This document shows positions 1 through 42,993 of a DNA stretch of 42,993 nt, piece by piece (position 1 is the stretch's first letter; the number at the start of each line of letters is the position of its first letter). This stretch comes from Candidatus Pacearchaeota archaeon. Its GTDB lineage: Archaea > Nanobdellota > Nanobdellia > Pacearchaeales > GW2011-AR1. Made by a program: the position numbers and the translations under genes. The stretch spans positions 1 through 42,993 of the forward strand of contig JACPGZ010000046.1 of the NCBI GenBank assembly GCA_016188895.1, in the 5' to 3' direction. The notes under the pieces were generated by a model. The model saw only the letters and a program-made list of their open reading frames with translations, was not told the origin of the DNA and ran no database searches.

Positions 1-148
1 GCAGAAGCAAAGAAAGGAGAGGTTAGGTTGACAAAGAAAAAATAAAGCTATTCGACGGCAAGCTAAGATATAAGAAGATGATTAAGGAATTAGAGGCGAG
101 ATTGAATAAATAATAAGAATTCCCAAATCTCCCTTGTAAATTTTTAAA

Positions 149-1000
149 TTAAACAAGAAGTAATTCCTCAGAAGTATGTTTCATTCCTTTAGAAAAAATT
201 ATTATTTCTCTCCCTTTGCCAGAATTAGCAGCACTATAATTCAATAGATAACTATAGTTATCAAATCCTTTATATAAATCATTTATTGGGCCAACGTCAT
301 CATATGTTATAACCCAATTCAATCTTGTAAGTTTTTTTATAGCTTCCGAAACATCTTTATGATTTTCATAATCATAATAATTCATATACAATTCTTTTCC
401 TTTGTAATAATAAGGAGGGTCAAGATATATCAAACTTTTTTTAGGTAATTTGTTTTTAATTTTATTTATTAGTTCAATTGCATCAAGGCGGTATAATTTT
501 ATTTGTTTTTTATATTTGGCAATCAATTTAATTTTTGATATTAAACTTTCTTTATTATATCTTGCATCAATTTTCCATTTTCCTTCTTGTCTTAGTCCAC
601 CGATAACTCCTGCGTTAATAATTCCAGAACGATTGGTTCTATTTAAAAAGAGCGTTGAAAAGCCCAAGGTTAATAAATCAGATTTGTCTTTACTCTGTTG
701 TATATTCTTTTGAATTTTCCAACTTTCTATAGTCGGGGGAGTTCTTTTTATTAAAGTGCAAAGTTTCCTAGGATGATTTAATATTGAATGCCATAGGGCA
801 TAAATTGATTTGTCCTTATCATTAATGATTGCTTTTGAAGCATATCCTTCAATTAAAAGAGAAAGTGCAATAGACGCTCCTCCCGCATAAATTTCAATAT
901 AAGTTCCTCCCTTAAGATTATTTTCTAAAATTAAATTTTTAAAATATTTTGCTAATTTAGCCTTTCCTCCAGGATATCTTAATGGTGAGTAAAATGTCAT
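149..1000 (-). CDS. DNA adenine methyltransferase, Dam/D12 class
   Basis: 283-aa ORF with N-terminal RYPGGK motif and catalytic DPPY (IYLDPPYYYKG), the arrangement typical of D12-class N6-adenine MTases. Confidence 0.85.
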   Translation of the reverse strand: MTFYSPLRYPGGKAKLAKYFKNLILENNLKGGTYIEIYAGGASIALSLLIEGYASKAIINDKDKSIYALWHSILNHPRKLCTLIKRTPPTIESWKIQKNIQQSKDKSDLLTLGFSTLFLNRTNRSGIINAGVIGGLRQEGKWKIDARYNKESLISKIKLIAKYKKQIKLYRLDAIELINKIKNKLPKKSLIYLDPPYYYKGKELYMNYYDYENHKDVSEAIKKLTRLNWVITYDDVGPINDLYKGFDNYSYLLNYSAANSGKGREIIIFSKGMKHTSEELLLV

Positions 1001-1197
1001 GTTAATATTATTTTAATTAAGTATTAAAACTTGTTGTTTATTTTTTATGCCTCCTATTTTTAACTTAATTAATGACTTGCCAAAAAGAAGAATTTAAAAG
1101 GCAAAATGCATTGATATATCTGAAAAGGCATTAAGGGATTAACTTGCTTGGCAATAACAAGCAATCCCTTAATGTTTATTCCCTGTGGCAATATTGA

Positions 1198-2220
1198 CTA
1201 TGATGTTTTTTTCATTGATTTGATGTCTTTAATTAGGTTATCGACTTCTTTTTTCAAAGAATTTAACAAGATTAACCTAGAATCATCGTTAATAGTTTTT
1301 GATATCTCTTTTCGTGAAAAATTTTTTATAACATCTATTGTGTCTTTTATTTTTTTAAATTCTGAGCTATTAATAGATGGATCCTTTGATCCTAAAATTT
1401 CCATGGCTGCATTAAAGTCTTTTTTTTCAAATTCCTTAAAGGCATCTTTATCTTGCAATATCCTAGCTAATTGGCGCACTTTTCTAACATCGTTATTGAA
1501 CTTTGTATGATAAACCCAGTTTCCAAATTTTTCAATATTTTTGACCTCTTTTTTAAATTCTTTCAAGTCTTTTCTTTTAAATAATTCATCAAAATATGTG
1601 AATTTATTAAACCATTCTTTATCTTTATCACTATAATTTTTTCCATACTTATCTGTCGCATCATAAACTTCTACTTGTCTTATAACAGTAGCCTTCCCCA
1701 TTCCAACGTTTTTAGAAATGTCTTCATAACTAAATCCCCTTAACTCGTGTAGATTAAAAAGATGTTTTGCTTTATTAAATGCCTTCCAAGTTTTTTTACC
1801 TTTAACATGGATTGTTGCTAAGTATATGTCTATTTCTTGGGGGAGAGTTTCTTTTGGTAATACTTTGCATCTTACTTTATCAAAATAACTTTGGGGAATT
1901 CCCATATCTAATAATTCTTCCTTATTTGCTTCTTCTTTTAGTTTCCTTAAACAAACGATTCTTCTATTTCCTTCAATTACAATGAGTTCGGAATTTAATA
2001 CCGGCTCTTCATATATCTCTCTTGCGGAAAGAATTTGTTTGTATAACTCAAGTGTATCTTTTTCTCCCCAAAGAATCTTTTCTATTTCTTTGTCAGTGAG
2101 TTTTTTTGGAATATGTGAAAATCTTACATTATTTGGATCAAGTTTAATTTCGTCTAAATATATCTCCCTAAGAGGAGCATTGGCTATCTTTTCAGCACCA
2201 TGAAGTTTTATTTTTGCCAT
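1198..2220 (-). CDS. ParB N-terminal (ParB/Srx) domain protein with HTH
   Basis: 340-aa ORF; IKLDPNNVRF and VIEGNRRIVCLRKL resemble ParB box motifs. A putative HTH (SYEDISKNVGMGKATVIRQ) follows, with a long helical K/E-rich C-terminus. Confidence 0.6.
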   Translation of the reverse strand: MAKIKLHGAEKIANAPLREIYLDEIKLDPNNVRFSHIPKKLTDKEIEKILWGEKDTLELYKQILSAREIYEEPVLNSELIVIEGNRRIVCLRKLKEEANKEELLDMGIPQSYFDKVRCKVLPKETLPQEIDIYLATIHVKGKKTWKAFNKAKHLFNLHELRGFSYEDISKNVGMGKATVIRQVEVYDATDKYGKNYSDKDKEWFNKFTYFDELFKRKDLKEFKKEVKNIEKFGNWVYHTKFNNDVRKVRQLARILQDKDAFKEFEKKDFNAAMEILGSKDPSINSSEFKKIKDTIDVIKNFSRKEISKTINDDSRLILLNSLKKEVDNLIKDIKSMKKTS

Positions 2221-2340
2221 AGAAATAACTTAACTTTATAGTATTTAAAAGTTTCTATCGGTTTTAATAAATAAAATTGAACTATGCTCTTCCGAAAATA
2301 CTTAAATTCTTTATATCTATAATAATTATAATAGATGCAA

Positions 2341-2420
2341 GAGCTCTGACGAATCCCGTGCCTCCTTCGAGGAGATAGGAGAAATCCGAAGATGATGCGG
2401 TTAGTAGGATTGACGAGCTC
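2341..2420. ncRNA. Candidate structured small RNA (GC-rich 80-nt island closed by GAGCTC/GAGCTC stem)
   Basis: GC-rich block in AT-rich intergenic DNA. Terminal 6-bp stem (2341-2346 / 2415-2420), inner AATCC/GGATT pairing, CTCC-ttcga-GGAG hairpin, and CTGA and GATGATG box-like motifs. AT-rich TATA-like run at 2311-2335 just upstream on +. Strand and class not resolved. Confidence 0.3.
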
Positions 2421-2433
2421 CCAAGTCTATTAG

Positions 2434-2895
2434 TCATTTGTTTCTTCTCCTTGTAAGGTTTAATTGTGTATCAATTATAAGGCTTAATTGATATTCTTGA
2501 GAGCCTTTTTTCAATTGACTTTCTTTAACAATATCAACTTTACTTCCATCCACTAAATTAACAATTTTTCTAAATGCTTTATACTGAAAATTATCAACGG
2601 AAATAAAAATAATGCAATTATCATATTTTTTTATGAATTCAGAAACTTCAATAAAGATATCTAAATTGTGCCTAACGCTTTTTATCTTCGTCTTTAAGAT
2701 ATAAGAAATTATTCTATCCCTTTCAAATAATTTTTTCGTAGAATTAAGATATTCTCTTTTATGTTTCAATTCCTTATAGTGTCTGAATTTTGATATTTTG
2801 GGAAGTAGTTCTTTCAATTTCTCTTTTGAAATAATATTGTAACCAATCAAATTTTCTGAAAAATCAATGAAGATATAATAATCAAATTCTTTCAT
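2434..2895 (-). CDS. Hypothetical protein, possible NYN/PIN-like nuclease fold
   Basis: The ORF track gives 2434..2961, but the internal ATG at 2895 (MKEFDYYIFIDFSEN) is preceded by GGAGG 7 nt upstream. IFIDFSEN and IIFISVDNF resemble the acidic motifs of NYN/PIN domains (weak). Confidence 0.45.
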   Translation of the reverse strand: MKEFDYYIFIDFSENLIGYNIISKEKLKELLPKISKFRHYKELKHKREYLNSTKKLFERDRIISYILKTKIKSVRHNLDIFIEVSEFIKKYDNCIIFISVDNFQYKAFRKIVNLVDGSKVDIVKESQLKKGSQEYQLSLIIDTQLNLTRRRNK

Positions 2896-2993
2896 TAATT
2901 GCCTCCGAACTTTCCATAAAAACATTATATCTAATTCGTATAAAAATTTAACCATTAGCAACCTTTTTAAACCTCCAATCTTCTAAATTTATG

Positions 2994-3346
2994 TAAGGTG
3001 GATAGCGAACTTCGGGTTCGTGCTGTAACAAGCAATCTTCTGAATAAGGGTAAACCCTTATCAACCCTGACTGGGAGTATGAGAAGAGAACCTGAGGAAG
3101 GTCCGTACATACCCATAGAAATATGGGACGCGCAAGCGAGCCAGTGTCTGAAAAGACACCTGTTGTGAAACAGAGCTCTGGAACAGAAACGACACCACTC
3201 TTGTGAGCGATGAAGAAATGAGCGAAGAAGCAAGAGAGCGGATGAAACGATCATCTTGGCTGATGCAACCTCTTTGAAGGGCTTAGTCAAATGTTCGCAT
3301 CTTTGTTCGAAAGACAAAGAACAGAATATGGCCTATTTCCACCTTA
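2994..3346 (+). ncRNA. rnpB: RNase P RNA (archaeal type)
   Basis: GC-rich block with CR-I-like GAGGAAGGTCCG (3094-3105), GTGAAAC (3165-3171), ACAGAAA (3183-3189) and CR-V-like ACAGAAtatGGCCTA (3321-3335). Terminal P1-like pairing TAAGGTGGA (2994-3002) with TCCACCTTA (3338-3346). The 116-aa minus-strand ORF here is spurious. Ends approximate. Confidence 0.65.
3044..3067 (+). repeat. 24-nt exact repeat copy A (ATAAGGGTAAACCCTTATCAACCC) inside the RNase P RNA P3-like hairpin
   Basis: Identical 24-mer recurs at 41182-41205. Here it sits inside a hairpin domain closed by TCTTCT (3036-3041) / AGAAGA (3082-3087). Confidence 0.9.
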
Positions 3347-3354
3347 CTTTTTCA

Positions 3355-3681
3355 TTATACAGAAAAAACTAAATTAATTAACTCTCCTCTTTCATTGCAT
3401 ATTGTTTCGTATTTGCCTTTTTTCAAACAATTTATAAATGAATTATAAAAATCCTCGTATTTGCCCCTATAAAACTGATTTAATGGCATTGTTATTGGCC
3501 TGAATGGATTTGGGGCAGTGATTGAAATATACCAATCTCTTGGCTCTGATGTCACTCCCAATTTTACATTTACTTTAACATCTCTATCATTAACTTTGAT
3601 TGGTACATCTTCTTCTTTAAGAGTTGTGGTTCTTCTGAAAATTTCATCAAATTCTGACATGTTAGATTTCCAAAGGGCCAT
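3355..3681 (-). CDS. Hypothetical protein
   Basis: 108-aa ORF overlapping the upstream ORF by 20 nt on the same strand; no recognisable motif. Confidence 0.5.
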   Translation of the reverse strand: MALWKSNMSEFDEIFRRTTTLKEEDVPIKVNDRDVKVNVKLGVTSEPRDWYISITAPNPFRPITMPLNQFYRGKYEDFYNSFINCLKKGKYETICNERGELINLVFSV

Positions 3682-4012
3682 AGTTAGTTAATTCTTTTCT
3701 TCTTATTGCTTCTTGGACTTCACTAAACTCATAAAGTCTAAAGAATATCTGACTATGTGGGAGCTTTCCTTGTAGCATATTTATCTTCTCTTTATCAGTA
3801 CATCTTTGCCCATAGCAATAAATATTGCCATTAATTGATACACATCCCCCAAACATTGTTATGTCTCTTCCGCAACTCTGGCAATATACATCAAATTCTA
3901 AACTAAATTTTGGAATTTCTAATTTAAATTCAGGTTCTTTTGAAGCTGATTCTTCTTGCTGGCTCTTATTCTTTAACCCAAGATATTCTTTTAATTTATC
4001 TAATAGTCTCAT
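3662..4012 (-). CDS. Hypothetical zinc-ribbon protein
   Basis: 116-aa ORF with CQSCGR...CYGQRC cysteine pairs. Confidence 0.5.
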   Translation of the reverse strand: MRLLDKLKEYLGLKNKSQQEESASKEPEFKLEIPKFSLEFDVYCQSCGRDITMFGGCVSINGNIYCYGQRCTDKEKINMLQGKLPHSQIFFRLYEFSEVQEAIRRKELTNYGPLEI

Positions 4013-4064
4013 GAGAATTATTGGTTGTAAAGCTTTAAAAATAATGTTATGTTTCAGTTTTCAT

Positions 4065-4136
4065 GGGGATGTCGCCAAATGGGAAGGCAAACGACTGAAG
4101 CTCGTTCATTAGGGGGTTCGATTCCCTCCATCACCA
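4065..4136 (+). tRNA. tRNA-Phe (GAA)
   Basis: Hand-folded cloverleaf. Acceptor GGGGATG/CATCACC has one G-A mismatch. Anticodon stem AACGA/TCGTT with loop CTGAAGC, T-arm GGGGG-TTCGATT-CCCTC, discriminator A; no encoded CCA. Confidence 0.7.
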
Positions 4137-4302
4137 TCTTATATGGAAGGGAAAAAAATCAAGATAAGAAAGAAAGTAGCTGATTTGAGTTTTATGTTGG
4201 GAATAGGTAAAAATAATAAAATCTCAACAGATAATATAATGAAAGAAATTGATAAAGGCGAGATAGATGATTAATATAGAAATTTTAATACTATTATAAA
4301 AT

Positions 4303-6252
<1,950 letters not shown>

Positions 6253-6260
<8 letters not shown>

Positions 6261-6525
6261 TCCTTGCCAAAATATCTTTATATTCTATGATGAGATGTTT
6301 GACTCCGTTTATCTCAAACTCATCAGAGCTGTATCCGCCATATAAAATCTTATCGCCTTTTTTTAATGGAAGAGGCTTTCCGTCTTTGTCAGTTCCAACT
6401 TCTATGACCTCTGCTTCTTTCTTGCCTTCTCTTGCAGACTCTGGAATATAAATTCCTTTAGCTGTTTTTTCATGCTCTTTGATTGGTTTCAATAAAACCC
6501 GTTCTCCAAGTGGCTTGACTATCAT
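6253..6525 (-). CDS. groS: Co-chaperonin GroES (Cpn10)
   Basis: 90 aa; IKPLGERVLLKP...AKGIYIPESA...GDKILYGGY is typical of Cpn10. Confidence 0.9.
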
Positions 6526-6612
6526 GTTAATCTCTTAAGATTTAGATAAAAATACTCGCCAAAATCATGTATTTAAATTTTACTATACACTCCAATATAT
6601 ATCAATCAGTGT

Positions 6613-6625
6613 AACATTTATAAAT
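6613..6625 (+). promoter_or_regulatory. BRE/TATA promoter (AACATTTATAAAT), 20 nt before ATG
   Basis: The same motif and the same 20-nt spacing to the ATG are seen at 9586-9599(-) and 16453-16466(+). Confidence 0.6.
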
Positions 6626-6645
6626 CCTAGATATATTATATTGTC

Positions 6646-7284
6646 ATGGAAGAAGAGGTAAAAAGGGATGAACCTAGAAGTGGCTCGCTTTTGCAGAGGA
6701 TTGTTGCGAATATATTTGAGAAAGCAGGATTTAGCGTTTCAATGAACTCTGGAAAATTTGGCTTCAAGGCAGATATTATAGCTACAAAATCTTCGCCTGA
6801 AATGACAGTGATTATAACATGCAAGGGGCATAGCAGGCTTCCCTTAAATATTGAGGGCCTGATTCATGAGTGGGACAGCAAGAGAAAATATGCAAATGCT
6901 CAGGCAGCTCTTGTTGTTGTTGAGGGGGTAAATCTGAAAAGCTATTTTGATTATGCCAAAAGAGTTGGTGTCGGATTATGGGATGATAACATTATATACG
7001 GATTGATAACAGGGCAGGGCAAGTTTGATGATTTCATGCGCGCATTCATACAGTTTGACACAGCAAGTGCAATGGGGGGAATGGCAAGACCTAAAAAAGG
7101 AAATTTAGCTGTTAAAATATTAAAAAGAATTCTTATTGCAGCAATTATCTACACAATCAGCCTGCTGGCTGCGCTTGCAGTATACTATGTCATGAATCTT
7201 CAATTATTGATAATGTGGCTTATATCATGCGTTTTGTTCATTATATTAATTGTGCTGAAGGGTTATTTCCTTCCTGAGATATAA
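6646..7284 (+). CDS. Membrane-anchored protein with N-terminal restriction-endonuclease-like (Mrr_cat-like) domain
   Basis: 212 aa; LLQRIVANIFEKAGF...KADIIAT...VIITCKG resembles a PD-(D/E)xK core. Two C-terminal TM helices. Confidence 0.45.
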   Translation: MEEEVKRDEPRSGSLLQRIVANIFEKAGFSVSMNSGKFGFKADIIATKSSPEMTVIITCKGHSRLPLNIEGLIHEWDSKRKYANAQAALVVVEGVNLKSYFDYAKRVGVGLWDDNIIYGLITGQGKFDDFMRAFIQFDTASAMGGMARPKKGNLAVKILKRILIAAIIYTISLLAALAVYYVMNLQLLIMWLISCVLFIILIVLKGYFLPEI

Positions 7285-7285
7285 A

Positions 7286-7837
7286 ATGGTCAATAAAAAG
7301 TTCTGGAAGATTTTTAACATTGCGATATTGATATTAGCAATTATCTTGCTGTGGATTGCATCAACTGCATTTGACTGGAAAATCAGCAAAAATGTTGCGT
7401 ATTTTGCCCTTGGAATTGGGGCAGTCATCGCATTTTTTGCCCTTCTGATGTTTCTTATCAGGGGGCTGACTGCTAAAAAAACAGAGGCAAAGATAAGCAA
7501 TGATGTAAGATTAAAAATTCTTATCAGAAAATTATTTATCGCAGCTATTGTTTTCCTGATAAGCTTATTGCTTTCAGTAGGATTGATGTTGCTTGTTGAT
7601 ATTAATTATTTGGAGATGCTTTTAGTTACGTTTGTGCTTTTCATCGGATTGCTGTTTTTCAAAGAGTATTTCTTTCCTTCGCCTTATATTTATCCTCAAG
7701 CATTTGCTAAGTTATCAAAGCCAACAAAGCCGAAACCAAAAGTCAAAATCAGTGATGTGAATAAAAGAATTCATCAGGTGTATACTAAGAAGCAGGCCAG
7801 CAAATTCAGCAAAAAGAGCGGTTTTGAGTATAGGTGA
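7286..7837 (+). CDS. Polytopic membrane protein, C-terminal 2-TM module paralogous to the upstream gene
   Basis: 183 aa; RKLFIAAIVFLISLL...KEYFFPSP parallels RILIAAIIYTISLL...KGYFLPEI of the 6646..7284 product. Confidence 0.55.
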   Translation: MVNKKFWKIFNIAILILAIILLWIASTAFDWKISKNVAYFALGIGAVIAFFALLMFLIRGLTAKKTEAKISNDVRLKILIRKLFIAAIVFLISLLLSVGLMLLVDINYLEMLLVTFVLFIGLLFFKEYFFPSPYIYPQAFAKLSKPTKPKPKVKISDVNKRIHQVYTKKQASKFSKKSGFEYR

Positions 7838-7862
7838 AGAAGTTAAAAATTGACTGATATTT

Positions 7863-8084
7863 TTACCGTATAATCTTTCTTCCTGTTTTATTATAAAATT
7901 TTATTCCTACATGAAATTTAACCTTATCTTTCTTATCATAACCTACTGCTAGATAGACTTTGTCTGTTGGATTCGCTTTTGCGTGCTTAAAAACTTCTAA
8001 CATTTCATACTCGCAACCATCACATTTTCTTACTTCTCTTAATATTTTAGTTAATTCTTTTGAATGATATTTATATTTAGACAT
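7863..8084 (-). CDS. Hypothetical small protein
   Basis: 73-aa ORF directly downstream of a DUF2283-like gene; its C-terminal KTGRKI resembles the N-terminus of the 8615..8908 product. Confidence 0.45.
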   Translation of the reverse strand: MSKYKYHSKELTKILREVRKCDGCEYEMLEVFKHAKANPTDKVYLAVGYDKKDKVKFHVGIKFYNKTGRKIIR

Positions 8085-8090
8085 TTATTG

Positions 8091-8336
8091 TTAGTTGTCT
8101 TGTTGTAAAGAAACAAAGTTGATTTTAAATGGCAGTTTTAATTCAATTTCTTGAAGAGAGCTTGTTTTTTCTTTGAATTCTTGAATCCCTATTCCAATAA
8201 TTTCGTCTGTATATTGATCCTTGAATATTGTAACTCCTGGAGTAATATCCTCTCCATAATTTGGCCTAGACTCACCTATAAAAATTGTGAGGTAGTCTAA
8301 TTCTTCATCATAATAAATTCTCATTCCTTCGTTCAT
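8091..8336 (-). CDS. DUF2283-like small protein (antitoxin-like)
   Basis: 81 aa; RIYYDEELDYLTIFIG matches the YDxExDxLxI signature of DUF2283. Confidence 0.65.
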   Translation of the reverse strand: MNEGMRIYYDEELDYLTIFIGESRPNYGEDITPGVTIFKDQYTDEIIGIGIQEFKEKTSSLQEIELKLPFKINFVSLQQDN

Positions 8337-8378
8337 TTTATTGCATCTTCGAATGTTGGTTTTTTCTTCATGCCCTTT

Positions 8379-8618
8379 CTAAGAATGAGTCTTAATCTCC
8401 ATGTTAACAGGGAGATGAAATTTTATATCCTTTAATTTACTACCTTTTTTTATGAAGTTGAATATTTTAAAACCTTTAAGCTCTTTTGTTTGTATATCTC
8501 TGCCTTCAAAAATGTCATCATCTACTTCATCAAAATATGATGGTGTTGGATTACCTATCATAATTTCTAATACATCTGCTTCCTTATCATAATATATTTC
8601 AAAATTTTGCGCTCTCAT
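8379..8618 (-). CDS. DUF2283-like small protein (antitoxin-like)
   Basis: 79 aa; EIYYDKEADVLEIMIG signature; 4-nt overlap with the upstream 97-aa gene. Confidence 0.65.
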   Translation of the reverse strand: MRAQNFEIYYDKEADVLEIMIGNPTPSYFDEVDDDIFEGRDIQTKELKGFKIFNFIKKGSKLKDIKFHLPVNMEIKTHS

Positions 8619-8908
8619 CTTTTCTTTATTTTAGATGTCCAAAAAGCTGTAGGAATAAAGCCTTCGTTGTTTAAATATTTAACTGAAACTAGTAAATATC
8701 CTGATATATCTTTTAAAGGTCTATAATAATGATATTTATTTTCATCATCTTTACTTGGTACAATGATAAGAGGTTTTATTAATGCCTCTTTTATTTCCTC
8801 CAAACTATTTGAAAGATATGGATGATATTTTAAAATATGCGCCCATCTTTCTTTGGTTAATCTAATCTTTCTTCCTGTTTTATCAGTTACTTCAAAAATA
8901 ACATCCAT
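8615..8908 (-). CDS. DUF4258-like putative toxin
   Basis: 97 aa; small basic protein (LTKERWAHILKYHP) translationally coupled to a DUF2283 gene, the known DUF4258-DUF2283 pairing. Family assignment is from memory only. Confidence 0.4.
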   Translation of the reverse strand: MDVIFEVTDKTGRKIRLTKERWAHILKYHPYLSNSLEEIKEALIKPLIIVPSKDDENKYHYYRPLKDISGYLLVSVKYLNNEGFIPTAFWTSKIKKR

Positions 8909-9016
8909 AAAGAATAAGAATTTTGCATGTTTATAATTCTAACTTAATCACCTAGGTTATTTCTTCTTGAACTTGCCGGCAAGCTTTTATCCACAAAAGC
9001 AATTCCTCAATCCAAG

Positions 9017-9565
9017 TCAGCAAACAGCTCCTTTGATTATGCCTTCTCTTTGGATTCTAAAGTCAAGGTCTTGGGTTGAGATAAGCTCGCCGTTTCTTTC
9101 TATTTCAACGCTTACTATAATATTTTCCTCAGGCGCTGTTGTTGGGACATCAAGTCTTATTGCTGTTTTTGGAATACTGTCTCCTGGCGCAACACGCCCT
9201 TTCCATTCGCTTGTTTGAACCCAGTCTTCAACTTTGGTGCCGCTTTTTGAAGCTTGTATGTCAATCATCTTTATTGTATATTCTGCTGTGTCCGGAGCAT
9301 TTATTGAGCAATGAATCTGTGCTCTTCTCCCTGGAACAAAACTTACCTCACTACCGCCAGAGCCAATACACACAACCTCCCCGCCTGTTGACTGGAACAG
9401 GTTTTGCAGCTCTTTCTTTACATTTGTGTTGACATCGCCTGTAAGATTGATTGCTCCGCATAATATTGAGCGGACAAGAACAATTCCAAGAATAAGCATG
9501 CTCATTGCTAGCACAATAACAACAATCGTTCCTATGGACAGCTCAATCGCCCCTCTTTTCTGCAT
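9017..9565 (-). CDS. Archaeal type IV pilin-like protein (class III signal peptide)
   Basis: 182 aa; MQKRGAIELSIGTIVVIVLAMSMLILGIVL has a short charged leader then a hydrophobic helix; the rest is a soluble beta-rich domain. Confidence 0.6.
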   Translation of the reverse strand: MQKRGAIELSIGTIVVIVLAMSMLILGIVLVRSILCGAINLTGDVNTNVKKELQNLFQSTGGEVVCIGSGGSEVSFVPGRRAQIHCSINAPDTAEYTIKMIDIQASKSGTKVEDWVQTSEWKGRVAPGDSIPKTAIRLDVPTTAPEENIIVSVEIERNGELISTQDLDFRIQREGIIKGAVC

Positions 9566-9585
9566 ATCAGATTATCGGAATTGTT

Positions 9586-9599
9586 ATTTATAAATGTTT
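9586..9599 (-). promoter_or_regulatory. BRE/TATA promoter (AAACATTTATAAAT on minus strand), 20 nt before ATG at 9565
   Basis: Exact match to the motif at 16453-16466, with identical spacing. Confidence 0.6.
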
Positions 9600-9745
9600 A
9601 TGGTAACCAAGGTTCCCCTAAAACTTCACCCCTCCTTTATAACCTAGGTTTTCCTGAAGCATTACCTTTCCGATGCCCTATGGAATGGGCTTTCCTAAGA
9701 ATGAAATTAAAAATAAGTAAAAATAAAATTATAATTAAACCAAGC

Positions 9746-9943
9746 TTATTCCATATCTTGAGATTCTTCTTGCTCTTCTCTTGGCTTTATTCCTTTCTTC
9801 TTCATGAAGCACTCTCTGCAGTAAACAGGAGAGCCTTCTCTTGGCTTGAAAGGAACTTCAGCTTCTTTTCCACACTCAGAGCACTTTATCTTAGTCATTT
9901 CTGGTGGGAATCGCCTGAATCCTCGGTCGTGTCTAAACGCCAT
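9746..9943 (-). CDS. CxxC-x17-CxxC zinc-ribbon protein
   Basis: 65 aa; CSECGKEAEVPFKPREGSPVYCRECF; GGAGGA 5 nt upstream of the ATG. Confidence 0.7.
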   Translation of the reverse strand: MAFRHDRGFRRFPPEMTKIKCSECGKEAEVPFKPREGSPVYCRECFMKKKGIKPREEQEESQDME

Positions 9944-10109
9944 ATATATCCTCCACTATCCATTTAAATTCATAAGAATTCGTTATTCACTACTATCTTA
10001 TCTGAAAAAATTAGAAATTAGTTGTTTATAAATGTTTTGGCTCGGTTTTGGATGCAACATAGCCAAGGGTATCCAAAGCCTTAAATAATAAGTTTTTCTC
10101 ATAAGTTTA

Positions 10110-10322
10110 ATGAGTAAAAAGAGAGTGACAATTGAGATTGATGACAAGATTATTGCAAAGCTTCAAAAAAGGGCTAGGAAAAACATGATGTCGCTAAGAG
10201 AGCTTATACAGGACATTGTAAGAAGAAGTGCTGTATCGTCAAAATTTGCCAGCATCAGTGGAGAAGCTGATGATAGACTTATAGATGTATTCAGCAGGAA
10301 AACAAAAAAGAGGATGAAATGA
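10110..10322 (+). CDS. Ribbon-helix-helix (CopG-like) protein
   Basis: 70 aa; KKRVTIEIDDKIIAKLQKRARKNMMSLRELIQDIV is a typical RHH N-terminus. First gene of three with 4-nt overlaps. Confidence 0.6.
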   Translation: MSKKRVTIEIDDKIIAKLQKRARKNMMSLRELIQDIVRRSAVSSKFASISGEADDRLIDVFSRKTKKRMK

Positions 10323-10531
10323 ATTATATAGAAAAACTGTGCGAATGGCATAAATACCCTATAAATGCATTCCTGCATCTTGTTGCATTAATTGTATTGA
10401 TTTTTGCATTATGGAATCACAGTTGGGTAGGAATTGTGAGTGCTTTTATTATTGTTTTAATAGGGCATTTGATTCAAGAGACATATGACCATAAAGCCAG
10501 AATAGATAAACTTGAAAAAAAGAAGAAATGA
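10319..10531 (+). CDS. Small membrane protein
   Basis: 70 aa, two hydrophobic helices; 4-nt overlaps on both sides. Confidence 0.5.
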   Translation: MNYIEKLCEWHKYPINAFLHLVALIVLIFALWNHSWVGIVSAFIIVLIGHLIQETYDHKARIDKLEKKKK

Positions 10532-10806
10532 CTGACATACTTGGCTCTGCTGCGCTTGGCGCAACAGGAGGATTAGCTCGTGGAGTAATTGGTTTGTTAA
10601 AAGCGCTGTCTCTTAGAAGAAGGATTTTATGGATGTATTGGCTTATCACAGTTATAGTTGCAACAATAATCGGAGCTTTTGTCGGAATTGTGTTTGATTT
10701 TGATTACAGGCTTTCATTGCTTGCAGGCTATGCTGGAACAGATATTCTAGAGGGGATTTACAAGAGCTTTAAAGTCCAGAAGGTTTATGTTGGCAAGGTT
10801 AAGTAA
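10528..10806 (+). CDS. Small membrane protein
   Basis: 92 aa, Gly-rich N-terminus plus hydrophobic helices. Confidence 0.5.
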   Translation: MTDILGSAALGATGGLARGVIGLLKALSLRRRILWMYWLITVIVATIIGAFVGIVFDFDYRLSLLAGYAGTDILEGIYKSFKVQKVYVGKVK

Positions 10807-10817
10807 GAAACAAGTAA

Positions 10818-12764
10818 TTAAGAACTAATACCAATCTTCTTCTTTATACTTTCAACGCACTCTGGATTGACAATTGTTGAAATATCACCAAGCTCTTCTT
10901 TCTTTAAAAGGGATTTCAAAATTCTTCTCATGATTTTTCCGCTTCTTGTCTTTGGCAGGTCATCTACAATATAAATCTCTCCTGGCTTTGCTATTGGGCC
11001 AATCTGTTTAACTATAGTTTGTACAATCTCTTCTTTGAGCTTATTTTCATCTGAAACCTGCTTTTTCAATCTGATAAAAATAACAATTGCCTCGCCTTTT
11101 ACAGGGTCTGGCTTTGATACAACAGCAACATCTCCAACAAGCAAATGATTATGAGTTGCATCTTCAAGCTCTGCTGTTGAGAGGCGATGGCCTGCAACTT
11201 TTATAACATCATCGCTTCTTCCAAGAATTCTTATGTTGCCATTTTTGTGCAAGATAGCATTATCTCCTGTAATATAGAACTTGGTCTGTTTTTTAGTTTC
11301 TTCAATCATCCAGTATTTTTCCTTGTATTTTTCAGGATTTCTCCAAATTCCTCTCAGCATTGCTGGAGCAAATGGTGAAAACTGAACAAGCAGGCCAGAG
11401 CCTTCGTTTAGAATGTTGCCTTTATCATCTATAATTCCATGCCTTGTTCCTGGAAAACTTCTTCCTGCTACAGCTGGAATAAATGGGCCAACTCCTGGCA
11501 ATGAATTTATCATATGGGTTCCTGTTTCTGTCTGCCACCATGTATCAATTATAGGAAGCTTCTTTTTTCCAATCTTATCAAAATACCAGAGCCATGTATC
11601 TGTATCAATTGGCTCTCCAACTGTTCCGAGAATTTTTAAGCTGTTCATTTTTTTCGGAATCCACTTGTCGCCCCAAAGCCTAAACATTCGCAATGCAGTT
11701 GGAGCTGTATAAAATATAGTTACTTTATTCTCATTAATAATCTTCCAAAAACGAGCGGGATCTGGAAAATCCGGAGAGCCTTCATACATCAATGTTGTTA
11801 TTCCATTTAACAAAGGACCATAACAAAGATATGTGTGCCCTGTAACCCATCCAATGTCCGCTGTACACCACATTATATCTTTATCATGAATGTTGAAGTT
11901 TAATTTTGATGTATAAGCTGACTGAACAGAATATCCGCCCGTACTATGAATTACTCCTTTTGGTAATCCCGTAGTCCCTGAGGTATACAATATATAAAGA
12001 GGATGCTCGCTTTCGACACTGCGTGGCTCGCATTTTGAATCAGCATTTTTCATGAGCTCATGAAACCAAAATTGATTTTTTCCGAGTGAAATGGCTGAAT
12101 TTAACCTGTTCACAACAATAGTTTTTTTAATTGATGTTCCTTGAATTGCCTCATCAGCCTTGCTCTTCAAATCCTCTTTATTTCCTTTTCTAAAATATCC
12201 ATCTGCTGTTATCAAAAGCTCTGCTTGTCCGTCCTGAATTCTTACTTTCAATGATTGGGCTGAAAATGCTGAGAAGACAACACTGTGAATTGCTCCAATG
12301 CGAGCGCAAGCGAGCATAGAAATAACTACTTCTGGAATCAATGGAAGATATATTGAAACAACATCTCCTTTCTTGACTCCAAGCTTTAACAATACATTTG
12401 CAAATTTGTTCACTTCCCCATGCAATTGCTTGTATGTAAATTTGACTGGCTTTTCATTTGTCGGCTCTGGTACCCAGATTAATGCTATTTTATTTCCGTT
12501 TTTCTTAAGATGCCTGTCCAATGCATTATAAGAAATATTTAACTCTGCTCCAACAAACCACTTAAAAAACGGCAGATTTTCTTCATAAGCTTTGCTCCAT
12601 TTTTTATTCCAGTCTATTTCTTCTTTAGCTACTTTCTCCCAGAACTTTACTGGATTCTTGTCAGCTTTTTTATATATGCCGGCACTTTTTACCCTTGCAA
12701 TCCTTTTCATTGCTGCGTTCGGCCAATATACATCTCCTTTTTTTATTACATAATTCATACCCAT
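10818..12764 (-). CDS. acs: Acetyl-CoA synthetase (AMP-forming)
   Basis: 648 aa; YTSGTTGLPKGV AMP-binding motif, C-terminal PKTRSGKIMRR, ACS-typical length. Confidence 0.9.
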   Translation of the reverse strand: MGMNYVIKKGDVYWPNAAMKRIARVKSAGIYKKADKNPVKFWEKVAKEEIDWNKKWSKAYEENLPFFKWFVGAELNISYNALDRHLKKNGNKIALIWVPEPTNEKPVKFTYKQLHGEVNKFANVLLKLGVKKGDVVSIYLPLIPEVVISMLACARIGAIHSVVFSAFSAQSLKVRIQDGQAELLITADGYFRKGNKEDLKSKADEAIQGTSIKKTIVVNRLNSAISLGKNQFWFHELMKNADSKCEPRSVESEHPLYILYTSGTTGLPKGVIHSTGGYSVQSAYTSKLNFNIHDKDIMWCTADIGWVTGHTYLCYGPLLNGITTLMYEGSPDFPDPARFWKIINENKVTIFYTAPTALRMFRLWGDKWIPKKMNSLKILGTVGEPIDTDTWLWYFDKIGKKKLPIIDTWWQTETGTHMINSLPGVGPFIPAVAGRSFPGTRHGIIDDKGNILNEGSGLLVQFSPFAPAMLRGIWRNPEKYKEKYWMIEETKKQTKFYITGDNAILHKNGNIRILGRSDDVIKVAGHRLSTAELEDATHNHLLVGDVAVVSKPDPVKGEAIVIFIRLKKQVSDENKLKEEIVQTIVKQIGPIAKPGEIYIVDDLPKTRSGKIMRRILKSLLKKEELGDISTIVNPECVESIKKKIGISS

Positions 12765-12809
12765 ATTATGATAATTAATTATTTAAATCTATTTTTTATG
12801 AAAAATTAA

Positions 12810-13319
12810 ATGTTAAAAGTATATAAAGTTGAGACAAAACAAGCAGAAGCAAGCAAAAGAGCAGTTGAAGTTTCTCAAGATCTTACAGCCAATGAATTTA
12901 TTTCTGGTTTATCTGAATGCAGAAGTGAATATAATAAGATTTTAGATATATTTGAAGAAAATCACAGAAAAATTTATGATGTTGTAAGGGGTATTGTAAA
13001 AGATAATGAATACATACTATTATGTATGGAAGAAAGATGGGGTCTAGGTCATCCAGAGACTAATTTTGGTGTTGCAAGTTTAGAACCTTTATTGGGTCAA
13101 ATTTTTTGGCGAAGTTGGACGACTGTAAATATGCAAAGAAATTATAATCCTGATATTCCAGAAGAACCGACTTTTAAGAAAGCATTTAAAAGATTTGTTA
13201 AAGAGTATTTTGAACAAAAAATGGCAGAAACTCCTGTGCTTGTATCAGACCAGCATAATTTACAAAGATGTTTATCTGTTCTAGATGAGATGGGATTAGA
13301 ATATAAAATCATTAATTAG
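12810..13319 (+). CDS. Hypothetical protein
   Basis: 169-aa ORF, no recognisable motif. Confidence 0.5.
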   Translation: MLKVYKVETKQAEASKRAVEVSQDLTANEFISGLSECRSEYNKILDIFEENHRKIYDVVRGIVKDNEYILLCMEERWGLGHPETNFGVASLEPLLGQIFWRSWTTVNMQRNYNPDIPEEPTFKKAFKRFVKEYFEQKMAETPVLVSDQHNLQRCLSVLDEMGLEYKIIN

Positions 13320-13367
13320 TAATTCAACCATATAAATATTTATTAATAATTAAAAAGATACAAATTT

Positions 13368-13724
13368 ATGAGAAAATATGAGCCTGTCTGGGAGACTATA
13401 AAAAAGACAGACGGCTATTATCTGTCAGTCAGCATTGATGGGCGAATAGATGAAATATCTGCGAATGAATTAAGGAATTTTTTTCCCTCTCTGTATCAAT
13501 CATCAATATATTACACTCCAAAACAATTAGAAATGATGAAATTTATTCAGAATTATCGGGGTTCTAAAGGTTTCTCTCCGACTTTAGAAGAAATGGCGCA
13601 GAACTTTGATGTAACTAAAATAACAATATGGGAGCATCTCAATCAATTAGAAAAAAAAGGTGTAGTAAAGCGGGATAAGAATAAACAACGATCTATTATT
13701 CCTCTTGACCCTCGTTTTTTATAA
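13368..13724 (+). CDS. LexA-like winged-HTH DNA-binding protein
   Basis: 118 aa; KGFSPTLEEMAQNFDVTKITIWEHLNQLEKKGVVKR resembles the LexA N-terminal DNA-binding domain. No peptidase domain. Confidence 0.55.
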   Translation: MRKYEPVWETIKKTDGYYLSVSIDGRIDEISANELRNFFPSLYQSSIYYTPKQLEMMKFIQNYRGSKGFSPTLEEMAQNFDVTKITIWEHLNQLEKKGVVKRDKNKQRSIIPLDPRFL

Positions 13725-13749
13725 TCTTTGATATTAAATTTTCTTTGAT

Positions 13750-14388
13750 TTATTTCAGCACTTCTCCAGTCTTCATATACCACATATAAAGGTCAAGCTC
13801 TGCCAAGTTCATGTTAAGCTGTGATGCAATCTCCCTAAATTTCTGTTCAATATCAAAATACATTTTTTTATTCAAAGATTTTGGTTTTTCTGGGATTACA
13901 GAATTTTCCAGCATTAGATTCAGGATATGCCTGTCAAGTATTGAAATATTCTTGTGTCCTGTGTTCCTTAAAAAGTGAGATGCCTCTTTGTATCCGATTC
14001 CTTTCACATTTGAAACAAGCCATTCACGAGCATCAGCTTCATTGCCCTTGTTTATTATATTGTTTATTATTGATTTAATATTTGAGAATTTTCGCGCTTC
14101 AATAATGAATTTTGCTTTCATATTTGGAAAGCGATGATTATTCATAATAATGCAATTTGCTAGATTATTCTCATTATATTCCAGAAATCCTTTTGCTCCT
14201 AATTGTTTTTGTATATTTATGGCTGTTTTTGCCCTTGAGTTTGCAGTAAGCAGGCAGAAGCACAATTCAGAAAACCATTCATCATTGCCTTTGTCCTTGA
14301 ATGACTCAAATTCTCTCAAGCGATTATTAATTATATCTTTTAAAGATGATTGCTGTAATATCTTTATTTTTTCAATGAGTTGTTTCAT
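13750..14388 (-). CDS. ogg: 8-oxoguanine DNA glycosylase/AP lyase, Ogg2 type (HhH-GPD)
   Basis: 212 aa; VKGIGYKEASHFLRNTG...ILDRH helix-hairpin-helix motif and catalytic Asp context; size typical of Ogg2. Confidence 0.75.
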   Translation of the reverse strand: MKQLIEKIKILQQSSLKDIINNRLREFESFKDKGNDEWFSELCFCLLTANSRAKTAINIQKQLGAKGFLEYNENNLANCIIMNNHRFPNMKAKFIIEARKFSNIKSIINNIINKGNEADAREWLVSNVKGIGYKEASHFLRNTGHKNISILDRHILNLMLENSVIPEKPKSLNKKMYFDIEQKFREIASQLNMNLAELDLYMWYMKTGEVLK

Positions 14389-14431
14389 CTATATCTCAGA
14401 ATTAATTTTAATTATAAGCTTTTCTATAGAA

Positions 14432-15091
14432 TCATCTGAATCTTCTTTTCATCTCTGTAACCATCTCTTCTGCATATGGTCTTAGACCAAGTCCGAAGCC
14501 GATTGCAATTGCGAGCATTATTCCTGCTAGCACTATTAATGCAACTGTTTCTGCAAATACAACTGCAACGCCAATCTGCCTGAGTGCAATGTCTGCAAAT
14601 ATCAGGATAAGTGAAACTTTAACAACAGCGCTTATTCCTTTTATTCCTTTAACATTTTTAGCCTGCAAGACCCTTGTTGCAAGAAAGTCTGCAAATACTA
14701 CACCAATAAAGATAATGATTATTGCAAGGACAAGGTTAGGAAACCATGCTGCAAAGTTAGAAATTAAAGATGATATCTGCCCGAAATTCAATACATTTAC
14801 AGCAGGAACCAAGAATAAAATAAATAACCACCATTTTACAAGGCTTCCGATAAGAGTTGATAATTCCAGGCCGCCGAATACATTCTGCATTCCTTTTTTT
14901 GAAAGCCACTCTTCAAATCTAGCTTTATTAAGCGATGTCCTTAAAATCTTTGCAATAATAGATGCAACAAGATAACCTAGTACAACAATAATAACAGCTG
15001 CAAATGTTCTTGGCAATGTGACAATGAAATTATCCCATAGCACACCAAGGGAACTTGCTAGATTGCTCCAAACTCCGTTTGCCATTTTCAC
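14432..15091 (-). CDS. Membrane protein with repeated conserved-TM-helix modules (mechanosensitive-channel-associated type)
   Basis: 219 aa, several TM helices with an internally repeated pattern. Confidence 0.45.
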   Translation of the reverse strand: MKMANGVWSNLASSLGVLWDNFIVTLPRTFAAVIIVVLGYLVASIIAKILRTSLNKARFEEWLSKKGMQNVFGGLELSTLIGSLVKWWLFILFLVPAVNVLNFGQISSLISNFAAWFPNLVLAIIIIFIGVVFADFLATRVLQAKNVKGIKGISAVVKVSLILIFADIALRQIGVAVVFAETVALIVLAGIMLAIAIGFGLGLRPYAEEMVTEMKRRFR

Positions 15092-15189
15092 GCTCTTTTG
15101 TATTATTATAATAAATTATATATTTATAAAGATATCTGTTGAAAAAGCTTTATTTTAGCTTATGACATATATCATGGTCTTATACAATT

Positions 15190-16305
15190 TTAAAAAAGCC
15201 TGATTCTTTTTAAATTGTTCTGTAGGATTATAATTCCTGCAAGCAAAATGAGATTTGAAATAAACTCCAATGCTATTTTTAAGTATATATTTATGTCTAT
15301 ATGAGAGAATCCAATTGAAACAAAGACTATTGTGAGATAGCTCCACAAAAAAATCCAGAGCGAGTTATTGCTGAAAAAAATAAAGAATGCTTTGCACTTA
15401 CTCATAAAATCTGGGAGTTGATAAAATATTGTCAGTAATATTAAAGTTATAGATATTCCAAATATCAGGTAATATGGATTTGGAGGAGTTTTGTTTAGAG
15501 TAATGCTTGTATCTAAGCCAATGAAATTATAGATAGCATTTATTATAATAAAAGAAATTATTGCAATTATTGTTAAGGCTATTATTTTTTTCCTAAAACT
15601 GTCTTCAAAATATAATTTTTCAAGGTAAAATCCAAAGATAAATACCAAAGACCATCCTAGAACAAATGTTGCTATAAAAGAAAGAACAGATAGTGATGGT
15701 TTAATTATATTAACAAAACTTATATTTAGATAGTCATATGGATTTAAGGAATATTTAATTGATAAAATTATTGAAAATATATAAAATAAAAATAATAGAG
15801 TTATTGTAGTCCTGCCTTTTTTATAAATGTATTTTAAAAACGGAAATAAAAAGCCGAGCATTATCATAAGGATTATAATCCATTTTAAAATTATCCATCT
15901 AAATGGTATCTTCCAGATGCTTTGATAAGAGAAATAAGGAAATTTTTGGAAGATTCTTGTTGAAAAATCAGGCAGGAGGAAAGCTATGATTCCGTATATT
16001 AAAGCTGAAACAGCAATGTATATAAGCCAGGGGACAATAATTCTTTTAGCTCTTTTTTTAAAATATTGCAGTGTGTTTTTAATGTTGAATTTAATCTTTC
16101 TTGTTGAGTTGGATAACGAAAACCCTGATACAATTACTAGCGTAACAACACAGAAATTTAATATGTCTCTTAAAAATATAATTATGTTATTTGATGCATA
16201 GGATGATGAAGGCTGGAAATCTAGAGGGTATATAATATGAAGCAGAATTATTGCAATTATTGAGATGCTTCTTAAAAAATCAACTGCATCAACCCTTTTT
16301 CTCAT
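15190..16305 (-). CDS. Acyltransferase family 3 membrane protein
   Basis: 371 aa, about 10 TM helices; N-terminus VDAVDFLRSISIIAIILLHI matches the acyltransferase_3 start motif. Confidence 0.65.
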   Translation of the reverse strand: MRKRVDAVDFLRSISIIAIILLHIIYPLDFQPSSSYASNNIIIFLRDILNFCVVTLVIVSGFSLSNSTRKIKFNIKNTLQYFKKRAKRIIVPWLIYIAVSALIYGIIAFLLPDFSTRIFQKFPYFSYQSIWKIPFRWIILKWIIILMIMLGFLFPFLKYIYKKGRTTITLLFLFYIFSIILSIKYSLNPYDYLNISFVNIIKPSLSVLSFIATFVLGWSLVFIFGFYLEKLYFEDSFRKKIIALTIIAIISFIIINAIYNFIGLDTSITLNKTPPNPYYLIFGISITLILLTIFYQLPDFMSKCKAFFIFFSNNSLWIFLWSYLTIVFVSIGFSHIDINIYLKIALEFISNLILLAGIIILQNNLKRIRLF

Positions 16306-16345
16306 AAATTAAGCAAGAAAGATTGGTATAATAGACTTTCTATTT

Positions 16346-16361
16346 TCATGCTCCTGCCGAG
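16346..16361 (+). repeat. 16-bp direct repeat TCATGCTCCTGCCGAG, copy 1
   Basis: Exact second copy at 17465-17480. The reverse complement CTCGG-CAGGAGC-A looks like a tRNA T-stem/acceptor 3' end and resembles the tRNA-Glu 3' end at 40968-40981. Confidence 0.85.
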
Positions 16362-16435
16362 TCTGTAGAAAGAGTTCAAAGTCTTGATTTTTCTTTATTA
16401 GTCATCTGGCTCACAATAATAACATTCATTGCATT

Positions 16436-16479
16436 TATATGGGTACAAATACAAACATTTATAAATATGTACCCATATA
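16436..16479. repeat. Palindrome TATATGGGTACA-N20-TGTACCCATATA enclosing the fic promoter
   Basis: 12-nt inverted arms; the loop contains AAACATTTATAAAT (16453-16466), 20 nt before the fic ATG. A near-identical palindrome lies at 17417-17458. Confidence 0.85.
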
Positions 16480-16486
16480 AAGAAGT

Positions 16487-17410
16487 ATGGTGTATCACGA
16501 AGTACGGGAAGTTAATGGGAAGAAACAAAATTATTTAGTTTTCATCAAAAGAGACGGTGATAAAATAGTAAAGAAAAGCAAATTTATTGGTTCTGGGAGT
16601 ATTTCAAAAGAACACATAGAAAAATTAAAGAAGGAATTCGAAATAGATATTCTTAGCAGTATGCCTTCTAAAAATCTTTCAAAAGAACAACTTGCAGAGG
16701 TTGAAAGGCTAAAAAATATTTATCATAAAAAAATAAGTTCTTTAAGTAAAGAAGAGTTTGAAAAATTTGAAAACACTTTTTTTACAGAGCTTACATATGA
16801 TAGTAATGCTATAGAGGGTAGTTCTCTTTCACTTGAAGATACAAATTTAGTTATCAATGAAGGTTTAGTCCCAAAAGGAAAAACTTTAAGAGAAATTAAT
16901 GAAGCAAGAAATCATATAGAAGCAATAAGATTTATTAATAGTTATGAAGGTGACTTAAATGAGCAGTTTATTCTCAAACTTCACTCCATTATTCTTAAGA
17001 ATATCTCTGAACGATTTGCTGGCAGATATCGAGAAACTACGGTGAGAATTTTTCAAGGTGATGTTCATTTTCCAGATGCCTCAAGAGTTCCCCAATTGGT
17101 TGGGAATCTTGTCTATTGGTACAAATTAAATAAAAACAAGATGCATCCTTTTGAATTAGCTATTACTTTTTCAGTTAAACTTGTTTCAATTCATCCTTTT
17201 GTAGATGGCAATGGAAGGATTTCAAGGCTTATTATGAACTTTCTATTGAAAAAGAAAGGTTATCCTTGGATCAATATTTATATGAAACAAAGAGCAGAAT
17301 ATTTACATGCGGTAAGGCTGGCAAATGATGAAAAATACAAGCAGATTTTAGAATTTTGTATTCTTGTTCTCGAAGAAAATCTCAAAAGTTTTAATGTTCT
17401 TGGTTCTTGA
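16487..17410 (+). CDS. fic: Fic family protein (AMPylase-type)
   Basis: 307 aa; canonical HPFVDGNGRISRL motif and an upstream inhibitory-helix-like SNAIEG motif. Confidence 0.9.
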   Translation: MVYHEVREVNGKKQNYLVFIKRDGDKIVKKSKFIGSGSISKEHIEKLKKEFEIDILSSMPSKNLSKEQLAEVERLKNIYHKKISSLSKEEFEKFENTFFTELTYDSNAIEGSSLSLEDTNLVINEGLVPKGKTLREINEARNHIEAIRFINSYEGDLNEQFILKLHSIILKNISERFAGRYRETTVRIFQGDVHFPDASRVPQLVGNLVYWYKLNKNKMHPFELAITFSVKLVSIHPFVDGNGRISRLIMNFLLKKKGYPWINIYMKQRAEYLHAVRLANDEKYKQILEFCILVLEENLKSFNVLGS

Positions 17411-17416
17411 TAATTG

Positions 17417-17458
17417 ATATGGGTACAATTAGGATGATTGTTAAAATGTACCCATATT
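17417..17458. repeat. Palindrome ATATGGGTACA-N20-TGTACCCATAT downstream of fic
   Basis: Same arms as the 16436-16479 palindrome, with a different loop. Confidence 0.85.
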
Positions 17459-17464
17459 ATAAGG

Positions 17465-17480
17465 TCATGCTCCTGCCGAG
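17465..17480 (+). repeat. 16-bp direct repeat TCATGCTCCTGCCGAG, copy 2
   Basis: Exact copy of 16346-16361. Confidence 0.85.
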
Positions 17481-17516
17481 CAGAATAGGATTTTGATGAA
17501 TTTGAAGGGACTCGTT

Positions 17517-17750
17517 TTATTTTATTATGTATCTAGAATTCTTACGAGGCACTTGTTTATATATTTTTCTGTCTTCAAGAATAGAAAAAATTTTGTCCAT
17601 CATAATTTCTATCTTTAATATCTTAGAATTTTGTTTTAGCTTATTTCTGCAATATTCACTAATTGTTAGCTCTTCTTCTTGTGCTTGCTTTTTCAGCTTC
17701 TCAAAAAGTTCTGTTTCCACAACTAAGTGCAATTGGGTATTCTTTCTCAT
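17517..17750 (-). CDS. Ribbon-helix-helix (CopG-like) protein
   Basis: 77 aa; TQLHLVVETELFEKLKKQAQEEELTISEYCRNKL; divergent from the T4SS-like operon. Confidence 0.6.
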   Translation of the reverse strand: MRKNTQLHLVVETELFEKLKKQAQEEELTISEYCRNKLKQNSKILKIEIMMDKIFSILEDRKIYKQVPRKNSRYIIK

Positions 17751-17895
17751 CTTTACCTGCTATAATTCTATTTAGTTTTTCAATAATCTCTTTCAGCCGC
17801 AGTATTATTTCCTCTCCAATATCGTAAAGTATTTGAGCTTCTGCCATTTTATTCAAAACTTATAAGCGGTTTTTATTTAAATAAAATAAGAAGAA

Positions 17896-17935
17896 TTTTA
17901 TTCATGTTTTTCTATATGTTTTTATTCATGTTTTT
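17896..17935 (+). repeat. Two direct 16-bp repeats TTTTATTCATGTTTTT, 24-bp period
   Basis: Copies at 17896-17911 and 17920-17935 in the divergent promoter region between the RHH gene and the T4SS-like operon; candidate operator. Confidence 0.6.
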
Positions 17936-17976
17936 TTCTTCAGACTTAATTTATACTACAATTCTTTAGGGGAGTT

Positions 17977-18183
17977 ATGAATGAAAATGAAAGTTGTCTC
18001 ATCTGTAAAAAAGAAATAGCGATATACAATGGTGAAGTCTGCAAAAATTGTCTTCAGTTTTTCCAATGGAAATACAAAAAGAAATGGAAAAAAGAAATGA
18101 AAAGAGTTATTGATGGCATTGAAGAAGCAATAGCTTACCTTGATAGTTTAGATAACCTAAACAATGAAAGGAGGAAAAAATGA
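17977..18183 (+). CDS. Small zinc-ribbon protein
   Basis: 68 aa; CLICKK...CKNC; 4-nt overlap with the next gene. Confidence 0.55.
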   Translation: MNENESCLICKKEIAIYNGEVCKNCLQFFQWKYKKKWKKEMKRVIDGIEEAIAYLDSLDNLNNERRKK

Positions 18184-18509
18184 GGGTGCAATTAGTTGCT
18201 CTAGTGCTTGCATTTGTGTTGGCTGTTGCTCCTGTTTTGGCGGCTGTTGATTTTAACAAGCCGATAAGTGCTGAAGACCAATCAACATTTGATAAGATAC
18301 TTGAGCCTGTGATGAAAATCTACAACCTTGTCAAATACATTGCCACTGCAATTGCAGCTGTAATTTTGCTTGTTGCAGGTATTAATTACATGTTTAGCGG
18401 TTCTGACCCCAGAAAGCGAGAAAATGCAAAGAATATGGCGATGTATGTCATAATTGGCTTGATTATTATCTGGGCAACTCCGTTTGTAGTTAAATTCCTT
18501 GTTGGTTAA
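18180..18509 (+). CDS. VirB2/TrbC-like (CedA1/TedC-like) pilin candidate
   Basis: 109 aa; signal peptide ending VLAAVD, then two hydrophobic helices separated by the charged loop SGSDPRKRENAKN, the VirB2 topology. Confidence 0.55.
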   Translation: MRVQLVALVLAFVLAVAPVLAAVDFNKPISAEDQSTFDKILEPVMKIYNLVKYIATAIAAVILLVAGINYMFSGSDPRKRENAKNMAMYVIIGLIIIWATPFVVKFLVG

Positions 18510-18909
18510 AATGCGAAAGAAAACATGGCTAAGGATTTGGGCAGTTGTAACTCTCATAAGAATAGTGCTTGCTCTTCCATTTGCAGCAGGCGAGCATGAG
18601 CTAGAATTAAATTGCGATAATGTTCTAAAAGAAAAGCTTGATGACTGCAAATATATTCTAAATAGTGATTTTAATGAAGAAGAAAAACAGGATTTAATTG
18701 ATATTTTAAACAGCCAATCATATAGTTATGAATATAATTGGGAAGCTGTAGAAGAAATACCCCAATCTGAAACAAAAACACAGGAAATAGATAATGATAC
18801 TATTCTTTTTGCTTGGGATGTTGCTGTTCTTATTTTTTTTAACTATTTTGTCTATTCAGTATTAACTAAATCCTCTTTCTTTGAAAAATGGCTGAATGTG
18901 GTCTCTTAA
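18499..18909 (+). CDS. Secreted/membrane protein of the T4SS-like operon
   Basis: 136 aa; N-terminal signal/TM, acidic middle, C-terminal TM; overlaps both neighbours. Confidence 0.5.
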   Translation: MLVKMRKKTWLRIWAVVTLIRIVLALPFAAGEHELELNCDNVLKEKLDDCKYILNSDFNEEEKQDLIDILNSQSYSYEYNWEAVEEIPQSETKTQEIDNDTILFAWDVAVLIFFNYFVYSVLTKSSFFEKWLNVVS

Positions 18910-19706
18910 ATCTAGCAACATGCCTTCCAGAAAAGTTCTTTCAATATCTTGTAAATATAATTAATGCTCCAATAAAACCTCTCTTATCTTTAGTTAAAGG
19001 ACTTCTTTCAGAGCCAATTAGCCTTTCTTTATTTGTAAATCTATGGGCGATTATTATCTATCTTATTTCCATGTTTTATGGATTGTTCTTATTGTATTCT
19101 GGCTTTAATTTTATGATTTCAGGTCATGATGTTCAGAAAAGAGAGCAGGCAAAAACATGGCTTAGAAATATTGTCATAATGATTATTCTTGTCCAAGCCT
19201 CTTTTCTACTTTATGAGATTGCTATTGAGCTTTCTTCTATATTGACAACAGCGGTCTTAAGTCTTTTAGATAAGAATTTTTTCCTATTAACATTTGATAA
19301 TATTATCAATATCGGCTTACAGCTTATTTTTTTCTTTGTTTATCTTCTTGCGTTGCTTCTCACTGCAATTATTCTTATCATCAGATATGTTATTGTTGCT
19401 GTTGGAGTTGTTTTCTTTCCAATAGGAATTTTCTTTTATTTCATTCCGCCTTTAAGGCAATATGGCTCTTTAATCTTAAATTTTTTAGGAATAGCTATCT
19501 TTATTACATTCTTTGATGCAATTATTCTTATTGGCTTCTCAAAATTGCTTGGAATTCAGCTTTTTAGCAGTATGAAAATTCTTGTTATGATTTCTGCTTT
19601 TCTTTTCATAGATGCATTAATGTTCTTTCTTATGTTTTTCTCGCTCATTAAAGCAGGTTTTAATCTTGCTACTAAAATAGGAGGAGTTGTCTCAAAGTTC
19701 ACATGA
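18888..19706 (+). CDS. VirB6/TrbL-like (CedA-like) polytopic membrane protein
   Basis: 272 aa with about 6 TM helices, immediately upstream of the VirB4-like ATPase with a 4-nt overlap. Confidence 0.5.
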   Translation: MAECGLLNLATCLPEKFFQYLVNIINAPIKPLLSLVKGLLSEPISLSLFVNLWAIIIYLISMFYGLFLLYSGFNFMISGHDVQKREQAKTWLRNIVIMIILVQASFLLYEIAIELSSILTTAVLSLLDKNFFLLTFDNIINIGLQLIFFFVYLLALLLTAIILIIRYVIVAVGVVFFPIGIFFYFIPPLRQYGSLILNFLGIAIFITFFDAIILIGFSKLLGIQLFSSMKILVMISAFLFIDALMFFLMFFSLIKAGFNLATKIGGVVSKFT

Positions 19707-22672
19707 GCTATGAAATCCCGCAACAGCTTGAATACAAGGAAAAAATCATCTTTGGCTTAACATTCAAGCAGTTAGCTTATTTATTTCTCTTTGCTCCTCA
19801 AGTGTTAATTATATTTTTTAAAACACCACTTCCTCTTTATTCAAAAATTGCTATTTCACTTCTTCCTTCATCTCTTGCAATAGGATTTATGTTTCTCAAT
19901 CTTGATTATCACATTGTAAGCTGGATGATTTGGCTGAAATTCAGAAAAACAAAAAATCCAAAGAAAATCGTTCAATTTATAGGTGTAAAGGAAATTAAGA
20001 ATAATTTGATTATTATGAATGATAAAAGAAAACTCGCTGTTCTTAAAGTTCAGCCTATTAATTTTTCAATTAAACCTCAAGGCTCTCAAGAATCTATTAC
20101 CTCTTTATTTCAAAAGCTCCTGAATGCAATTGACTTTCCTGTTCAGATTATTATGAATACAGAAACTCTTGATTTAGGAGATTATTTAGAAGCAATACAG
20201 AAAAAAATAGAATTGCAAGGTAATAAACTCTTTATTCATTTATTTAAGAAGTATAAGGAACACTTAGAATCTCTTATTTCCCAAAACAAAGTGATGAACA
20301 GGAACTTTTATATTATTATTCCGGAGAAAAGTGCAATAGATATTCAGATTAGCATTTGTGAGAGAAAATTAGATGCCCTTGACCTAAAAAGCTCTCGTTT
20401 GGATAATGAACAATTAAGAAAACTGATTGATAAATTCTTTGGCTTTCCAATGAACATTGAAAATAATCCTGCTTATATTAAAATTAATGAAACTTTTAAT
20501 AGAATTATTTTTGCTCATGGCTACCCAAGAAGCGTAGAAGTTGGATTTCTTGATAAAATAGTAAGCACATTAGGGAATTTTGATTTGTCGCTCCATATTG
20601 AGCCTTATCATATTGAAACCATGATGATTACTCTAAATAAGGAACTGCAAAAGCAAAGAGCAGATTTATATTCGGCACAAAAAAGAGAAATTATTAACCC
20701 AAGCTTAGAGATTAAATATGCAGATACGAAGAATGTTTTAGAAAATCTTCAGAAAGGCAAGGAAAAACTATTTAATGTAAGCCTTTATATTAATTGTAGG
20801 GCACAAAATCTTGAGGAGCTTAATCTCTTAACTAAGAGAATTGAGGCAGAGCTTAATTCTTTAATGATTATTCCTAAAATCCCCCAATTTCGCATGGCTC
20901 AAGGATTTCTTTCTTGCGCCCCTATTGCGAAAAACAGCCTTGCTATGAGGCGAAACATTACTACAGAGGCTTTATCAGCCTTCTTTCCTTTTACTTCTTC
21001 CTTTTTGCAGGCTGATGCAACAGGAGTATGGCTTGGATTAAACAAGAATAATATTCCCATTATCAAGGATATTTTCAAATTAAGCAATCCAAATGGATTA
21101 TGTCTTGCAAGTTCTGGCTCTGGAAAGAGCTACATGGCAAAATTGCTCATTTCTCGTTATCTACTTAATGGAGTTAAGGTTATGGTGATTGACCCCCAAG
21201 GAGAGTATAGAAATCTCGTAGAGCGATTTAATGGCCAAAGGATAGACTTAAGCAGAACTTCTGAAACCATGATTAATCCTTTAGATTTAATGGGACATGA
21301 ATATTCTGAAAAAAGGTTGGCACTAATGGATTTAATGCCCATTATGTTAGGAGAACTCACAGAACCTCAAAAAGCATTTCTTGACAAAGCATTGACAAAA
21401 GCTTATGAGAAGTATTGTATTAATGAAGCTCAAGAAACATGGAACAATCAGCCTCCAATTCTTGAAGATATTGTGCAAGTGTTAGAAGACATGGAAAAAA
21501 GAGCTATAACTCTTGAAAAAACAACAATTCATAGCCTCGTCAATAGATTAAGCATGTATACTGATGGGGTTTTTTCTTTCTTGAATAAGCATACTAAAAT
21601 AGATTTCAATAATAATTTTGTGTGCTTTGATATAGGAAGCATGCCTAAACAAGTAAAGCCCGTAGTTATGTTTCTTGTTCTTGATTATGTCTATATGAAG
21701 ATGAGAGAAGACATCCAGAGAAAACTCCTTGTCATAGATGAGGCATGGTCTCTTTTAGGAAGAACAGAAGATGCTTCTTATATTTTTGAAATAGTTAAGA
21801 CATGCAGAAAATTCAACCTCGCACTCTTCCTTATTAATCAAGAAGTAGAGGGTATGCTTTCATCAGAAGCAGGAAAATCCGTGCTTGCAAATACTTCCTA
21901 CACCTTACTTATGAGACAAAAACCAGCTGTCATGAAGAACGTGCAAGATACATTTTATTTGAGCAATGCAGAAAGAATTTCTCTTTTAACAGCAGAAGTG
22001 GGTGAGGGCATTTTATTGATGGATGATGAGCATTCTGAAATAAAGATTATTGCATCAGAAGAAGAGCATAAATTGATAACGACAAAGCCTGATGAAATTT
22101 TAGAGCAAAATTCCAAAAAACAAAAGCAAGAGAAACCGAAAAAGGTTTCGGAGCTTAAACCTTTAGGTGCGGAGAAACCTTTAGTTAAGATTAGCGTTGA
22201 TGAAAATAAAGGGTTTTACAAGCATAAAGATTTGAAACTTCCTGACATAAAGTATTTGATTAAGAAGAACTATAAACAAAGTCGCAATATCAATATTTCT
22301 GGCAGGAGCGAATTATATTTGCTTAAGCCGAGAAGAGGAGAATCTCTTGAACATTTTTTCTTAATTAAAGATATTGAGGCTTATCTGCAAAAACACGCAG
22401 ATAAAGTTGAGCTTTTTGAAACAACAAAGCCAGATATTATTTTTGAGATTAATGGAAAAAGATATGCAGTTGAAGTTGAAACAGGAAAAATCTTAACAAA
22501 AGATAAAAACAAACTGCAAAATAAGATTGAGAATTTGAAAAAAGAATATGATAATAATTGGTTTTTTGTTGTAACGAATTACAGATTTGCTTCTTCATAT
22601 AATCAATTAGGCAAGACATTCACAAGAAAAAACTTTTTGAAACAATTTCCAAAATGGCTCAAAAACACTTAA
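19703..22672 (+). CDS. VirB3(PrgI)-VirB4/TraC-like conjugation ATPase fused to a C-terminal PD-(D/E)xK nuclease-like domain
   Basis: 989 aa. N-terminal 2-TM PrgI-like segment (IIFGLTFKQLAYL). Walker A ASSGSGKSY (nt 21116-21130) and Walker B LLVIDEAWSL (nt ~21725-21748). C-terminal ~140 aa carries E...PDIIFE...AVEVETGK (nt ~22430-22489). Confidence 0.8.
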   Translation: MSYEIPQQLEYKEKIIFGLTFKQLAYLFLFAPQVLIIFFKTPLPLYSKIAISLLPSSLAIGFMFLNLDYHIVSWMIWLKFRKTKNPKKIVQFIGVKEIKNNLIIMNDKRKLAVLKVQPINFSIKPQGSQESITSLFQKLLNAIDFPVQIIMNTETLDLGDYLEAIQKKIELQGNKLFIHLFKKYKEHLESLISQNKVMNRNFYIIIPEKSAIDIQISICERKLDALDLKSSRLDNEQLRKLIDKFFGFPMNIENNPAYIKINETFNRIIFAHGYPRSVEVGFLDKIVSTLGNFDLSLHIEPYHIETMMITLNKELQKQRADLYSAQKREIINPSLEIKYADTKNVLENLQKGKEKLFNVSLYINCRAQNLEELNLLTKRIEAELNSLMIIPKIPQFRMAQGFLSCAPIAKNSLAMRRNITTEALSAFFPFTSSFLQADATGVWLGLNKNNIPIIKDIFKLSNPNGLCLASSGSGKSYMAKLLISRYLLNGVKVMVIDPQGEYRNLVERFNGQRIDLSRTSETMINPLDLMGHEYSEKRLALMDLMPIMLGELTEPQKAFLDKALTKAYEKYCINEAQETWNNQPPILEDIVQVLEDMEKRAITLEKTTIHSLVNRLSMYTDGVFSFLNKHTKIDFNNNFVCFDIGSMPKQVKPVVMFLVLDYVYMKMREDIQRKLLVIDEAWSLLGRTEDASYIFEIVKTCRKFNLALFLINQEVEGMLSSEAGKSVLANTSYTLLMRQKPAVMKNVQDTFYLSNAERISLLTAEVGEGILLMDDEHSEIKIIASEEEHKLITTKPDEILEQNSKKQKQEKPKKVSELKPLGAEKPLVKISVDENKGFYKHKDLKLPDIKYLIKKNYKQSRNINISGRSELYLLKPRRGESLEHFFLIKDIEAYLQKHADKVELFETTKPDIIFEINGKRYAVEVETGKILTKDKNKLQNKIENLKKEYDNNWFFVVTNYRFASSYNQLGKTFTRKNFLKQFPKWLKNT

Positions 22673-22819
22673 AATTTTGCATAGCTGAATTTGCCCTTTT
22701 AGGCTCTAAAAAGCCTGAATTTAGTAGTTTTAGACATTTTTTGCAGTCCACTAAAGGGATTTCGCGCTTTACCCACCCACTGCCGCCCATAACTTTCATG
22801 ATAATGGAGGTAAATCAAA

Positions 22820-23008
22820 ATGAAAAAACCACAACCAGTTGAAAAACAAGAAGCGGCAAAGCTGAGCAGTATCAAGATAGAGCAGTTAAGCAGACAGCCT
22901 ATCATTGAAAGCTCAATCAGTAAAAGTGAAGATGGCAAATGGGTTATCCATAAAACCATAATCACAGACATCAAGCCTGTCAGCTATTTTGAGAAAGTTC
23001 TTGCTTAA
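22820..23008 (+). CDS. Hypothetical small protein
   Basis: 62 aa; GGAGG 8 nt upstream of the ATG and a strong hairpin terminator downstream. Confidence 0.55.
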   Translation: MKKPQPVEKQEAAKLSSIKIEQLSRQPIIESSISKSEDGKWVIHKTIITDIKPVSYFEKVLA

Positions 23009-23016
23009 TTTCTTAA

Positions 23017-23048
23017 GGGCTCCCTGCGGGGAGCCCCCTTTGTTTTTT
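23017..23048 (+). terminator. GC hairpin plus T-run terminator
   Basis: GGGCTCCC-tgcg-GGGAGCCC followed by CCTTTGTTTTTT. Confidence 0.7.
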
Positions 23049-23072
23049 CGCTAATGAAATTATTTCTGGTTT

Positions 23073-24482
23073 TTATAAAATTGATAGCAAGTAATTAAGT
23101 TTCGGAAATTTATTTTTATTTTTCTTTAAATAAAATTTTAAATGATATCTTGTCTTGAAAAATCCCATTAAGAATAAGAAGATTGCAGTTAGAAGAGTAG
23201 TTAATTTAAGCCCATTGTATATAATTGAAAAAGAATTATCTTGATTAAAATTTATTCCTATTAAACTAAATAAGTCAATATGTCCTAAAAGCAACTGCCC
23301 TTCTACAAGATGAATATTAAATATAAAAAAGGTAATGGCTATAAGAATTAATATATTAAAAGAATATCTTATAGGATGATATCCATTTTTATAAAATTTT
23401 TTAATAATGCCAAGATTACCAGTTTGAATGACGGTTTTTCCGTATCTATATACTCCAAAAACCGGCAATACTAATATTTGAAATAATGAATAAAGAGGAA
23501 ATAAAGGCAAATAACGCTTATTCTTAATTTCCAGATTAGAAATTAAGTTTACAATAAAATAAAATAAAAATAGGAATGGTAGAATGAACCAATGTGTAAA
23601 TAATTCATACATTTTTAAAGGCAACATAAGGAAAATTATGATAGTAAAGTAAAATGCGTAAATTGGACTAAAAAAATTAGTATGAGCATTTATTACGCTG
23701 TGCCTAAAAGCTCCGCAGAACCAAGAGAATCTTTGTTTAATAAGTTTAGGAAAGGTTTGCGGAACATCTGTATAAAATGTAACAGGAAGATGGTCTATTT
23801 TTAATCCTTCTAAATTTGCTAATTTTCCTATTTCTATATCTCCACCATTAAAAAATAAAGAGTGTTTGCTCATAATTTTAATTAAATCCTCTCTTTTTCC
23901 TATCATAGCGGCGCCGCTTGTGAGCCAGGGATATATTCTTCTGGATTTCATAGCAGTATGATATTCTATATGCTGCAAGTTTTCAACGATAGTTCTTCTT
24001 TTAGATGGAATTACTCTTACAGAAGCTAAATCTAGTTGATATCTTTCCATTGATCCTGCAAGATAAGATAAATCAGTTCTACAAGTAGTGTCTGCATCTA
24101 GGAAAACAACATATTTAGACTTCAATTGTTCCATAGATTTACCAAGAACATAATCGTGTGCTAAAAGCGTTTTCTGATAAATTTTCCATGGATTCTTTGC
24201 TTCTTTTTTAAAATCGCATTTTATTACTTTAAACTTATTTTTGCGTGCGATTTCTTCTAATTCATTATAGAATTCGTCTGTTTCCATATTTGTCGTGCAT
24301 AGAATGACTTTTCCTTTGTATCTTTTAAGAAATTTAATATTCGTAAGATACTTCACATCATTAAAAATTGGGATGAGAATTACGAAATCGTCACTTTTCC
24401 AATTAGGACTTATCTTCTTTGTTTCTATGAAATTGCTATAAGCTGTTCTCAAATCAAACAAACTTAACCATGGGACCAACAT
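23073..24482 (-). CDS. Processive family-2 glycosyltransferase with C-terminal TM domain
   Basis: 469 aa; VILIPIFND..., FLDADT (DxD), QRFSW (QxxRW motif of processive beta-glycosyltransferases), several C-terminal TM helices. Confidence 0.75.
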   Translation of the reverse strand: MLVPWLSLFDLRTAYSNFIETKKISPNWKSDDFVILIPIFNDVKYLTNIKFLKRYKGKVILCTTNMETDEFYNELEEIARKNKFKVIKCDFKKEAKNPWKIYQKTLLAHDYVLGKSMEQLKSKYVVFLDADTTCRTDLSYLAGSMERYQLDLASVRVIPSKRRTIVENLQHIEYHTAMKSRRIYPWLTSGAAMIGKREDLIKIMSKHSLFFNGGDIEIGKLANLEGLKIDHLPVTFYTDVPQTFPKLIKQRFSWFCGAFRHSVINAHTNFFSPIYAFYFTIIIFLMLPLKMYELFTHWFILPFLFLFYFIVNLISNLEIKNKRYLPLFPLYSLFQILVLPVFGVYRYGKTVIQTGNLGIIKKFYKNGYHPIRYSFNILILIAITFFIFNIHLVEGQLLLGHIDLFSLIGINFNQDNSFSIIYNGLKLTTLLTAIFLFLMGFFKTRYHLKFYLKKNKNKFPKLNYLLSIL

Positions 24483-24618
24483 AAAAAATCATCTTTAAAT
24501 TGATATTTAAACTTTTCTATTTAATTATTACTTAAGAATGGTAAATAAAATATCTGGAATAAACCCGCCCAGAGCAAATCAGTTCAAAATATTTAAAGAA
24601 ATAAATCTGTTAAATTAG

Positions 24619-24891
24619 ATGAAAATAAAAAGTAAAGGATATAAAATCAAGTATTATGAAGACACTGATTTCTTAGAAATTATTTTTGATAAGTCAAGAA
24701 ACATTATTTACGATTATGAGGTTGGAGGAGATGAAAATGTGTTTATGAAAAGAGATAAAAGGAATGGTAAAATACTCGCTTTGGGTGTAGCTGCATTGAA
24801 AGAACATTTTCTAAATAAATCACCGAAACTAGAAAGATTTTTGAAAAATTTTGGTGTAGTATTGCCTCAGAAAATAAAGAATTTGTCTTAA
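24619..24891 (+). CDS. DUF2283-like small protein
   Basis: 90 aa; KIKYYEDTDFLEIIFD signature. Confidence 0.55.
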   Translation: MKIKSKGYKIKYYEDTDFLEIIFDKSRNIIYDYEVGGDENVFMKRDKRNGKILALGVAALKEHFLNKSPKLERFLKNFGVVLPQKIKNLS

Positions 24892-25264
24892 AACAAAGAA
24901 AAATAGGAAAAATCCATTAATCCTCGCCTTCAAAATCTCTCGCATCGCCCTACAAGAAGCTTCTTCTTTAAAATGCGTTTTGCTGATTCTATCCTTTTCT
25001 TAACTTAGCCAATTCTTATCTGGCTTATTTCAAAACTCATCCATTATAATTGTTGCCCACTGCTCAATCTTAAGCTCAGTCTCATAAACAGCTTTCACTT
25101 ATTTCTTGGCATTTTCTTTCGTTTTTTCCTTTATTTTTATTCCCCCCCTTTCTACGCTTTTCTCATTTTTTTATCTTTAGCCCTAAACTCCTTCATTTTA
25201 GATTTTTCCCCTTAAAGCACATAAGCTCTTCCTCGTCAGCTCGCAAATAACGATAATCACAAAA

Positions 25265-25450
25265 CAAGTTTTGCAAGGGGCAAGCCCTGATTATCCTAAT
25301 TTTCAGAGGGCTTCGGGCTTATCTGCTTTGTTCTTGCCTTCAGCAGGCTTTCGGGCAAGGACACGGGGTCGCTCCGAACTACACCTCGTCATTCTTCCAG
25401 AGGCAATTCTCGCTAAAAATGTAAAAATCGGTCGTTTCAAGCCGGGCATG
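25265..25450. other. GC-rich structured island (candidate ncRNA, oriT or att region)
   Basis: Markedly GC-richer than its surroundings. Local hairpins GGGC-aa-GCCC (25277-25286) and CTTGCC...GGCAAG (25333-25359). Overlapping ORFs on both strands look spurious. Lies within a ~600-bp non-coding gap (24892-25494). Confidence 0.35.
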
Positions 25451-25494
25451 ACAAAAAAATTTAACAAAAAGCTGAAAGGAGGCAGCATCTAAAA

Positions 25495-25776
25495 ATGGAA
25501 AACAACAACACTGAAAATGCCAAACAGATTGAAGTGATTCAAGCTGTTAGAAACTTCAAGCCTGAGCTTATCAGAGCCTGCTACGCAGTAGGCTTATGGA
25601 TTTGGGCGGAGTTTAGACAGAAATTAAGCCAAGAGGAATTATCATTCCTCAAAGAAATTGGCTTTCGATGGAATCGAAATCGAAAAGTCTGGCAAAACGC
25701 CTGCGGCATCAAAAAAAGAAGCTCTACAGGCGATCCTCGAATGAAGTATCAAATCGTTACTTTTGGCGAGGATTAA
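25495..25776 (+). CDS. Hypothetical protein
   Basis: 93 aa; GGAGG 8-12 nt upstream of the ATG and a hairpin terminator right after the stop. Confidence 0.6.
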   Translation: MENNNTENAKQIEVIQAVRNFKPELIRACYAVGLWIWAEFRQKLSQEELSFLKEIGFRWNRNRKVWQNACGIKKRSSTGDPRMKYQIVTFGED

Positions 25777-25778
25777 TT

Positions 25779-25804
25779 AAAGAGGGCGAAAGCCCTCTTT
25801 TTTT
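25779..25804 (+). terminator. GC hairpin plus T-run terminator
   Basis: AAAGAGGGC-gaaa-GCCCTCTTT followed by TTTT. Confidence 0.7.
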
Positions 25805-25940
25805 GATTTTTATTCAATCCATTTACTTTTCATTTCTTTTCTCAATTCTTTTACAATTTGATGCCCTGGCTTGCTGAATTTAACAGCTCCCCACAACTTC
25901 TTTAAGGGATTATTTTTCTTATTTTGATTATCTGGCTTTT

Positions 25941-26165
25941 TCATATGTGTGCATAAGGAAGTTTATTTTTTAATCTTTTTTGTTCTTGTTTGAAATGTTT
26001 CTTGCAAAGATAATTCCATCCATCTCTTTTATGTTTTCCGCTAAGTAGAGATGGGTAGACTTCTTTGTATGCTTTATTCTTACATGTTCCATGATAATCG
26101 CATACAGGAACTCTCTTTCCACGATGTTTTTTATACAAAGGTGTTAAACGTTTTAATTCTGCCAT
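25941..26165 (-). CDS. Small basic Cys/His-rich protein
   Basis: 74 aa; CDYHGTC...CKKH putative zinc site. Confidence 0.45.
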   Translation of the reverse strand: MAELKRLTPLYKKHRGKRVPVCDYHGTCKNKAYKEVYPSLLSGKHKRDGWNYLCKKHFKQEQKRLKNKLPYAHI

Positions 26166-26327
26166 AAAATAATCAAAATATAAGAGTATTTAAGTTTTTA
26201 TTGGACTAAGAGTAATCTTATCAGGGTGTTCTATAATATAAAATAACAGAGGTATATAAGCTTTAACCCAAAATACTCCGGGGTAAATCAGTTCAAAGTA
26301 TTTAAATAGAGCATTATTAGGGACATT

Positions 26328-27047
26328 ATGGAAAATCAAGATGAAATTAATAAGAAGGAAAAAGAAATATATGAAGGGTTTAGTGATGAGGAAAAACAAA
26401 ATTCTAAGAAAGTACTTGAAAGTTTAACAAAAGAAGAAAAACGGGTTCTTATGATAATGCAGTCTGGACTAAGTTTTGATGAAATAGCAGAAAAAAGCGG
26501 TTTTAATCCTGATAAGCTAGACTTAATTCTGGAAAGCTTAGAGAAAAAAAGGCTTATATTTGGTAAGGATACGAATGAATATAACAATCAGTTTGGTCGT
26601 GGCTTGACTTATAGTCTTGGCTTATTTATCTCATATGAGGGGAATTTTGAGAGATATTTAAGTGAAGCCTTAGTAATAGAAACAAATGATTTATTTGAGT
26701 GGCCATATGACCCAAGAAAAGCAGATCCTAAAACAAGAGCGACTGCAGAAAAAAAGATAAGAAAAGTAAAAAAGAAGATTGAGGGACCTACATCTGTACG
26801 CTGGTTTTCAGAATCAGAAATATACATTAGGAATATAGAAATACCAACCTCTTTACATAATGAGATTCAAGAAAGATTGAGAGAATTACGAACCAAATGT
26901 CACAACTGGGCATTTCCCAAAGATACAGAAAAGTTTCCTAAAAGTGAGAATGTTTATTGGGCACTTGAGGAAGCAAAAGAGCTTTTAAGGCTTATTGATG
27001 AGCATCATGGAATTAAGACCTTTAAAGCTAAAAATAACTTGAACTAA
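26328..27047 (+). CDS. Winged-HTH domain protein
   Basis: 239 aa; EEKRVLMIMQSGLSFDEIAEKSGFNPDKLDLILESLEKKRLIF resembles a MarR/TrmB-like wHTH. Confidence 0.5.
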   Translation: MENQDEINKKEKEIYEGFSDEEKQNSKKVLESLTKEEKRVLMIMQSGLSFDEIAEKSGFNPDKLDLILESLEKKRLIFGKDTNEYNNQFGRGLTYSLGLFISYEGNFERYLSEALVIETNDLFEWPYDPRKADPKTRATAEKKIRKVKKKIEGPTSVRWFSESEIYIRNIEIPTSLHNEIQERLRELRTKCHNWAFPKDTEKFPKSENVYWALEEAKELLRLIDEHHGIKTFKAKNNLN

Positions 27048-27097
27048 CTACTAAAGCATCATAGTTTAAATTTCCTTGCGGTTGTTTCTCCATATTT

Positions 27098-27264
27098 TAA
27101 GCAAAGAAGATTTACTAATTGATGTTACTAAAACAGATATAGAAAAACGCCTTATCAAGACAGAGAAAGAAAATACTCTTCTCAAAGAGAAGATGTTGGA
27201 CATGGAGCAACAAATGAAGAAGATTTTAGAGTTGGTTGATAAAGCAATTGGGAAGATTAGTTAA
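27098..27264 (+). pseudogene. Remnant of a second tyrosine-integrase gene (C-terminal tail only)
   Basis: Encodes SKEDLLIDVTKTDIEKRLIKTEKENTLLKEKMLDMEQQMKKILELV, homologous to the last ~55 aa of the integrase at 39723..40889 (SEEDLLIDVTKTEIEKRLLKTEKDKEILQEKIESMEKQMGKILELL). Roughly three-quarters nt identity by eye, opposite strand. Confidence 0.7.
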
Positions 27265-29690
27265 AATTCTATATTTGTTTTTAAATGATTTAAAATACTA
27301 ACTTGGTCAATTGTATCTGATTTTCTCTTTGCATTATTGATTATCTTCTTGACATCTTGCTTATCTAAAATAATAACTCTTCCTTTAGATTTATTCATAT
27401 AATCTTTAAAAGCAAGGCCTAAATTAATTCTAAGAGGGCTGTCCAATTTTTTATTTATCATAAATTGTTCATATAAAGTAATAAGATCTTGTAAATTTAA
27501 AAGAACTATCTTTCCAGACCATCCCCGATATCTAATTATATAATCAGAGAAACTCTTAAATTGTTTTAGATCTAAACTATTGGATATAACCATAAAACAA
27601 GAAAGATTTTTTGAGAATGCTTTAATTTCTGGTGCTTGATTTGTTCTTTTGATATAATCTCTAGCCTTTCTTTTCTCATCCATATCCAAATCATAAATAT
27701 TAGAAGAATATTTACAATCATAAATCAATGAAAAACCCTTTTTAGGAGTAATGTTGGAAGTTATCCCGTACAATCCATCTGGAACCGCTTTTCTTTTTTG
27801 ATCCTTTCCCCATTTGTAAATACCATAAAAACATGCTCTCAAAAGAGGGTAACATAAATCTTCAAATTCATCTCCATTAGAAACATATTTTTTATCTCTA
27901 ATCTCGATAAGTTTTTGATTAGCATCTTTTGTTTTTAATATCAAAAGGTCTTCAAACTTCTTAATTACTTTTGTGTTTATTTCTACTTTTATATCTTCAT
28001 CTTTATCAAAAATAAGATTATATGCAAATATCTCAGATGACAAATTATAACTATTTTCTCTAATTTCTTTATCTATAATTATTTTCACAATGGGTATCAT
28101 AGAGATTTCGATTTTGTTTAAAATTTTTCCAATTCTCCTCACAGATTCAAGATAGAGATAGAATTCGGTTTTAGTATCTTTAAAATAAACAAAAGGATAT
28201 TTAGTTTTTCCTATTTTATGAAGTCTTATAGATATCCTATCTTTACCATATATTTTTTTAAGGCGTTTCACAATAAATTCAAACAAAGCATCACGATTTA
28301 TCACTATATATTCCCTTGGTTCCAGTTTTTTAATATTGGCACCACATTTAGGGCAGTTATTTATATTAACATTATAAAAACGGTGAGCTGAAGTATTATC
28401 AACACAAACATAACATACATCTTCATTTGAATGAAGGAGTCCTTTAGAAGCAATTTGAACATATACCTCTTTTTCTTTAGAAGACAACTCTGAAGGAACT
28501 TTACCAATTATATTCTTAAAAATTTCTATATCACTAAGCTTTGATTCTTCTCTTTCGTAAGGAGCATGAATTTCTATCCCAAAATCTTCATTTAATATTT
28601 TTGTAATCTGTTTATATCTAAATTCTGATAGCCCCCTATTAGTGAATATAAAAGATATCGCGTTGGGATCTTTTCTATCTATTAATATAGTCTGGGTAAA
28701 ACCATTCAAATCAAGTTGAAAACTTCTTAAATTATGTATGTTTTTTGGATCTACAAAACTATTATCAATAAAAGTAGACATGCATTGATTAAGTGGTGCT
28801 CCATGTTTGGATTCCCTAAAAGTACATTGGCAATTGACTCCCTTTTCAAGCTTATTAAAAACAAGTTGTATAATTTTTGCATTCTTTGATTGGTACTTAA
28901 TTATCTTTGAGATTATATCTTTTATATTGCTCTTTGTTTTTATGCTCTCAACATAAATTTTATAATTTAAATCTTTAAGAATCAGAGTGAATAAATCTAA
29001 GATTTTTGGATTTCCAGACCTTATCTCTATTTGATTTTTAGTTAAGTCAAATTTTATAAAATAAATCCCTCTTCTTCTAATTGATTTACTCTCCCCATAA
29101 CCTGTAACAACATCCTCTTTTTTTGATTTTTCAAAACAGAAGAAAACTTCACTATTTGATTTAAAATTTCTGGAAGATCTATTCTTTCCTAACTTAAGTT
29201 TTTTTGTGTAATTTTGGATATTAATATTCTTGAAAGAAGAAATAGTATCTTCTGAAATCCCTGGATTTATAGACCATATTTCTAACATTCTTGTTTTATA
29301 GTAGAGAAAATAAAAAAAACTATCAGTGATTTTTTCTCTATCATTAATATATAAATAAATAAGGCCTAATAATGGATTATCTATATACTCTTTTTTAAGT
29401 TTAAGCTTCGTGAAAAAATCTCGTAATGAATCAATCTTACCCTTGAGATAATTAAATAATCCGTAAAATTCTTTTCCCTTTAGAGTCTTGAATATCTCTT
29501 TTATTTTGTCTTTTTCATTCACATTTATCTCATTCACATTAAAAAATTTTAAGAGAATTTGTTTATCAGTAAAACATGGCTCTATTCTCTGTTTGAAGGT
29601 AGCTAGCCAGTTATCGTTAAGACCATCCAATTTTCTTGGGCTAACTCCTATATTAAGCCAAAAATCTTCATTTTGAATTGTTTCTTGCAT
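27261..29690 (-). CDS. Large uncharacterised protein with central zinc ribbon and C-terminal FokI-like PD-(D/E)xK nuclease domain
   Basis: The ORF track starts at a TTG (29732); the ATG at 29690 is preferred because of the conserved promoter spacing. CYVC...CPKC ribbon at nt ~28335-28435. C-terminus VPDGLYG...SLIYDCKYSSNIYDLDMDEKRKARDYIKR parallels FokI KPDGAIY...VIVDTKAYSGGYNLPIGQADEMQRYVEE. Confidence 0.65.
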   Translation of the reverse strand: MQETIQNEDFWLNIGVSPRKLDGLNDNWLATFKQRIEPCFTDKQILLKFFNVNEINVNEKDKIKEIFKTLKGKEFYGLFNYLKGKIDSLRDFFTKLKLKKEYIDNPLLGLIYLYINDREKITDSFFYFLYYKTRMLEIWSINPGISEDTISSFKNINIQNYTKKLKLGKNRSSRNFKSNSEVFFCFEKSKKEDVVTGYGESKSIRRRGIYFIKFDLTKNQIEIRSGNPKILDLFTLILKDLNYKIYVESIKTKSNIKDIISKIIKYQSKNAKIIQLVFNKLEKGVNCQCTFRESKHGAPLNQCMSTFIDNSFVDPKNIHNLRSFQLDLNGFTQTILIDRKDPNAISFIFTNRGLSEFRYKQITKILNEDFGIEIHAPYEREESKLSDIEIFKNIIGKVPSELSSKEKEVYVQIASKGLLHSNEDVCYVCVDNTSAHRFYNVNINNCPKCGANIKKLEPREYIVINRDALFEFIVKRLKKIYGKDRISIRLHKIGKTKYPFVYFKDTKTEFYLYLESVRRIGKILNKIEISMIPIVKIIIDKEIRENSYNLSSEIFAYNLIFDKDEDIKVEINTKVIKKFEDLLILKTKDANQKLIEIRDKKYVSNGDEFEDLCYPLLRACFYGIYKWGKDQKRKAVPDGLYGITSNITPKKGFSLIYDCKYSSNIYDLDMDEKRKARDYIKRTNQAPEIKAFSKNLSCFMVISNSLDLKQFKSFSDYIIRYRGWSGKIVLLNLQDLITLYEQFMINKKLDSPLRINLGLAFKDYMNKSKGRVIILDKQDVKKIINNAKRKSDTIDQVSILNHLKTNIEF

Positions 29691-29730
29691 AAAAAACCAA
29701 TAAAATCCACCTATAATTATCTTTCTATTC
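29691..29730 (-). promoter_or_regulatory. Conserved promoter element GAATAGAAAGATAATTATAGGTGG-N16-ATG
   Basis: The first 19 nt are identical to the element at 30197-30236. The TTATAGGTGG-N16-ATG part is shared with the mod upstream region (35452-35486). Confidence 0.6.
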
Positions 29731-30196
29731 AAAAGGAAATCTCTGACTTTTTCTCTGAATTAAAATAATTATGTAATTTTTGCTTTATACTCTTACTTTT
29801 ATAAATTTTCCCAGTTTCATCGCGGTACCATGCAAAATCGCAATCTCTTCCTCTTAATTCATCTAAAGTAAACCATTCACTATGAGATTTTCCTTCCCCT
29901 AGTTCTCTAGGCAAACTAATTGTTTTAATATTTATTAAATCATCTTTTCCCACACGAATGCCAACAGATGAAAGAGTTACTGGTCTTCTTCCTTTGTTTA
30001 TTGCCTTAACAAAAAAGAATGGGCCTTCTGCTCCCTTACCGCTTCCCATTACACCGAAACTAGCTTTCACCTTTATTTTTGCTTTGTCTCGGTTATAATT
30101 ATATAAACTTAAAATTATCCCTAATGTTGAAATAATTGATCCATAAATTGCTAAGAGCATTATATAATTTTTTACAATAAATTCTAATATTGTCAT
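29729..30196 (-). CDS. Small membrane-anchored protein (N-terminal TM plus beta-rich domain)
   Basis: 155 aa; one TM (IMLLAIYGSIISTLGIILSL), no recognisable domain; located between res and the FokI-like gene. Confidence 0.6.
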   Translation of the reverse strand: MTILEFIVKNYIMLLAIYGSIISTLGIILSLYNYNRDKAKIKVKASFGVMGSGKGAEGPFFFVKAINKGRRPVTLSSVGIRVGKDDLINIKTISLPRELGEGKSHSEWFTLDELRGRDCDFAWYRDETGKIYKSKSIKQKLHNYFNSEKKSEISF

Positions 30197-30236
30197 TTAA
30201 ATCTTAAAAAATCCGTATATAATTATCTTTCTATTC
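30197..30236 (-). promoter_or_regulatory. Conserved promoter element GAATAGAAAGATAATTATATACGG-N16-ATG
   Basis: Same element and the same 40-nt distance to the ATG as at 29691-29730. Confidence 0.6.
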
Positions 30237-30253
30237 CAGCTCTTCTCAGATTA

Positions 30254-33007
30254 TTAAGCATGTTTTTTAATTATGTCCTTAACATCCGAAGGCCTAAAAG
30301 AAACATCCCATGTCCATTTTCCAAATCTTCCATCTCTATTAACTGCATTAATCCACTCTTGTAAGTATTCTCTTTTAGTATTATTCTGTTGATCATCTTT
30401 CCCTTTAACTTCCAAAATTAGCATTTGATTATTATTGAGCTTTATCAAAAAATCTGGATAATATTTGTGAATAATACCCTTATAAATATAATTTATAACA
30501 AATCCGATATGGTCATTCTTCACCCAGGATTTCACATCTTTATTTCTGTCAAATTCAAATGCTTCTGACGCCTCCCATCCGCTATCAATTACAACATGGC
30601 TAATATGAGACTTTTTAACTAATTCACATCTTTTACTAGTATACCAAGTCATCATTTTTCCTGTAGACTTTATTGGTTGTTCTTTATCATAAACAGCCAC
30701 TGCCTCTTCAGTATTCTCAAATCTAATTGCACTAAATAGATGCTGAACTATCTTACTCATATTTAATAAAATTAAAACTCTTCTTTTTAGTTCTTCATTA
30801 TAGGTTTTGCTCTTAATAATAAGCTTGTCAGAATTAAGAAAATCTTCAACAATTTTAACTAATTGCATAAGTAAACTATCCTTATCTCCTTGCCAACTCG
30901 GTTGCATTTGTTCATAAATATCTCTTGTTGTTTCAAAGATAAGCCTTTGCATTCTATATTTTTTTCCCAAACTTTCTAGTTCGATTTCCCTTATCTTTTC
31001 TACATTTGGTTTACCCTCAATAACAGGAGCCATCTCAACTAACATAGGTGTATCTTCAGGATTGAGTTCGAATGACTTTACTTTTTTTGTGTCTAAAGAT
31101 AGTTTTGGTCTATAAATATGGTTAATCCTCAAGACATTAGGCCATTTGATCTCGTATTCTTTTTTATTACCTTCAACAAAAATTCTTGTTTTTGGTTTTG
31201 GTGGAGCAGGAATTGTTTCTCCTGTTCCTTCATGAGGCAAGAAAGTAAATGGAACTCCAAAAATATTGACATATTCTGCATCAAAAAGTCCTGTTTCAGG
31301 ATTTACTTCATAAGAGGTTCTTCTTAGTCCTCTTCCAACAACTTGTTCACATAACAATTGACTACTAAACGCTCTTAAACCCATAATGTGAGTAACTGTT
31401 TTTGCATCCCATCCTTCAGATAACATTGCGACAGCTATTATATTTTGTATTTGTTCACCCATTTCACCAACTTTTCCAACTGTATCAACCTTCTTTCTTA
31501 GGATTTCGGCTTGTTCCTGTTTCGACAATCCATTTTCCTCTTTTATTGCTTCCTCTGTATCTTTCTCTTCTGCTTTTTTTAATACATCTGAATCTATTCT
31601 AAGCATTCTTTCAGTATCTTTAAGTTCATCAATTCTTATTTTTCCCTTTTTAAATGAGTTCTCAACTCTTGCCGCAGTCTCGGTTCTGTTACAAACCGTG
31701 ATTAAAACAGGAGGAACTTTAACTTTTTCCTTTCCCCATAGTTTTTTTGTTTCAAGCCAATCTTTTCCTAAAAAATAATAAGCATTTACAACTAAGTCGG
31801 GAAGAGGATCTGTTTCTTCAGCTTTTTTATTTAAACTTGCTTTCACTTCTGAGTCCATGTATATATGATAAAATCTAGATTTCATATCTTTTGTGAGAGT
31901 TCCATCATCTCTTATTACAACTCTTGGTGTTTTGACTAAGCCAGATTCAATTGAGTCATTTAAACCAAAATCACTTACAATCCATCCAAATAATGTCTCT
32001 TCATAAGTCCTTTTACCAGATGGAGCAAAGGGTGTTGCAGAGAAGTCATGGCATGATAAAATTCCTCTAGTTTTATTTATTCTATCTAATCCCCCTATCC
32101 AGATTGTTGCTTCTTCTGCACTATCTTTATCTTCACTAACCCTTTGGTATTTTCCTTCAGCTTTTATGTTTGTTCTCCATGCATGGTGAGCTTCATCATT
32201 TATAATTAAAATATTCTTAGCGTCAGAAAAATCTCCCAGAACTCTTTTTGTAAAAGCTTCATCACTTTCCTCTCCTACTTTTTTTCTCATAACTGGTGGC
32301 AAGCTTTTTGCATCTAATGGAGCTAACATATGCCAGTTAATTATTTTTATTTTTCCTTGTCTTAATTTATCAAATTCTGAAGAAGGAATCATATCAAATT
32401 CTGAATAATAATTTTGTTCATTTGAAGATTTTAATACCTGTAGCCTACTTTTAACTGTTAATCCTGGTGCAACAACAAGGATATTTTTTGAAAAACGATT
32501 ATCTTTAGGATAAGTTATTTTATTTAAAATCTGCCAAGCTATTAACATTGCCATAACTACTGTTTTCCCTGTTCCAGTTGCCATTTTTGAACAAATTCTT
32601 TGAAATTCTCCACCATCATCAGGGATTTTTATTCCTTGTTTTTCACTTGCTGGTGCTTCAACAAGCCAGATTAAAGTTTCAATTGCCTCTAATTGACAAA
32701 AGAAAAGCTTCATCTCTCTTTCAGGATTTTTCCAATATTCAAGAAGACTTTTTGTTATGCTTGTTACCCCGGGATACCCTGACTCTCTCCATTTATCAAC
32801 TCTCTTTCTTATTTGATTTACTAGTGGGAGTTCAATAAAATGCCCTGGATCATCAAATGATTTTGAACTTTCTGAAGCAACAACATATCCTGCTGGACGC
32901 CTTCCATCAACTATCTCAAACTTTCTTATTTCCCTTACATACTTTAAGTGAGTTTTTGGTTTTTCATAAGGGCTACTTATAATTAAATGGTCTGTTGTAT
33001 TTGTCAT
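30254..33007 (-). CDS. res: Type III restriction enzyme Res subunit (SF2 helicase plus C-terminal endonuclease)
   Basis: 917 aa; MATGTGKT (motif I), INDEAHHAW (DEAH), C-terminal YYPDFLIK...LILEVKGKD PD-(D/E)xK motif; 4-nt overlap with mod. Confidence 0.85.
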   Translation of the reverse strand: MTNTTDHLIISSPYEKPKTHLKYVREIRKFEIVDGRRPAGYVVASESSKSFDDPGHFIELPLVNQIRKRVDKWRESGYPGVTSITKSLLEYWKNPEREMKLFFCQLEAIETLIWLVEAPASEKQGIKIPDDGGEFQRICSKMATGTGKTVVMAMLIAWQILNKITYPKDNRFSKNILVVAPGLTVKSRLQVLKSSNEQNYYSEFDMIPSSEFDKLRQGKIKIINWHMLAPLDAKSLPPVMRKKVGEESDEAFTKRVLGDFSDAKNILIINDEAHHAWRTNIKAEGKYQRVSEDKDSAEEATIWIGGLDRINKTRGILSCHDFSATPFAPSGKRTYEETLFGWIVSDFGLNDSIESGLVKTPRVVIRDDGTLTKDMKSRFYHIYMDSEVKASLNKKAEETDPLPDLVVNAYYFLGKDWLETKKLWGKEKVKVPPVLITVCNRTETAARVENSFKKGKIRIDELKDTERMLRIDSDVLKKAEEKDTEEAIKEENGLSKQEQAEILRKKVDTVGKVGEMGEQIQNIIAVAMLSEGWDAKTVTHIMGLRAFSSQLLCEQVVGRGLRRTSYEVNPETGLFDAEYVNIFGVPFTFLPHEGTGETIPAPPKPKTRIFVEGNKKEYEIKWPNVLRINHIYRPKLSLDTKKVKSFELNPEDTPMLVEMAPVIEGKPNVEKIREIELESLGKKYRMQRLIFETTRDIYEQMQPSWQGDKDSLLMQLVKIVEDFLNSDKLIIKSKTYNEELKRRVLILLNMSKIVQHLFSAIRFENTEEAVAVYDKEQPIKSTGKMMTWYTSKRCELVKKSHISHVVIDSGWEASEAFEFDRNKDVKSWVKNDHIGFVINYIYKGIIHKYYPDFLIKLNNNQMLILEVKGKDDQQNNTKREYLQEWINAVNRDGRFGKWTWDVSFRPSDVKDIIKKHA

Positions 33008-35451
33008 TTTAAACTAATAATCTTTAATGATTCTATTCCTCTATCATCGATAATTTTTACAGCAATTTGATTATTCTTTCCTGCTTTAAACGGAAGAGAA
33101 ATATTTCCAGAGTATTTTTCTATCAAATCTTCGTCAATAAATGCTTTAAGGTTTTTAGCGAGTTTATTCCATCCTTCTCCCTCTCCTAATTCCCACATTG
33201 CAATTTTTGAAGTATCTCCTGATTCAATCTCTCCGGTTTTTGTGTTATAATAATCAAAACCATTGATCTGAACAATGTATTTTTCTCCTTGTTTCTTTAT
33301 TTCAATATCTGGCTGACCGATAAGCCAAAATGATTCATTGCTTGATCTTTTCTTTTTTAAGTCTTGAGTAAGCAAATCAGTATTCATTTGTGCTTTTATT
33401 ACATTTACTCCCGGCCATTTTAATTCATCAATGTCTTTGGCTGCTTCTGGGTCAAATTGGAATGATGCAAAAACAATTATTTTCGGTTTTGGGACTAATT
33501 TTTGAGCTTCCTCAATCGCTAATTCAACTTGCCTTTGTTCTAATGGAGCATATTCTGGCCCAAAAGAAACAACAACTTTCTCTCCTGTTTTTGTTTCTCC
33601 TTCTGCATGTAACCATCTTGTTGCAGGAAGTGGTTCAATTCTAAAGAATTCTAATTTTTGTCCACCTTTTCCCCTTATCCCAGAAGATAATAATTCATCT
33701 GTCCATTCATTTTGTCTTAGAGTTTCTCCTGAACGAGCAACACTATTATCTGCCTCTTGTTTTATTTTTACTGCTTCAATTTCATCAAAACTTCTTACTC
33801 TTTGAGATGGAACAGCTTCAAATGTAAAAGGTCCTGTAACTCTTTTTTTATTTTTATCAATTAATGGCTGATCATAAAGAGTTTCTTGTTGTGCAGGTTC
33901 ATTATTTGCAATTGAGCCAAGAGTAATGTGAGGTACGATTTTGTATTTAAAACCACTACTAACTCCTTCTTGAGGATGGGCCAGTTCATAGTATTCAAAT
34001 AAAGAAGTCATGAGTCTTTGTTTGGCAAGAGTAATTGCAACTCTTGAAGTATCGCAAGTTATCCATCTTCTTCCCCATTGTTCAGCAACATAAGCAGTTG
34101 TTCCAGAGCCACAAGTTGGGTCTAATACTAAATCTCCCGGGTCTGTTGTCATAAGAATACATCTATTAACCACTGCGGTGTTCGTTTGAACAACATATAC
34201 TTTGTTTTGTTCAGCCCATAAATCTGTCCATGTCGCATTAATCTTCATATATGGAAAATCACTATAATATTTTTTATATCTTAATTGATTTCCAGATTCA
34301 AATAACCTATTTAGTTTAGCTAATTGTTTCATTGAATTTTCTGAGACTCTCCAACCATTGACAGGATCATATGTTTTACCATTATAGCTAAATTTATATC
34401 TTGTTTGTAGGGTACTTGCTACAAGAGGCATTGTTGTAAAAACTTTATTTCTGTCAAAGTTTATTTTCTTTTCTTTTGCTTCTCTATAACTTATGAAACT
34501 ATTTTTATATTCTACCAAATCAGAGTCGTCAAAGTCCTCTGCTCTTTCAGTAAATAATTCACGATATTTCATTTGACTCTTATCTTTTGCATACCATATA
34601 ATAAAATCGCAAACTCCCGAAAGTAGTTTAGTCGGTTTAGTGCTTGCAGTTCTAAATTGTATTATTGTGATAAAGTTATCCATTCCGAAAACTTCATCCA
34701 TAATTTCTCTAACATGATGCAAGTTCTCATCTGAAATTTGAACAAAACAACTTCCACTTTCATGCAATAACTCATAAGAAAGTTTTAATCTACCTCTAAG
34801 ATAAGTAAGATAAGAATGAATTCCTAATTCCCAAGTATCTCTAAATGCTTTAATCATCTCTGGCTCTTGAGTCAAATCTTCATCTTTTTGATCTTTAACA
34901 TCTCTTTTATTAACAAATGGTTGAAAATTTGAGCCATATTTAATCCCATATGGTGGATCAATGTATATCATCTGAACTTTTCCAGCCATGCCCTCTTTCT
35001 CTATTAAGGAATTCATAATAAGTAAAGAATCACCAGCGATTAATCTATTTGACCAATCTTGACTATGTTTATAAAACTCTATTGCTTCTCTTATTGGAGG
35101 ATTATTTTCTTTTAATTCGAAATAATGAAATAATGTTTGTTGTTCTTTCTCTTCCCTGCTTTTTACCTTTTCTATTATTGTTAAAGGATCAATTCTTTCA
35201 TGAACGTGCAAAGAAACAGTATCTACATTAAACGATTGTCCTTCTGTTTTTCCTGCCCATTGTAATTGAGGATCTATATGAGGATCATACTGATATTTTT
35301 TCTGCCCATTAAGATGATCTGTTTCTGCTGTAACAAGACCGACAGGAGGATTATTTGCTCTTTTTTCATTTTGATAGGTATATTGTTTTACTTCTATTTT
35401 TTCATATATCTTCCTCTTCCCAGTCTTCTGCTTATGTTTCTTTCTTACCAT
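33004..35451 (-). CDS. mod: Type III R-M Mod methyltransferase (beta-class N6A/N4C)
   Basis: 815 aa; DPPYGIKYG (motif IV) precedes DPTCGSGTTAYVAEQ (motif I); N-terminal YDPHIDPQLQWAGK, typical of Type III Mod proteins. Confidence 0.85.
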   Translation of the reverse strand: MVRKKHKQKTGKRKIYEKIEVKQYTYQNEKRANNPPVGLVTAETDHLNGQKKYQYDPHIDPQLQWAGKTEGQSFNVDTVSLHVHERIDPLTIIEKVKSREEKEQQTLFHYFELKENNPPIREAIEFYKHSQDWSNRLIAGDSLLIMNSLIEKEGMAGKVQMIYIDPPYGIKYGSNFQPFVNKRDVKDQKDEDLTQEPEMIKAFRDTWELGIHSYLTYLRGRLKLSYELLHESGSCFVQISDENLHHVREIMDEVFGMDNFITIIQFRTASTKPTKLLSGVCDFIIWYAKDKSQMKYRELFTERAEDFDDSDLVEYKNSFISYREAKEKKINFDRNKVFTTMPLVASTLQTRYKFSYNGKTYDPVNGWRVSENSMKQLAKLNRLFESGNQLRYKKYYSDFPYMKINATWTDLWAEQNKVYVVQTNTAVVNRCILMTTDPGDLVLDPTCGSGTTAYVAEQWGRRWITCDTSRVAITLAKQRLMTSLFEYYELAHPQEGVSSGFKYKIVPHITLGSIANNEPAQQETLYDQPLIDKNKKRVTGPFTFEAVPSQRVRSFDEIEAVKIKQEADNSVARSGETLRQNEWTDELLSSGIRGKGGQKLEFFRIEPLPATRWLHAEGETKTGEKVVVSFGPEYAPLEQRQVELAIEEAQKLVPKPKIIVFASFQFDPEAAKDIDELKWPGVNVIKAQMNTDLLTQDLKKKRSSNESFWLIGQPDIEIKKQGEKYIVQINGFDYYNTKTGEIESGDTSKIAMWELGEGEGWNKLAKNLKAFIDEDLIEKYSGNISLPFKAGKNNQIAVKIIDDRGIESLKIISLK

Positions 35452-35486
35452 AAAAATTATAAAATAACCACCTATAAAAAACTATC
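35452..35486 (-). promoter_or_regulatory. mod promoter element TTTTATAGGTGG-N16-ATG
   Basis: Shares TTATAGGTGG and the exact 16-nt spacing to the ATG with the element upstream of the FokI-like gene. Confidence 0.55.
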
Positions 35487-35616
35487 TTGTGCCTCATAAG
35501 AATGTATAATTAGACTCCATTCTTATTCATCTGACGCTTTCCAAGGTAAATATCTATTCTATTTTGTCTAATTTATGGCCTTCAACTTCTCCCTTAAATC
35601 ATCCCAGTCACATACT

Positions 35617-36873
35617 CTATCCCGTAATTGAGGCTAGAGTCTCTGCCTCTTCCACCAATTCTCCTTCTGTATTAAAATGAGGCAATCCATTCTCCCTAAA
35701 AACATGGTCTATACAATACATTATTCCCCTCTTGTAATTGAGGATTAAAACATCTTCCGGTCTTGTCGAAACTCTTTCTTTTAGACTATCTGGGAGATAT
35801 TTACTCATTGCAGCTTGATGCCATTTCAGAACTATTTTTTCTGGATTTTCAGGAGTTGGATAAAAGCCACAAATCTCAAACTTACCAAAATCATGCGAAG
35901 TAAGCAAAATTCCTTTCTTTTCTAAACCGGATAAATGCCTTTTTGATTCCGCAATATTTCTAAATGCTTCATCAAGGGGGAGAGCGTACTGCTCAACTCC
36001 ACGAACAGGCATGAAGATAGTAAGATAATAAGAGATGATTTTATTATCCAAGAAAGATCTCTGGAGGTCAATTAAAGTATTAACAGAATCATTAACTCCT
36101 CTGATAATTGCGGGCTGGCCTCTAATTTGAATGCCTGCATTTTGCAATCCTCTAATAGCTTCTCTTGAAGTTTCGCTAATTTCAGCAGGATGATTGATTT
36201 GTGCTATAATACTTACTTGTTTATTTTGTTTGGAATTAATATCTGAAAAGAAATCAAGGAGAGCTTTATCCATAAATCTTTCTGGGTCATAGGCTAAGCC
36301 TTTTGTGGCAAATCTTACAACTCTTATTCCATTATAATCAATAAGTCTGTCTATTAAATTAATTAAATCATCTGTTTTCCTGAATGATGCGGGGTCTCCG
36401 CCTGTAAAAAGAACATTATCAATTTCGCTATGTTTTGATAAATAGTCAAGAGCAATATCAATTTTTTTATCTAGTGTTATTTGTTTTTTATCTTCATGCC
36501 TTATTTCTCTTACTTTATAACAGAACTGACAATTAGCAATACAAAAATCATCAATATGCAAGAGAAGAGTTTTTTCATATTTATGCTGAAGAAATGCTTT
36601 TTCATCTTGTCTATAAGTTTTATTTCCATAGGGATCAAATCTTCCTTTGAATGGCTTTTTTCCAACAGGAGGCAGGACAATATTTGTTAATTGGGTTCTG
36701 TAAGGTTCATCTTGCGCTCTGATAAGATTAGCGTAATATTCTGTAACCTTAAATGGCATGTATGACTCACTTAGCGCTATTCTTCTTGCTTCTTTTTCTT
36801 TAACAGACATTCCGAGAAAATCAGCAAACCTTTCAAATCCCACCTCTCCTGTTAAAATTCTTAGGAGAGTCAT
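35617..36873 (-). CDS. KamA-family radical SAM aminomutase (lysine 2,3-aminomutase-like)
   Basis: 418 aa; CIANCQFC radical SAM cluster motif in the KamA context (LLHIDDFCIANCQFCYKV), FTGGDP, PVRGVE. Confidence 0.75.
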   Translation of the reverse strand: MTLLRILTGEVGFERFADFLGMSVKEKEARRIALSESYMPFKVTEYYANLIRAQDEPYRTQLTNIVLPPVGKKPFKGRFDPYGNKTYRQDEKAFLQHKYEKTLLLHIDDFCIANCQFCYKVREIRHEDKKQITLDKKIDIALDYLSKHSEIDNVLFTGGDPASFRKTDDLINLIDRLIDYNGIRVVRFATKGLAYDPERFMDKALLDFFSDINSKQNKQVSIIAQINHPAEISETSREAIRGLQNAGIQIRGQPAIIRGVNDSVNTLIDLQRSFLDNKIISYYLTIFMPVRGVEQYALPLDEAFRNIAESKRHLSGLEKKGILLTSHDFGKFEICGFYPTPENPEKIVLKWHQAAMSKYLPDSLKERVSTRPEDVLILNYKRGIMYCIDHVFRENGLPHFNTEGELVEEAETLASITG

Positions 36874-36874
36874 A

Positions 36875-37396
36875 TTATTCTCCTGTTGTTGCTATTGCAT
36901 GTGGCTGATATTTTAATTTTTCAGTTAATTGCAAGGGATTGAATTTCATCCCATGGAAAGGTGTTCCGCCTGACCCTACAACATAATCTAAATCAAGCAC
37001 TCTGTTATCAACATATGTTAGTATTCTCTTTTCTGAAAAAATAACAGCTGGCACTCCGCCTATTTCAAATCCTAATTTCTGCTTAATGTCTTCTTCTTTC
37101 GCTAATCTTAAATCCTTATATCCTGTAAGGGTTTCTAGAGTCTTAAGATTTAGTCTATCAGACCCTATTATAATAGCTCCCACATATTCATTCTTCTTTG
37201 ATTTAAGCAAAAGACATTTAATAATATGTTTACTATCTAAACCAAGAGCTTTTTCAGCATCTTCTGTAGTTTTTCCAGTTGCTTCATGATAGAAAATATC
37301 GCATTCAAAATTAAATCTATTTGCTAATTCTCTTACATAAGTAATTTTTTCGTTGCTTTCTATTGTTTTATTCTCCATGAAAATGCTTAATCCCAA
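36875..37396 (-). CDS. YbaK/ProX-like aminoacyl-tRNA editing-domain protein
   Basis: 173 aa; IIKCLLLKSKKNEYVGAIIIGSDRLNLKTL...GFEIGGVPA resembles the YbaK/EbsC family; 1-nt gap to the KamA-like gene. Confidence 0.6.
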   Translation of the reverse strand: MGLSIFMENKTIESNEKITYVRELANRFNFECDIFYHEATGKTTEDAEKALGLDSKHIIKCLLLKSKKNEYVGAIIIGSDRLNLKTLETLTGYKDLRLAKEEDIKQKLGFEIGGVPAVIFSEKRILTYVDNRVLDLDYVVGSGGTPFHGMKFNPLQLTEKLKYQPHAIATTGE

Positions 37397-37442
37397 ACCT
37401 TTATATATTTTACCATTTTGTAATGACGGAGCATTATGTTAG

Positions 37443-38612
37443 ATGACTATGAAACACGATAAATTCCAGCATATTTTATCAAGAATTGACAGCATAGATG
37501 ATCCTTATAATAACTTGCCAGAAATATTGAAGAAAGCTCATCCAAGATTAGCCTTAGATATTACTCCGACTACTCAGCATGATCCTTGCCATGATTTATT
37601 TAGGATTTACACTTTTAAACTCTTTAAAGAATTAGCTAAAAAATTTGAAATTCTTTTAGTTTATCGCGATATTCAGGCATCTTTAGACATTCCAATTGAA
37701 GAATCAAAACGATTAATTCAGGAAAGCATTAGCTTATTTCATGGAGGAAAAGTTCCTTTCAAGGTTTATTATGAATCAGAAATTATACAAAAATACCTTG
37801 TAGACATTCCTGAAAGATTCTTTAAACATTTATATAAGAATATCCTTCATAAAGAGCATAATCACTTTAACAGGCATTTAATGTTCAGTAGTGCTTCCAT
37901 GTCTGTTTTAATTCCGCTTCTAGATATCTTGAAGGTTGATGTTCTTCTTTGCATGGAAGAAGAAAAGGAAAATGTTGAGCTTCTGCGGAAAATTCATAAT
38001 ACAAAATCTGAATATTTTCCTGTTGTTTTTTACAGGACATTAAGGGATTTGCAGAATAAAAATCATGCTGCAAGCGATAAACTAAGGGCTTTTCCGAGAG
38101 TTGATTGGAAAGAGAAGGATTTCTATAAGAAATTTAAGAAATATGGGACAAATATAGAGACATTCTATGATTGGTATAAAAAACTAGGGCTTTTAAATGA
38201 TAAAATATTTGATTACAAAAATGAAAAAATATCATTTTTAGAGATTATGCAATTAGCAAAACAGCGTAAGATTAGCAATGAAAAAGTTTTGAAGTATGTT
38301 GCTTCTCATATTTTTAACTTTATGAATAAAGAAAGTAAATTCCTTGAATTAGCTTCCAAAGAATTTAAAGTAAATCTTAATGCTTCTTATTCAAATAATG
38401 TGTTAAATTGCTTAAACACGCCTTCAAGAATTTCTATTATTAATCTTTTAGATAAAAGCAATCTTTCTGCTTATCAAATAGCAAAACAAATTAATGTTTC
38501 TCTTCCAACTACTTTGTTCCATTTATCTAAACTCCAAGATGCTGGAATTGTTACGAGAAGTAAAAATAAGTCTTATAGTTTGAAGATGAATAGATTTATT
38601 TTGTATGTGTGA
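37443..38612 (+). CDS. Protein with C-terminal ArsR-type wHTH, N-terminal domain unknown
   Basis: 389 aa; RISIINLLDKSNLSAYQIAKQINVSLPTTLFHLSKLQDAGIV at the C-terminus. Confidence 0.55.
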   Translation: MTMKHDKFQHILSRIDSIDDPYNNLPEILKKAHPRLALDITPTTQHDPCHDLFRIYTFKLFKELAKKFEILLVYRDIQASLDIPIEESKRLIQESISLFHGGKVPFKVYYESEIIQKYLVDIPERFFKHLYKNILHKEHNHFNRHLMFSSASMSVLIPLLDILKVDVLLCMEEEKENVELLRKIHNTKSEYFPVVFYRTLRDLQNKNHAASDKLRAFPRVDWKEKDFYKKFKKYGTNIETFYDWYKKLGLLNDKIFDYKNEKISFLEIMQLAKQRKISNEKVLKYVASHIFNFMNKESKFLELASKEFKVNLNASYSNNVLNCLNTPSRISIINLLDKSNLSAYQIAKQINVSLPTTLFHLSKLQDAGIVTRSKNKSYSLKMNRFILYV

Positions 38613-39276
38613 TATCTAATAATCTATTAAGGTAAAAAACTGCAAAATCCCTTAAGAGTAAAGCCTTTCCCATATTTGGCTGGTAATCTGAAGTAAAAGC
38701 ACGCCCCATAACTTTAGCAATACCCCTTTCTGTATCAATTTTCGCTAATCTTGATTCGGCACCATATCTACTCATTTTTTCTGGACTCATAAAAACTACT
38801 TCTGAATGGCGTTGCGATCTACCAATATTTTCTATTAAATTACCTTCTAACGCTGATTCTGGAGTATAAAATCTACCGCTTTCATCATATTGATTGTAGA
38901 AAAATACAGGCGACTTAACAACTTCAATACAATCTACTTTTCCATTATTTTTCCATGTTAAAATTAAGAATCCTTCTTCATCAGGTGTGCCATCAAGAAC
39001 CCAATTGTCATCGAATCTTTCAAAGCCTTTTATGAGAGAAGGATCATACTCATGAATCTCTAAACACTTTAAATAATATGCCATATCTTCTTCATAAAAT
39101 GATTTTACAATTTCCTTGGCTCCTCCTAGTAATGATAAATCAGTTCTTACTTCTTGAGAAAGATTAAAAATTTTTGGATGGACAGGAACAGTTACTACTA
39201 AATCGTCCAGACCCATTCTCTCCCGCTCAATAATAGATTGAATTGGAAGCTCTCTTCTGACTAATTGTTCTTGCAT
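38596..39276 (-). CDS. Hypothetical protein
   Basis: 226-aa ORF; convergent 17-nt overlap with the 37443..38612 ORF. Confidence 0.5.
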   Translation of the reverse strand: MQEQLVRRELPIQSIIERERMGLDDLVVTVPVHPKIFNLSQEVRTDLSLLGGAKEIVKSFYEEDMAYYLKCLEIHEYDPSLIKGFERFDDNWVLDGTPDEEGFLILTWKNNGKVDCIEVVKSPVFFYNQYDESGRFYTPESALEGNLIENIGRSQRHSEVVFMSPEKMSRYGAESRLAKIDTERGIAKVMGRAFTSDYQPNMGKALLLRDFAVFYLNRLLDITHTK

Positions 39277-39423
39277 AAAAATTAGATTTTATATAACTTT
39301 AAAAGGATTTCTATACCGATTTCAAGTTTCATCGCCATCTAACCATAATTTCATGATTTTATAACGATAAAATATAAAAGCAGGCATCATAATTCTATCA
39401 ATACATCAATCTGACTAAAGGAA

Positions 39424-39717
39424 ATGGAATTAGAATTAAAAGGAATAAATGATAAAAAACCTCTCCTGCCTAGGAAATGTGTTGATATAAATGGCAAGAT
39501 ATTGTATAGCGAAGGCGACCAAGCATGGAATCTAATCAGGCTTAAGAAGGATGTCTTAAATGAGTTTTATCAATTAAAAGAGAAACGCTTGAAATTTTCA
39601 TATCAGATGATTTATTATAGGGTTTACGAAGACTTGGAGAAGGCAATTAAAGGATTGAAGAAGCAAAATAAGGCATTGCCTGTTTTATTATGGCTTTATC
39701 AAGAGCCTTCTATTTAG
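39424..39717 (+). CDS. Hypothetical small protein
   Basis: 97-aa ORF adjacent to the integrase. Confidence 0.45.
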   Translation: MELELKGINDKKPLLPRKCVDINGKILYSEGDQAWNLIRLKKDVLNEFYQLKEKRLKFSYQMIYYRVYEDLEKAIKGLKKQNKALPVLLWLYQEPSI

Positions 39718-39722
39718 ATGTA

Positions 39723-40889
39723 TTAATTTTCTACTTCAATAATCTGGACTTTACTTCCTAAGACTTTTAATAATTCTAAAATTTTCCCCATTTGCTTTTC
39801 CATACTCTCAATTTTCTCCTGCAAAATTTCCTTGTCTTTTTCTGTTTTTAGAAGTCTTTTTTCAATTTCTGTTTTTGTAACGTCAATTAACAAATCTTCT
39901 TCGCTTATAGTGTCTTTCATTCCAAGAAGCTCACTATAATAATGAATCTTATCGCTTTTCTTCCATCCAAATCTGTATTTTAATGCTGACTCAGATTTAT
40001 ATCGTGGAAGCCAATAACAACATGAGATATGTCTGAAATCATACAAACTTATCTCACAATATTTCGCTCCTGCTTCACTTACTCCATTACCGAATACTTT
40101 TAATGCCAGCCTTTTAAGATATTGATTAGCAATCAGCGGATTTATTTTAAATAAATAATCCTCTTTTTTCAGTTCTTTGTTTTTAATATAATCTTTCAAT
40201 AAATCTGAACATAACATTAATTTAATTCTTCTTCCAAAAGTTTTGCTCATTTCTTCTCTTATTTGAAGCTCTTTAAAATCTTTATACAGGTCAGAAACTT
40301 TAATATTAACTAATTCGGTTGGAGCTCTTATCCCCGTGTCTAGTAAAAACATGATTAAAACTTTGTACTCGTATTTTGCATTATCACACAATTTTTTTAC
40401 CTGCTCTTCATTTAAATAAACCCAATCTGGTTTTTCTGGACTTGTATCTAAATCAATAGTTATATCTGGAATTTCATCTCCGTTTTTTTTGTTGACTTTT
40501 TGATGCCAGTGCCAAAAAGCCTTGAAGATCTTAGCATAGGTATCCACTGATTTGTAATTTCCACCATCTATTTTCTTTATATCCCCTCTTTTCATATCTG
40601 AAAAGAAGCTAATTAATTGCTCTTCGTTTATTTTAATTATGCTATCAAGATTATACATCTCTTTGAATTTAATTGCAAAGAAAATAAGCCTGTTTCTTAA
40701 TGAGTTTAACCTTGCATAACTTCTTGAGCCCTTGATACTCACAGGAGATATATTTATTCCTTTTTCCATTTCTTTAAGGTACTTAAGAATAATGTCAGAG
40801 TTTTCTTTACTTAAACGAAGGATTCTAAGCTTATTATTTTCCTTCCATTTAATCCATCTTTCTTTGTTTTTATGCGGGTCTATTTTCAT
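39723..40889 (-). CDS. Tyrosine recombinase/integrase
   Basis: 388 aa; LLDTGIRAPTEL (box I Arg), YDFRHISCCYW (His/Arg box II), KIHYY (candidate catalytic Tyr); C-terminal coiled-coil tail. The start lies 79 nt from the tRNA-Glu 3' end. Confidence 0.8.
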   Translation of the reverse strand: MKIDPHKNKERWIKWKENNKLRILRLSKENSDIILKYLKEMEKGINISPVSIKGSRSYARLNSLRNRLIFFAIKFKEMYNLDSIIKINEEQLISFFSDMKRGDIKKIDGGNYKSVDTYAKIFKAFWHWHQKVNKKNGDEIPDITIDLDTSPEKPDWVYLNEEQVKKLCDNAKYEYKVLIMFLLDTGIRAPTELVNIKVSDLYKDFKELQIREEMSKTFGRRIKLMLCSDLLKDYIKNKELKKEDYLFKINPLIANQYLKRLALKVFGNGVSEAGAKYCEISLYDFRHISCCYWLPRYKSESALKYRFGWKKSDKIHYYSELLGMKDTISEEDLLIDVTKTEIEKRLLKTEKDKEILQEKIESMEKQMGKILELLKVLGSKVQIIEVEN

Positions 40890-40967
40890 GTTTTAAAGAG
40901 ACAGGTTATTTATATAAATAACTTGTATGATTTTTGTATGCCCACCAAATTCATCAAAAAGATATAA

Positions 40968-41171
40968 TGCCCCTGCCGGGATTTGAACCCGGGTCTGAGC
41001 CGTTCTCTGCATTCTCTCAAGAGAATGTGGAAAGAATTTTCCTTGAGAGCAGTTGGTATTTAGATACCTCGCCTATGCTCTCAACGAGCGTTAGACACAC
41101 TGCACGAGAGGGCTCTATCCATAGCCTTCATCAAAATTATCTGACGAATTTGGCCGCTAGACTACAGGAGC
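40968..41171 (-). tRNA. tRNA-Glu (CUC) with two predicted introns
   Basis: Hand fold. Exon 1 41171-41150 (GCTCCTG TA GTCT AGCGGCCAA); 29-nt D-loop intron 41149-41121. Exon 2 41120-41105 (GGAT A GAGCC CTCTCG); ~102-nt intron 41104-41003 at 37/38. Exon 3 41002-40968 (C GGCTC AGAC CCGGG TTCAAAT CCCGG CAGGGGC A). Mature length 73 nt with the 4-nt variable loop typical of archaeal tRNA-Glu. Intron borders approximate. Confidence 0.6.
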
Positions 41172-41181
41172 TAAGAAGAAC

Positions 41182-41205
41182 ATAAGGGTAAACCCTTATC
41201 AACCC
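41182..41205 (+). repeat. 24-nt exact repeat copy B (ATAAGGGTAAACCCTTATCAACCC) in the tRNA-Glu 5' leader region
   Basis: Identical to 3044-3067. Embedded in a 51-nt hairpin domain closed by GAAGAAC (41175-41181) / GTTCTTC (41219-41225). Confidence 0.9.
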
Positions 41206-41269
41206 AGACACTGAGTTGGTTCTTCCTTAAACCATCTCCTAATTGTTAGTTTATTAAATTTTCTATAAG

Positions 41270-41803
41270 CTATTTATTCCATATAATCAATGTAAGTTTT
41301 GTCGGCTTTTTTTGGTATGCTGTAAATCTTTCTATCTTTGCTATATTGGCTGGATTCTCTAATTCTACCAGATTTGTTCTATTTACATATAATTTTCCTA
41401 TTCCATCTGGAATTATTGTGCTTCCATTAGGCAGGAGTATATTCATTTCATTATTAAAATAAAAGTAGAAATCAAACCTGTTGCCTATTAGACTGCTTAC
41501 TTTCCTATACCCTTCTGGATAGTTTGAATATGTCAGATTATAAAGCTCATCAAGTTTTGTCTGATTAATTTCAAATCCTGTCAAAATACCAGGAATAAGC
41601 ACATTTGTTTTGTTCCAATTGCTGGGCGAGCCTTCTGACAGGATATTTGATGCTATAAAATCTGCATCTATGCTTAAATCTTCTGAACTTGATTCTGCTT
41701 CATCTGATAAATTGATTGTATAAATGTAAAATATTATAATGGCTATTATGAATATAGTTACCCCTACTATTATATCAAGACTCCATACTTGTGCTTTTTT
41801 CAT
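41270..41803 (-). CDS. Archaeal pilin-like protein (class III signal peptide), short paralog
   Basis: 177 aa; MKKAQVWSLDIIVGVTIFIIAIIIFYIY; the N-terminal ~70 aa are nearly identical to the neighbour. Confidence 0.65.
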   Translation of the reverse strand: MKKAQVWSLDIIVGVTIFIIAIIIFYIYTINLSDEAESSSEDLSIDADFIASNILSEGSPSNWNKTNVLIPGILTGFEINQTKLDELYNLTYSNYPEGYRKVSSLIGNRFDFYFYFNNEMNILLPNGSTIIPDGIGKLYVNRTNLVELENPANIAKIERFTAYQKKPTKLTLIIWNK

Positions 41804-41812
41804 CTTAATTCA
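41589..41812. repeat. ~224-bp duplicated block (5' coding region plus upstream) copy 1
   Basis: Near-identical to 42770-42993 (offset 1181 bp). The promoter-proximal ~150 bp differ at about one position. Confidence 0.85.
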
Positions 41813-41823
41813 AAATTTATTCT

Positions 41824-42984
41824 TTATGGATTATCCCAGACATAGAATGTCATTTTTGCAGGTTTATTTCTAAAAAATACAAACCTTTCATTTTTTATTA
41901 AATTTTTAGCTTTTATATTTTTTATATTAAGTCTGCACTCTATTGTAAGAAGGTTTGTTATTGAATTTACAACATCCTTTTTCCATACTGGCTGAGCTAT
42001 ATTAACAGGAGCAAAATCACCGAAAAAATATACATGACCTTGCCCGTAATTCCAGCGCACAATTCCTCCAGCTCCTGTGCCTGAATTATATCTTCCTATT
42101 ACTACATAATCGCTGACGTTTTCAGCACCTGGAACTGTAGATGTGTTATTTACAGTTGGTCCGTCTTTTATATCATAATCTGCACCAATTGTTAGATTAA
42201 GGACATTATATATATCTTGAGCAACAATTCTTACAGGATTTGGATTATTGCCCGCTATATATTTAATGCCAAAAGCATAATCAAAATTAAAATGCTCTGA
42301 AATAAATACCTTGCCGCCATTTAAAACATATAGATTAAGAATAGCAAAATCACTCTCATCAAAATGAACATCTTCTAATATTGTAAGGTTATATTTGCTA
42401 ACGTTATTCAGATATTGGGTTTTCCCCTTAACATTTGAATTGCAAGCCTCCGAGCCATTTTCGTAATTATTATTTTTTTCGCAATAAATATCTACTGTAA
42501 AATTAACACCTATTGTCAGATTTAATATTTGTTTTTCTTTTCCTATGTAATATGCTACTTTGAATATAGAAATGTTTTGCTCTGTTGCTTTCGCGCTTCC
42601 GATTCCGCATTGATTTTTTCCAAAATATACCAAGCCGTCTTTATTTTCAAGAAAAACAAAATAATCATATTTTGTTCCGAGAAGTTGTCTTGATTTATCG
42701 TAATTATCTTTTGATAATTGAGCCAATGCTACTAACTTTGTTTCATTTATTTTATTGTCTGTAACTATTCCAGGAATAAGCACATTTGTTTTGTTCCAAT
42801 TACGAGGAGAGCCTTCTGACAGGATGTTTGAAGATATAAAATCTGCATCTATATTTAGATCGTCTGAACTTGATTCTGCTTCATCTGATAAATTGATTGT
42901 ATAAATGTAGAATATTATAATGGCTATTATGAATATAGTTACCCCTACTATTATATCAAGACTCCATACTTGTGCTTTTTTCAT
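41824..42984 (-). CDS. Archaeal pilin-like protein (class III signal peptide), long paralog
   Basis: 386 aa; same N-terminus. C-terminal RFVFFRNKPAKMTFYVWDNP parallels RFTAYQKKPTKLTLIIWNK of the short paralog. Many N-x-S/T sequons. Confidence 0.65.
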   Translation of the reverse strand: MKKAQVWSLDIIVGVTIFIIAIIIFYIYTINLSDEAESSSDDLNIDADFISSNILSEGSPRNWNKTNVLIPGIVTDNKINETKLVALAQLSKDNYDKSRQLLGTKYDYFVFLENKDGLVYFGKNQCGIGSAKATEQNISIFKVAYYIGKEKQILNLTIGVNFTVDIYCEKNNNYENGSEACNSNVKGKTQYLNNVSKYNLTILEDVHFDESDFAILNLYVLNGGKVFISEHFNFDYAFGIKYIAGNNPNPVRIVAQDIYNVLNLTIGADYDIKDGPTVNNTSTVPGAENVSDYVVIGRYNSGTGAGGIVRWNYGQGHVYFFGDFAPVNIAQPVWKKDVVNSITNLLTIECRLNIKNIKAKNLIKNERFVFFRNKPAKMTFYVWDNP

Positions 42985-42993
42985 CTTAATTCA
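42770..42993. repeat. ~224-bp duplicated block copy 2 (runs to window edge)
   Basis: See 41589-41812. Confidence 0.85.

Follow-up and report, generated by a model that had tools for sequence, protein, structure and literature searches.

The DNA-import systems Ced and Ted consist of a pilin, a VirB6-like protein with a pilin-like N-terminus, and a VirB4-type ATPase, and the relation between CedA and CedA1 through this N-terminus is the same as that between VirB6 and VirB2 (PMC9905601). The type IV secretion systems (T4SS) of Patescibacteria are minimal, relaxase-less, derived from the MPF_FATA type and chromosomal. They are thought to serve epibiosis and not conjugation and have been reported to be essential for epibiotic growth, and some T4SSs function without a coupling protein, T4CP (PMC12102498).

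The locus described here lies in a window of 42,993 nucleotides, the whole stretch of DNA that was analysed, from a Candidatus Pacearchaeota archaeon. The initial annotation had seen in its gene cluster a composition mirroring Ced/Ted rather than conjugation, and this reading finds no support in the ATPase or in the genomic context. The chance is about even that the cluster serves a family of tRNA-integrating, ICE-like elements, widespread in Nanoarchaeota (Woese-/Pacearchaeota), as their DNA-transfer (mating-pore) module. The DPANN-like host that had been supposed agrees with an archaeal RNase P RNA in the window and with the names of the homologues, which are Woese-, Pace- or Nanoarchaeota.

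The operon and its proteins

The six ORFs of the cluster (17977-23008) were found exactly where the initial annotation had placed them, and they form a real, compact operon with intact genes (Table 1). Neighbouring ORFs overlap by 4, 11, 22 and 4 nt, and the 22-nt and 4-nt overlaps are also seen in relatives. The 11-nt overlap between the pilin and X stands only with a TTG start; an alternative in-frame ATG at 18511, 1 nt past the pilin stop, is probably the true start of X, and this is the arrangement in the relatives L004 and L005.

Table 1. Positions of the features in the window and the basis for each
Feature	Position	Strand	Basis
att-like copy of tRNA 3' end ATGCTCCTGCCGAG, left of Fic cassette	16348..16361	.	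match to 40967-40980
Fic/DOC protein, cassette between two att-like repeats	16487..17410	+	Pfam Fic 1.4e-20; PADLOC PDC-S04/SoFic
att-like copy of tRNA 3' end, proposed distal island border	17467..17480	.	alignment to tRNA 3' end
Ribbon-helix-helix (RHH) protein, divergent from operon	17517..17750	-	weak NikA-like, MbpA/ORF56 matches
Two copies of TTTTATTCATGTTTTT, 24 nt apart, candidate upstream control region	17896..17935	.	read from sequence
Zn-ribbon protein, 68 aa, CxxC-x12-CxxC-xxFFxWKY	17977..18183	+	ORF
VirB2-type pilin, 109 aa	18180..18509	+	Pfam T4SS_pilin, TrbC
Bitopic membrane protein X, 136 aa	18499..18909	+	conserved position -2 in relatives
VirB6-like polytopic channel protein, 272 aa	18888..19706	+	AF2/Foldseek; TrbL_3 on homologues
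VirB3-VirB4 fusion ATPase, 989 aa	19703-22672	+	ORF
VirB3/PrgI-like membrane anchor of the VirB4 fusion, aa 1-76	19703..19930	+	Pfam PrgI
VirB4 ATPase: TraC-like N-domain and P-loop domain	20000..22102	+	Pfam/NCBIfam/PDB matches
PD-(D/E)xK nuclease-like C-terminal domain, aa 826-989	22178..22669	+	conservation, AF2, Foldseek
Conserved 62-aa soluble protein downstream of VirB4	22820..23008	+	counterparts in relatives
Second-integrase remnant, aa 328-378, 65% identity, same family	27097..27252	+	tblastn
Type III restriction-modification (R-M) system, island cargo	30254..35451	-	Pfam ResIII, N6_N4_Mtase; PADLOC MTase_III 451 bits
res of type III R-M	30254-33007	-	
mod of type III R-M	33004-35451	-	
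97-aa f7-family protein, element-end marker in relatives	39424..39717	+	homologues in 16 loci
Tyrosine integrase, family accompanying T4SS module	39723..40889	-	Pfam Phage_integrase 6.5e-10
Intron-bearing tRNA gene, 124-nt intron	40968..41171	-	folding; ARAGORN relaxed threshold

The family assignments far exceed what chance would give, and the minimal set of VirB2, VirB6 and VirB3/VirB4 that had been recognised from the sequence is borne out by Pfam, NCBIfam and fold matches. The pilin, with a signal peptide and two hydrophobic helices flanking a basic loop, scores 58.8 bits on Pfam T4SS_pilin (cut-off 26.6) and 41.2 bits on TrbC/VirB2 (cut-off 27.9), and is found in 45 of 50 related loci. 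Small Zn-ribbon homologues lie directly upstream of it in at least 19 of the 50, and in L019 the Zn-ribbon motif is fused onto the C-terminus of a DNA methyltransferase. Protein X, which 57 loci have at the conserved position -2, gave no family match in Pfam, NCBIfam and further searches; in relatives it is about 130 aa long, or about 450 aa with a large extracellular part. The model of the VirB6-like protein (AF2 pLDDT 79) matched TrwI/VirB6 of R388 at ranks 1, 3 and 4 in a Foldseek search of the PDB, with weak E-values of 0.1-0.5. Its homologues bear TrbL_3, and its N-terminus resembles the pilin (BLASTP E 2e-9), a trait shared with Ced, cf. CedA/CedA1 (PMC9905601). The 62-aa protein has no family match in Pfam and further searches, and 55-84% identical counterparts stand just after VirB4 in about 25 of 83 loci.

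The ATPase matches Pfam P-loop_TraG (1.6e-27), DUF87 and AAA_10, as well as the VirB4 structure 4ag5 in the PDB (2e-30). On the NCBIfam model CD1110 for VirB4 of monoderm conjugative systems it scores 306 bits (4.8e-91) and on a Mollicute ICE model 288 bits, as compared to 46.7 bits on the NCBIfam Ced ATPase model (cut-off 600). The plasmid VirB4s closest to it are conjugative ones from Firmicutes, actinobacteria and Mollicutes. Judged by sequence, the affinity is thus to conjugative VirB4 of the MPF_FATA type and not to the Ced ATPase. The VirB3-like PrgI part scores 25.2 bits on residues 5-65, 2 bits below the Pfam cut-off, and PrgI (PF12666) is recorded for many full-length homologues. Walker A (ASSGSGKS, 469-476) and Walker B (LLVIDE, 675-680) are intact, and the residues of the ATP-binding motifs are invariant across relatives.

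Pfam and NCBIfam were run on the six ORFs and on another 36 of 74-917 aa spread over the window, a set that takes in most of its ORFs of 90 aa or more, and gave no match to relaxase, VirD4/TcpA or VirB8/9/10 families; PADLOC, PHROGs and PDB sequence searches of the window's unknown proteins added none. None had been seen earlier in the 10 kb around the cluster, and among the ORFs covered here none was found anywhere in the window. As for an ordinary ICE, the counter-case that had been named, the conjugative affinity of the ATPase was seen and a relaxase or T4CP was not found in the window. Neither the window nor any related locus showed a recognisable relaxase, T4CP, oriT or replication gene, and the transfer competence of the module is therefore a proposal.

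The C-terminal domain of VirB4

About 165 C-terminal residues of VirB4 make up a conserved domain behind a variable, Lys-rich linker. Among relatives 49-90% identical overall, the residues E880, H884, P910-D911, E924, E926 and K941 are invariant (motif E…PD…ExE…K). The AF2 model (pLDDT 93.7) has an alpha-beta-beta-beta-alpha-beta core, and 49 of the 50 listed Foldseek matches are PD-(D/E)xK nucleases, the exception having a probability of 0.08; they include Cdn1, NucS/EndoMS, Hjc (probability 0.98-0.99), RecU and restriction enzymes. Weak sequence matches to Cas4 and CoiA_nuc land on the catalytic motif. By its predicted structure the C-terminus is a domain of the PD-(D/E)xK nuclease fold, joined to the rest of VirB4 by a flexible basic linker, and its fold and conservation suggest that it acts as a nuclease. 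Glu takes the place of Lys at the third catalytic position (ExE), and the Foldseek E-values are weak, about 1e-3; both count against the mobile-element reading.

The domain sets this VirB4 apart from every plasmid VirB4 searched, where it is absent. It also occurs as a stand-alone, membrane-anchored protein adjoining a recombinase in another element. The domain had escaped the initial annotation, as had the mobile-element context of the module. The fusion bears directly on the puzzle of a relaxase-less system, and the nuclease may replace both the relaxase and the coupling protein.

Genomic context of the module

The related loci number 83, and the context counts were taken from 50 non-redundant ones that have 7 kb or more of upstream sequence. 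An orphan methyltransferase (MTase) occurs in 31 of the 50, a dedicated integrase in 16 and an RHH gene in 16; at least one of the three is present in 33, and about one third have none within 8 kb. The canonical order is tRNA-INT-...-MTase<-RHH<-Zn-pilin-X-VirB6-VirB4-cargo-f7. RHH homologues are placed and oriented alike in 26 related loci, and together with DNA methylases they are the most constant neighbours of the module. The integrase lies directly downstream of tRNA-Asp in seven loci, tRNA-Cys in one and tRNA-Glu in one. In L039 a second copy of the final 12 nt of tRNA-Asp, with 3 further nt, stands 150 nt beyond f7 (0 of 200 shuffles), and the repeats bound a 14.7-kb element holding the module; no same-strand gene was called between f7 and the repeat, which is overlapped by a 53-aa ORF on the opposite strand. 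Clean att repeats were seen in only this one of 16 integrase-bearing loci, which also counts against the mobile-element reading.

The cargo varies and is rich in defence genes (type I/III R-M, GmrSD, DndB, GHKL ATPases, AbiE-like, RT and Fic), with R-M systems the commonest next to the module. Neighbourhoods are not syntenic across the loci, and some lie amid housekeeping genes, for instance ribosomal proteins and an aminoacyl-tRNA synthetase in L002. Seven genomes have two copies of the module, 54-64% identical in five of them (the median for random members is 58%) and 77% and 84% identical in the other two.

In the window, the integrase is about 62% identical to its two best matches and has homologues in 23 module-bearing loci, and the f7 protein shows 49-53% identity in its two best matches. 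The acceptor and T arms of the tRNA fold (z = -5.9); default ARAGORN and Rfam missed the gene, which was called solely at a relaxed threshold. It is the likely integration target, with its 3' end (40967-40980) as the att core. The two att-like copies, on the same strand as this end, are degenerate with 2 mismatches in 14 nt, and the statistics are modest, with 0.35 matches expected by chance per window and 3 observed including the query. The copy at 17467 is outside the module, 37 nt from its first gene (RHH), and we propose an island of about 23.5 kb from there to the tRNA. A direct repeat (D9) flanks the Fic cassette. The Pfam match of the RHH protein to NikA is weak (5e-4), and the protein is likely to be a regulator or an accessory factor in DNA processing.

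Transfer, uptake or secretion

The transfer engine of a new archaeal mobile-element family is a more likely role for the module than a domesticated DNA-uptake system, because it sits in a mobile-looking genomic island. In the mechanism that we infer, the RHH protein, perhaps with the Zn-ribbon protein, would mark or regulate a site on the element. At the machine's cytoplasmic mouth the nuclease, held by its tether to the VirB4 hexamer, would nick or cut the DNA and so do the jobs of the bacterial relaxase and coupling protein. VirB4, a translocase of the HerA/FtsK class, would push the DNA via the VirB6 pore and the VirB2 pilus into another cell, the orphan methylase having protected it beforehand against restriction in the recipient, and the integrase would insert it at a tRNA gene.

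A domesticated machine for uptake or host interaction, like Ced/Ted import or the chromosomal T4SS of Patescibacteria, was the view of the initial annotation and is possible though rather unlikely. The pilus would touch a host or sister cell, VirB4 would draw nucleic acid inward through VirB6, and the nuclease would process the incoming DNA for recombination, or for nucleotide salvage in a biosynthetically poor symbiont; nearby integrases and defence genes would merely reflect a variable genomic region. The parts list is that of Ced/Ted (PMC9905601), the negative searches for a relaxase and T4CP fit, and a nuclease at the cytoplasmic end would suit imported DNA too. The Patescibacteria T4SS, likewise minimal, relaxase-less and MPF_FATA-derived but chromosomal and reportedly essential for epibiotic growth (PMC12102498), speaks for uptake or host interaction and against the mobile-element reading. 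The module is also very widespread and well conserved in Nanoarchaeota, where its homologues often lie on long chromosomal contigs, and the loci free of integrase, MTase and RHH, as well as the housekeeping neighbours, also fit a domesticated host function. Against this stand the ATPase scores, the repeated positional linkage to tRNA-adjacent integrases, orphan methylases and NikA-like RHH genes, the variable defence cargo, the att-bounded element of L039, the divergent copies within genomes and the lack of synteny. The window itself has att-like repeats, and of its two integrases, both of the family that accompanies the module, one stands beside a tRNA and the other is a remnant.

The module is intact, and the island looks rearranged and possibly immobilised: compared with the canonical order, the T4SS points the other way with respect to the integrase, a remnant is all that is left of the second integrase, and the distal att copy shows degeneration. 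The island could then be a decaying relic, its T4SS genes open but the transfer role lost, and the window also has no orphan methylase beside the module. We find this improbable: none of the six or seven module genes is damaged and their coupling is tight, the Walker motifs and the residues of the nuclease are preserved, and the tRNA and one of the integrases are whole. In addition, a 90%-identical VirB4 is present in another sample (P0001), which implies selection on the sequence.

Among bacteria, Fic proteins are well known as T4SS effectors. The least probable reading, and a very doubtful one, is a protein-secretion system with effectors such as the neighbouring Fic, or an attachment pilus only: Fic adjoins the module here and in L005, L014, L028 and L079, T4CP-free T4SSs exist (PMC12102498) and the long, variable extracellular forms of X could be adhesins, but Fic occurs in only 6 of 83 loci, and a motor fused to a nuclease-fold domain that is conserved and has its catalytic-type residues invariant, next to DNA methylases and a DNA-binding RHH protein, indicates DNA as the substrate.

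Composition of the operon and its motor

The six open reading frames that the initial annotation had proposed were all found where it had placed them in an ORF check of the window, closely packed on the plus strand. Of the overlaps it described, those of 4, 22 and 4 nt were confirmed, and relatives share the 22-nt one; the 11-nt overlap requires that the bitopic protein X starts at a TTG. An alternative ATG for X at 18511 lies 1 nt past the pilin stop, and the same spacing is seen in two related loci, L004 and L005. The window is archaeal, judged by its archaeal RNase P RNA, its thermosome gene and its nearest homologues. Close homologues of the cluster all come from Woesearchaeota, Pacearchaeota or Nanoarchaeota MAGs.

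Positions of the operon, the proposed island and other features in the window
Feature	Position	Strand	Length or remark
Dam-type (D12 class) methyltransferase and adjoining candidate defence protein	149-1000, 1198-2220	-	
35-nt direct repeat	3044-3078, 41182-41216		89% identical
Archaeal RNase P RNA	3094-3349		
Region of the Fic gene and its repeats	16290-17530		
tRNA 3'-end (att-like) copies	16348-16361, 17467-17480		2 mismatches in 14 nt
33-nt direct repeat	at 16433 and 17413		
Fic gene	16487-17410		
RHH (ribbon-helix-helix) gene	17517-17750	-	
TTTTATTCATGTTTTT pair	17896-17911, 17920-17935		24 nt apart
Zn-ribbon protein, two CxxC pairs	17977-18183	+	68 aa
Pilin	18180-18509	+	109 aa
Bitopic X	18499-18909	+	136 aa
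VirB6-like protein	18888-19706	+	272 aa
VirB3-VirB4-nuclease	19703-22672	+	989 aa
Spacer, VirB4 to 62-aa gene	22673-22819		
Soluble conserved protein	22820-23008	+	62 aa
Integrase remnant	27097-27252	+	aa 328-378
43-nt repeat	29688-29730, 30194-30236, 35449-35491		67-79% identical
f7 gene	39424-39717	+	97 aa
Integrase	39723-40889	-	
tRNA-like gene	40968-41171	-	124-nt intron
Adjacent paralogues	41270-41803, 41824-42984	-	
Common 5' part of the paralogues	41556-41812, 42737-42993		257 nt, 91% identical

The 109-aa protein clears the curated cut-offs of two Pfam families, T4SS_pilin (58.8 bits against 26.6) and TrbC/VirB2 (41.2 bits against 27.9), and is made up of a signal peptide and two hydrophobic helices flanking a basic loop; by these matches it is a VirB2-type pilin. 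The 272-aa protein is polytopic and all-helical (AF2 pLDDT 79, 27-sequence alignment). When its model was compared with the PDB in Foldseek, R388 TrwI/VirB6 appeared at ranks 1, 3 and 4, full-length and with probabilities of 0.80-0.97, at E values of only 0.1-0.5, and Pfam TrbL_3 is recorded on several homologues. We assign it with moderate confidence as a VirB6-type polytopic channel protein. Its residues 29-105 are homologous to the pilin (28% identity, E 2e-9), and the same homology between pilin and channel N-terminus is found in CedA/CedA1 and VirB6/VirB2 (PMC9905601).

The 989-aa protein begins with a putative PrgI/VirB3-like two-helix anchor, after which come an N-domain of TraC type and the P-loop domain of a VirB4. 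The anchor (aa 5-65) scores 25.2 bits against Pfam PrgI, just below the cut-off of 27, and PF12666 is recorded on many homologues. P-loop_TraG (96.6 bits, 1.6e-27), DUF87 (59.1) and AAA_10 (47.1) are all matched past their cut-offs, PDB 4ag5 VirB4 is matched at 2e-30, and the Walker A and Walker B residues are invariant. From these matches we assign it to the VirB4-family ATPases, with a TraC-like N-domain and a P-loop domain. The parts list is the minimal VirB2, VirB6 and VirB3-VirB4 set, as in Ced/Ted and Patescibacteria.

The ATPase has a further part that the initial annotation had missed. After a variable Lys-rich linker, residues ~826-989 form a separately conserved domain, in which E880, H884, P910-D911, E924, E926, T927-G928 and K941 vary little or not at all among relatives. 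Its AF2 model (28-sequence alignment, pLDDT 93.7) has an alpha-beta-beta-beta-alpha-beta core, with H57-73, E76-79, E87-91, E94-101, H104-124 and E128-132 in model numbering. Of the 50 Foldseek matches listed against the PDB all were PD-(D/E)xK nucleases save one of low probability (0.08), and they include Cdn1, AF2093, NucS/EndoMS, Hjc (probability 0.98-0.99), R.BspD6I, PspGI, RecU, McrC, Mus81 and TnsA. As modelled, the domain has the core fold of the PD-(D/E)xK superfamily, and by fold and conserved residues it is a predicted nuclease. The motif is E…PD…ExE, with a Glu at the usual Lys position and the invariant K941 on the next helix. Its spacing presumably mirrors that of Hjc (E12/D42/E55/K57), and the ExE variant has a precedent in BamHI.

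Structure prediction was required to recognise the domain: sequence searches with it alone gave nothing at significant thresholds, and the matches below threshold were to Cas4 (aligned on the D…E.K motif), CoiA_nuc, HSDR_N_2 and a pPIWI-associated REase. No such domain was found in the plasmid VirB4s of PLSDB, where the alignments end at aa ~800. A profile search with the domain retrieved 715 representatives in 1.84 billion, which include VirB4 C-termini and stand-alone proteins of ~290 aa with two TM helices, a basic linker and the nuclease domain. Two stand-alone proteins of ~290 aa, with a two-TM anchor and a Lys-rich linker, are P0133, encoded at 696-1571 of the related locus L086, and P0136. 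The L086 gene adjoins a tyrosine recombinase, a NikA-like RHH and an AbiE-like pair, and there is no VirB4 within 5 kb.

The Zn-ribbon protein, X and the 62-aa protein each keep their position in relatives, and none of the three gave a family match. In the related locus L019 (5398-6486) a DNA methyltransferase of 362 aa carries the Zn-ribbon motif CxxC…CxxCxxFFxxKY as a C-terminal fusion, which suggests that the Zn-ribbon protein is functionally tied to DNA modification or recognition. The sequence TTTTATTCATGTTTTT occurs twice in the interval that separates the divergent RHH gene from the start of the operon, and the pair is a candidate operator for the RHH or the Zn-ribbon protein. The spacer between the VirB4 gene and the 62-aa gene has a conserved patch, …CCACTAAAGGG.T.T.CGC…, in the equivalents of four related loci (L002, L006, L007 and L014); in L002 and L007 the spacer is much longer, up to ~400 nt, and near-identical between the two. 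The spacer might contain a small RNA or a DNA site (an oriT candidate), and a check of this intergenic region for a conserved RNA or oriT gave patchy conservation only and no convincing structure. A "189-aa protein" after VirB4 in relatives was discarded as an artefact of longest-ORF calling; the true conserved gene there is of ~60 aa.

Genomic setting in relatives and in the window

For the full-length fusion more than 900 homologues were found, at identities of 54-90%. Among GTDB species representatives there are ~200 matches, the best 80 of which are nearly all from Nanoarchaeota, and the module is also present in several hundred metagenomic protein clusters. Several genomes have two copies; in five of seven such genomes these are 54-64% identical, which is about the divergence of random pairs in the family (median 58%), and in the other two 77% and 84%.

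To describe the neighbourhood all ORFs of 83 loci were clustered; counts out of 50 refer to the non-redundant loci whose upstream flanks are complete. Almost all loci have the core of pilin, X, VirB6 and VirB4 (pilin in 45/50, VirB6 in 47/50). The recurrent order is a tRNA, an integrase, 0-3 variable genes, a methyltransferase, an RHH gene, the Zn-ribbon gene, the core module and variable cargo, often followed, again in recurrent order, by an Lrp-like regulator and the ~90-aa protein f7. The tyrosine integrase, of one family, is present in 24 loci; an orphan DNA methyltransferase with a DPPY or DPPW motif is encoded on the opposite strand in 31/50, and the ~60-aa RHH protein is likewise encoded on the opposite strand, in 26 loci. 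The integrase lies immediately downstream of tRNA-Asp in seven loci, of tRNA-Cys in one and of tRNA-Glu in one. In one of the integrase-bearing loci, L039, a perfect 15-nt repeat, consisting of the last 12 nt of tRNA-Asp and 3 nt more, was found 150 nt past f7 (0/200 shuffles), and bounds a 14.7-kb element that encloses the module. No att repeats were found in the other 15 of 16 integrase-bearing loci within flanks of 8-10 kb, which are possibly too short. About a third of the loci have no mobile-element hallmark within 8 kb, and some of them lie amid ribosomal-protein and aaRS genes.

The variable genes include type I and III R-M, Dam, Dcm-like, GmrSD, DndB, GHKL ATPases, an AbiE-like ATPase, reverse transcriptase, LamG surface proteins and Fic. 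Those between integrase and module, and the cargo block of L039, were considered as transfer genes and rejected, being defence genes or genes of no known family. No relaxase, coupling protein (T4CP) or replication protein was found among the variable and accessory genes scanned in related loci.

In the window, the integrase is ~62% identical to the best matches in the module-associated family, the 97-aa gene adjoining it is f7, and the RHH protein, with weak NikA, MbpA and ORF56 matches, is a member of the RHH family conserved in relatives. Directly by the integrase is an intron-bearing tRNA-like gene whose fold (z = -5.9) closes both the acceptor arm and the T arm, so that an integrase beside a tRNA-type attachment site, as in an ICE, is present. 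The gene was missed by default ARAGORN and by a Rfam gathering search, and called by ARAGORN at a relaxed threshold. The intron, of ~124 nt, is at a non-canonical position. The relaxed call is tRNA-Ser(tga), and the T arm and the 3' strand of the acceptor resemble the tRNA-Asp genes targeted in relatives; the identity of the tRNA is uncertain.

When the tRNA/integrase junction was compared with the window by BLAST, no exact or near-exact far att site emerged, all matches being at chance level. A mismatch-tolerant pattern search was the only one to find degenerate att-like copies of the tRNA 3' end, two on the same strand and of modest statistics, which flank the Fic gene; 37 nt separate the second copy from the RHH gene. 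The Fic gene is also bracketed by a 33-nt direct repeat, and has the appearance of a small cassette that entered the same att site in tandem. On this reading of the att-like copies the island would span ~17.5-41.0 kb, with the Fic cassette added in tandem. It contains the T4SS module, a GT2 glycosyltransferase, genes of no assigned family, type III R-M, a radical-SAM protein and regulators. Measured against the canonical order of relatives, the T4SS is turned round with respect to the integrase, and a C-terminal remnant of a second integrase of the same family (65% identity) points to a previous second insertion or to rearrangement within the island. The window's island is probably rearranged and perhaps immobilised.

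The 35-nt direct repeat was rejected as a pair of att sites because its interval encloses the RNase P RNA, tRNA-Phe and thermosome genes. It holds the palindrome ATAAGGGTAAACCCTTAT, and its copies lie just upstream of the RNase P RNA gene and, on the opposite strand, just upstream of the intron-bearing tRNA gene. It may be a promoter or regulatory element shared by stable RNAs.

Relation to known systems and possible role

By comparison of HMM scores, the NCBIfam models closest to the VirB4 are CD1110 (306.2 bits, 4.8e-91; cut-off 325) and Mbov_0397 (288.5 bits, 8.3e-86; cut-off 590), and as neither equivalog cut-off is reached it is not a member of either by curated threshold. The best plasmid matches in PLSDB are VirB4s of Clostridium, Paenibacillus, actinobacteria and Spiroplasma (23-32% identity). 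The module resembles the MPF_FATA systems (CD1110/CTn2, pCW3 Tcp, pCF10 Prg and the Mollicute ICE Mbov_0397) in the affinity of its VirB4, in its putative PrgI/VirB3-like anchor and polytopic VirB6/PrgH-type partner, and in not requiring an outer-membrane core complex. Unlike them it has no recognised relaxase, T4CP (VirD4/TcpA), VirB1-type hydrolase or VirB8-like protein, and it has a VirB2-type pilin, VirB3 fused to VirB4, and an additional C-terminal nuclease domain. To our knowledge, conjugative pili are absent from the systems of monoderm bacteria.

Family searches gave no T4CP (VirD4 or TcpA) and no relaxase on the scanned ORFs of the window or the scanned accessory genes of related loci, and no oriT was identified. 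Nor was one of these proteins found among the 823-aa, 155-aa and 239-aa proteins and small ORFs of the window when they were compared with Pfam, NCBIfam, PADLOC, PHROGs and PDB sequences. The only relaxosome-like find in the window is the NikA/MbpA-like RHH. Archaeal conjugative plasmids and ICEs (Sulfolobus pNOB8-type and haloarchaeal) likewise use VirB4-like ATPases, and we know of no recognisable relaxase in them; they are much larger and have a TraG/VirD4-like ATPase in addition. The module, in contrast, belongs to another phylum (DPANN) and is far more compact, a pilin, VirB6 and VirB3-VirB4-nuclease operon of ~5 kb. A haloarchaeal plasmid VirB4 (Salinibaculum, 24.7% identity) is among the PLSDB matches, and an integrated conjugative plasmid is known in Sulfolobus, going by the title of PMC9899855.

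The minimal T4SSs of Patescibacteria/CPR are also found in ultra-small, host-dependent cells, have MPF_FATA affinity, mostly lack a relaxase, and consist of VirB4, VirB3/PrgI, VirB6 and VirB2-like pilins (shared Pfam PF18895 and PF04956). No VirB3-VirB4 fusions were found in them, TrsD is common, the genes lie near dnaA/oriC with T4CP homologues elsewhere in the genome, and the words "nuclease" and "integrase" occur 0 times each in their description (PMC12102498). In the module, VirB3, VirB4 and nuclease are one polypeptide, in a context of integrase, tRNA, methylase and defence cargo.

VirB4 belongs to the HerA/FtsK-like class of ATPases, and in HerA-NurA end resection a hexameric DNA pump is paired with a DNA-preparing nuclease. 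The logic of pairing ATPase and nuclease is the same as in the module, and HerA-NurA is cited for Ted neighbourhoods (PMC9905601). The nuclease here is of the PD-(D/E)xK (Hjc/NucS-like) type as opposed to NurA with its RNase H fold, and it is part of the same polypeptide chain as a membrane-anchored secretion ATPase; repair genes are not linked.

The module can be described as a T4SS of a putative ICE-like element with an unusual triple-fusion motor. We interpret it as the transfer module of a family of ICE-like elements, and infer that the VirB4-tethered nuclease replaces relaxase and coupling protein; for this reading taken whole, right and wrong are evenly balanced. It is favoured because of the affinity of the ATPase, the link to integrase, methylase, RHH and cargo, and the substrate, which the methylases and the motor-tied nuclease argue to be DNA and not protein. 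More tentatively, the fused nuclease could be the DNA-processing enzyme of a conjugation that is independent of relaxase and coupling protein. It is conceivable that one membrane-anchored polypeptide would recognise the element DNA, cut or nick it, and pump it through the VirB6/VirB2 conduit.

A machine for import or for interaction with the host, which the initial annotation had suggested, is an alternative that we regard as credible and rather unlikely. In its favour, one third of the loci are free of MGE hallmarks, and the minimal relaxase-less T4SSs of Patescibacteria can be chromosomal and serve epibiosis (PMC12102498); the features that favour the ICE-like reading weigh on the other side. 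In its more specific form, a domesticated importer like Ced (Sulfolobales) or Ted (Thermoproteales), the suggestion is not supported, as the ATPase is nearer to conjugative MPF_FATA VirB4s (306/288 bits) than to the Ced DNA-translocating ATPase (NF053655, 46.7 bits, cut-off 600), and the module is tied in position to a tRNA-integrase, orphan methylases, a relaxosome-accessory-like RHH and swappable defence cargo. The small proteins gave no match to Ced-named NCBIfam models at E <= 1. Ced and Ted are archaeal, lack a relaxase, and share with the module a VirB2-like pilin (that of TedC type with a cleavable signal peptide), a VirB4-like ATPase and a VirB6-like channel with a pilin-homologous N-terminus, the last being shared with VirB2/VirB6 also and not specific to Ced/Ted. 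They are described as domesticated chromosomal systems, and Ted loci lie by HerA, MinD/ParA and in some genera Rad50 (PMC9905601). The module, on the other hand, stands in integrase-bearing islands with variable neighbourhoods and not at a stable chromosomal locus, and a nuclease domain is not reported for Ced/Ted ATPases.

The presence of VirB4 here is not new, since in public annotation some homologues already go by the name "VirB4-like conjugal transfer ATPase, CD1110 family" or "TraC". Our literature search found no paper on a T4SS, conjugative element or ICE in Woese- or Pacearchaeota, and none on a VirB4-nuclease fusion. If the more tentative reading, a conjugation independent of relaxase and coupling protein, is true, these would be the first conjugative elements of DPANN archaea and a concrete answer to relaxase-less archaeal conjugation. 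DPANN archaea are abundant, tiny, host-dependent cells. With ~200 species-level genomes, a compactness of ~5 kb and a frame of tRNA, integrase, methylase and cargo, the module would be a major overlooked vehicle of gene flow in the phylum, especially for defence systems. The fusion is a testable candidate for the DNA-processing step that is missing where archaea transfer DNA with no relaxase, a question that is the same for Sulfolobus plasmids and Ced/Ted, and the module offers a contrast to the look-alike chromosomal T4SS of Patescibacteria.

Other features of the window

The three copies of the 43-nt repeat cover the start codon and upstream sequence of three minus-strand genes, for the 823-aa protein, the 155-aa protein and the type III mod. 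This suggests a shared promoter/RBS block, and the first two genes are perhaps co-regulated with the R-M system. The common 5' part of the two adjacent paralogues encodes an identical hydrophobic N-terminus, MKKAQVWSLDIIVGVTIFIIAIIIFYIY…, with a weak DUF7287 match. Both are probably archaeal proteins of the type IV pilin-like or surface kind whose C-terminal domains have been swapped. At the opposite end of the window the Dam-type methyltransferase adjoins a candidate defence protein (PADLOC PDC-M38A / PD-Lambda-5_A), and the pair is a predicted second defence locus.

What the first reader, a model, noticed from the sequence alone, without database searches (positions are those of the whole stretch)
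22220..22672. PD-(D/E)xK nuclease-like domain fused to the C-terminus of the VirB4-like ATPase
A K/E-rich linker (KKQKQEKPKKVSELKP) follows the ATPase core. After it, the last ~140 aa read ...SLEHFFLIKDIEAYLQKHADKVELFETTKPDIIFEINGKRYAVEVETGK...NWFFVVTN. This is an E...PD...E-x-E-x-x-K pattern, as in Hjc/restriction-endonuclease folds. A nuclease tethered to the translocation ATPase could replace the missing relaxase (processing the DNA to be moved) or degrade one strand during import. I do not recall this fusion being characterised.
Basis: inference. Interest (0 to 1): 0.6.

Follow-up and report, generated by a model that had tools for sequence, protein, structure and literature searches.

The report
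Nuclease domain fused to archaeal VirB4
The motor ATPase of a small DNA-transfer machine, carried on a mobile element of tiny DPANN archaea, always ends in a flexibly tethered nuclease-fold domain, which makes that domain a testable candidate for the DNA-cutting enzyme that archaeal conjugation systems seem to lack.

Summary
ORF 19703-22672 (989 aa) reads VirB3/PrgI-like membrane hairpin, VirB4 ATPase, a 20-74 aa K-rich disordered linker, then a 150-aa C-terminal domain.

- **Not an artefact:** the domain lies in the same roughly 1000-aa frame in 79 of 80 related genome loci. Every long protein (458 aa or more) that carries it is a VirB4.
- **Fold:** AlphaFold2 models it confidently (pLDDT 93.7). 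The leading rows of all three structure searches are PD-(D/E)xK nucleases (Can2/VC1899 Z 9.0, VRR-NUC 7.9, Hjc 7.5-7.8), though Z values this size are middling.
- **Sequence family:** no Pfam model reaches threshold. CoiA_nuc, the competence nickase family, is the commonest sub-threshold hit.
- **Motif:** H884, D911, E924 and E926 are invariant in 60 sequences and E880 is in 59.
- **Context:** the gene sits in a four-to-five-gene operon (pilin, VirB6-like protein, VirB4). The operon lies on an integrase-bearing, patchily distributed element that usually carries a small orphan DNA methyltransferase.
- **Missing parts:** I found no coupling protein or relaxase in this genome.

My best reading (about 45%) is a motor-tethered nicking or cutting enzyme that prepares element DNA for transfer. 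I found no prior description, and the scan has not seen this on other DNA.

The parts
19703..22672 (+). Whole ORF, 989 aa: VirB3-like hairpin, VirB4 N-terminal domain, P-loop ATPase, linker, nuclease-fold domain
   Evidence: Translation. Pfam P-loop_TraG 1.6e-27, DUF87, AAA_10, PrgI. NCBIfam CD1110-type VirB4 4.8e-91, below that model's cut-off.
19703..19939 (+). VirB3/PrgI-like N-terminal region (residues 1-79) with two predicted membrane helices (21-39, 45-64)
   Evidence: Pfam PrgI at residues 5-65, E 2.4e-5, just under the cut-off. Helices seen in the full-length model. This part is a separate ORF in about 12 related loci.
21047..22081 (+). VirB4 P-loop ATPase core (residues about 449-793), with the Walker A motif GSGKS at 472-476
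   Evidence: Pfam and NCBIfam matches. G472, G474, K475 and S476 are invariant in the 29-sequence alignment A1. Codons checked.
22085..22213 (+). K-rich, poorly conserved flexible linker (residues 795-837)
   Evidence: pLDDT is below 50 over 795-802 and 804-823, and 807-837 has no secondary structure. Among 29 homologues the linker is 20-74 aa long, 29% identical and 23% Lys.
22214..22327 (+). Small beta-alpha-beta-beta sub-domain (residues 838-875) in front of the nuclease core; L852 is invariant
   Evidence: Model elements E19-21, H27-35, E39-44 and E50-55 of the 170-aa domain model. Conservation. Alignments to Can2 and VC1899 start here, at model residue 15-19.
22328..22669 (+). PD-(D/E)xK-fold nuclease core (residues 876-989): alpha1, beta1, beta2, beta3, alpha2, beta4 and C-terminal helices
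   Evidence: AlphaFold2 pLDDT 93.7, pTM 0.86. Foldseek and VIA-align top hits are PD-(D/E)xK nucleases. Sub-threshold Pfam hits to CoiA_nuc, AHJR-like and BamHI.
22340..22480 (+). Span holding the putative active-site codons: E880 (22340-22342), H884 (22352-22354), D911 (22433-22435), E924 (22472-22474), E926 (22478-22480). K941 (22523-22525) and Y966 (22598-22600) lie just downstream.
   Evidence: Column counts in alignment A2. Codons checked. In the model, D911 opens beta2 and E924-x-E926 lies in beta3.
18180..18509 (+). VirB2/TrbC-type pilin gene of the same operon
   Evidence: Pfam T4SS_pilin 5.6e-16 and TrbC 1.9e-10. Homologue present in 61 of 80 related loci.
18499..18909 (+). 136-aa operon protein, the short form of a 120-470 aa protein found between the pilin and VirB6-like genes in relatives
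   Evidence: Overlaps both neighbours. Cluster 2 is present in 52 loci, and 8 of its members match window 18535-18903.
18888..19706 (+). 272-aa polytopic membrane protein, the VirB6-like candidate, overlapping the VirB4 start by 4 nt
   Evidence: Homologue present in 71 of 80 loci, always directly upstream of VirB4. Weak T4SS_pilin match. The VirB6-like label is inferred from position and size only.
39723..40889 (-). Tyrosine recombinase (integrase) of the family that recurs next to this VirB4 module in other genomes
   Evidence: Pfam Phage_integrase. 62% identical to cluster-5 integrases, which occur in 25 of 80 related loci.
39424..39717 (+). 97-aa protein that accompanies the integrase and regulator end of related elements
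   Evidence: All 15 cluster-6 members match here, best 53% identity.

Best explanation
The last 150 residues of this VirB3-VirB4 ATPase form a metal-dependent nuclease of the PD-(D/E)xK superfamily. It belongs to a previously unnamed family whose active site reads E880/H884 ... D911 ... E924-x-E926, with Glu where the usual Lys sits. It hangs from the cytoplasmic end of the ATPase on a 20-74 aa disordered lysine-rich tether.

The ATPase is the motor of a minimal type-IV-secretion-like operon (pilin, small membrane protein, VirB6-like protein, VirB4). That operon is carried by an integrase-bearing mobile element of Nanoarchaeota (Woesearchaeota/Pacearchaeota-type DPANN archaea).

Proposed mechanism:
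1. The element excises from the chromosome.
2. The tethered nuclease nicks or cuts the element's DNA at the mouth of the channel, by hydrolysis and without a covalent protein-DNA link. This would resemble what is reported for the PD-(D/E)xK relaxases of the MOBC family and for the competence nickase CoiA.
3. A free strand end is thereby handed directly to the motor, so no separate relaxase or coupling protein is needed.

Shown here: the fusion, the fold, the conservation, the tether and the mobile-element context. Inferred: nuclease activity, the substrate, and action on the donor side.
For: **Fusion is universal**
- The domain is found in 79 of 80 related loci, and the 77 complete copies sit in one uninterrupted frame.
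- Every full-length VirB4 of this clade in a 201-genome class sample carries it.
- All 98 proteins of 458 aa or more that contain the domain are VirB4.

**Fold**
- The domain model has pLDDT 93.7.
- All top 11 VIA-align rows are PD-(D/E)xK nucleases: VC1899 Z 9.0 (rmsd 2.9, 109 aligned), Can2 8.7, Can1 8.6, BstEII 8.0, VRR-NUC 7.8, Bax1 7.6, Hjc 7.5.
- Foldseek gives probability 0.99 to Cdn1, followed by NucS, Bax1 and Hjc.

**Sequence**
- CoiA_nuc is hit by 23 of 60 members at E of 1 or less (best 5.8e-5), AHJR-like by 9 and BamHI by 2.
- A stand-alone paralogue scores 19.6 bits against the CoiA_nuc cut-off of 20.3.

**Active site**
- H884, D911, E924 and E926 are invariant and E880 is E in 59 of 60, against a background of 35% column identity.
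- D911 opens beta2 and E924-x-E926 lies in beta3, the canonical positions.

**Tether**
- pLDDT is below 50 over 795-823, and the linker varies in length.

**Mobile-element context**
- The conserved gene order is integrase, divergent small DNA methyltransferase, pilin, VirB6-like, VirB4-nuclease, variable cargo (often R-M systems), then a regulator and a small 92-aa protein.
- The window contains the same integrase (62% identity) and the same 92-aa protein.
- The distribution is patchy, 19 of 201 and 63 of 301 genomes, with one to three VirB4 fusions per genome plus shorter copies.

**No alternative processing proteins**
- No VirD4/TraG, no TrwB match over the cut-off, and no Relaxase or Replic_Relax match in the genome.

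**Precedents from the literature**
- CoiA nicks supercoiled DNA and cuts at ssDNA-dsDNA junctions despite an atypical PD-(D/E)xK site (PMC13663708).
Against: - No enzymology exists, and the canonical Lys is absent.
- Structural Z scores of 7.5-9.0 are only middling by the search tool's own calibration.
- No Pfam family reaches its cut-off on the window's own domain.
- Mobility of the element is inferred from gene content and patchy distribution. No flanking direct repeats were found.
- No conserved oriT-like motif emerged from a crude k-mer comparison.
- A hydrolytic nick leaves open how the transferred DNA would be re-circularised.
- The same domain also occurs without VirB4, as soluble or membrane-anchored proteins on related elements that have no T4SS genes nearby. 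Its activity is therefore not tied exclusively to transfer.
- VirB4 itself is not known to pump DNA in bacteria.
Confidence: 0.45

Rival explanations
1. Import-side processing. The module works like the crenarchaeal Ced/Ted DNA-import systems or like bacterial competence. The tethered nuclease cuts incoming DNA or degrades one strand as it emerges from the channel, in the way EndA and NucA act in competent bacteria. The purpose could be recombination, or nucleotide scavenging by a metabolically reduced DPANN cell.
For: - The gene set matches Ced/Ted in kind: pilin, polytopic membrane protein and VirB4-like ATPase, with no coupling protein (PMC9905601).
- The nearest Pfam family is a competence protein, CoiA.
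- The domain is tethered to the cytoplasmic face of the membrane in the VirB4 fusions, and apparently also in the paralogues with N-terminal membrane helices followed by Lys/Arg-rich segments. That topology is my reading of the sequences.
Against: - The module is borne on an integrase-carrying element, is present in only about 10-20% of sampled genomes, and is sometimes multi-copy. This fits selfish transfer better than a core uptake or feeding function.
- The Ced/Ted paper read here mentions no nuclease domain on the VirB4-like ATPase.
- The NCBIfam CedD model scores 46.7 bits against a cut-off of 600.
Confidence: 0.2
2. Restriction or exclusion. The domain is a restriction-type endonuclease stationed at the DNA portal. 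It destroys unmodified or competing incoming DNA, and the conserved neighbouring methyltransferase protects the element's own DNA.
For: - A small orphan N6_N4 methyltransferase lies within 6 kb upstream in 34 of 52 loci that have enough flank, and an MT-A70 methylase is listed in six loci, mostly at that slot.
- One stand-alone paralogue lies about 1 kb from a C5 methylase gene, with one 366-aa ORF between them.
- The fold and the ExE site resemble type II restriction enzymes.
- Cargo is rich in R-M systems.
Against: - The window's own module has no such methyltransferase; fic occupies that slot.
- Two unrelated methylase families occupy the slot while the nuclease stays conserved, which is not expected for a matched R-M pair.
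- Orphan methylases on conjugative elements are usually read as anti-restriction (my own knowledge).
- No PADLOC defence model matches the domain or its paralogues at a meaningful level.
- A restriction enzyme has no evident need to be welded to VirB4 in every member.
Confidence: 0.12
3. Non-catalytic module. The nuclease fold has been kept as a DNA-binding or oligomerisation domain that only recruits DNA, or a partner protein, to the motor.
For: - The canonical Lys of the (D/E)xK motif is missing.
- Many PD-(D/E)xK domains are known to be inactive (my own knowledge).
- No family-level sequence match reaches threshold.
Against: - Acidic residues are invariant at exactly the metal-binding positions, with an invariant His and Tyr besides, across sequences only 30-59% identical. 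That is the pattern of a working active site.
- As I recall, BamHI is active with the same E...D...ExE arrangement.
- CoiA is active with an atypical site.
Confidence: 0.1

Closest known systems
CoiA (Pfam PF06054 CoiA_nuc), competence nuclease of Bacillota
   Same: Small PD-(D/E)xK domain with an atypical catalytic signature that works in DNA transfer between cells. It is the commonest sub-threshold Pfam match (23 of 60 members, best E 5.8e-5). One stand-alone paralogue (P0185) has an N-terminal Cys-rich segment, as CoiA has a zinc finger, and scores 19.6 against the 20.3 cut-off. CoiA nicks supercoiled DNA (PMC13663708).
   Different: CoiA is a soluble bacterial protein that acts after uptake, in D-loop resolution. 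Here the domain is archaeal, welded to VirB4, and has no Zn finger in the fusion. No member reaches the Pfam cut-off, and the family model finds nothing in this genome.
MOBC relaxases (TraX of pAD1, MobC of CloDF13; Pfam Replic_Relax)
   Same: A PD-(D/E)xK-type enzyme that serves as the DNA-processing nuclease of a conjugation system, with no covalent intermediate observed (PMC12857230). This is the closest functional precedent for the proposed role.
   Different: No sequence match, only a low-scoring, often-chance Atlas neighbour carrying Replic_Relax on 10% of its members. MOBC relaxases are separate proteins that work with a coupling protein. They are not domains of VirB4.
Ced and Ted DNA-import systems of Crenarchaeota (CedA/A1/A2/CedB; TedC)
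   Same: An archaeal, minimal, relaxase-less T4SS-like set made of a VirB2-like pilin, a polytopic membrane protein and a VirB4-like ATPase (PMC9905601).
   Different: The Ced/Ted paper read here mentions no nuclease domain on the ATPase. Its authors invoke HerA-NurA to make ssDNA. Ced is a chromosomal, UV-induced import system, whereas this module rides an integrase-bearing element and belongs to the CD1110-like VirB4 branch by NCBIfam best hit.
Can2/Card1/VC1899, VRR-NUC, Hjc and Bax1 nuclease domains
   Same: Best structural matches, Z 9.0-7.5 over 85-130 residues. They share the alpha-beta-beta-beta-alpha-beta core with acidic residues on beta2 and beta3.
   Different: Sequence identity is 10-19%, and as I recall these families keep the (D/E)xK lysine. 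They occur in other contexts (CARF sensors, junction resolution, repair). None is fused to a T4SS ATPase.
BamHI-type catalytic site
   Same: An E...D...ExE arrangement in which Glu replaces the canonical Lys (recalled from the BamHI literature). Two of 60 members give weak Pfam BamHI hits at E 0.01.
   Different: There is no significant sequence or specific structural match to BamHI. This is a resemblance of the motif only.
SPEARE giant proteins of Nanohaloarchaeota
   Same: DPANN proteins that combine a VirB4/TraG-like ATPase with a claimed restriction-endonuclease part.
   Different: In SPEARE the endonuclease claim was re-examined and rejected (PMC10266531). Here the nuclease fold is modelled with high confidence and its catalytic residues are invariant. 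The two architectures are unrelated in size and domain order.

Membership tests
PD-(D/E)xK phosphodiesterase superfamily | alpha-beta-beta-beta-alpha-beta core fold | tested here: met
   The AlphaFold2 model (pLDDT 93.7) has H63-77, E82-85, E93-97, E100-107, H116-130 and E134-138. All leading fold-search hits are members of this superfamily.
PD-(D/E)xK phosphodiesterase superfamily | Conserved Asp at the start of beta2 and an acidic residue in beta3 | tested here: met
   D911 and E924 are invariant in 60 of 60 sequences and lie at those positions.
PD-(D/E)xK phosphodiesterase superfamily | Lys two residues after the beta3 acidic residue, the 'xK' of the motif | tested here: not met
   That position holds E926, invariant in 60 of 60. 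The nearby K929 is K in only 24 of 60. K941 on the next helix is K or R in all 60.
PD-(D/E)xK phosphodiesterase superfamily | Metal-dependent phosphodiester cleavage | not testable with these tools
   Needs enzymology.
CoiA_nuc (PF06054) | Score at or above the Pfam gathering cut-off of 20.3 bits | tested here: not met
   The window's domain has no CoiA_nuc hit in the tables returned (E limit 0.1, 1). 23 of 60 relatives match at E of 1 or less. The best paralogue scores 19.6 bits. The family model finds nothing in this genome.
MOBC relaxase (Replic_Relax, PF13814) | Sequence match to the family model | tested here: not met
   No match in the genome at E of 0.01 or less. The family is not among the 25 most often matched by the 60 domain sequences.
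MOBC relaxase (Replic_Relax, PF13814) | Site-specific nicking at an oriT | not testable with these tools
   No oriT is known. A crude k-mer search of upstream regions gave no clear candidate.
VirB4 / TraC-type T4SS ATPase | P-loop TraG/VirB4 ATPase domain with a Walker A motif | tested here: met
   PF19044 1.6e-27 and DUF87 9.1e-16. G472, G474, K475 and S476 of GSGKS (472-476) are invariant. NCBIfam VirB4 models match strongly but below their equivalog cut-offs.
VirB4 / TraC-type T4SS ATPase | Encoded next to T4SS pilin and membrane components | tested here: met
   The T4SS_pilin/TrbC gene is at 18180-18509 and a polytopic 272-aa gene lies directly upstream. Both are conserved, in 61 and 71 of 80 loci.
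Ced system (CedB / NCBIfam CedD) | Sequence membership of the Ced ATPase family | tested here: not met
   NF053655 CedD scores 46.7 bits against a cut-off of 600.
Integrative conjugative element | Integrase together with a T4SS on one element with a patchy distribution | tested here: met
   The same integrase family is present in 25 of 80 loci and in the window at 39723-40889. The domain is found in 19 of 201 and 63 of 301 genomes.
Integrative conjugative element | Defined ends (att repeats), excision and transfer | tested here: inconclusive
   No exact direct repeat of 14 nt or more links 12.0-18.3 kb with 24.5-43.0 kb. Excision and transfer need experiments or read-level data.

The most novel reading that the evidence does not exclude
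The VirB4-tethered domain is the functional relaxase of an archaeal conjugative element. It would be a hydrolytic, non-covalent nickase built into the secretion motor itself, so that a four-to-five-gene operon with no coupling protein and no separate relaxase is enough to mobilise DNA between DPANN cells, or between them and their hosts. That would be a third solution to conjugative DNA processing, beside the covalent relaxases (HUH-type and others) and stand-alone MOBC enzymes. It would also be the first identified DNA-processing enzyme of archaeal conjugation.
Probability: 0.3. Interest if true: 0.85.

Novelty: new variant of a known kind. Interest (0 to 1): 0.66.

Why it matters
Archaeal conjugation and Ced/Ted-type DNA exchange have no identified relaxase. 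A 2025 review of type IV secretion still lists this as open (PMC12857230). Here a nuclease-fold domain with an intact-looking active site is physically joined to the one universal T4SS ATPase in every member of a widespread DPANN lineage of these systems. That gives a concrete protein to express, mutate and assay.

It also defines three further things:
- a new PD-(D/E)xK family that no Pfam model captures;
- a previously unnoted class of integrase-bearing, methylase-carrying, T4SS-encoding elements in Nanoarchaeota;
- a link between this family and the competence nuclease CoiA.

If the domain proves active, it shows how far a DNA-transfer apparatus can be reduced. It also suggests a route for gene flow in episymbiotic archaea with genomes under 1 Mb.

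Tried and rejected
- **Sequence searches of solved structures.** Both the single domain and the 60-sequence profile gave only chance-level hits.
- **Other family libraries.** NCBIfam, PADLOC and tblastn against the plasmid and phage collections gave nothing for the domain.
- **ESM Atlas.** The nearest clusters are unnamed Nanobdellota hypothetical proteins. The only named neighbours (Replic_Relax on 10% of members, score 0.81; AHJR-like, 0.78) are below the level the tool calls a lead.
- **Homodimer prediction for the domain.** No verdict: score 0.22 against a mark of 0.42. This says nothing about nicking versus double-strand cutting.
- **Profile comparison with CoiA.** I could not obtain CoiA sequences. 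The family search reported only that three control genomes match and returned no loci.
- **Genomic context of database hits.** I studied the stand-alone and membrane-anchored paralogues only in six genome stretches taken from the genome search.
- **att-like repeats.** None found around the putative element.
- **oriT-like motif.** A shared 10-mer screen upstream of the pilin genes gave only a GGAG-containing word in 12 of 56 loci, probably part of a ribosome-binding or coding region.
- **PF26593.** I first thought this precomputed Pfam label might name the C-terminal domain. It is absent from N-terminally truncated hits that still contain the domain, so it maps to the N-terminal part of VirB4.
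- **Assembly frameshift.** Rejected.
- **Iyer et al. 2004.** This FtsK-HerA paper is not held in the library.


Full report
**What is there**

Window 19703-22672(+) is a single 989-aa ORF. Pfam and NCBIfam identify the following parts:
- a PrgI/VirB3-like N-terminus at residues 5-65;
- a TraC-type N-terminal domain;
- a VirB4/TraG P-loop ATPase at residues about 449-793 (PF19044 1.6e-27).

The best NCBIfam model is the CD1110-type VirB4, at 4.8e-91 but below its equivalog cut-off.

The gene is the last of a translationally overlapping operon:
- a 68-aa ORF (17977-18183);
- a VirB2/TrbC pilin (18180-18509, T4SS_pilin 5.6e-16);
- a 136-aa protein (18499-18909);
- a 272-aa membrane protein (18888-19706);
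- VirB4.

**Is the fusion real?**

A word-indexed search with residues 830-989 found 33 proteins of similar length, all VirB4-like and 32-84% identical over the domain.

A scan of one genome per species found 222 related places. The best 80 were fetched, nearly all labelled Woesearchaeota, Pacearchaeota or Nanoarchaeota. The C-terminal 170 aa is found in 79 of them. The exception, L071, ends at residue 876. In 77 loci the domain is complete and lies in an uninterrupted frame, mostly 870-1064 aa.

In an even sample of 201 genomes of the same class, the domain occurs in 19 genomes and a VirB4 of this clade in the same genomes. Every full-length copy holds both parts in one frame. Among proteins of 458 aa or more, all 98 that contain the domain carry the VirB4 P-loop domain.

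The VirB3-like part is a separate ORF in about a dozen loci, whereas the nuclease part is never separated from an intact VirB4. An assembly frameshift is therefore excluded.

**What fold is it?**

A 60-sequence alignment of the domain alone (A2) gave an AlphaFold2 model with pLDDT 93.7 and pTM 0.86. The model has two parts:
- a small beta-alpha-beta-beta sub-domain at residues 838-875;
- an alpha-beta-beta-beta-alpha-beta core with extra C-terminal helices at residues 876-989.

The structure searches agree on a PD-(D/E)xK nuclease fold.
- Foldseek against the PDB gave no hit below E 1e-3. Its list is nonetheless led by PD-(D/E)xK nucleases: Cdn1 (probability 0.99), NucS/EndoMS, Bax1, Hjc, DdmD, the R2 endonuclease, Can2, PspGI and RecU.
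- An independent all-against-all structural search put eleven PD-(D/E)xK nucleases on top: VC1899 (Z 9.0, rmsd 2.9, 109 aligned), Can2 (8.7), Can1 (8.6), BstEII (8.0), Cdn1 (7.9), VRR-NUC (7.8), Bax1 (7.6), Hjc (7.5) and I-Bth0305I (7.4).
- A second look at the Foldseek candidates gave the same families among its leading rows.

By the tool's own calibration these Z values are middling. The weight comes from how consistent the list is, and from the sequence evidence that follows.

When each of the 60 sequences was scanned against Pfam, the most frequent match was CoiA_nuc (23 members at E of 1 or less, best 5.8e-5). Next came the unrelated DUF4318 (17 members), then AHJR-like (9), a pPIWI-associated REase (3) and BamHI (2). 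A stand-alone paralogue scores 19.6 bits against the CoiA_nuc cut-off of 20.3.

**Is the active site kept?**

Mean column identity in A2 is 35%, yet these positions are fixed:
- H884, D911, E924, E926, G928, Y966 and L852 are identical in all 60 sequences.
- E880 is E in 59 and D in 1.
- K941 is K in 55 and R in 5.
- P910 is P in 53 and A in 7.

In the model, E880 and H884 sit at the start of helix alpha1, one turn apart. D911 opens beta2. E924-x-E926 lies in beta3. These are the textbook positions of the PD-(D/E)xK metal-binding residues, except that the usual Lys is an invariant Glu.

As I recall it, this E...D...ExE arrangement is the one BamHI uses. CoiA is likewise described as having an atypical site, yet it nicks plasmid DNA and cuts at ssDNA-dsDNA junctions (PMC13663708). 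So the missing Lys does not argue strongly for an inactive domain.

**How is it attached?**

In the full-length model the two N-terminal helices (21-39, 45-64) form the VirB3-like hairpin. Residues 795-802 and 804-823 have pLDDT below 50, and 807-837 has no secondary structure. The C-terminal domain refolds as it does in isolation, with pLDDT 82-88.

Across 29 homologues the linker is 20-74 residues long, 29% identical and 23% lysine. The nuclease core is 55% identical and the ATPase 74%. The domain is therefore a conserved unit on a loose, basic tether at the cytoplasmic end of the motor.

**Context**

I clustered the ORFs of the 80 loci. This shows a recurrent element with the following order:
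1. a tyrosine integrase, in 25 loci;
2. a small DNA methyltransferase facing away from the operon: N6_N4 type within 6 kb upstream in 34 of 52 loci with enough flank, and MT-A70 in six loci, mostly at that slot;
3. the pilin;
4. a 120-470 aa protein;
5. the VirB6-like protein;
6. VirB4-nuclease;
7. variable cargo, often type I R-M genes or a C5 methylase;
8. a double winged-helix regulator and a 92-aa protein.

The window has the same integrase (39723-40889, 62% identical) and the same 92-aa protein (39424-39717). A type III R-M operon lies between them and the T4SS genes. In the window the methylase slot is occupied by fic.

The flanks beyond the module are not conserved. The domain is present in 19 of 201 and 63 of 301 sampled genomes, with one to three VirB4 fusions per genome plus shorter copies. 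The second tally includes one unpublished genome, G374, and no claim here rests on it. I read all this as an integrative element that carries its own transfer module, though I found no att repeats.

The window's genome is 86.6% complete. It has no VirD4/TraG, no TrwB-type match over the cut-off, no Relaxase family match and no Replic_Relax match.

**The domain outside VirB4**

The exhaustive representative search gave 531 hits. Many are VirB4 fragments, but others are different proteins.
- **Bare domains.** About 170-200 aa, some on long contigs.
- **Cys-rich variant.** One has a Cys-rich N-terminus (P0185).
- **Membrane-anchored variants.** A set has one or two N-terminal membrane helices, a Lys/Arg-rich stretch, often a long coiled coil, and then the domain (P0039, P0040, P0041, P0062, P0184). 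They keep the E-x3-H, D and E-x-E-T motifs.

In six genome stretches examined, these paralogues have no T4SS genes nearby. Several do sit near the same integrase family, and individual stretches also carry the 92-aa protein, the double winged-helix regulator or a C5 methylase. So the family belongs to this group of mobile elements generally. It is usually held at the inner face of the membrane, which is my reading of the topology.

**Mechanism**

The best-supported reading is that the domain is an active nuclease serving the transfer function of the element. It would nick or cut the excised element at the channel entrance and hand an end to the motor, standing in for both relaxase and coupling protein.

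Two precedents apply. [quoted passage not shown] The same review states that no relaxase has been found on archaeal conjugative plasmids (PMC12857230).

I put this reading at about 0.45. The rivals are:
- import-side cutting or strand degradation, as in Ced/Ted or bacterial competence (0.2);
- a portal-bound restriction or exclusion nuclease paired with the methylase (0.12);
- a non-catalytic DNA-binding module (0.1).

None of these is excluded by the data. Only the fold, the fusion, the conservation, the tether and the context are shown.

**Prior knowledge**

None of the following mention a nuclease on VirB4:
- papers linking VirB4 with DPANN;
- the Ced/Ted paper;
- the Patescibacteria T4SS paper;
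- the 2014 archaeal dark-matter survey;
- the 2025 T4SS nomenclature review.

The one related claim concerns an endonuclease in the VirB4-containing SPEARE proteins of Nanohaloarchaeota. It involves a different architecture and has been withdrawn on re-analysis (PMC10266531). Public records name the present proteins DUF87, ATP-binding, TraC or VirB4.

I therefore rate this as a new variant of a known kind: a T4SS motor with a built-in nuclease from a new PD-(D/E)xK family. The scan's own index holds no look-alike on other DNA.

Noticed in passing
window 17977-40889, with L001-L080: The T4SS operon, a glycosyltransferase, the type III R-M operon, a wHTH regulator, a 97-aa protein and an integrase look like one integrated element. 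Its core gene order recurs in dozens of Nanoarchaeota genomes: integrase, divergent small methylase, pilin, VirB6-like, VirB4-nuclease, cargo, regulator, 92-aa protein. No att repeats were found.
   Followed up: partly
L003, L011, L012, L014, L035 and about 35 other loci, directly upstream of the pilin gene; window 16487-17410: A small orphan DNA methyltransferase sits divergently next to the T4SS operon in most relatives. It is N6_N4 type (about 215 aa), or MT-A70 (about 200 aa) in six loci. In the window that slot holds a fic gene instead.
   Followed up: partly
P0039, P0040, P0041, P0062; L097:1435-2724(-) = P0184; L102:1288-2043(+) = P0185: Paralogues of the nuclease domain occur without VirB4. 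Some are bare domains, one has a Cys-rich N-terminus, and others have N-terminal membrane helices plus a long coiled coil. They lie near the same integrase family but not near T4SS genes.
   Followed up: partly
L113:6765-7906(+): A reverse transcriptase split into two ORFs lies about 0.4 kb upstream of a membrane-anchored nuclease paralogue, with a RelA/SpoT-domain gene on its other side, on an integrase-bearing stretch.
   Followed up: no
P0044, P0049, P0346, P0353: Some database proteins join VirB4 C-terminal fragments carrying the nuclease domain to integrase pieces (a SAM-like N-terminal domain or the catalytic domain). One carries an intein-splicing domain. These could be rearranged or invaded copies of the gene.
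   Followed up: no
window 27097-27240: A roughly 48-aa remnant (60% identity) of the same integrase family lies between the T4SS side and the R-M operon. 18 integrase queries match it. It probably marks an old recombination junction.
   Followed up: partly
window 18499-18909, with cluster 2: The protein between the pilin and VirB6-like genes comes in two size classes across relatives, about 120-140 aa (as in the window) and about 415-470 aa. Neither has a Pfam match.
   Followed up: no
L028, L029, L075, L024, L030, L065 (record titles): Several contigs that carry this archaeal module are deposited under bacterial or Methanosarcinales MAG names (Bacteroides, Bdellovibrionales, Gammaproteobacteria). 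This is probably mis-binning and not inter-domain transfer.
   Followed up: no

Follow-up and report, generated by a model that had tools for sequence, protein, structure and literature searches.

Most of the genes that are embedded in Type I restriction-modification (R-M), BREX, DISARM and Hma systems serve in defence, and embedded genes share the orientation of the host system in 96.7% of cases (bioRxiv 10.1101/2024.01.29.577857). In the Ronin system RonA, a single-TM protein of 61 aa linked to hsdS/hsdM, is toxic alone, caged by HsdMS and released by ArdA or Ocr; PrrC is embedded in EcoprrI, and the Type III system EcoR22I brings about cell death upon Ocr (bioRxiv 10.1101/2023.04.06.535777). 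Members of the RdgC/RexA/Iml3-Chl4 fold bind DNA non-specifically as dimers, and one of them, lambda RexA, works with the membrane protein RexB and acts in phage exclusion (PMC11077077).

The locus described here lies in a window (i.e., the whole stretch of DNA analysed, 42,993 nt) and consists of four minus-strand ORFs (Table 1), all of which proved to be real genes where the sequence-only reading had placed them. Two of these, mod and res, are the ordinary part of the locus. Mod matches PF01555 (2e-31, Pfam profile search) and the PADLOC model MTase_III (PDLC03632, 2e-135), and its translation shows DPPY at about residue 165 and a motif-I-like CGSGTT at about residue 445, i.e., DPPY comes first, as in the beta-class order. 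Res matches ResIII in Pfam (5e-13) and, weakly, the PADLOC REase_III models (5e-8), falls into NCBIfam NF046055, “BPTD_3080 family restriction endonuclease” (1104 bits, cutoff 800), and carries ATGTGKT, DEAH and a C-terminal PDF..EVK. With mod upstream of res and ATGA at 33004-33007 common to the mod stop and the res start, the two are a standard Type III pair with a 4-nt overlap, as had been claimed, and one that looks to be in working order as judged from its sequence. Set beside other Type III R-M systems (EcoP15I-like, with a BPTD_3080-type Res), it is the two appended genes that are unusual. A scan of the flanking ORFs of at least 170 aa within ~5 kb brought up no further methyltransferase, in agreement with the sequence-only reading. 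The G+C content of the large gene (26.5%, vs. 32% for mod and res) fits a separate acquisition, short of proof. Our preferred reading, for which we see somewhat less than an even chance, is that the small and large genes are two “embedded” accessory defence genes, i.e., not subunits of the Type III enzyme, carried on an integrase-bearing element.

Table 1 Features of the locus, with positions counted from the first nucleotide of the window
Feature	Position	Strand	Description
Degenerate promoter-like element	35473..35488	minus	AAGATAG-TTTT-TTATA, upstream of mod; TATA ends 21 nt before the ATG
mod	33004..35451	minus	815 aa, Type III DNA methyltransferase, beta-class N6/N4, long C-terminal extension
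res	30254..33007	minus	917 aa, Type III-like restriction subunit, SF2 helicase and C-terminal PD-(D/E)xK
Exact 19-mer GAATAGAAAGATAATTATA	30218-30236	minus	ends 21 nt before the small gene ATG
Small protein gene	29729..30196	minus	155 aa, N-terminal membrane anchor and conserved beta-rich C-terminal domain
Exact 19-mer GAATAGAAAGATAATTATA, copy 2	29712-29730	minus	overlaps the small gene stop, ends 21 nt before the large gene ATG
Large protein gene	27261..29690	minus	809 aa, ATG at 29690; ORF reaches 29732
Helical N-terminal domain, residues 1-132	29295..29690	minus	all-helical in the AlphaFold model
RdgC-like alpha/beta region, residues ~135-420	28431..29288	minus	from Foldseek; domain boundaries are our estimate, not tool-reported
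Zinc ribbon CxxC...CxxC, residues 426-449	28344..28415	minus	C426xxC429...C446xxC449
FokI-type PD-(D/E)xK domain, residues ~600-745	27456..27893	minus	predicted; E610, P637-D638, D658-x-K660, Y679

The small gene is bracketed by the two exact copies of GAATAGAAAGATAATTATA, probably an archaeal promoter of the BRE/TATA type. According to the sequence-only reading, all three transcription units carry the same upstream element at identical spacing, which was thought to argue for co-regulation. The two exact 19-mers bear this out for the small and large genes, but an alignment leaves the mod copy with only AAGATA and TTATA in common with them, a 4-nt insertion, and no counterpart of the ATAGAAAG part. 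The distance of 21 nt to the ATG does hold for all three units; however, many genes of the window have a TATA-like box ending ~21-24 nt before their ATG, so that this spacing is generic for the genome. The core, ATAGAAAG-N4-TTATA, is also found 14 kb off, at 16327-16343, where it precedes an unrelated acyltransferase gene by 21 nt. Thus, given a motif that precedes an unrelated gene, a generic spacing and a degenerate mod copy, the argument for co-regulation fails by the refuting condition that the sequence-only reading had itself set.

Neither appended gene has a match in Pfam, NCBIfam or PADLOC, which agrees with the earlier description of both as lacking a recognisable family; PHROGs gave nothing significant for either, the large protein having a single match to an unnamed PHROG (E = 0.008). 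Likewise, no ABC-ATPase or HEPN match (Pfam, PADLOC) and no known sensor domain was seen in either protein, and neither family was found in IMG/VR viral contigs. The small protein has, as had been noted, a single hydrophobic segment near its N-terminus (residues 12-30, mean Kyte-Doolittle 2.14), and a charge of +4 on the C-terminal flank of this segment; its beta-rich C-terminal domain is predicted to lie on the cytoplasmic side, and the similarities found were weak ones to beta-sandwiches only. Its family comprises 113 homologous clusters, DPANN-archaeal, with the named relatives annotated as “Nanoarchaeota archaeon”.

The large protein belongs to a family of 164 representatives (at 50% clustering), mostly full length at ~800-870 aa, whose homologues begin in the alignment at a Met equivalent to the ATG at 29690 and whose members, when looked up in sequence databases, are annotated as “hypothetical protein”. 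Its combination of a zinc ribbon with a FokI-type domain, already proposed for this ~809-aa protein, was borne out. Across a 40-sequence family alignment E610, P637, D658, K660 and Y679 do not vary, with D or E at position 638; of the ribbon residues, C429 and C449 likewise never vary and C446 is conserved to at least 90%; zinc-ribbon profiles matched family sequences weakly. Foldseek, run on an AlphaFold model that we regard as confident (pLDDT 86.1, pTM 0.70), retrieved FokI (2fok, prob 0.99, E = 2e-4) and Nt.BspD6I (5liz/5liq, prob 1.0), with low TM-scores owing to the use of the entire multi-domain model as query, and hhalign of the family profile against the FokI cleavage domain aligned PDG, DxK and YxL (P = 0.0013). 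The three closest family proteins (P0001-P0003) carry precomputed tags for PF09254.19; in current Pfam-A, FokI_cleav_dom was matched by none of the 40 members, and the three closest gave no match even at E<=10. The C-terminal domain is thus predicted to be a FokI-like nuclease, and its fold would imply cleavage that depends on dimerisation. With the Type IIS enzymes FokI and Nt.BspD6I (PF09254) the protein shares the motif order and the fold of the PD...DxK domain; its N-terminal 600 residues, however, show no recognisable relation to the FokI recognition domain, and no cognate Type II methyltransferase is adjacent.

Beyond what the sequence-only reading had seen, the model points to an RdgC-like DNA-binding fold. 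The top Foldseek matches of the large protein are RdgC (2owl_A, E = 5e-5, prob 1.0, 303 aligned columns), CENP-L/N and Iml3, together with phage RdgC-like proteins, and a phage “restriction endonuclease” was also retrieved; the TM-scores for the RdgC likeness are low (0.16 and 0.36), because the query was the whole multi-domain model. At the sequence level the likeness was not found (E = 0.36 when hhalign compared E. coli RdgC with the N-terminal profile), and lambda RexA is not among the best 50 Foldseek matches. The protein would thus share with RdgC, RexA and Iml3-Chl4 (CENP-L/N) a predicted fold and not the sequence, and in it this fold is fused to a nuclease and a zinc ribbon within ~800 aa. 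In the literature that could be searched, no RdgC-like fold joined to a nuclease of the restriction type came to light.

Genomic context was compared across 17 loci with a large-family gene and 11 contexts of the small family, a small sample and one partly selected by the size of the surrounding sequence. In all four close archaeal loci the large gene stands at the 3' end of an R-M gene array (Type III, Type I twice, and Type II). The two Type I arrays are ordered hsdR-x-hsdM-hsdS-small-large (L002-4) and hsdR-x-hsdM-x-hsdS-93aa-large (L035), and the Type II locus (L001) has AlwI-type R-M and a MORC-like ATPase gene before the large gene, no small gene, and GmrSD nearby. Of the 12 loci from Firmicutes, half show hsdM/S/R on the same strand at a distance of up to 7 kb; the other six have none within that distance and no methyltransferase among the scanned neighbours, these being glycosidase or ABC-transporter genes only (L021, L026) or other defence or mobile-element genes (L017, L019, L023, L024).

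This constant position at the end of R-M arrays, on the same strand and directly after hsdS or res, would suit a second restriction effector reliant on the methyltransferase beside it. Such an effector would either share the protection of that methylation or dock on Mod/HsdMS in place of Res/HsdR and recognise its target through that complex. The position would also suit the FokI-type domain, the classic example of a module that cleaves non-specifically and relies on another module for recognition. Even so, we hold such dependence to be highly unlikely: the systems beside the large gene are of different types and therefore recognise their targets by different mechanisms, the six Firmicutes loci just mentioned offer no methyltransferase at all among the scanned neighbours, ~600 residues of the protein are N-terminal domains of its own, a DNA-binding fold included, and in the window the gene is preceded by a promoter copy of its own and differs in G+C content. 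That the same Mod protects a second effector, as had been suggested, is unlikely, because the neighbours of related genes may be Type I or Type II systems or include no methyltransferase. Nor does the large protein always come with a dedicated Type II enzyme, its partners being Type I, II, III or none.

Modification-dependent enzymes also keep such company, e.g., Mrr and McrBC adjoin EcoKI and BrxU lies inside BREX, and the large protein might in the same manner be a Type IV-like enzyme that cuts modified viral DNA and so complements the R-M system. In keeping with this, it is one large nuclease that lacks both an ATPase and an obligate methyltransferase, its gene is typically co-located with Type I systems, and the GmrSD near it in L001 recalls the GmrSD-like Type IV enzymes that are often embedded in Type I and Hma loci (bioRxiv 10.1101/2024.01.29.577857). 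We nevertheless find this improbable, given that no modified-base reader fold (SRA, EVE, YTH, SBD) occurs among the whole-model Foldseek or Pfam matches, that the DNA-binding part resembles RdgC, a non-specific binder, and that the 40 family members show no Pfam Type IV domain save a marginal PvuRts1I_N (E = 0.003).

The small and large genes recur as a pair once, in L002-4, where they overlap by 4 nt behind an R-M system of another type and are 46% (small) and 46% (large) identical to those of the window. Such a recurrence would be expected if the two formed a system of their own in the style of Rex or Kiwa, with the membrane protein sensing infection at the envelope and controlling a DNA-binding effector with its own nuclease, and with the R-M operon as a mere landing site. 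In L035, moreover, the large gene overlaps by 8 nt with the preceding gene, which encodes a small membrane protein, here multi-TM and unrelated to the 155-aa family, and RexA/RexB provide a precedent for an RdgC fold that acts with a membrane protein (PMC11077077). We give this idea little chance, as no membrane partner accompanies the large protein in L001 or in Firmicutes (at six of the Firmicutes loci a soluble ~145-aa partner is encoded downstream of the large gene instead), as the nearest relative of the small protein (L005, 83% identity) and most others are paired with unrelated genes, as PADLOC returned no KwaA/KwaB or other matches for the pair, and as RexA is missing from the best 50 Foldseek matches. 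Small hydrophobic ORFs are, besides, common in AT-rich genomes. A fixed four-gene module conserved as a unit, as put forward by the sequence-only reading, is not supported, because the type of the R-M partner differs between loci and the two genes occur apart, i.e., the large one without the small one in L001, L035 and all Firmicutes loci, and the small one followed by unrelated genes.

The small gene lies in or beside Type I or Type III R-M operons in 8 of its 11 contexts. It directly follows hsdS in five of these, overlapping its stop by 4 nt in four and starting after a 1-nt gap in the fifth, lies between mod and res in L032, where it overlaps mod, and is convergent to a Type III res in L010, the eighth context being that of the window; no R-M genes are nearby in L005 and L030. 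Thus, both families are linked non-randomly to R-M genes elsewhere. Among the genes downstream of the small one (e.g., an unrelated 427-aa gene in L005), and between these and the large family, no relationship could be detected. The downstream genes include an NYN gene in L032 homologous to HEC-09 (1.5e-7), another gene with an NYN domain, three ORFs further down, and genes of SLFN/AlbA and, faintly, of HEPN-like type. PDC-M58A is matched by a further neighbour; HEC-09 itself is an experimentally validated embedded defence gene (bioRxiv 10.1101/2024.01.29.577857).

Linkage this close raises the question of whether the small protein, the large one or both are caged by HsdMS or Mod as a guard or back-up arm of the Ronin/PrrC type, in which a viral anti-restriction protein would disable the R-M system and release membrane damage or indiscriminate DNA cutting, i.e., abortive infection. 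The overlaps with hsdS and mod, the share of contexts within R-M operons and the presence of RNase-type Abi effectors (NYN/HEC-09, HEPN-like) among the variable genes behind the small protein all speak for it. The resemblance to Ronin, whose logic of a guarded abortive arm has been tested, is that of a small single-TM protein linked to hsdS/hsdM; it applies to the five Type I operons of the small family and not to the window, where the small gene follows a Type III res. Moreover, hsdR is absent from Ronin, whereas the nuclease subunit gene (res or hsdR) is present in the window, L002, L008, L013, L031 and L033, and RonA is a minimal 61-aa TM toxin, whereas the small protein has 155 aa with a conserved, folded beta-rich domain. 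PrrC, too, is an effector embedded in an R-M operon, but it is an ABC-ATPase/HEPN anticodon nuclease, and no ATPase is found here. As L005 and L030 lack R-M genes nearby, as half of the Firmicutes large-family loci lack adjacent ones, and as DPANN viruses are not known to have an anti-restriction trigger, we regard caging as unlikely.

Taken as embedded accessory genes, the reading that we prefer, the small and large genes would have been added at the 3' end of a Type III operon (Mod and a BPTD_3080-family Res) that lies, in a DPANN archaeon of Nanoarchaeota type, on an element with an integrase, each with its own leaderless-type promoter copy. The small protein would be membrane-anchored with its beta-rich domain in the cytoplasm, from a family wired into DPANN Type I and III operons, usually by apparent translational coupling to hsdS or mod. 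We postulate that the large protein is a DNA-targeting effector whose RdgC-like module binds DNA of any sequence, probably in dimeric form, whereupon two FokI-type PD-(D/E)xK domains, brought together by dimerisation, would cut; the zinc ribbon and the helical domains may be regulatory or contact elements, and protection of the host's own DNA would come from a source other than Mod methylation. Of all this, the gene content, the folds, the catalytic motifs and the repeated linkage to R-M are observed, whereas the role in defence, the clamping of DNA by a dimer, the independence from Mod and the trigger of cutting are inferred. With the embedded defence genes of Payne et al. (bioRxiv 10.1101/2024.01.29.577857) the locus has in common co-oriented extra genes in or appended to R-M operons, many of them nucleases; it differs in that the host is a Type III system in a DPANN archaeon, in that the genes are appended after res and not nested, and in that neither matches any model of PADLOC-DB v2, Kiwa, Zorya and the HEC and PDC candidates included, which counts against the embedded-accessory reading, as do the absence of both families from IMG/VR viral contigs, the lack of a known sensor domain, the small size of the context sample and the purely structural nature of the RdgC likeness. 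PADLOC run on the 40 large-family members returned 2 stray single-member matches. While the embedding of defence genes in R-M operons is already known, both added genes represent undescribed families.

The steady position after hsdS could also signal physical coupling to the R-M complex and not hitch-hiking. The small membrane protein might then be a dedicated DPANN adaptor, translationally coupled to HsdS or Mod, that tethers the methyltransferase complex to the membrane and links it to interchangeable nuclease effectors, which we consider a rather improbable proposal. The effector would be the RdgC-FokI DNase in the present locus and an RNase of NYN or HEPN type in others. If true, this would amount to a modular, R-M-guarded back-up layer of immunity, and the RdgC-FokI protein would represent a new, clamp-and-cut class of nuclease that is released when R-M is blocked.

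For the element assumed by the embedded-accessory reading there is an integrase in the window at 39723-40889, 54-69% identical to the integrases beside the related cassettes in L002 and L005. Such integrases flanking cassettes in three places, together with T4SS-like and Fic genes in the window region and the role of RdgC as a recombination modulator, would also accord with genes that serve the integrative element itself, e.g., in recombination or replication control, post-segregational killing or competitor exclusion. We think a role outside defence very improbable, since the linkage is specific to R-M genes, inside operons, and extends across Firmicutes chromosomes and DPANN elements, and since the conserved FokI-type catalytic site suggests DNA cleavage. 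That the context is archaeal is supported by an archaeal RNase P RNA and a thermosome gene in the window.

At the head of four co-oriented ORFs on the minus strand (27261-35451) stands a restriction-modification (R-M) pair that is itself ordinary. The translation of mod shows DPPY before a motif-I-like CGSGTT stretch, and Res, which matches the NF046055 model ('BPTD_3080 family restriction endonuclease') over its full length (1104 bits vs a cutoff of 800), carries the motifs ATGTGKT, DEAH and a C-terminal PD...EVK. These domain matches (PF01555, MTase_III, ResIII/NF046055) and the ATGA common to the mod stop and the res start confirm the canonical Type III pair proposed by the sequence-only reading. 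That reading had also noted the lack of a second methyltransferase, and the scan of the flanking ORFs in the window (a radical-SAM protein, a YbaK-like protein, HTH proteins, a glycosyltransferase and the integrase) revealed none. G+C content is ~32.4% in mod/res, 30.6% in small and 26.5% in large (genome ~32%), the lower values of the two accessory genes being consistent with an origin separate from the R-M pair.

The region around the operon (ca. 15000-41000) is probably an integrated mobile element, harboring Fic, pilin-like and VirB4/TraG/PrgI-like genes besides the tyrosine integrase; conjugation-type genes are unusual in a DPANN genome. The window also encodes a thermosome gene, a tRNA-Phe(GAA) and the archaeal RNase P RNA, which is overlapped by a mechanically listed ORF on the opposite strand (2967..3317) that is therefore probably not a gene. 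That the genome belongs to a DPANN archaeon follows from the annotation of relatives, Nanoarchaeota for the small protein and Woesearchaeota for one of the large family. Integrases adjoining three different cassettes with the small gene are 54-69% identical (window, L002 and L005), pointing to a single integrative-element family that, judging from these sequences, seems to carry R-M genes and their accessory cargo from one DPANN genome to another. The interpretation we favor, with slightly less than even confidence, is that of an ordinary Type III operon which, residing on such an element, has gained two accessory genes for defence, 'embedded or appended'. A function in maintenance of the element itself appears quite doubtful to us, both accessory genes being linked to R-M genes (see below).

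Features of the window, of the large protein and of related loci (L numbers, read for gene neighborhoods). Positions of protein domains are residues.
Locus	Feature	Position	Strand	Details
Window	Archaeal RNase P RNA	3094-3349	+	89.6 bits
Window	tRNA-Phe(GAA)	4064-4138	+	
Window	Acyltransferase ORF (PF01757)	15190..16305		
Window	Exact core copy	16327-16343	-	21 nt upstream of acyltransferase ATG
Window	Fic gene	16487-17410		element region
Window	Core copy, 1 mismatch	17230-17246	-	inside Fic gene
Window	T4SS-pilin-like gene	18888-19706		element region
Window	VirB4/TraG/PrgI-like ATPase	19703-22672		element region
Window	239-aa ORF	26328-27047	+	convergent with large
Window	large	27261-29690 (from the ATG at 29690)	-	809 aa
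Window	19-nt element, two copies	29712-29730; 30218-30236		each ends 21 nt before ATG
Window	small	29729..30196	-	155 aa
Window	res	30254..33007	-	917 aa; ResIII, NF046055
Window	mod	33004..35451	-	815 aa; PF01555 2e-31; PADLOC Type III methyltransferase model 2e-135
Window	Tyrosine integrase	39723-40889		element region
L002; L005	Related integrases	214-1365; 9804-11120		
Large protein	Helical N-domain	1-132		inferred architecture
Large protein	Alpha/beta region taken as RdgC-like	~135-420		boundaries inferred
Large protein	Zinc ribbon	426-449		
Large protein	Second alpha/beta domain	460-555		
Large protein	Long helix	564-598		
Large protein	FokI-type nuclease	~600-745		
Large protein	Helical tail	to 809		
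Window	Gene order			mod-res-small-large
L002-L004	Gene order			integrase...hsdR-x-hsdM-hsdS-small(157 aa)-large-168 aa; 4-nt overlaps
L035	Gene order			hsdR-x-hsdM-73aa-hsdS-93aa-large (large 43% identity)
L001	Gene order			GmrSD, AlwI-type R-M (two MTases), MORC-like ATPase, then large
L017; L018; L020	Firmicutes gene 3' of large	12600-13115; 12573-13058; 12592-13029		
L021; L024; L025	Firmicutes gene 3' of large	12685-13026; 6618-7064; 11698-12138		
L001; L023	MORC-like ATPase	8387-9964; 7061-8536		
L035; L029	Multi-TM proteins 5' of large	9727-10008 and 8330-8551; 1188-1661		
L002; L008; L013; L035	125-136-aa gene	5632-6009; 5012-5422; 5944-6345; 6450-6857		
L010; L015; L001	DUF2779	6222-7682; 4504-5964; 713-2194		

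The large protein, whose start is backed by homologues, has no match in Pfam, NCBIfam or PADLOC and hits only an unnamed family in PHROGs (E=0.008). Only two relatives (49% and 46% identity) came out of a word-indexed search, and a profile search run exhaustively over 1.84 billion representatives recovered 164 at E<=1e-3 (26 at E<=1e-30), mostly full length (800-870 aa); none was seen in the viral-contig scan. Those looked up are 'hypothetical proteins' from Woesearchaeota (the annotation of relative P0133), Bacillus smithii and Paenibacillus. In a 40-sequence alignment C429, C449, E610, G628, P637, D658, K660 and Y679 are invariant, C446 is at least 90% conserved and position 638 is D or E, which delineates a zinc ribbon and an E...PD...DxK nuclease site. 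AlphaFold gave a model unusable for the nuclease domain from a three-sequence alignment (pLDDT 49.8) and a confident one from the 40 sequences (pLDDT 86.1, pTM 0.70). Among PDB structures, Foldseek matched E. coli RdgC (E=5e-5, prob 1.0, all 303 residues aligned), the RdgC-fold relatives CENP-L/N and Iml3, FokI (2fok, prob 0.99) and Nt.BspD6I, a FokI-like nickase (prob 1.0). The viral models it matched were 'recombination-associated proteins' of RdgC type from phages and a 'restriction endonuclease', also of a phage (154 columns at an rmsd of 3.6 A). The FokI-like nuclease with zinc ribbon of the sequence-only reading is borne out, and the modeled RdgC-like module is an addition to that picture.

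At the sequence level, hhalign of the C-terminal 225-residue profile against the FokI cleavage domain gave P=0.0013 with PDG, DxK, YxL and the next helix in register, and the N-terminal profile showed no significant match to E. coli RdgC. HMM searches of PDB sequences with the single protein and the family profile returned no FokI, only zinc-ribbon noise. Precomputed tables assign PF09254 (FokI_cleav_dom), with no weak mark, to the window protein and homologues P0002 and P0003 (not to P0117), but a current Pfam-A scan found it in none of 40 members, the three closest proteins remaining without a match even at E<=10; this discrepancy may be an effect of Pfam model version.

In the most likely reading, the large protein acts as an effector that targets DNA. 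FokI is established to cleave after dimerisation, and the FokI-type domains here would likewise cut once dimerised. The RdgC-like module would bind DNA without sequence specificity, as RdgC, RexA and Iml3-Chl4 do as dimers (PMC11077077). Self-protection would be independent of Mod methylation, since relatives are found next to methyltransferases of Type I or Type II, or next to none. The R-M types beside the family vary, and no dedicated methyltransferase accompanies it. An effector dependent on whichever methyltransferase happens to be its neighbor is a slim prospect against this background, and a Type IV-like enzyme, for which GmrSD at L001 offers a neighbor of that kind, strikes us as improbable.

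Contexts of the large family (four close archaeal arrangements, 12 Firmicutes genome loci and one metagenome locus) form a small sample biased to long contigs. Same-strand hsdM/hsdS/hsdR genes lie within 7 kb of large in six of the 12 Firmicutes loci. Near large in the other six are an ABC-3C system, a MORC-like ATPase, a DprA/SLOG protein or a serine recombinase, and at two of these loci the scanned neighbors are glycosidases or ABC transporters only. L029, the sole locus from the metagenome scan, has no R-M nearby, and L001 lacks the small gene. The family is strongly, not obligatorily, R-M-linked. A conserved soluble gene (~113-171 aa) lies directly 3' of large in six of the 12 Firmicutes loci (no Pfam match for the L017 member, no PADLOC match for that of L020), possibly a lineage-specific partner, e.g., an immunity or regulatory subunit. 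Comparison showed this ~145-aa partner, the L002 168-aa protein and the L035 93-aa protein to be unrelated to the small protein. The L035 protein is multi-TM and its gene overlaps large by 8 nt; unrelated small multi-TM proteins just 5' of large occur at L035 and L029 and represent either a 'membrane partner' theme or an artefact of AT-rich genomes. MORC-like GHKL ATPases (HATPase_c_3) lie directly upstream of large in L001 (also with Morc6_S5 and a weak MzaB match) and 1.5 kb downstream in L023, an association that may be recurrent.

The small protein has no match in Pfam, NCBIfam or PADLOC, and its family (113 clusters, named members all DPANN and annotated 'Nanoarchaeota archaeon') was absent from the viral-contig scan. 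Its hydrophobic segment (residues 12-30) has a mean hydropathy of 2.14 (family median 1.76), and no second one was found by hydropathy; the positive charge on the C-terminal flank predicts, by the positive-inside rule, an N-out, C-in topology. The C-terminal ~120 residues are conserved, with weak beta-sandwich-type similarities. Eleven distinct contexts, a small sample biased to long contigs, were read. In five the gene directly follows hsdS in Type I operons (L002, L008/9, L013/14, L031 and L033), four of them with a 4-nt overlap; three are Type III (after res in the window, between mod and res in L032, convergent to res in L010), one lies beside a C5-MTase (L015), and in two, L005 (adjoining the related integrase) and L030 (in a setting of toxin-antitoxin genes), no R-M was found. 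What chiefly speaks for an R-M-guard arm in the manner of Ronin or PrrC, a scenario we deem unlikely overall, is how tightly small is coupled to hsdS. [quoted passage not shown]

The gene after small changes almost every time: the 809-aa-type nuclease occurs in two contexts, others have unannotated genes (274, 240, 365, 427 and 90 aa), and one a 249-aa gene with a faint HEPN. In L032 the next gene encodes an NYN protein similar to HEC-09, a validated defence candidate (1.5e-7); another NYN-domain gene is the third ORF after small in L031, past ORFs of 85 and 66 aa. Comparison of five partners (274, 240, 365, 427 and 168 aa) detected no kinship, either among them or with the large family, and they were rejected as remote relatives of the latter (hhalign P>=0.2). 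The closest relative of the small protein (83% identity, L005) pairs with the 427-aa gene and a homologue 46% identical (L002) with the nuclease; such swapping argues against a tight, co-evolving partnership of small and large. We give little credence to a self-contained, Rex-like pair of membrane sensor and nuclease. Nor does the composite module put forward earlier survive as a fixed unit, as partners swap and the R-M type changes between loci.

That proposal also invoked an identical upstream element as a sign of co-regulation. The 19-nt GAATAGAAAGATAATTATA is indeed found exactly twice, before small and large, the copies bracketing the small gene and the next 21 nt being about half identical; upstream of mod it is degenerate, with only AAGATA and TTATA in common, a 4-nt insertion and the 21-nt distance kept. 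However, the core ATAGAAAG-N4-TTATA (four matches with at most one mismatch vs 0.43 expected) also precedes an unrelated acyltransferase gene, and many other genes in the window are preceded by a TTTATAAAT-type box, its end 21-24 nt from the ATG, the spacing expected of archaeal TATA boxes driving leaderless mRNAs. No related locus contained the 13-nt core of the 19-nt element, AAAGATAATTATA, and scanning for sigma-70 promoters and terminators tells nothing about an archaeal genome. The copies of ATAGAAAG-N4-TTATA suggest a promoter class common to genes of the region or element. For the 19-nt element, the best reading is a locally duplicated promoter type belonging to the genome or element, which would supply large with its own putative promoter; in L002 small and large are translationally coupled. 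It is no evidence of operon-specific co-regulation.

Most genes that sit inside Type I R-M, BREX, DISARM and Hma operons are defensive ('guilt-by-embedding'); they are co-oriented in 96.7% of cases and have PrrC as their classic case (bioRxiv 10.1101/2024.01.29.577857). Accessory genes in an R-M operon match this phenomenon; small and large match no PADLOC-DB v2 model, candidates included. The embedding logic and small TM effectors linked to hsdMS are already described. What seems to lack an earlier description is both protein families and the recurrent arrangement 'hsdS/mod - small membrane protein - variable nuclease' in DPANN archaea. Literature searches found no fusion of a restriction-type nuclease to an RdgC-like fold, and on links of this fold with restriction or defence nucleases, or of KwaB with RdgC, nothing relevant besides RexA. 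The defence function of both proteins is a candidate one; if true, the large protein would represent a new defence nuclease family, spanning Firmicutes and DPANN archaea, in which an RdgC-like DNA-binding module is fused to a FokI-type cutter, and the small protein would be the first membrane component of an R-M operon described in archaea. Few recognised defence systems are reported in DPANN archaea (PMC12988326), a gap that accessory genes hidden in their R-M operons would help explain. A FokI-type domain on a new DNA-binding scaffold would also be of interest for tool building, and Firmicutes homologues, e.g., Paenibacillus WP_213584958.1, open the hypothesis to tractable hosts.

Further genes of note lie around these loci. 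The 239-aa ORF facing large has weak HTH-like matches at its N-terminus (Csa3/CARF-HTH and sigma-70 region-4-like, E ~0.002-0.07) and may be a regulator. A second conserved small gene (125-136 aa), for which no Pfam match was recorded or found and which is absent from the window, recurs between hsdR and hsdM/hsdS in DPANN Type I operons. DUF2779 proteins are encoded a few genes upstream of small or large in three unrelated loci.
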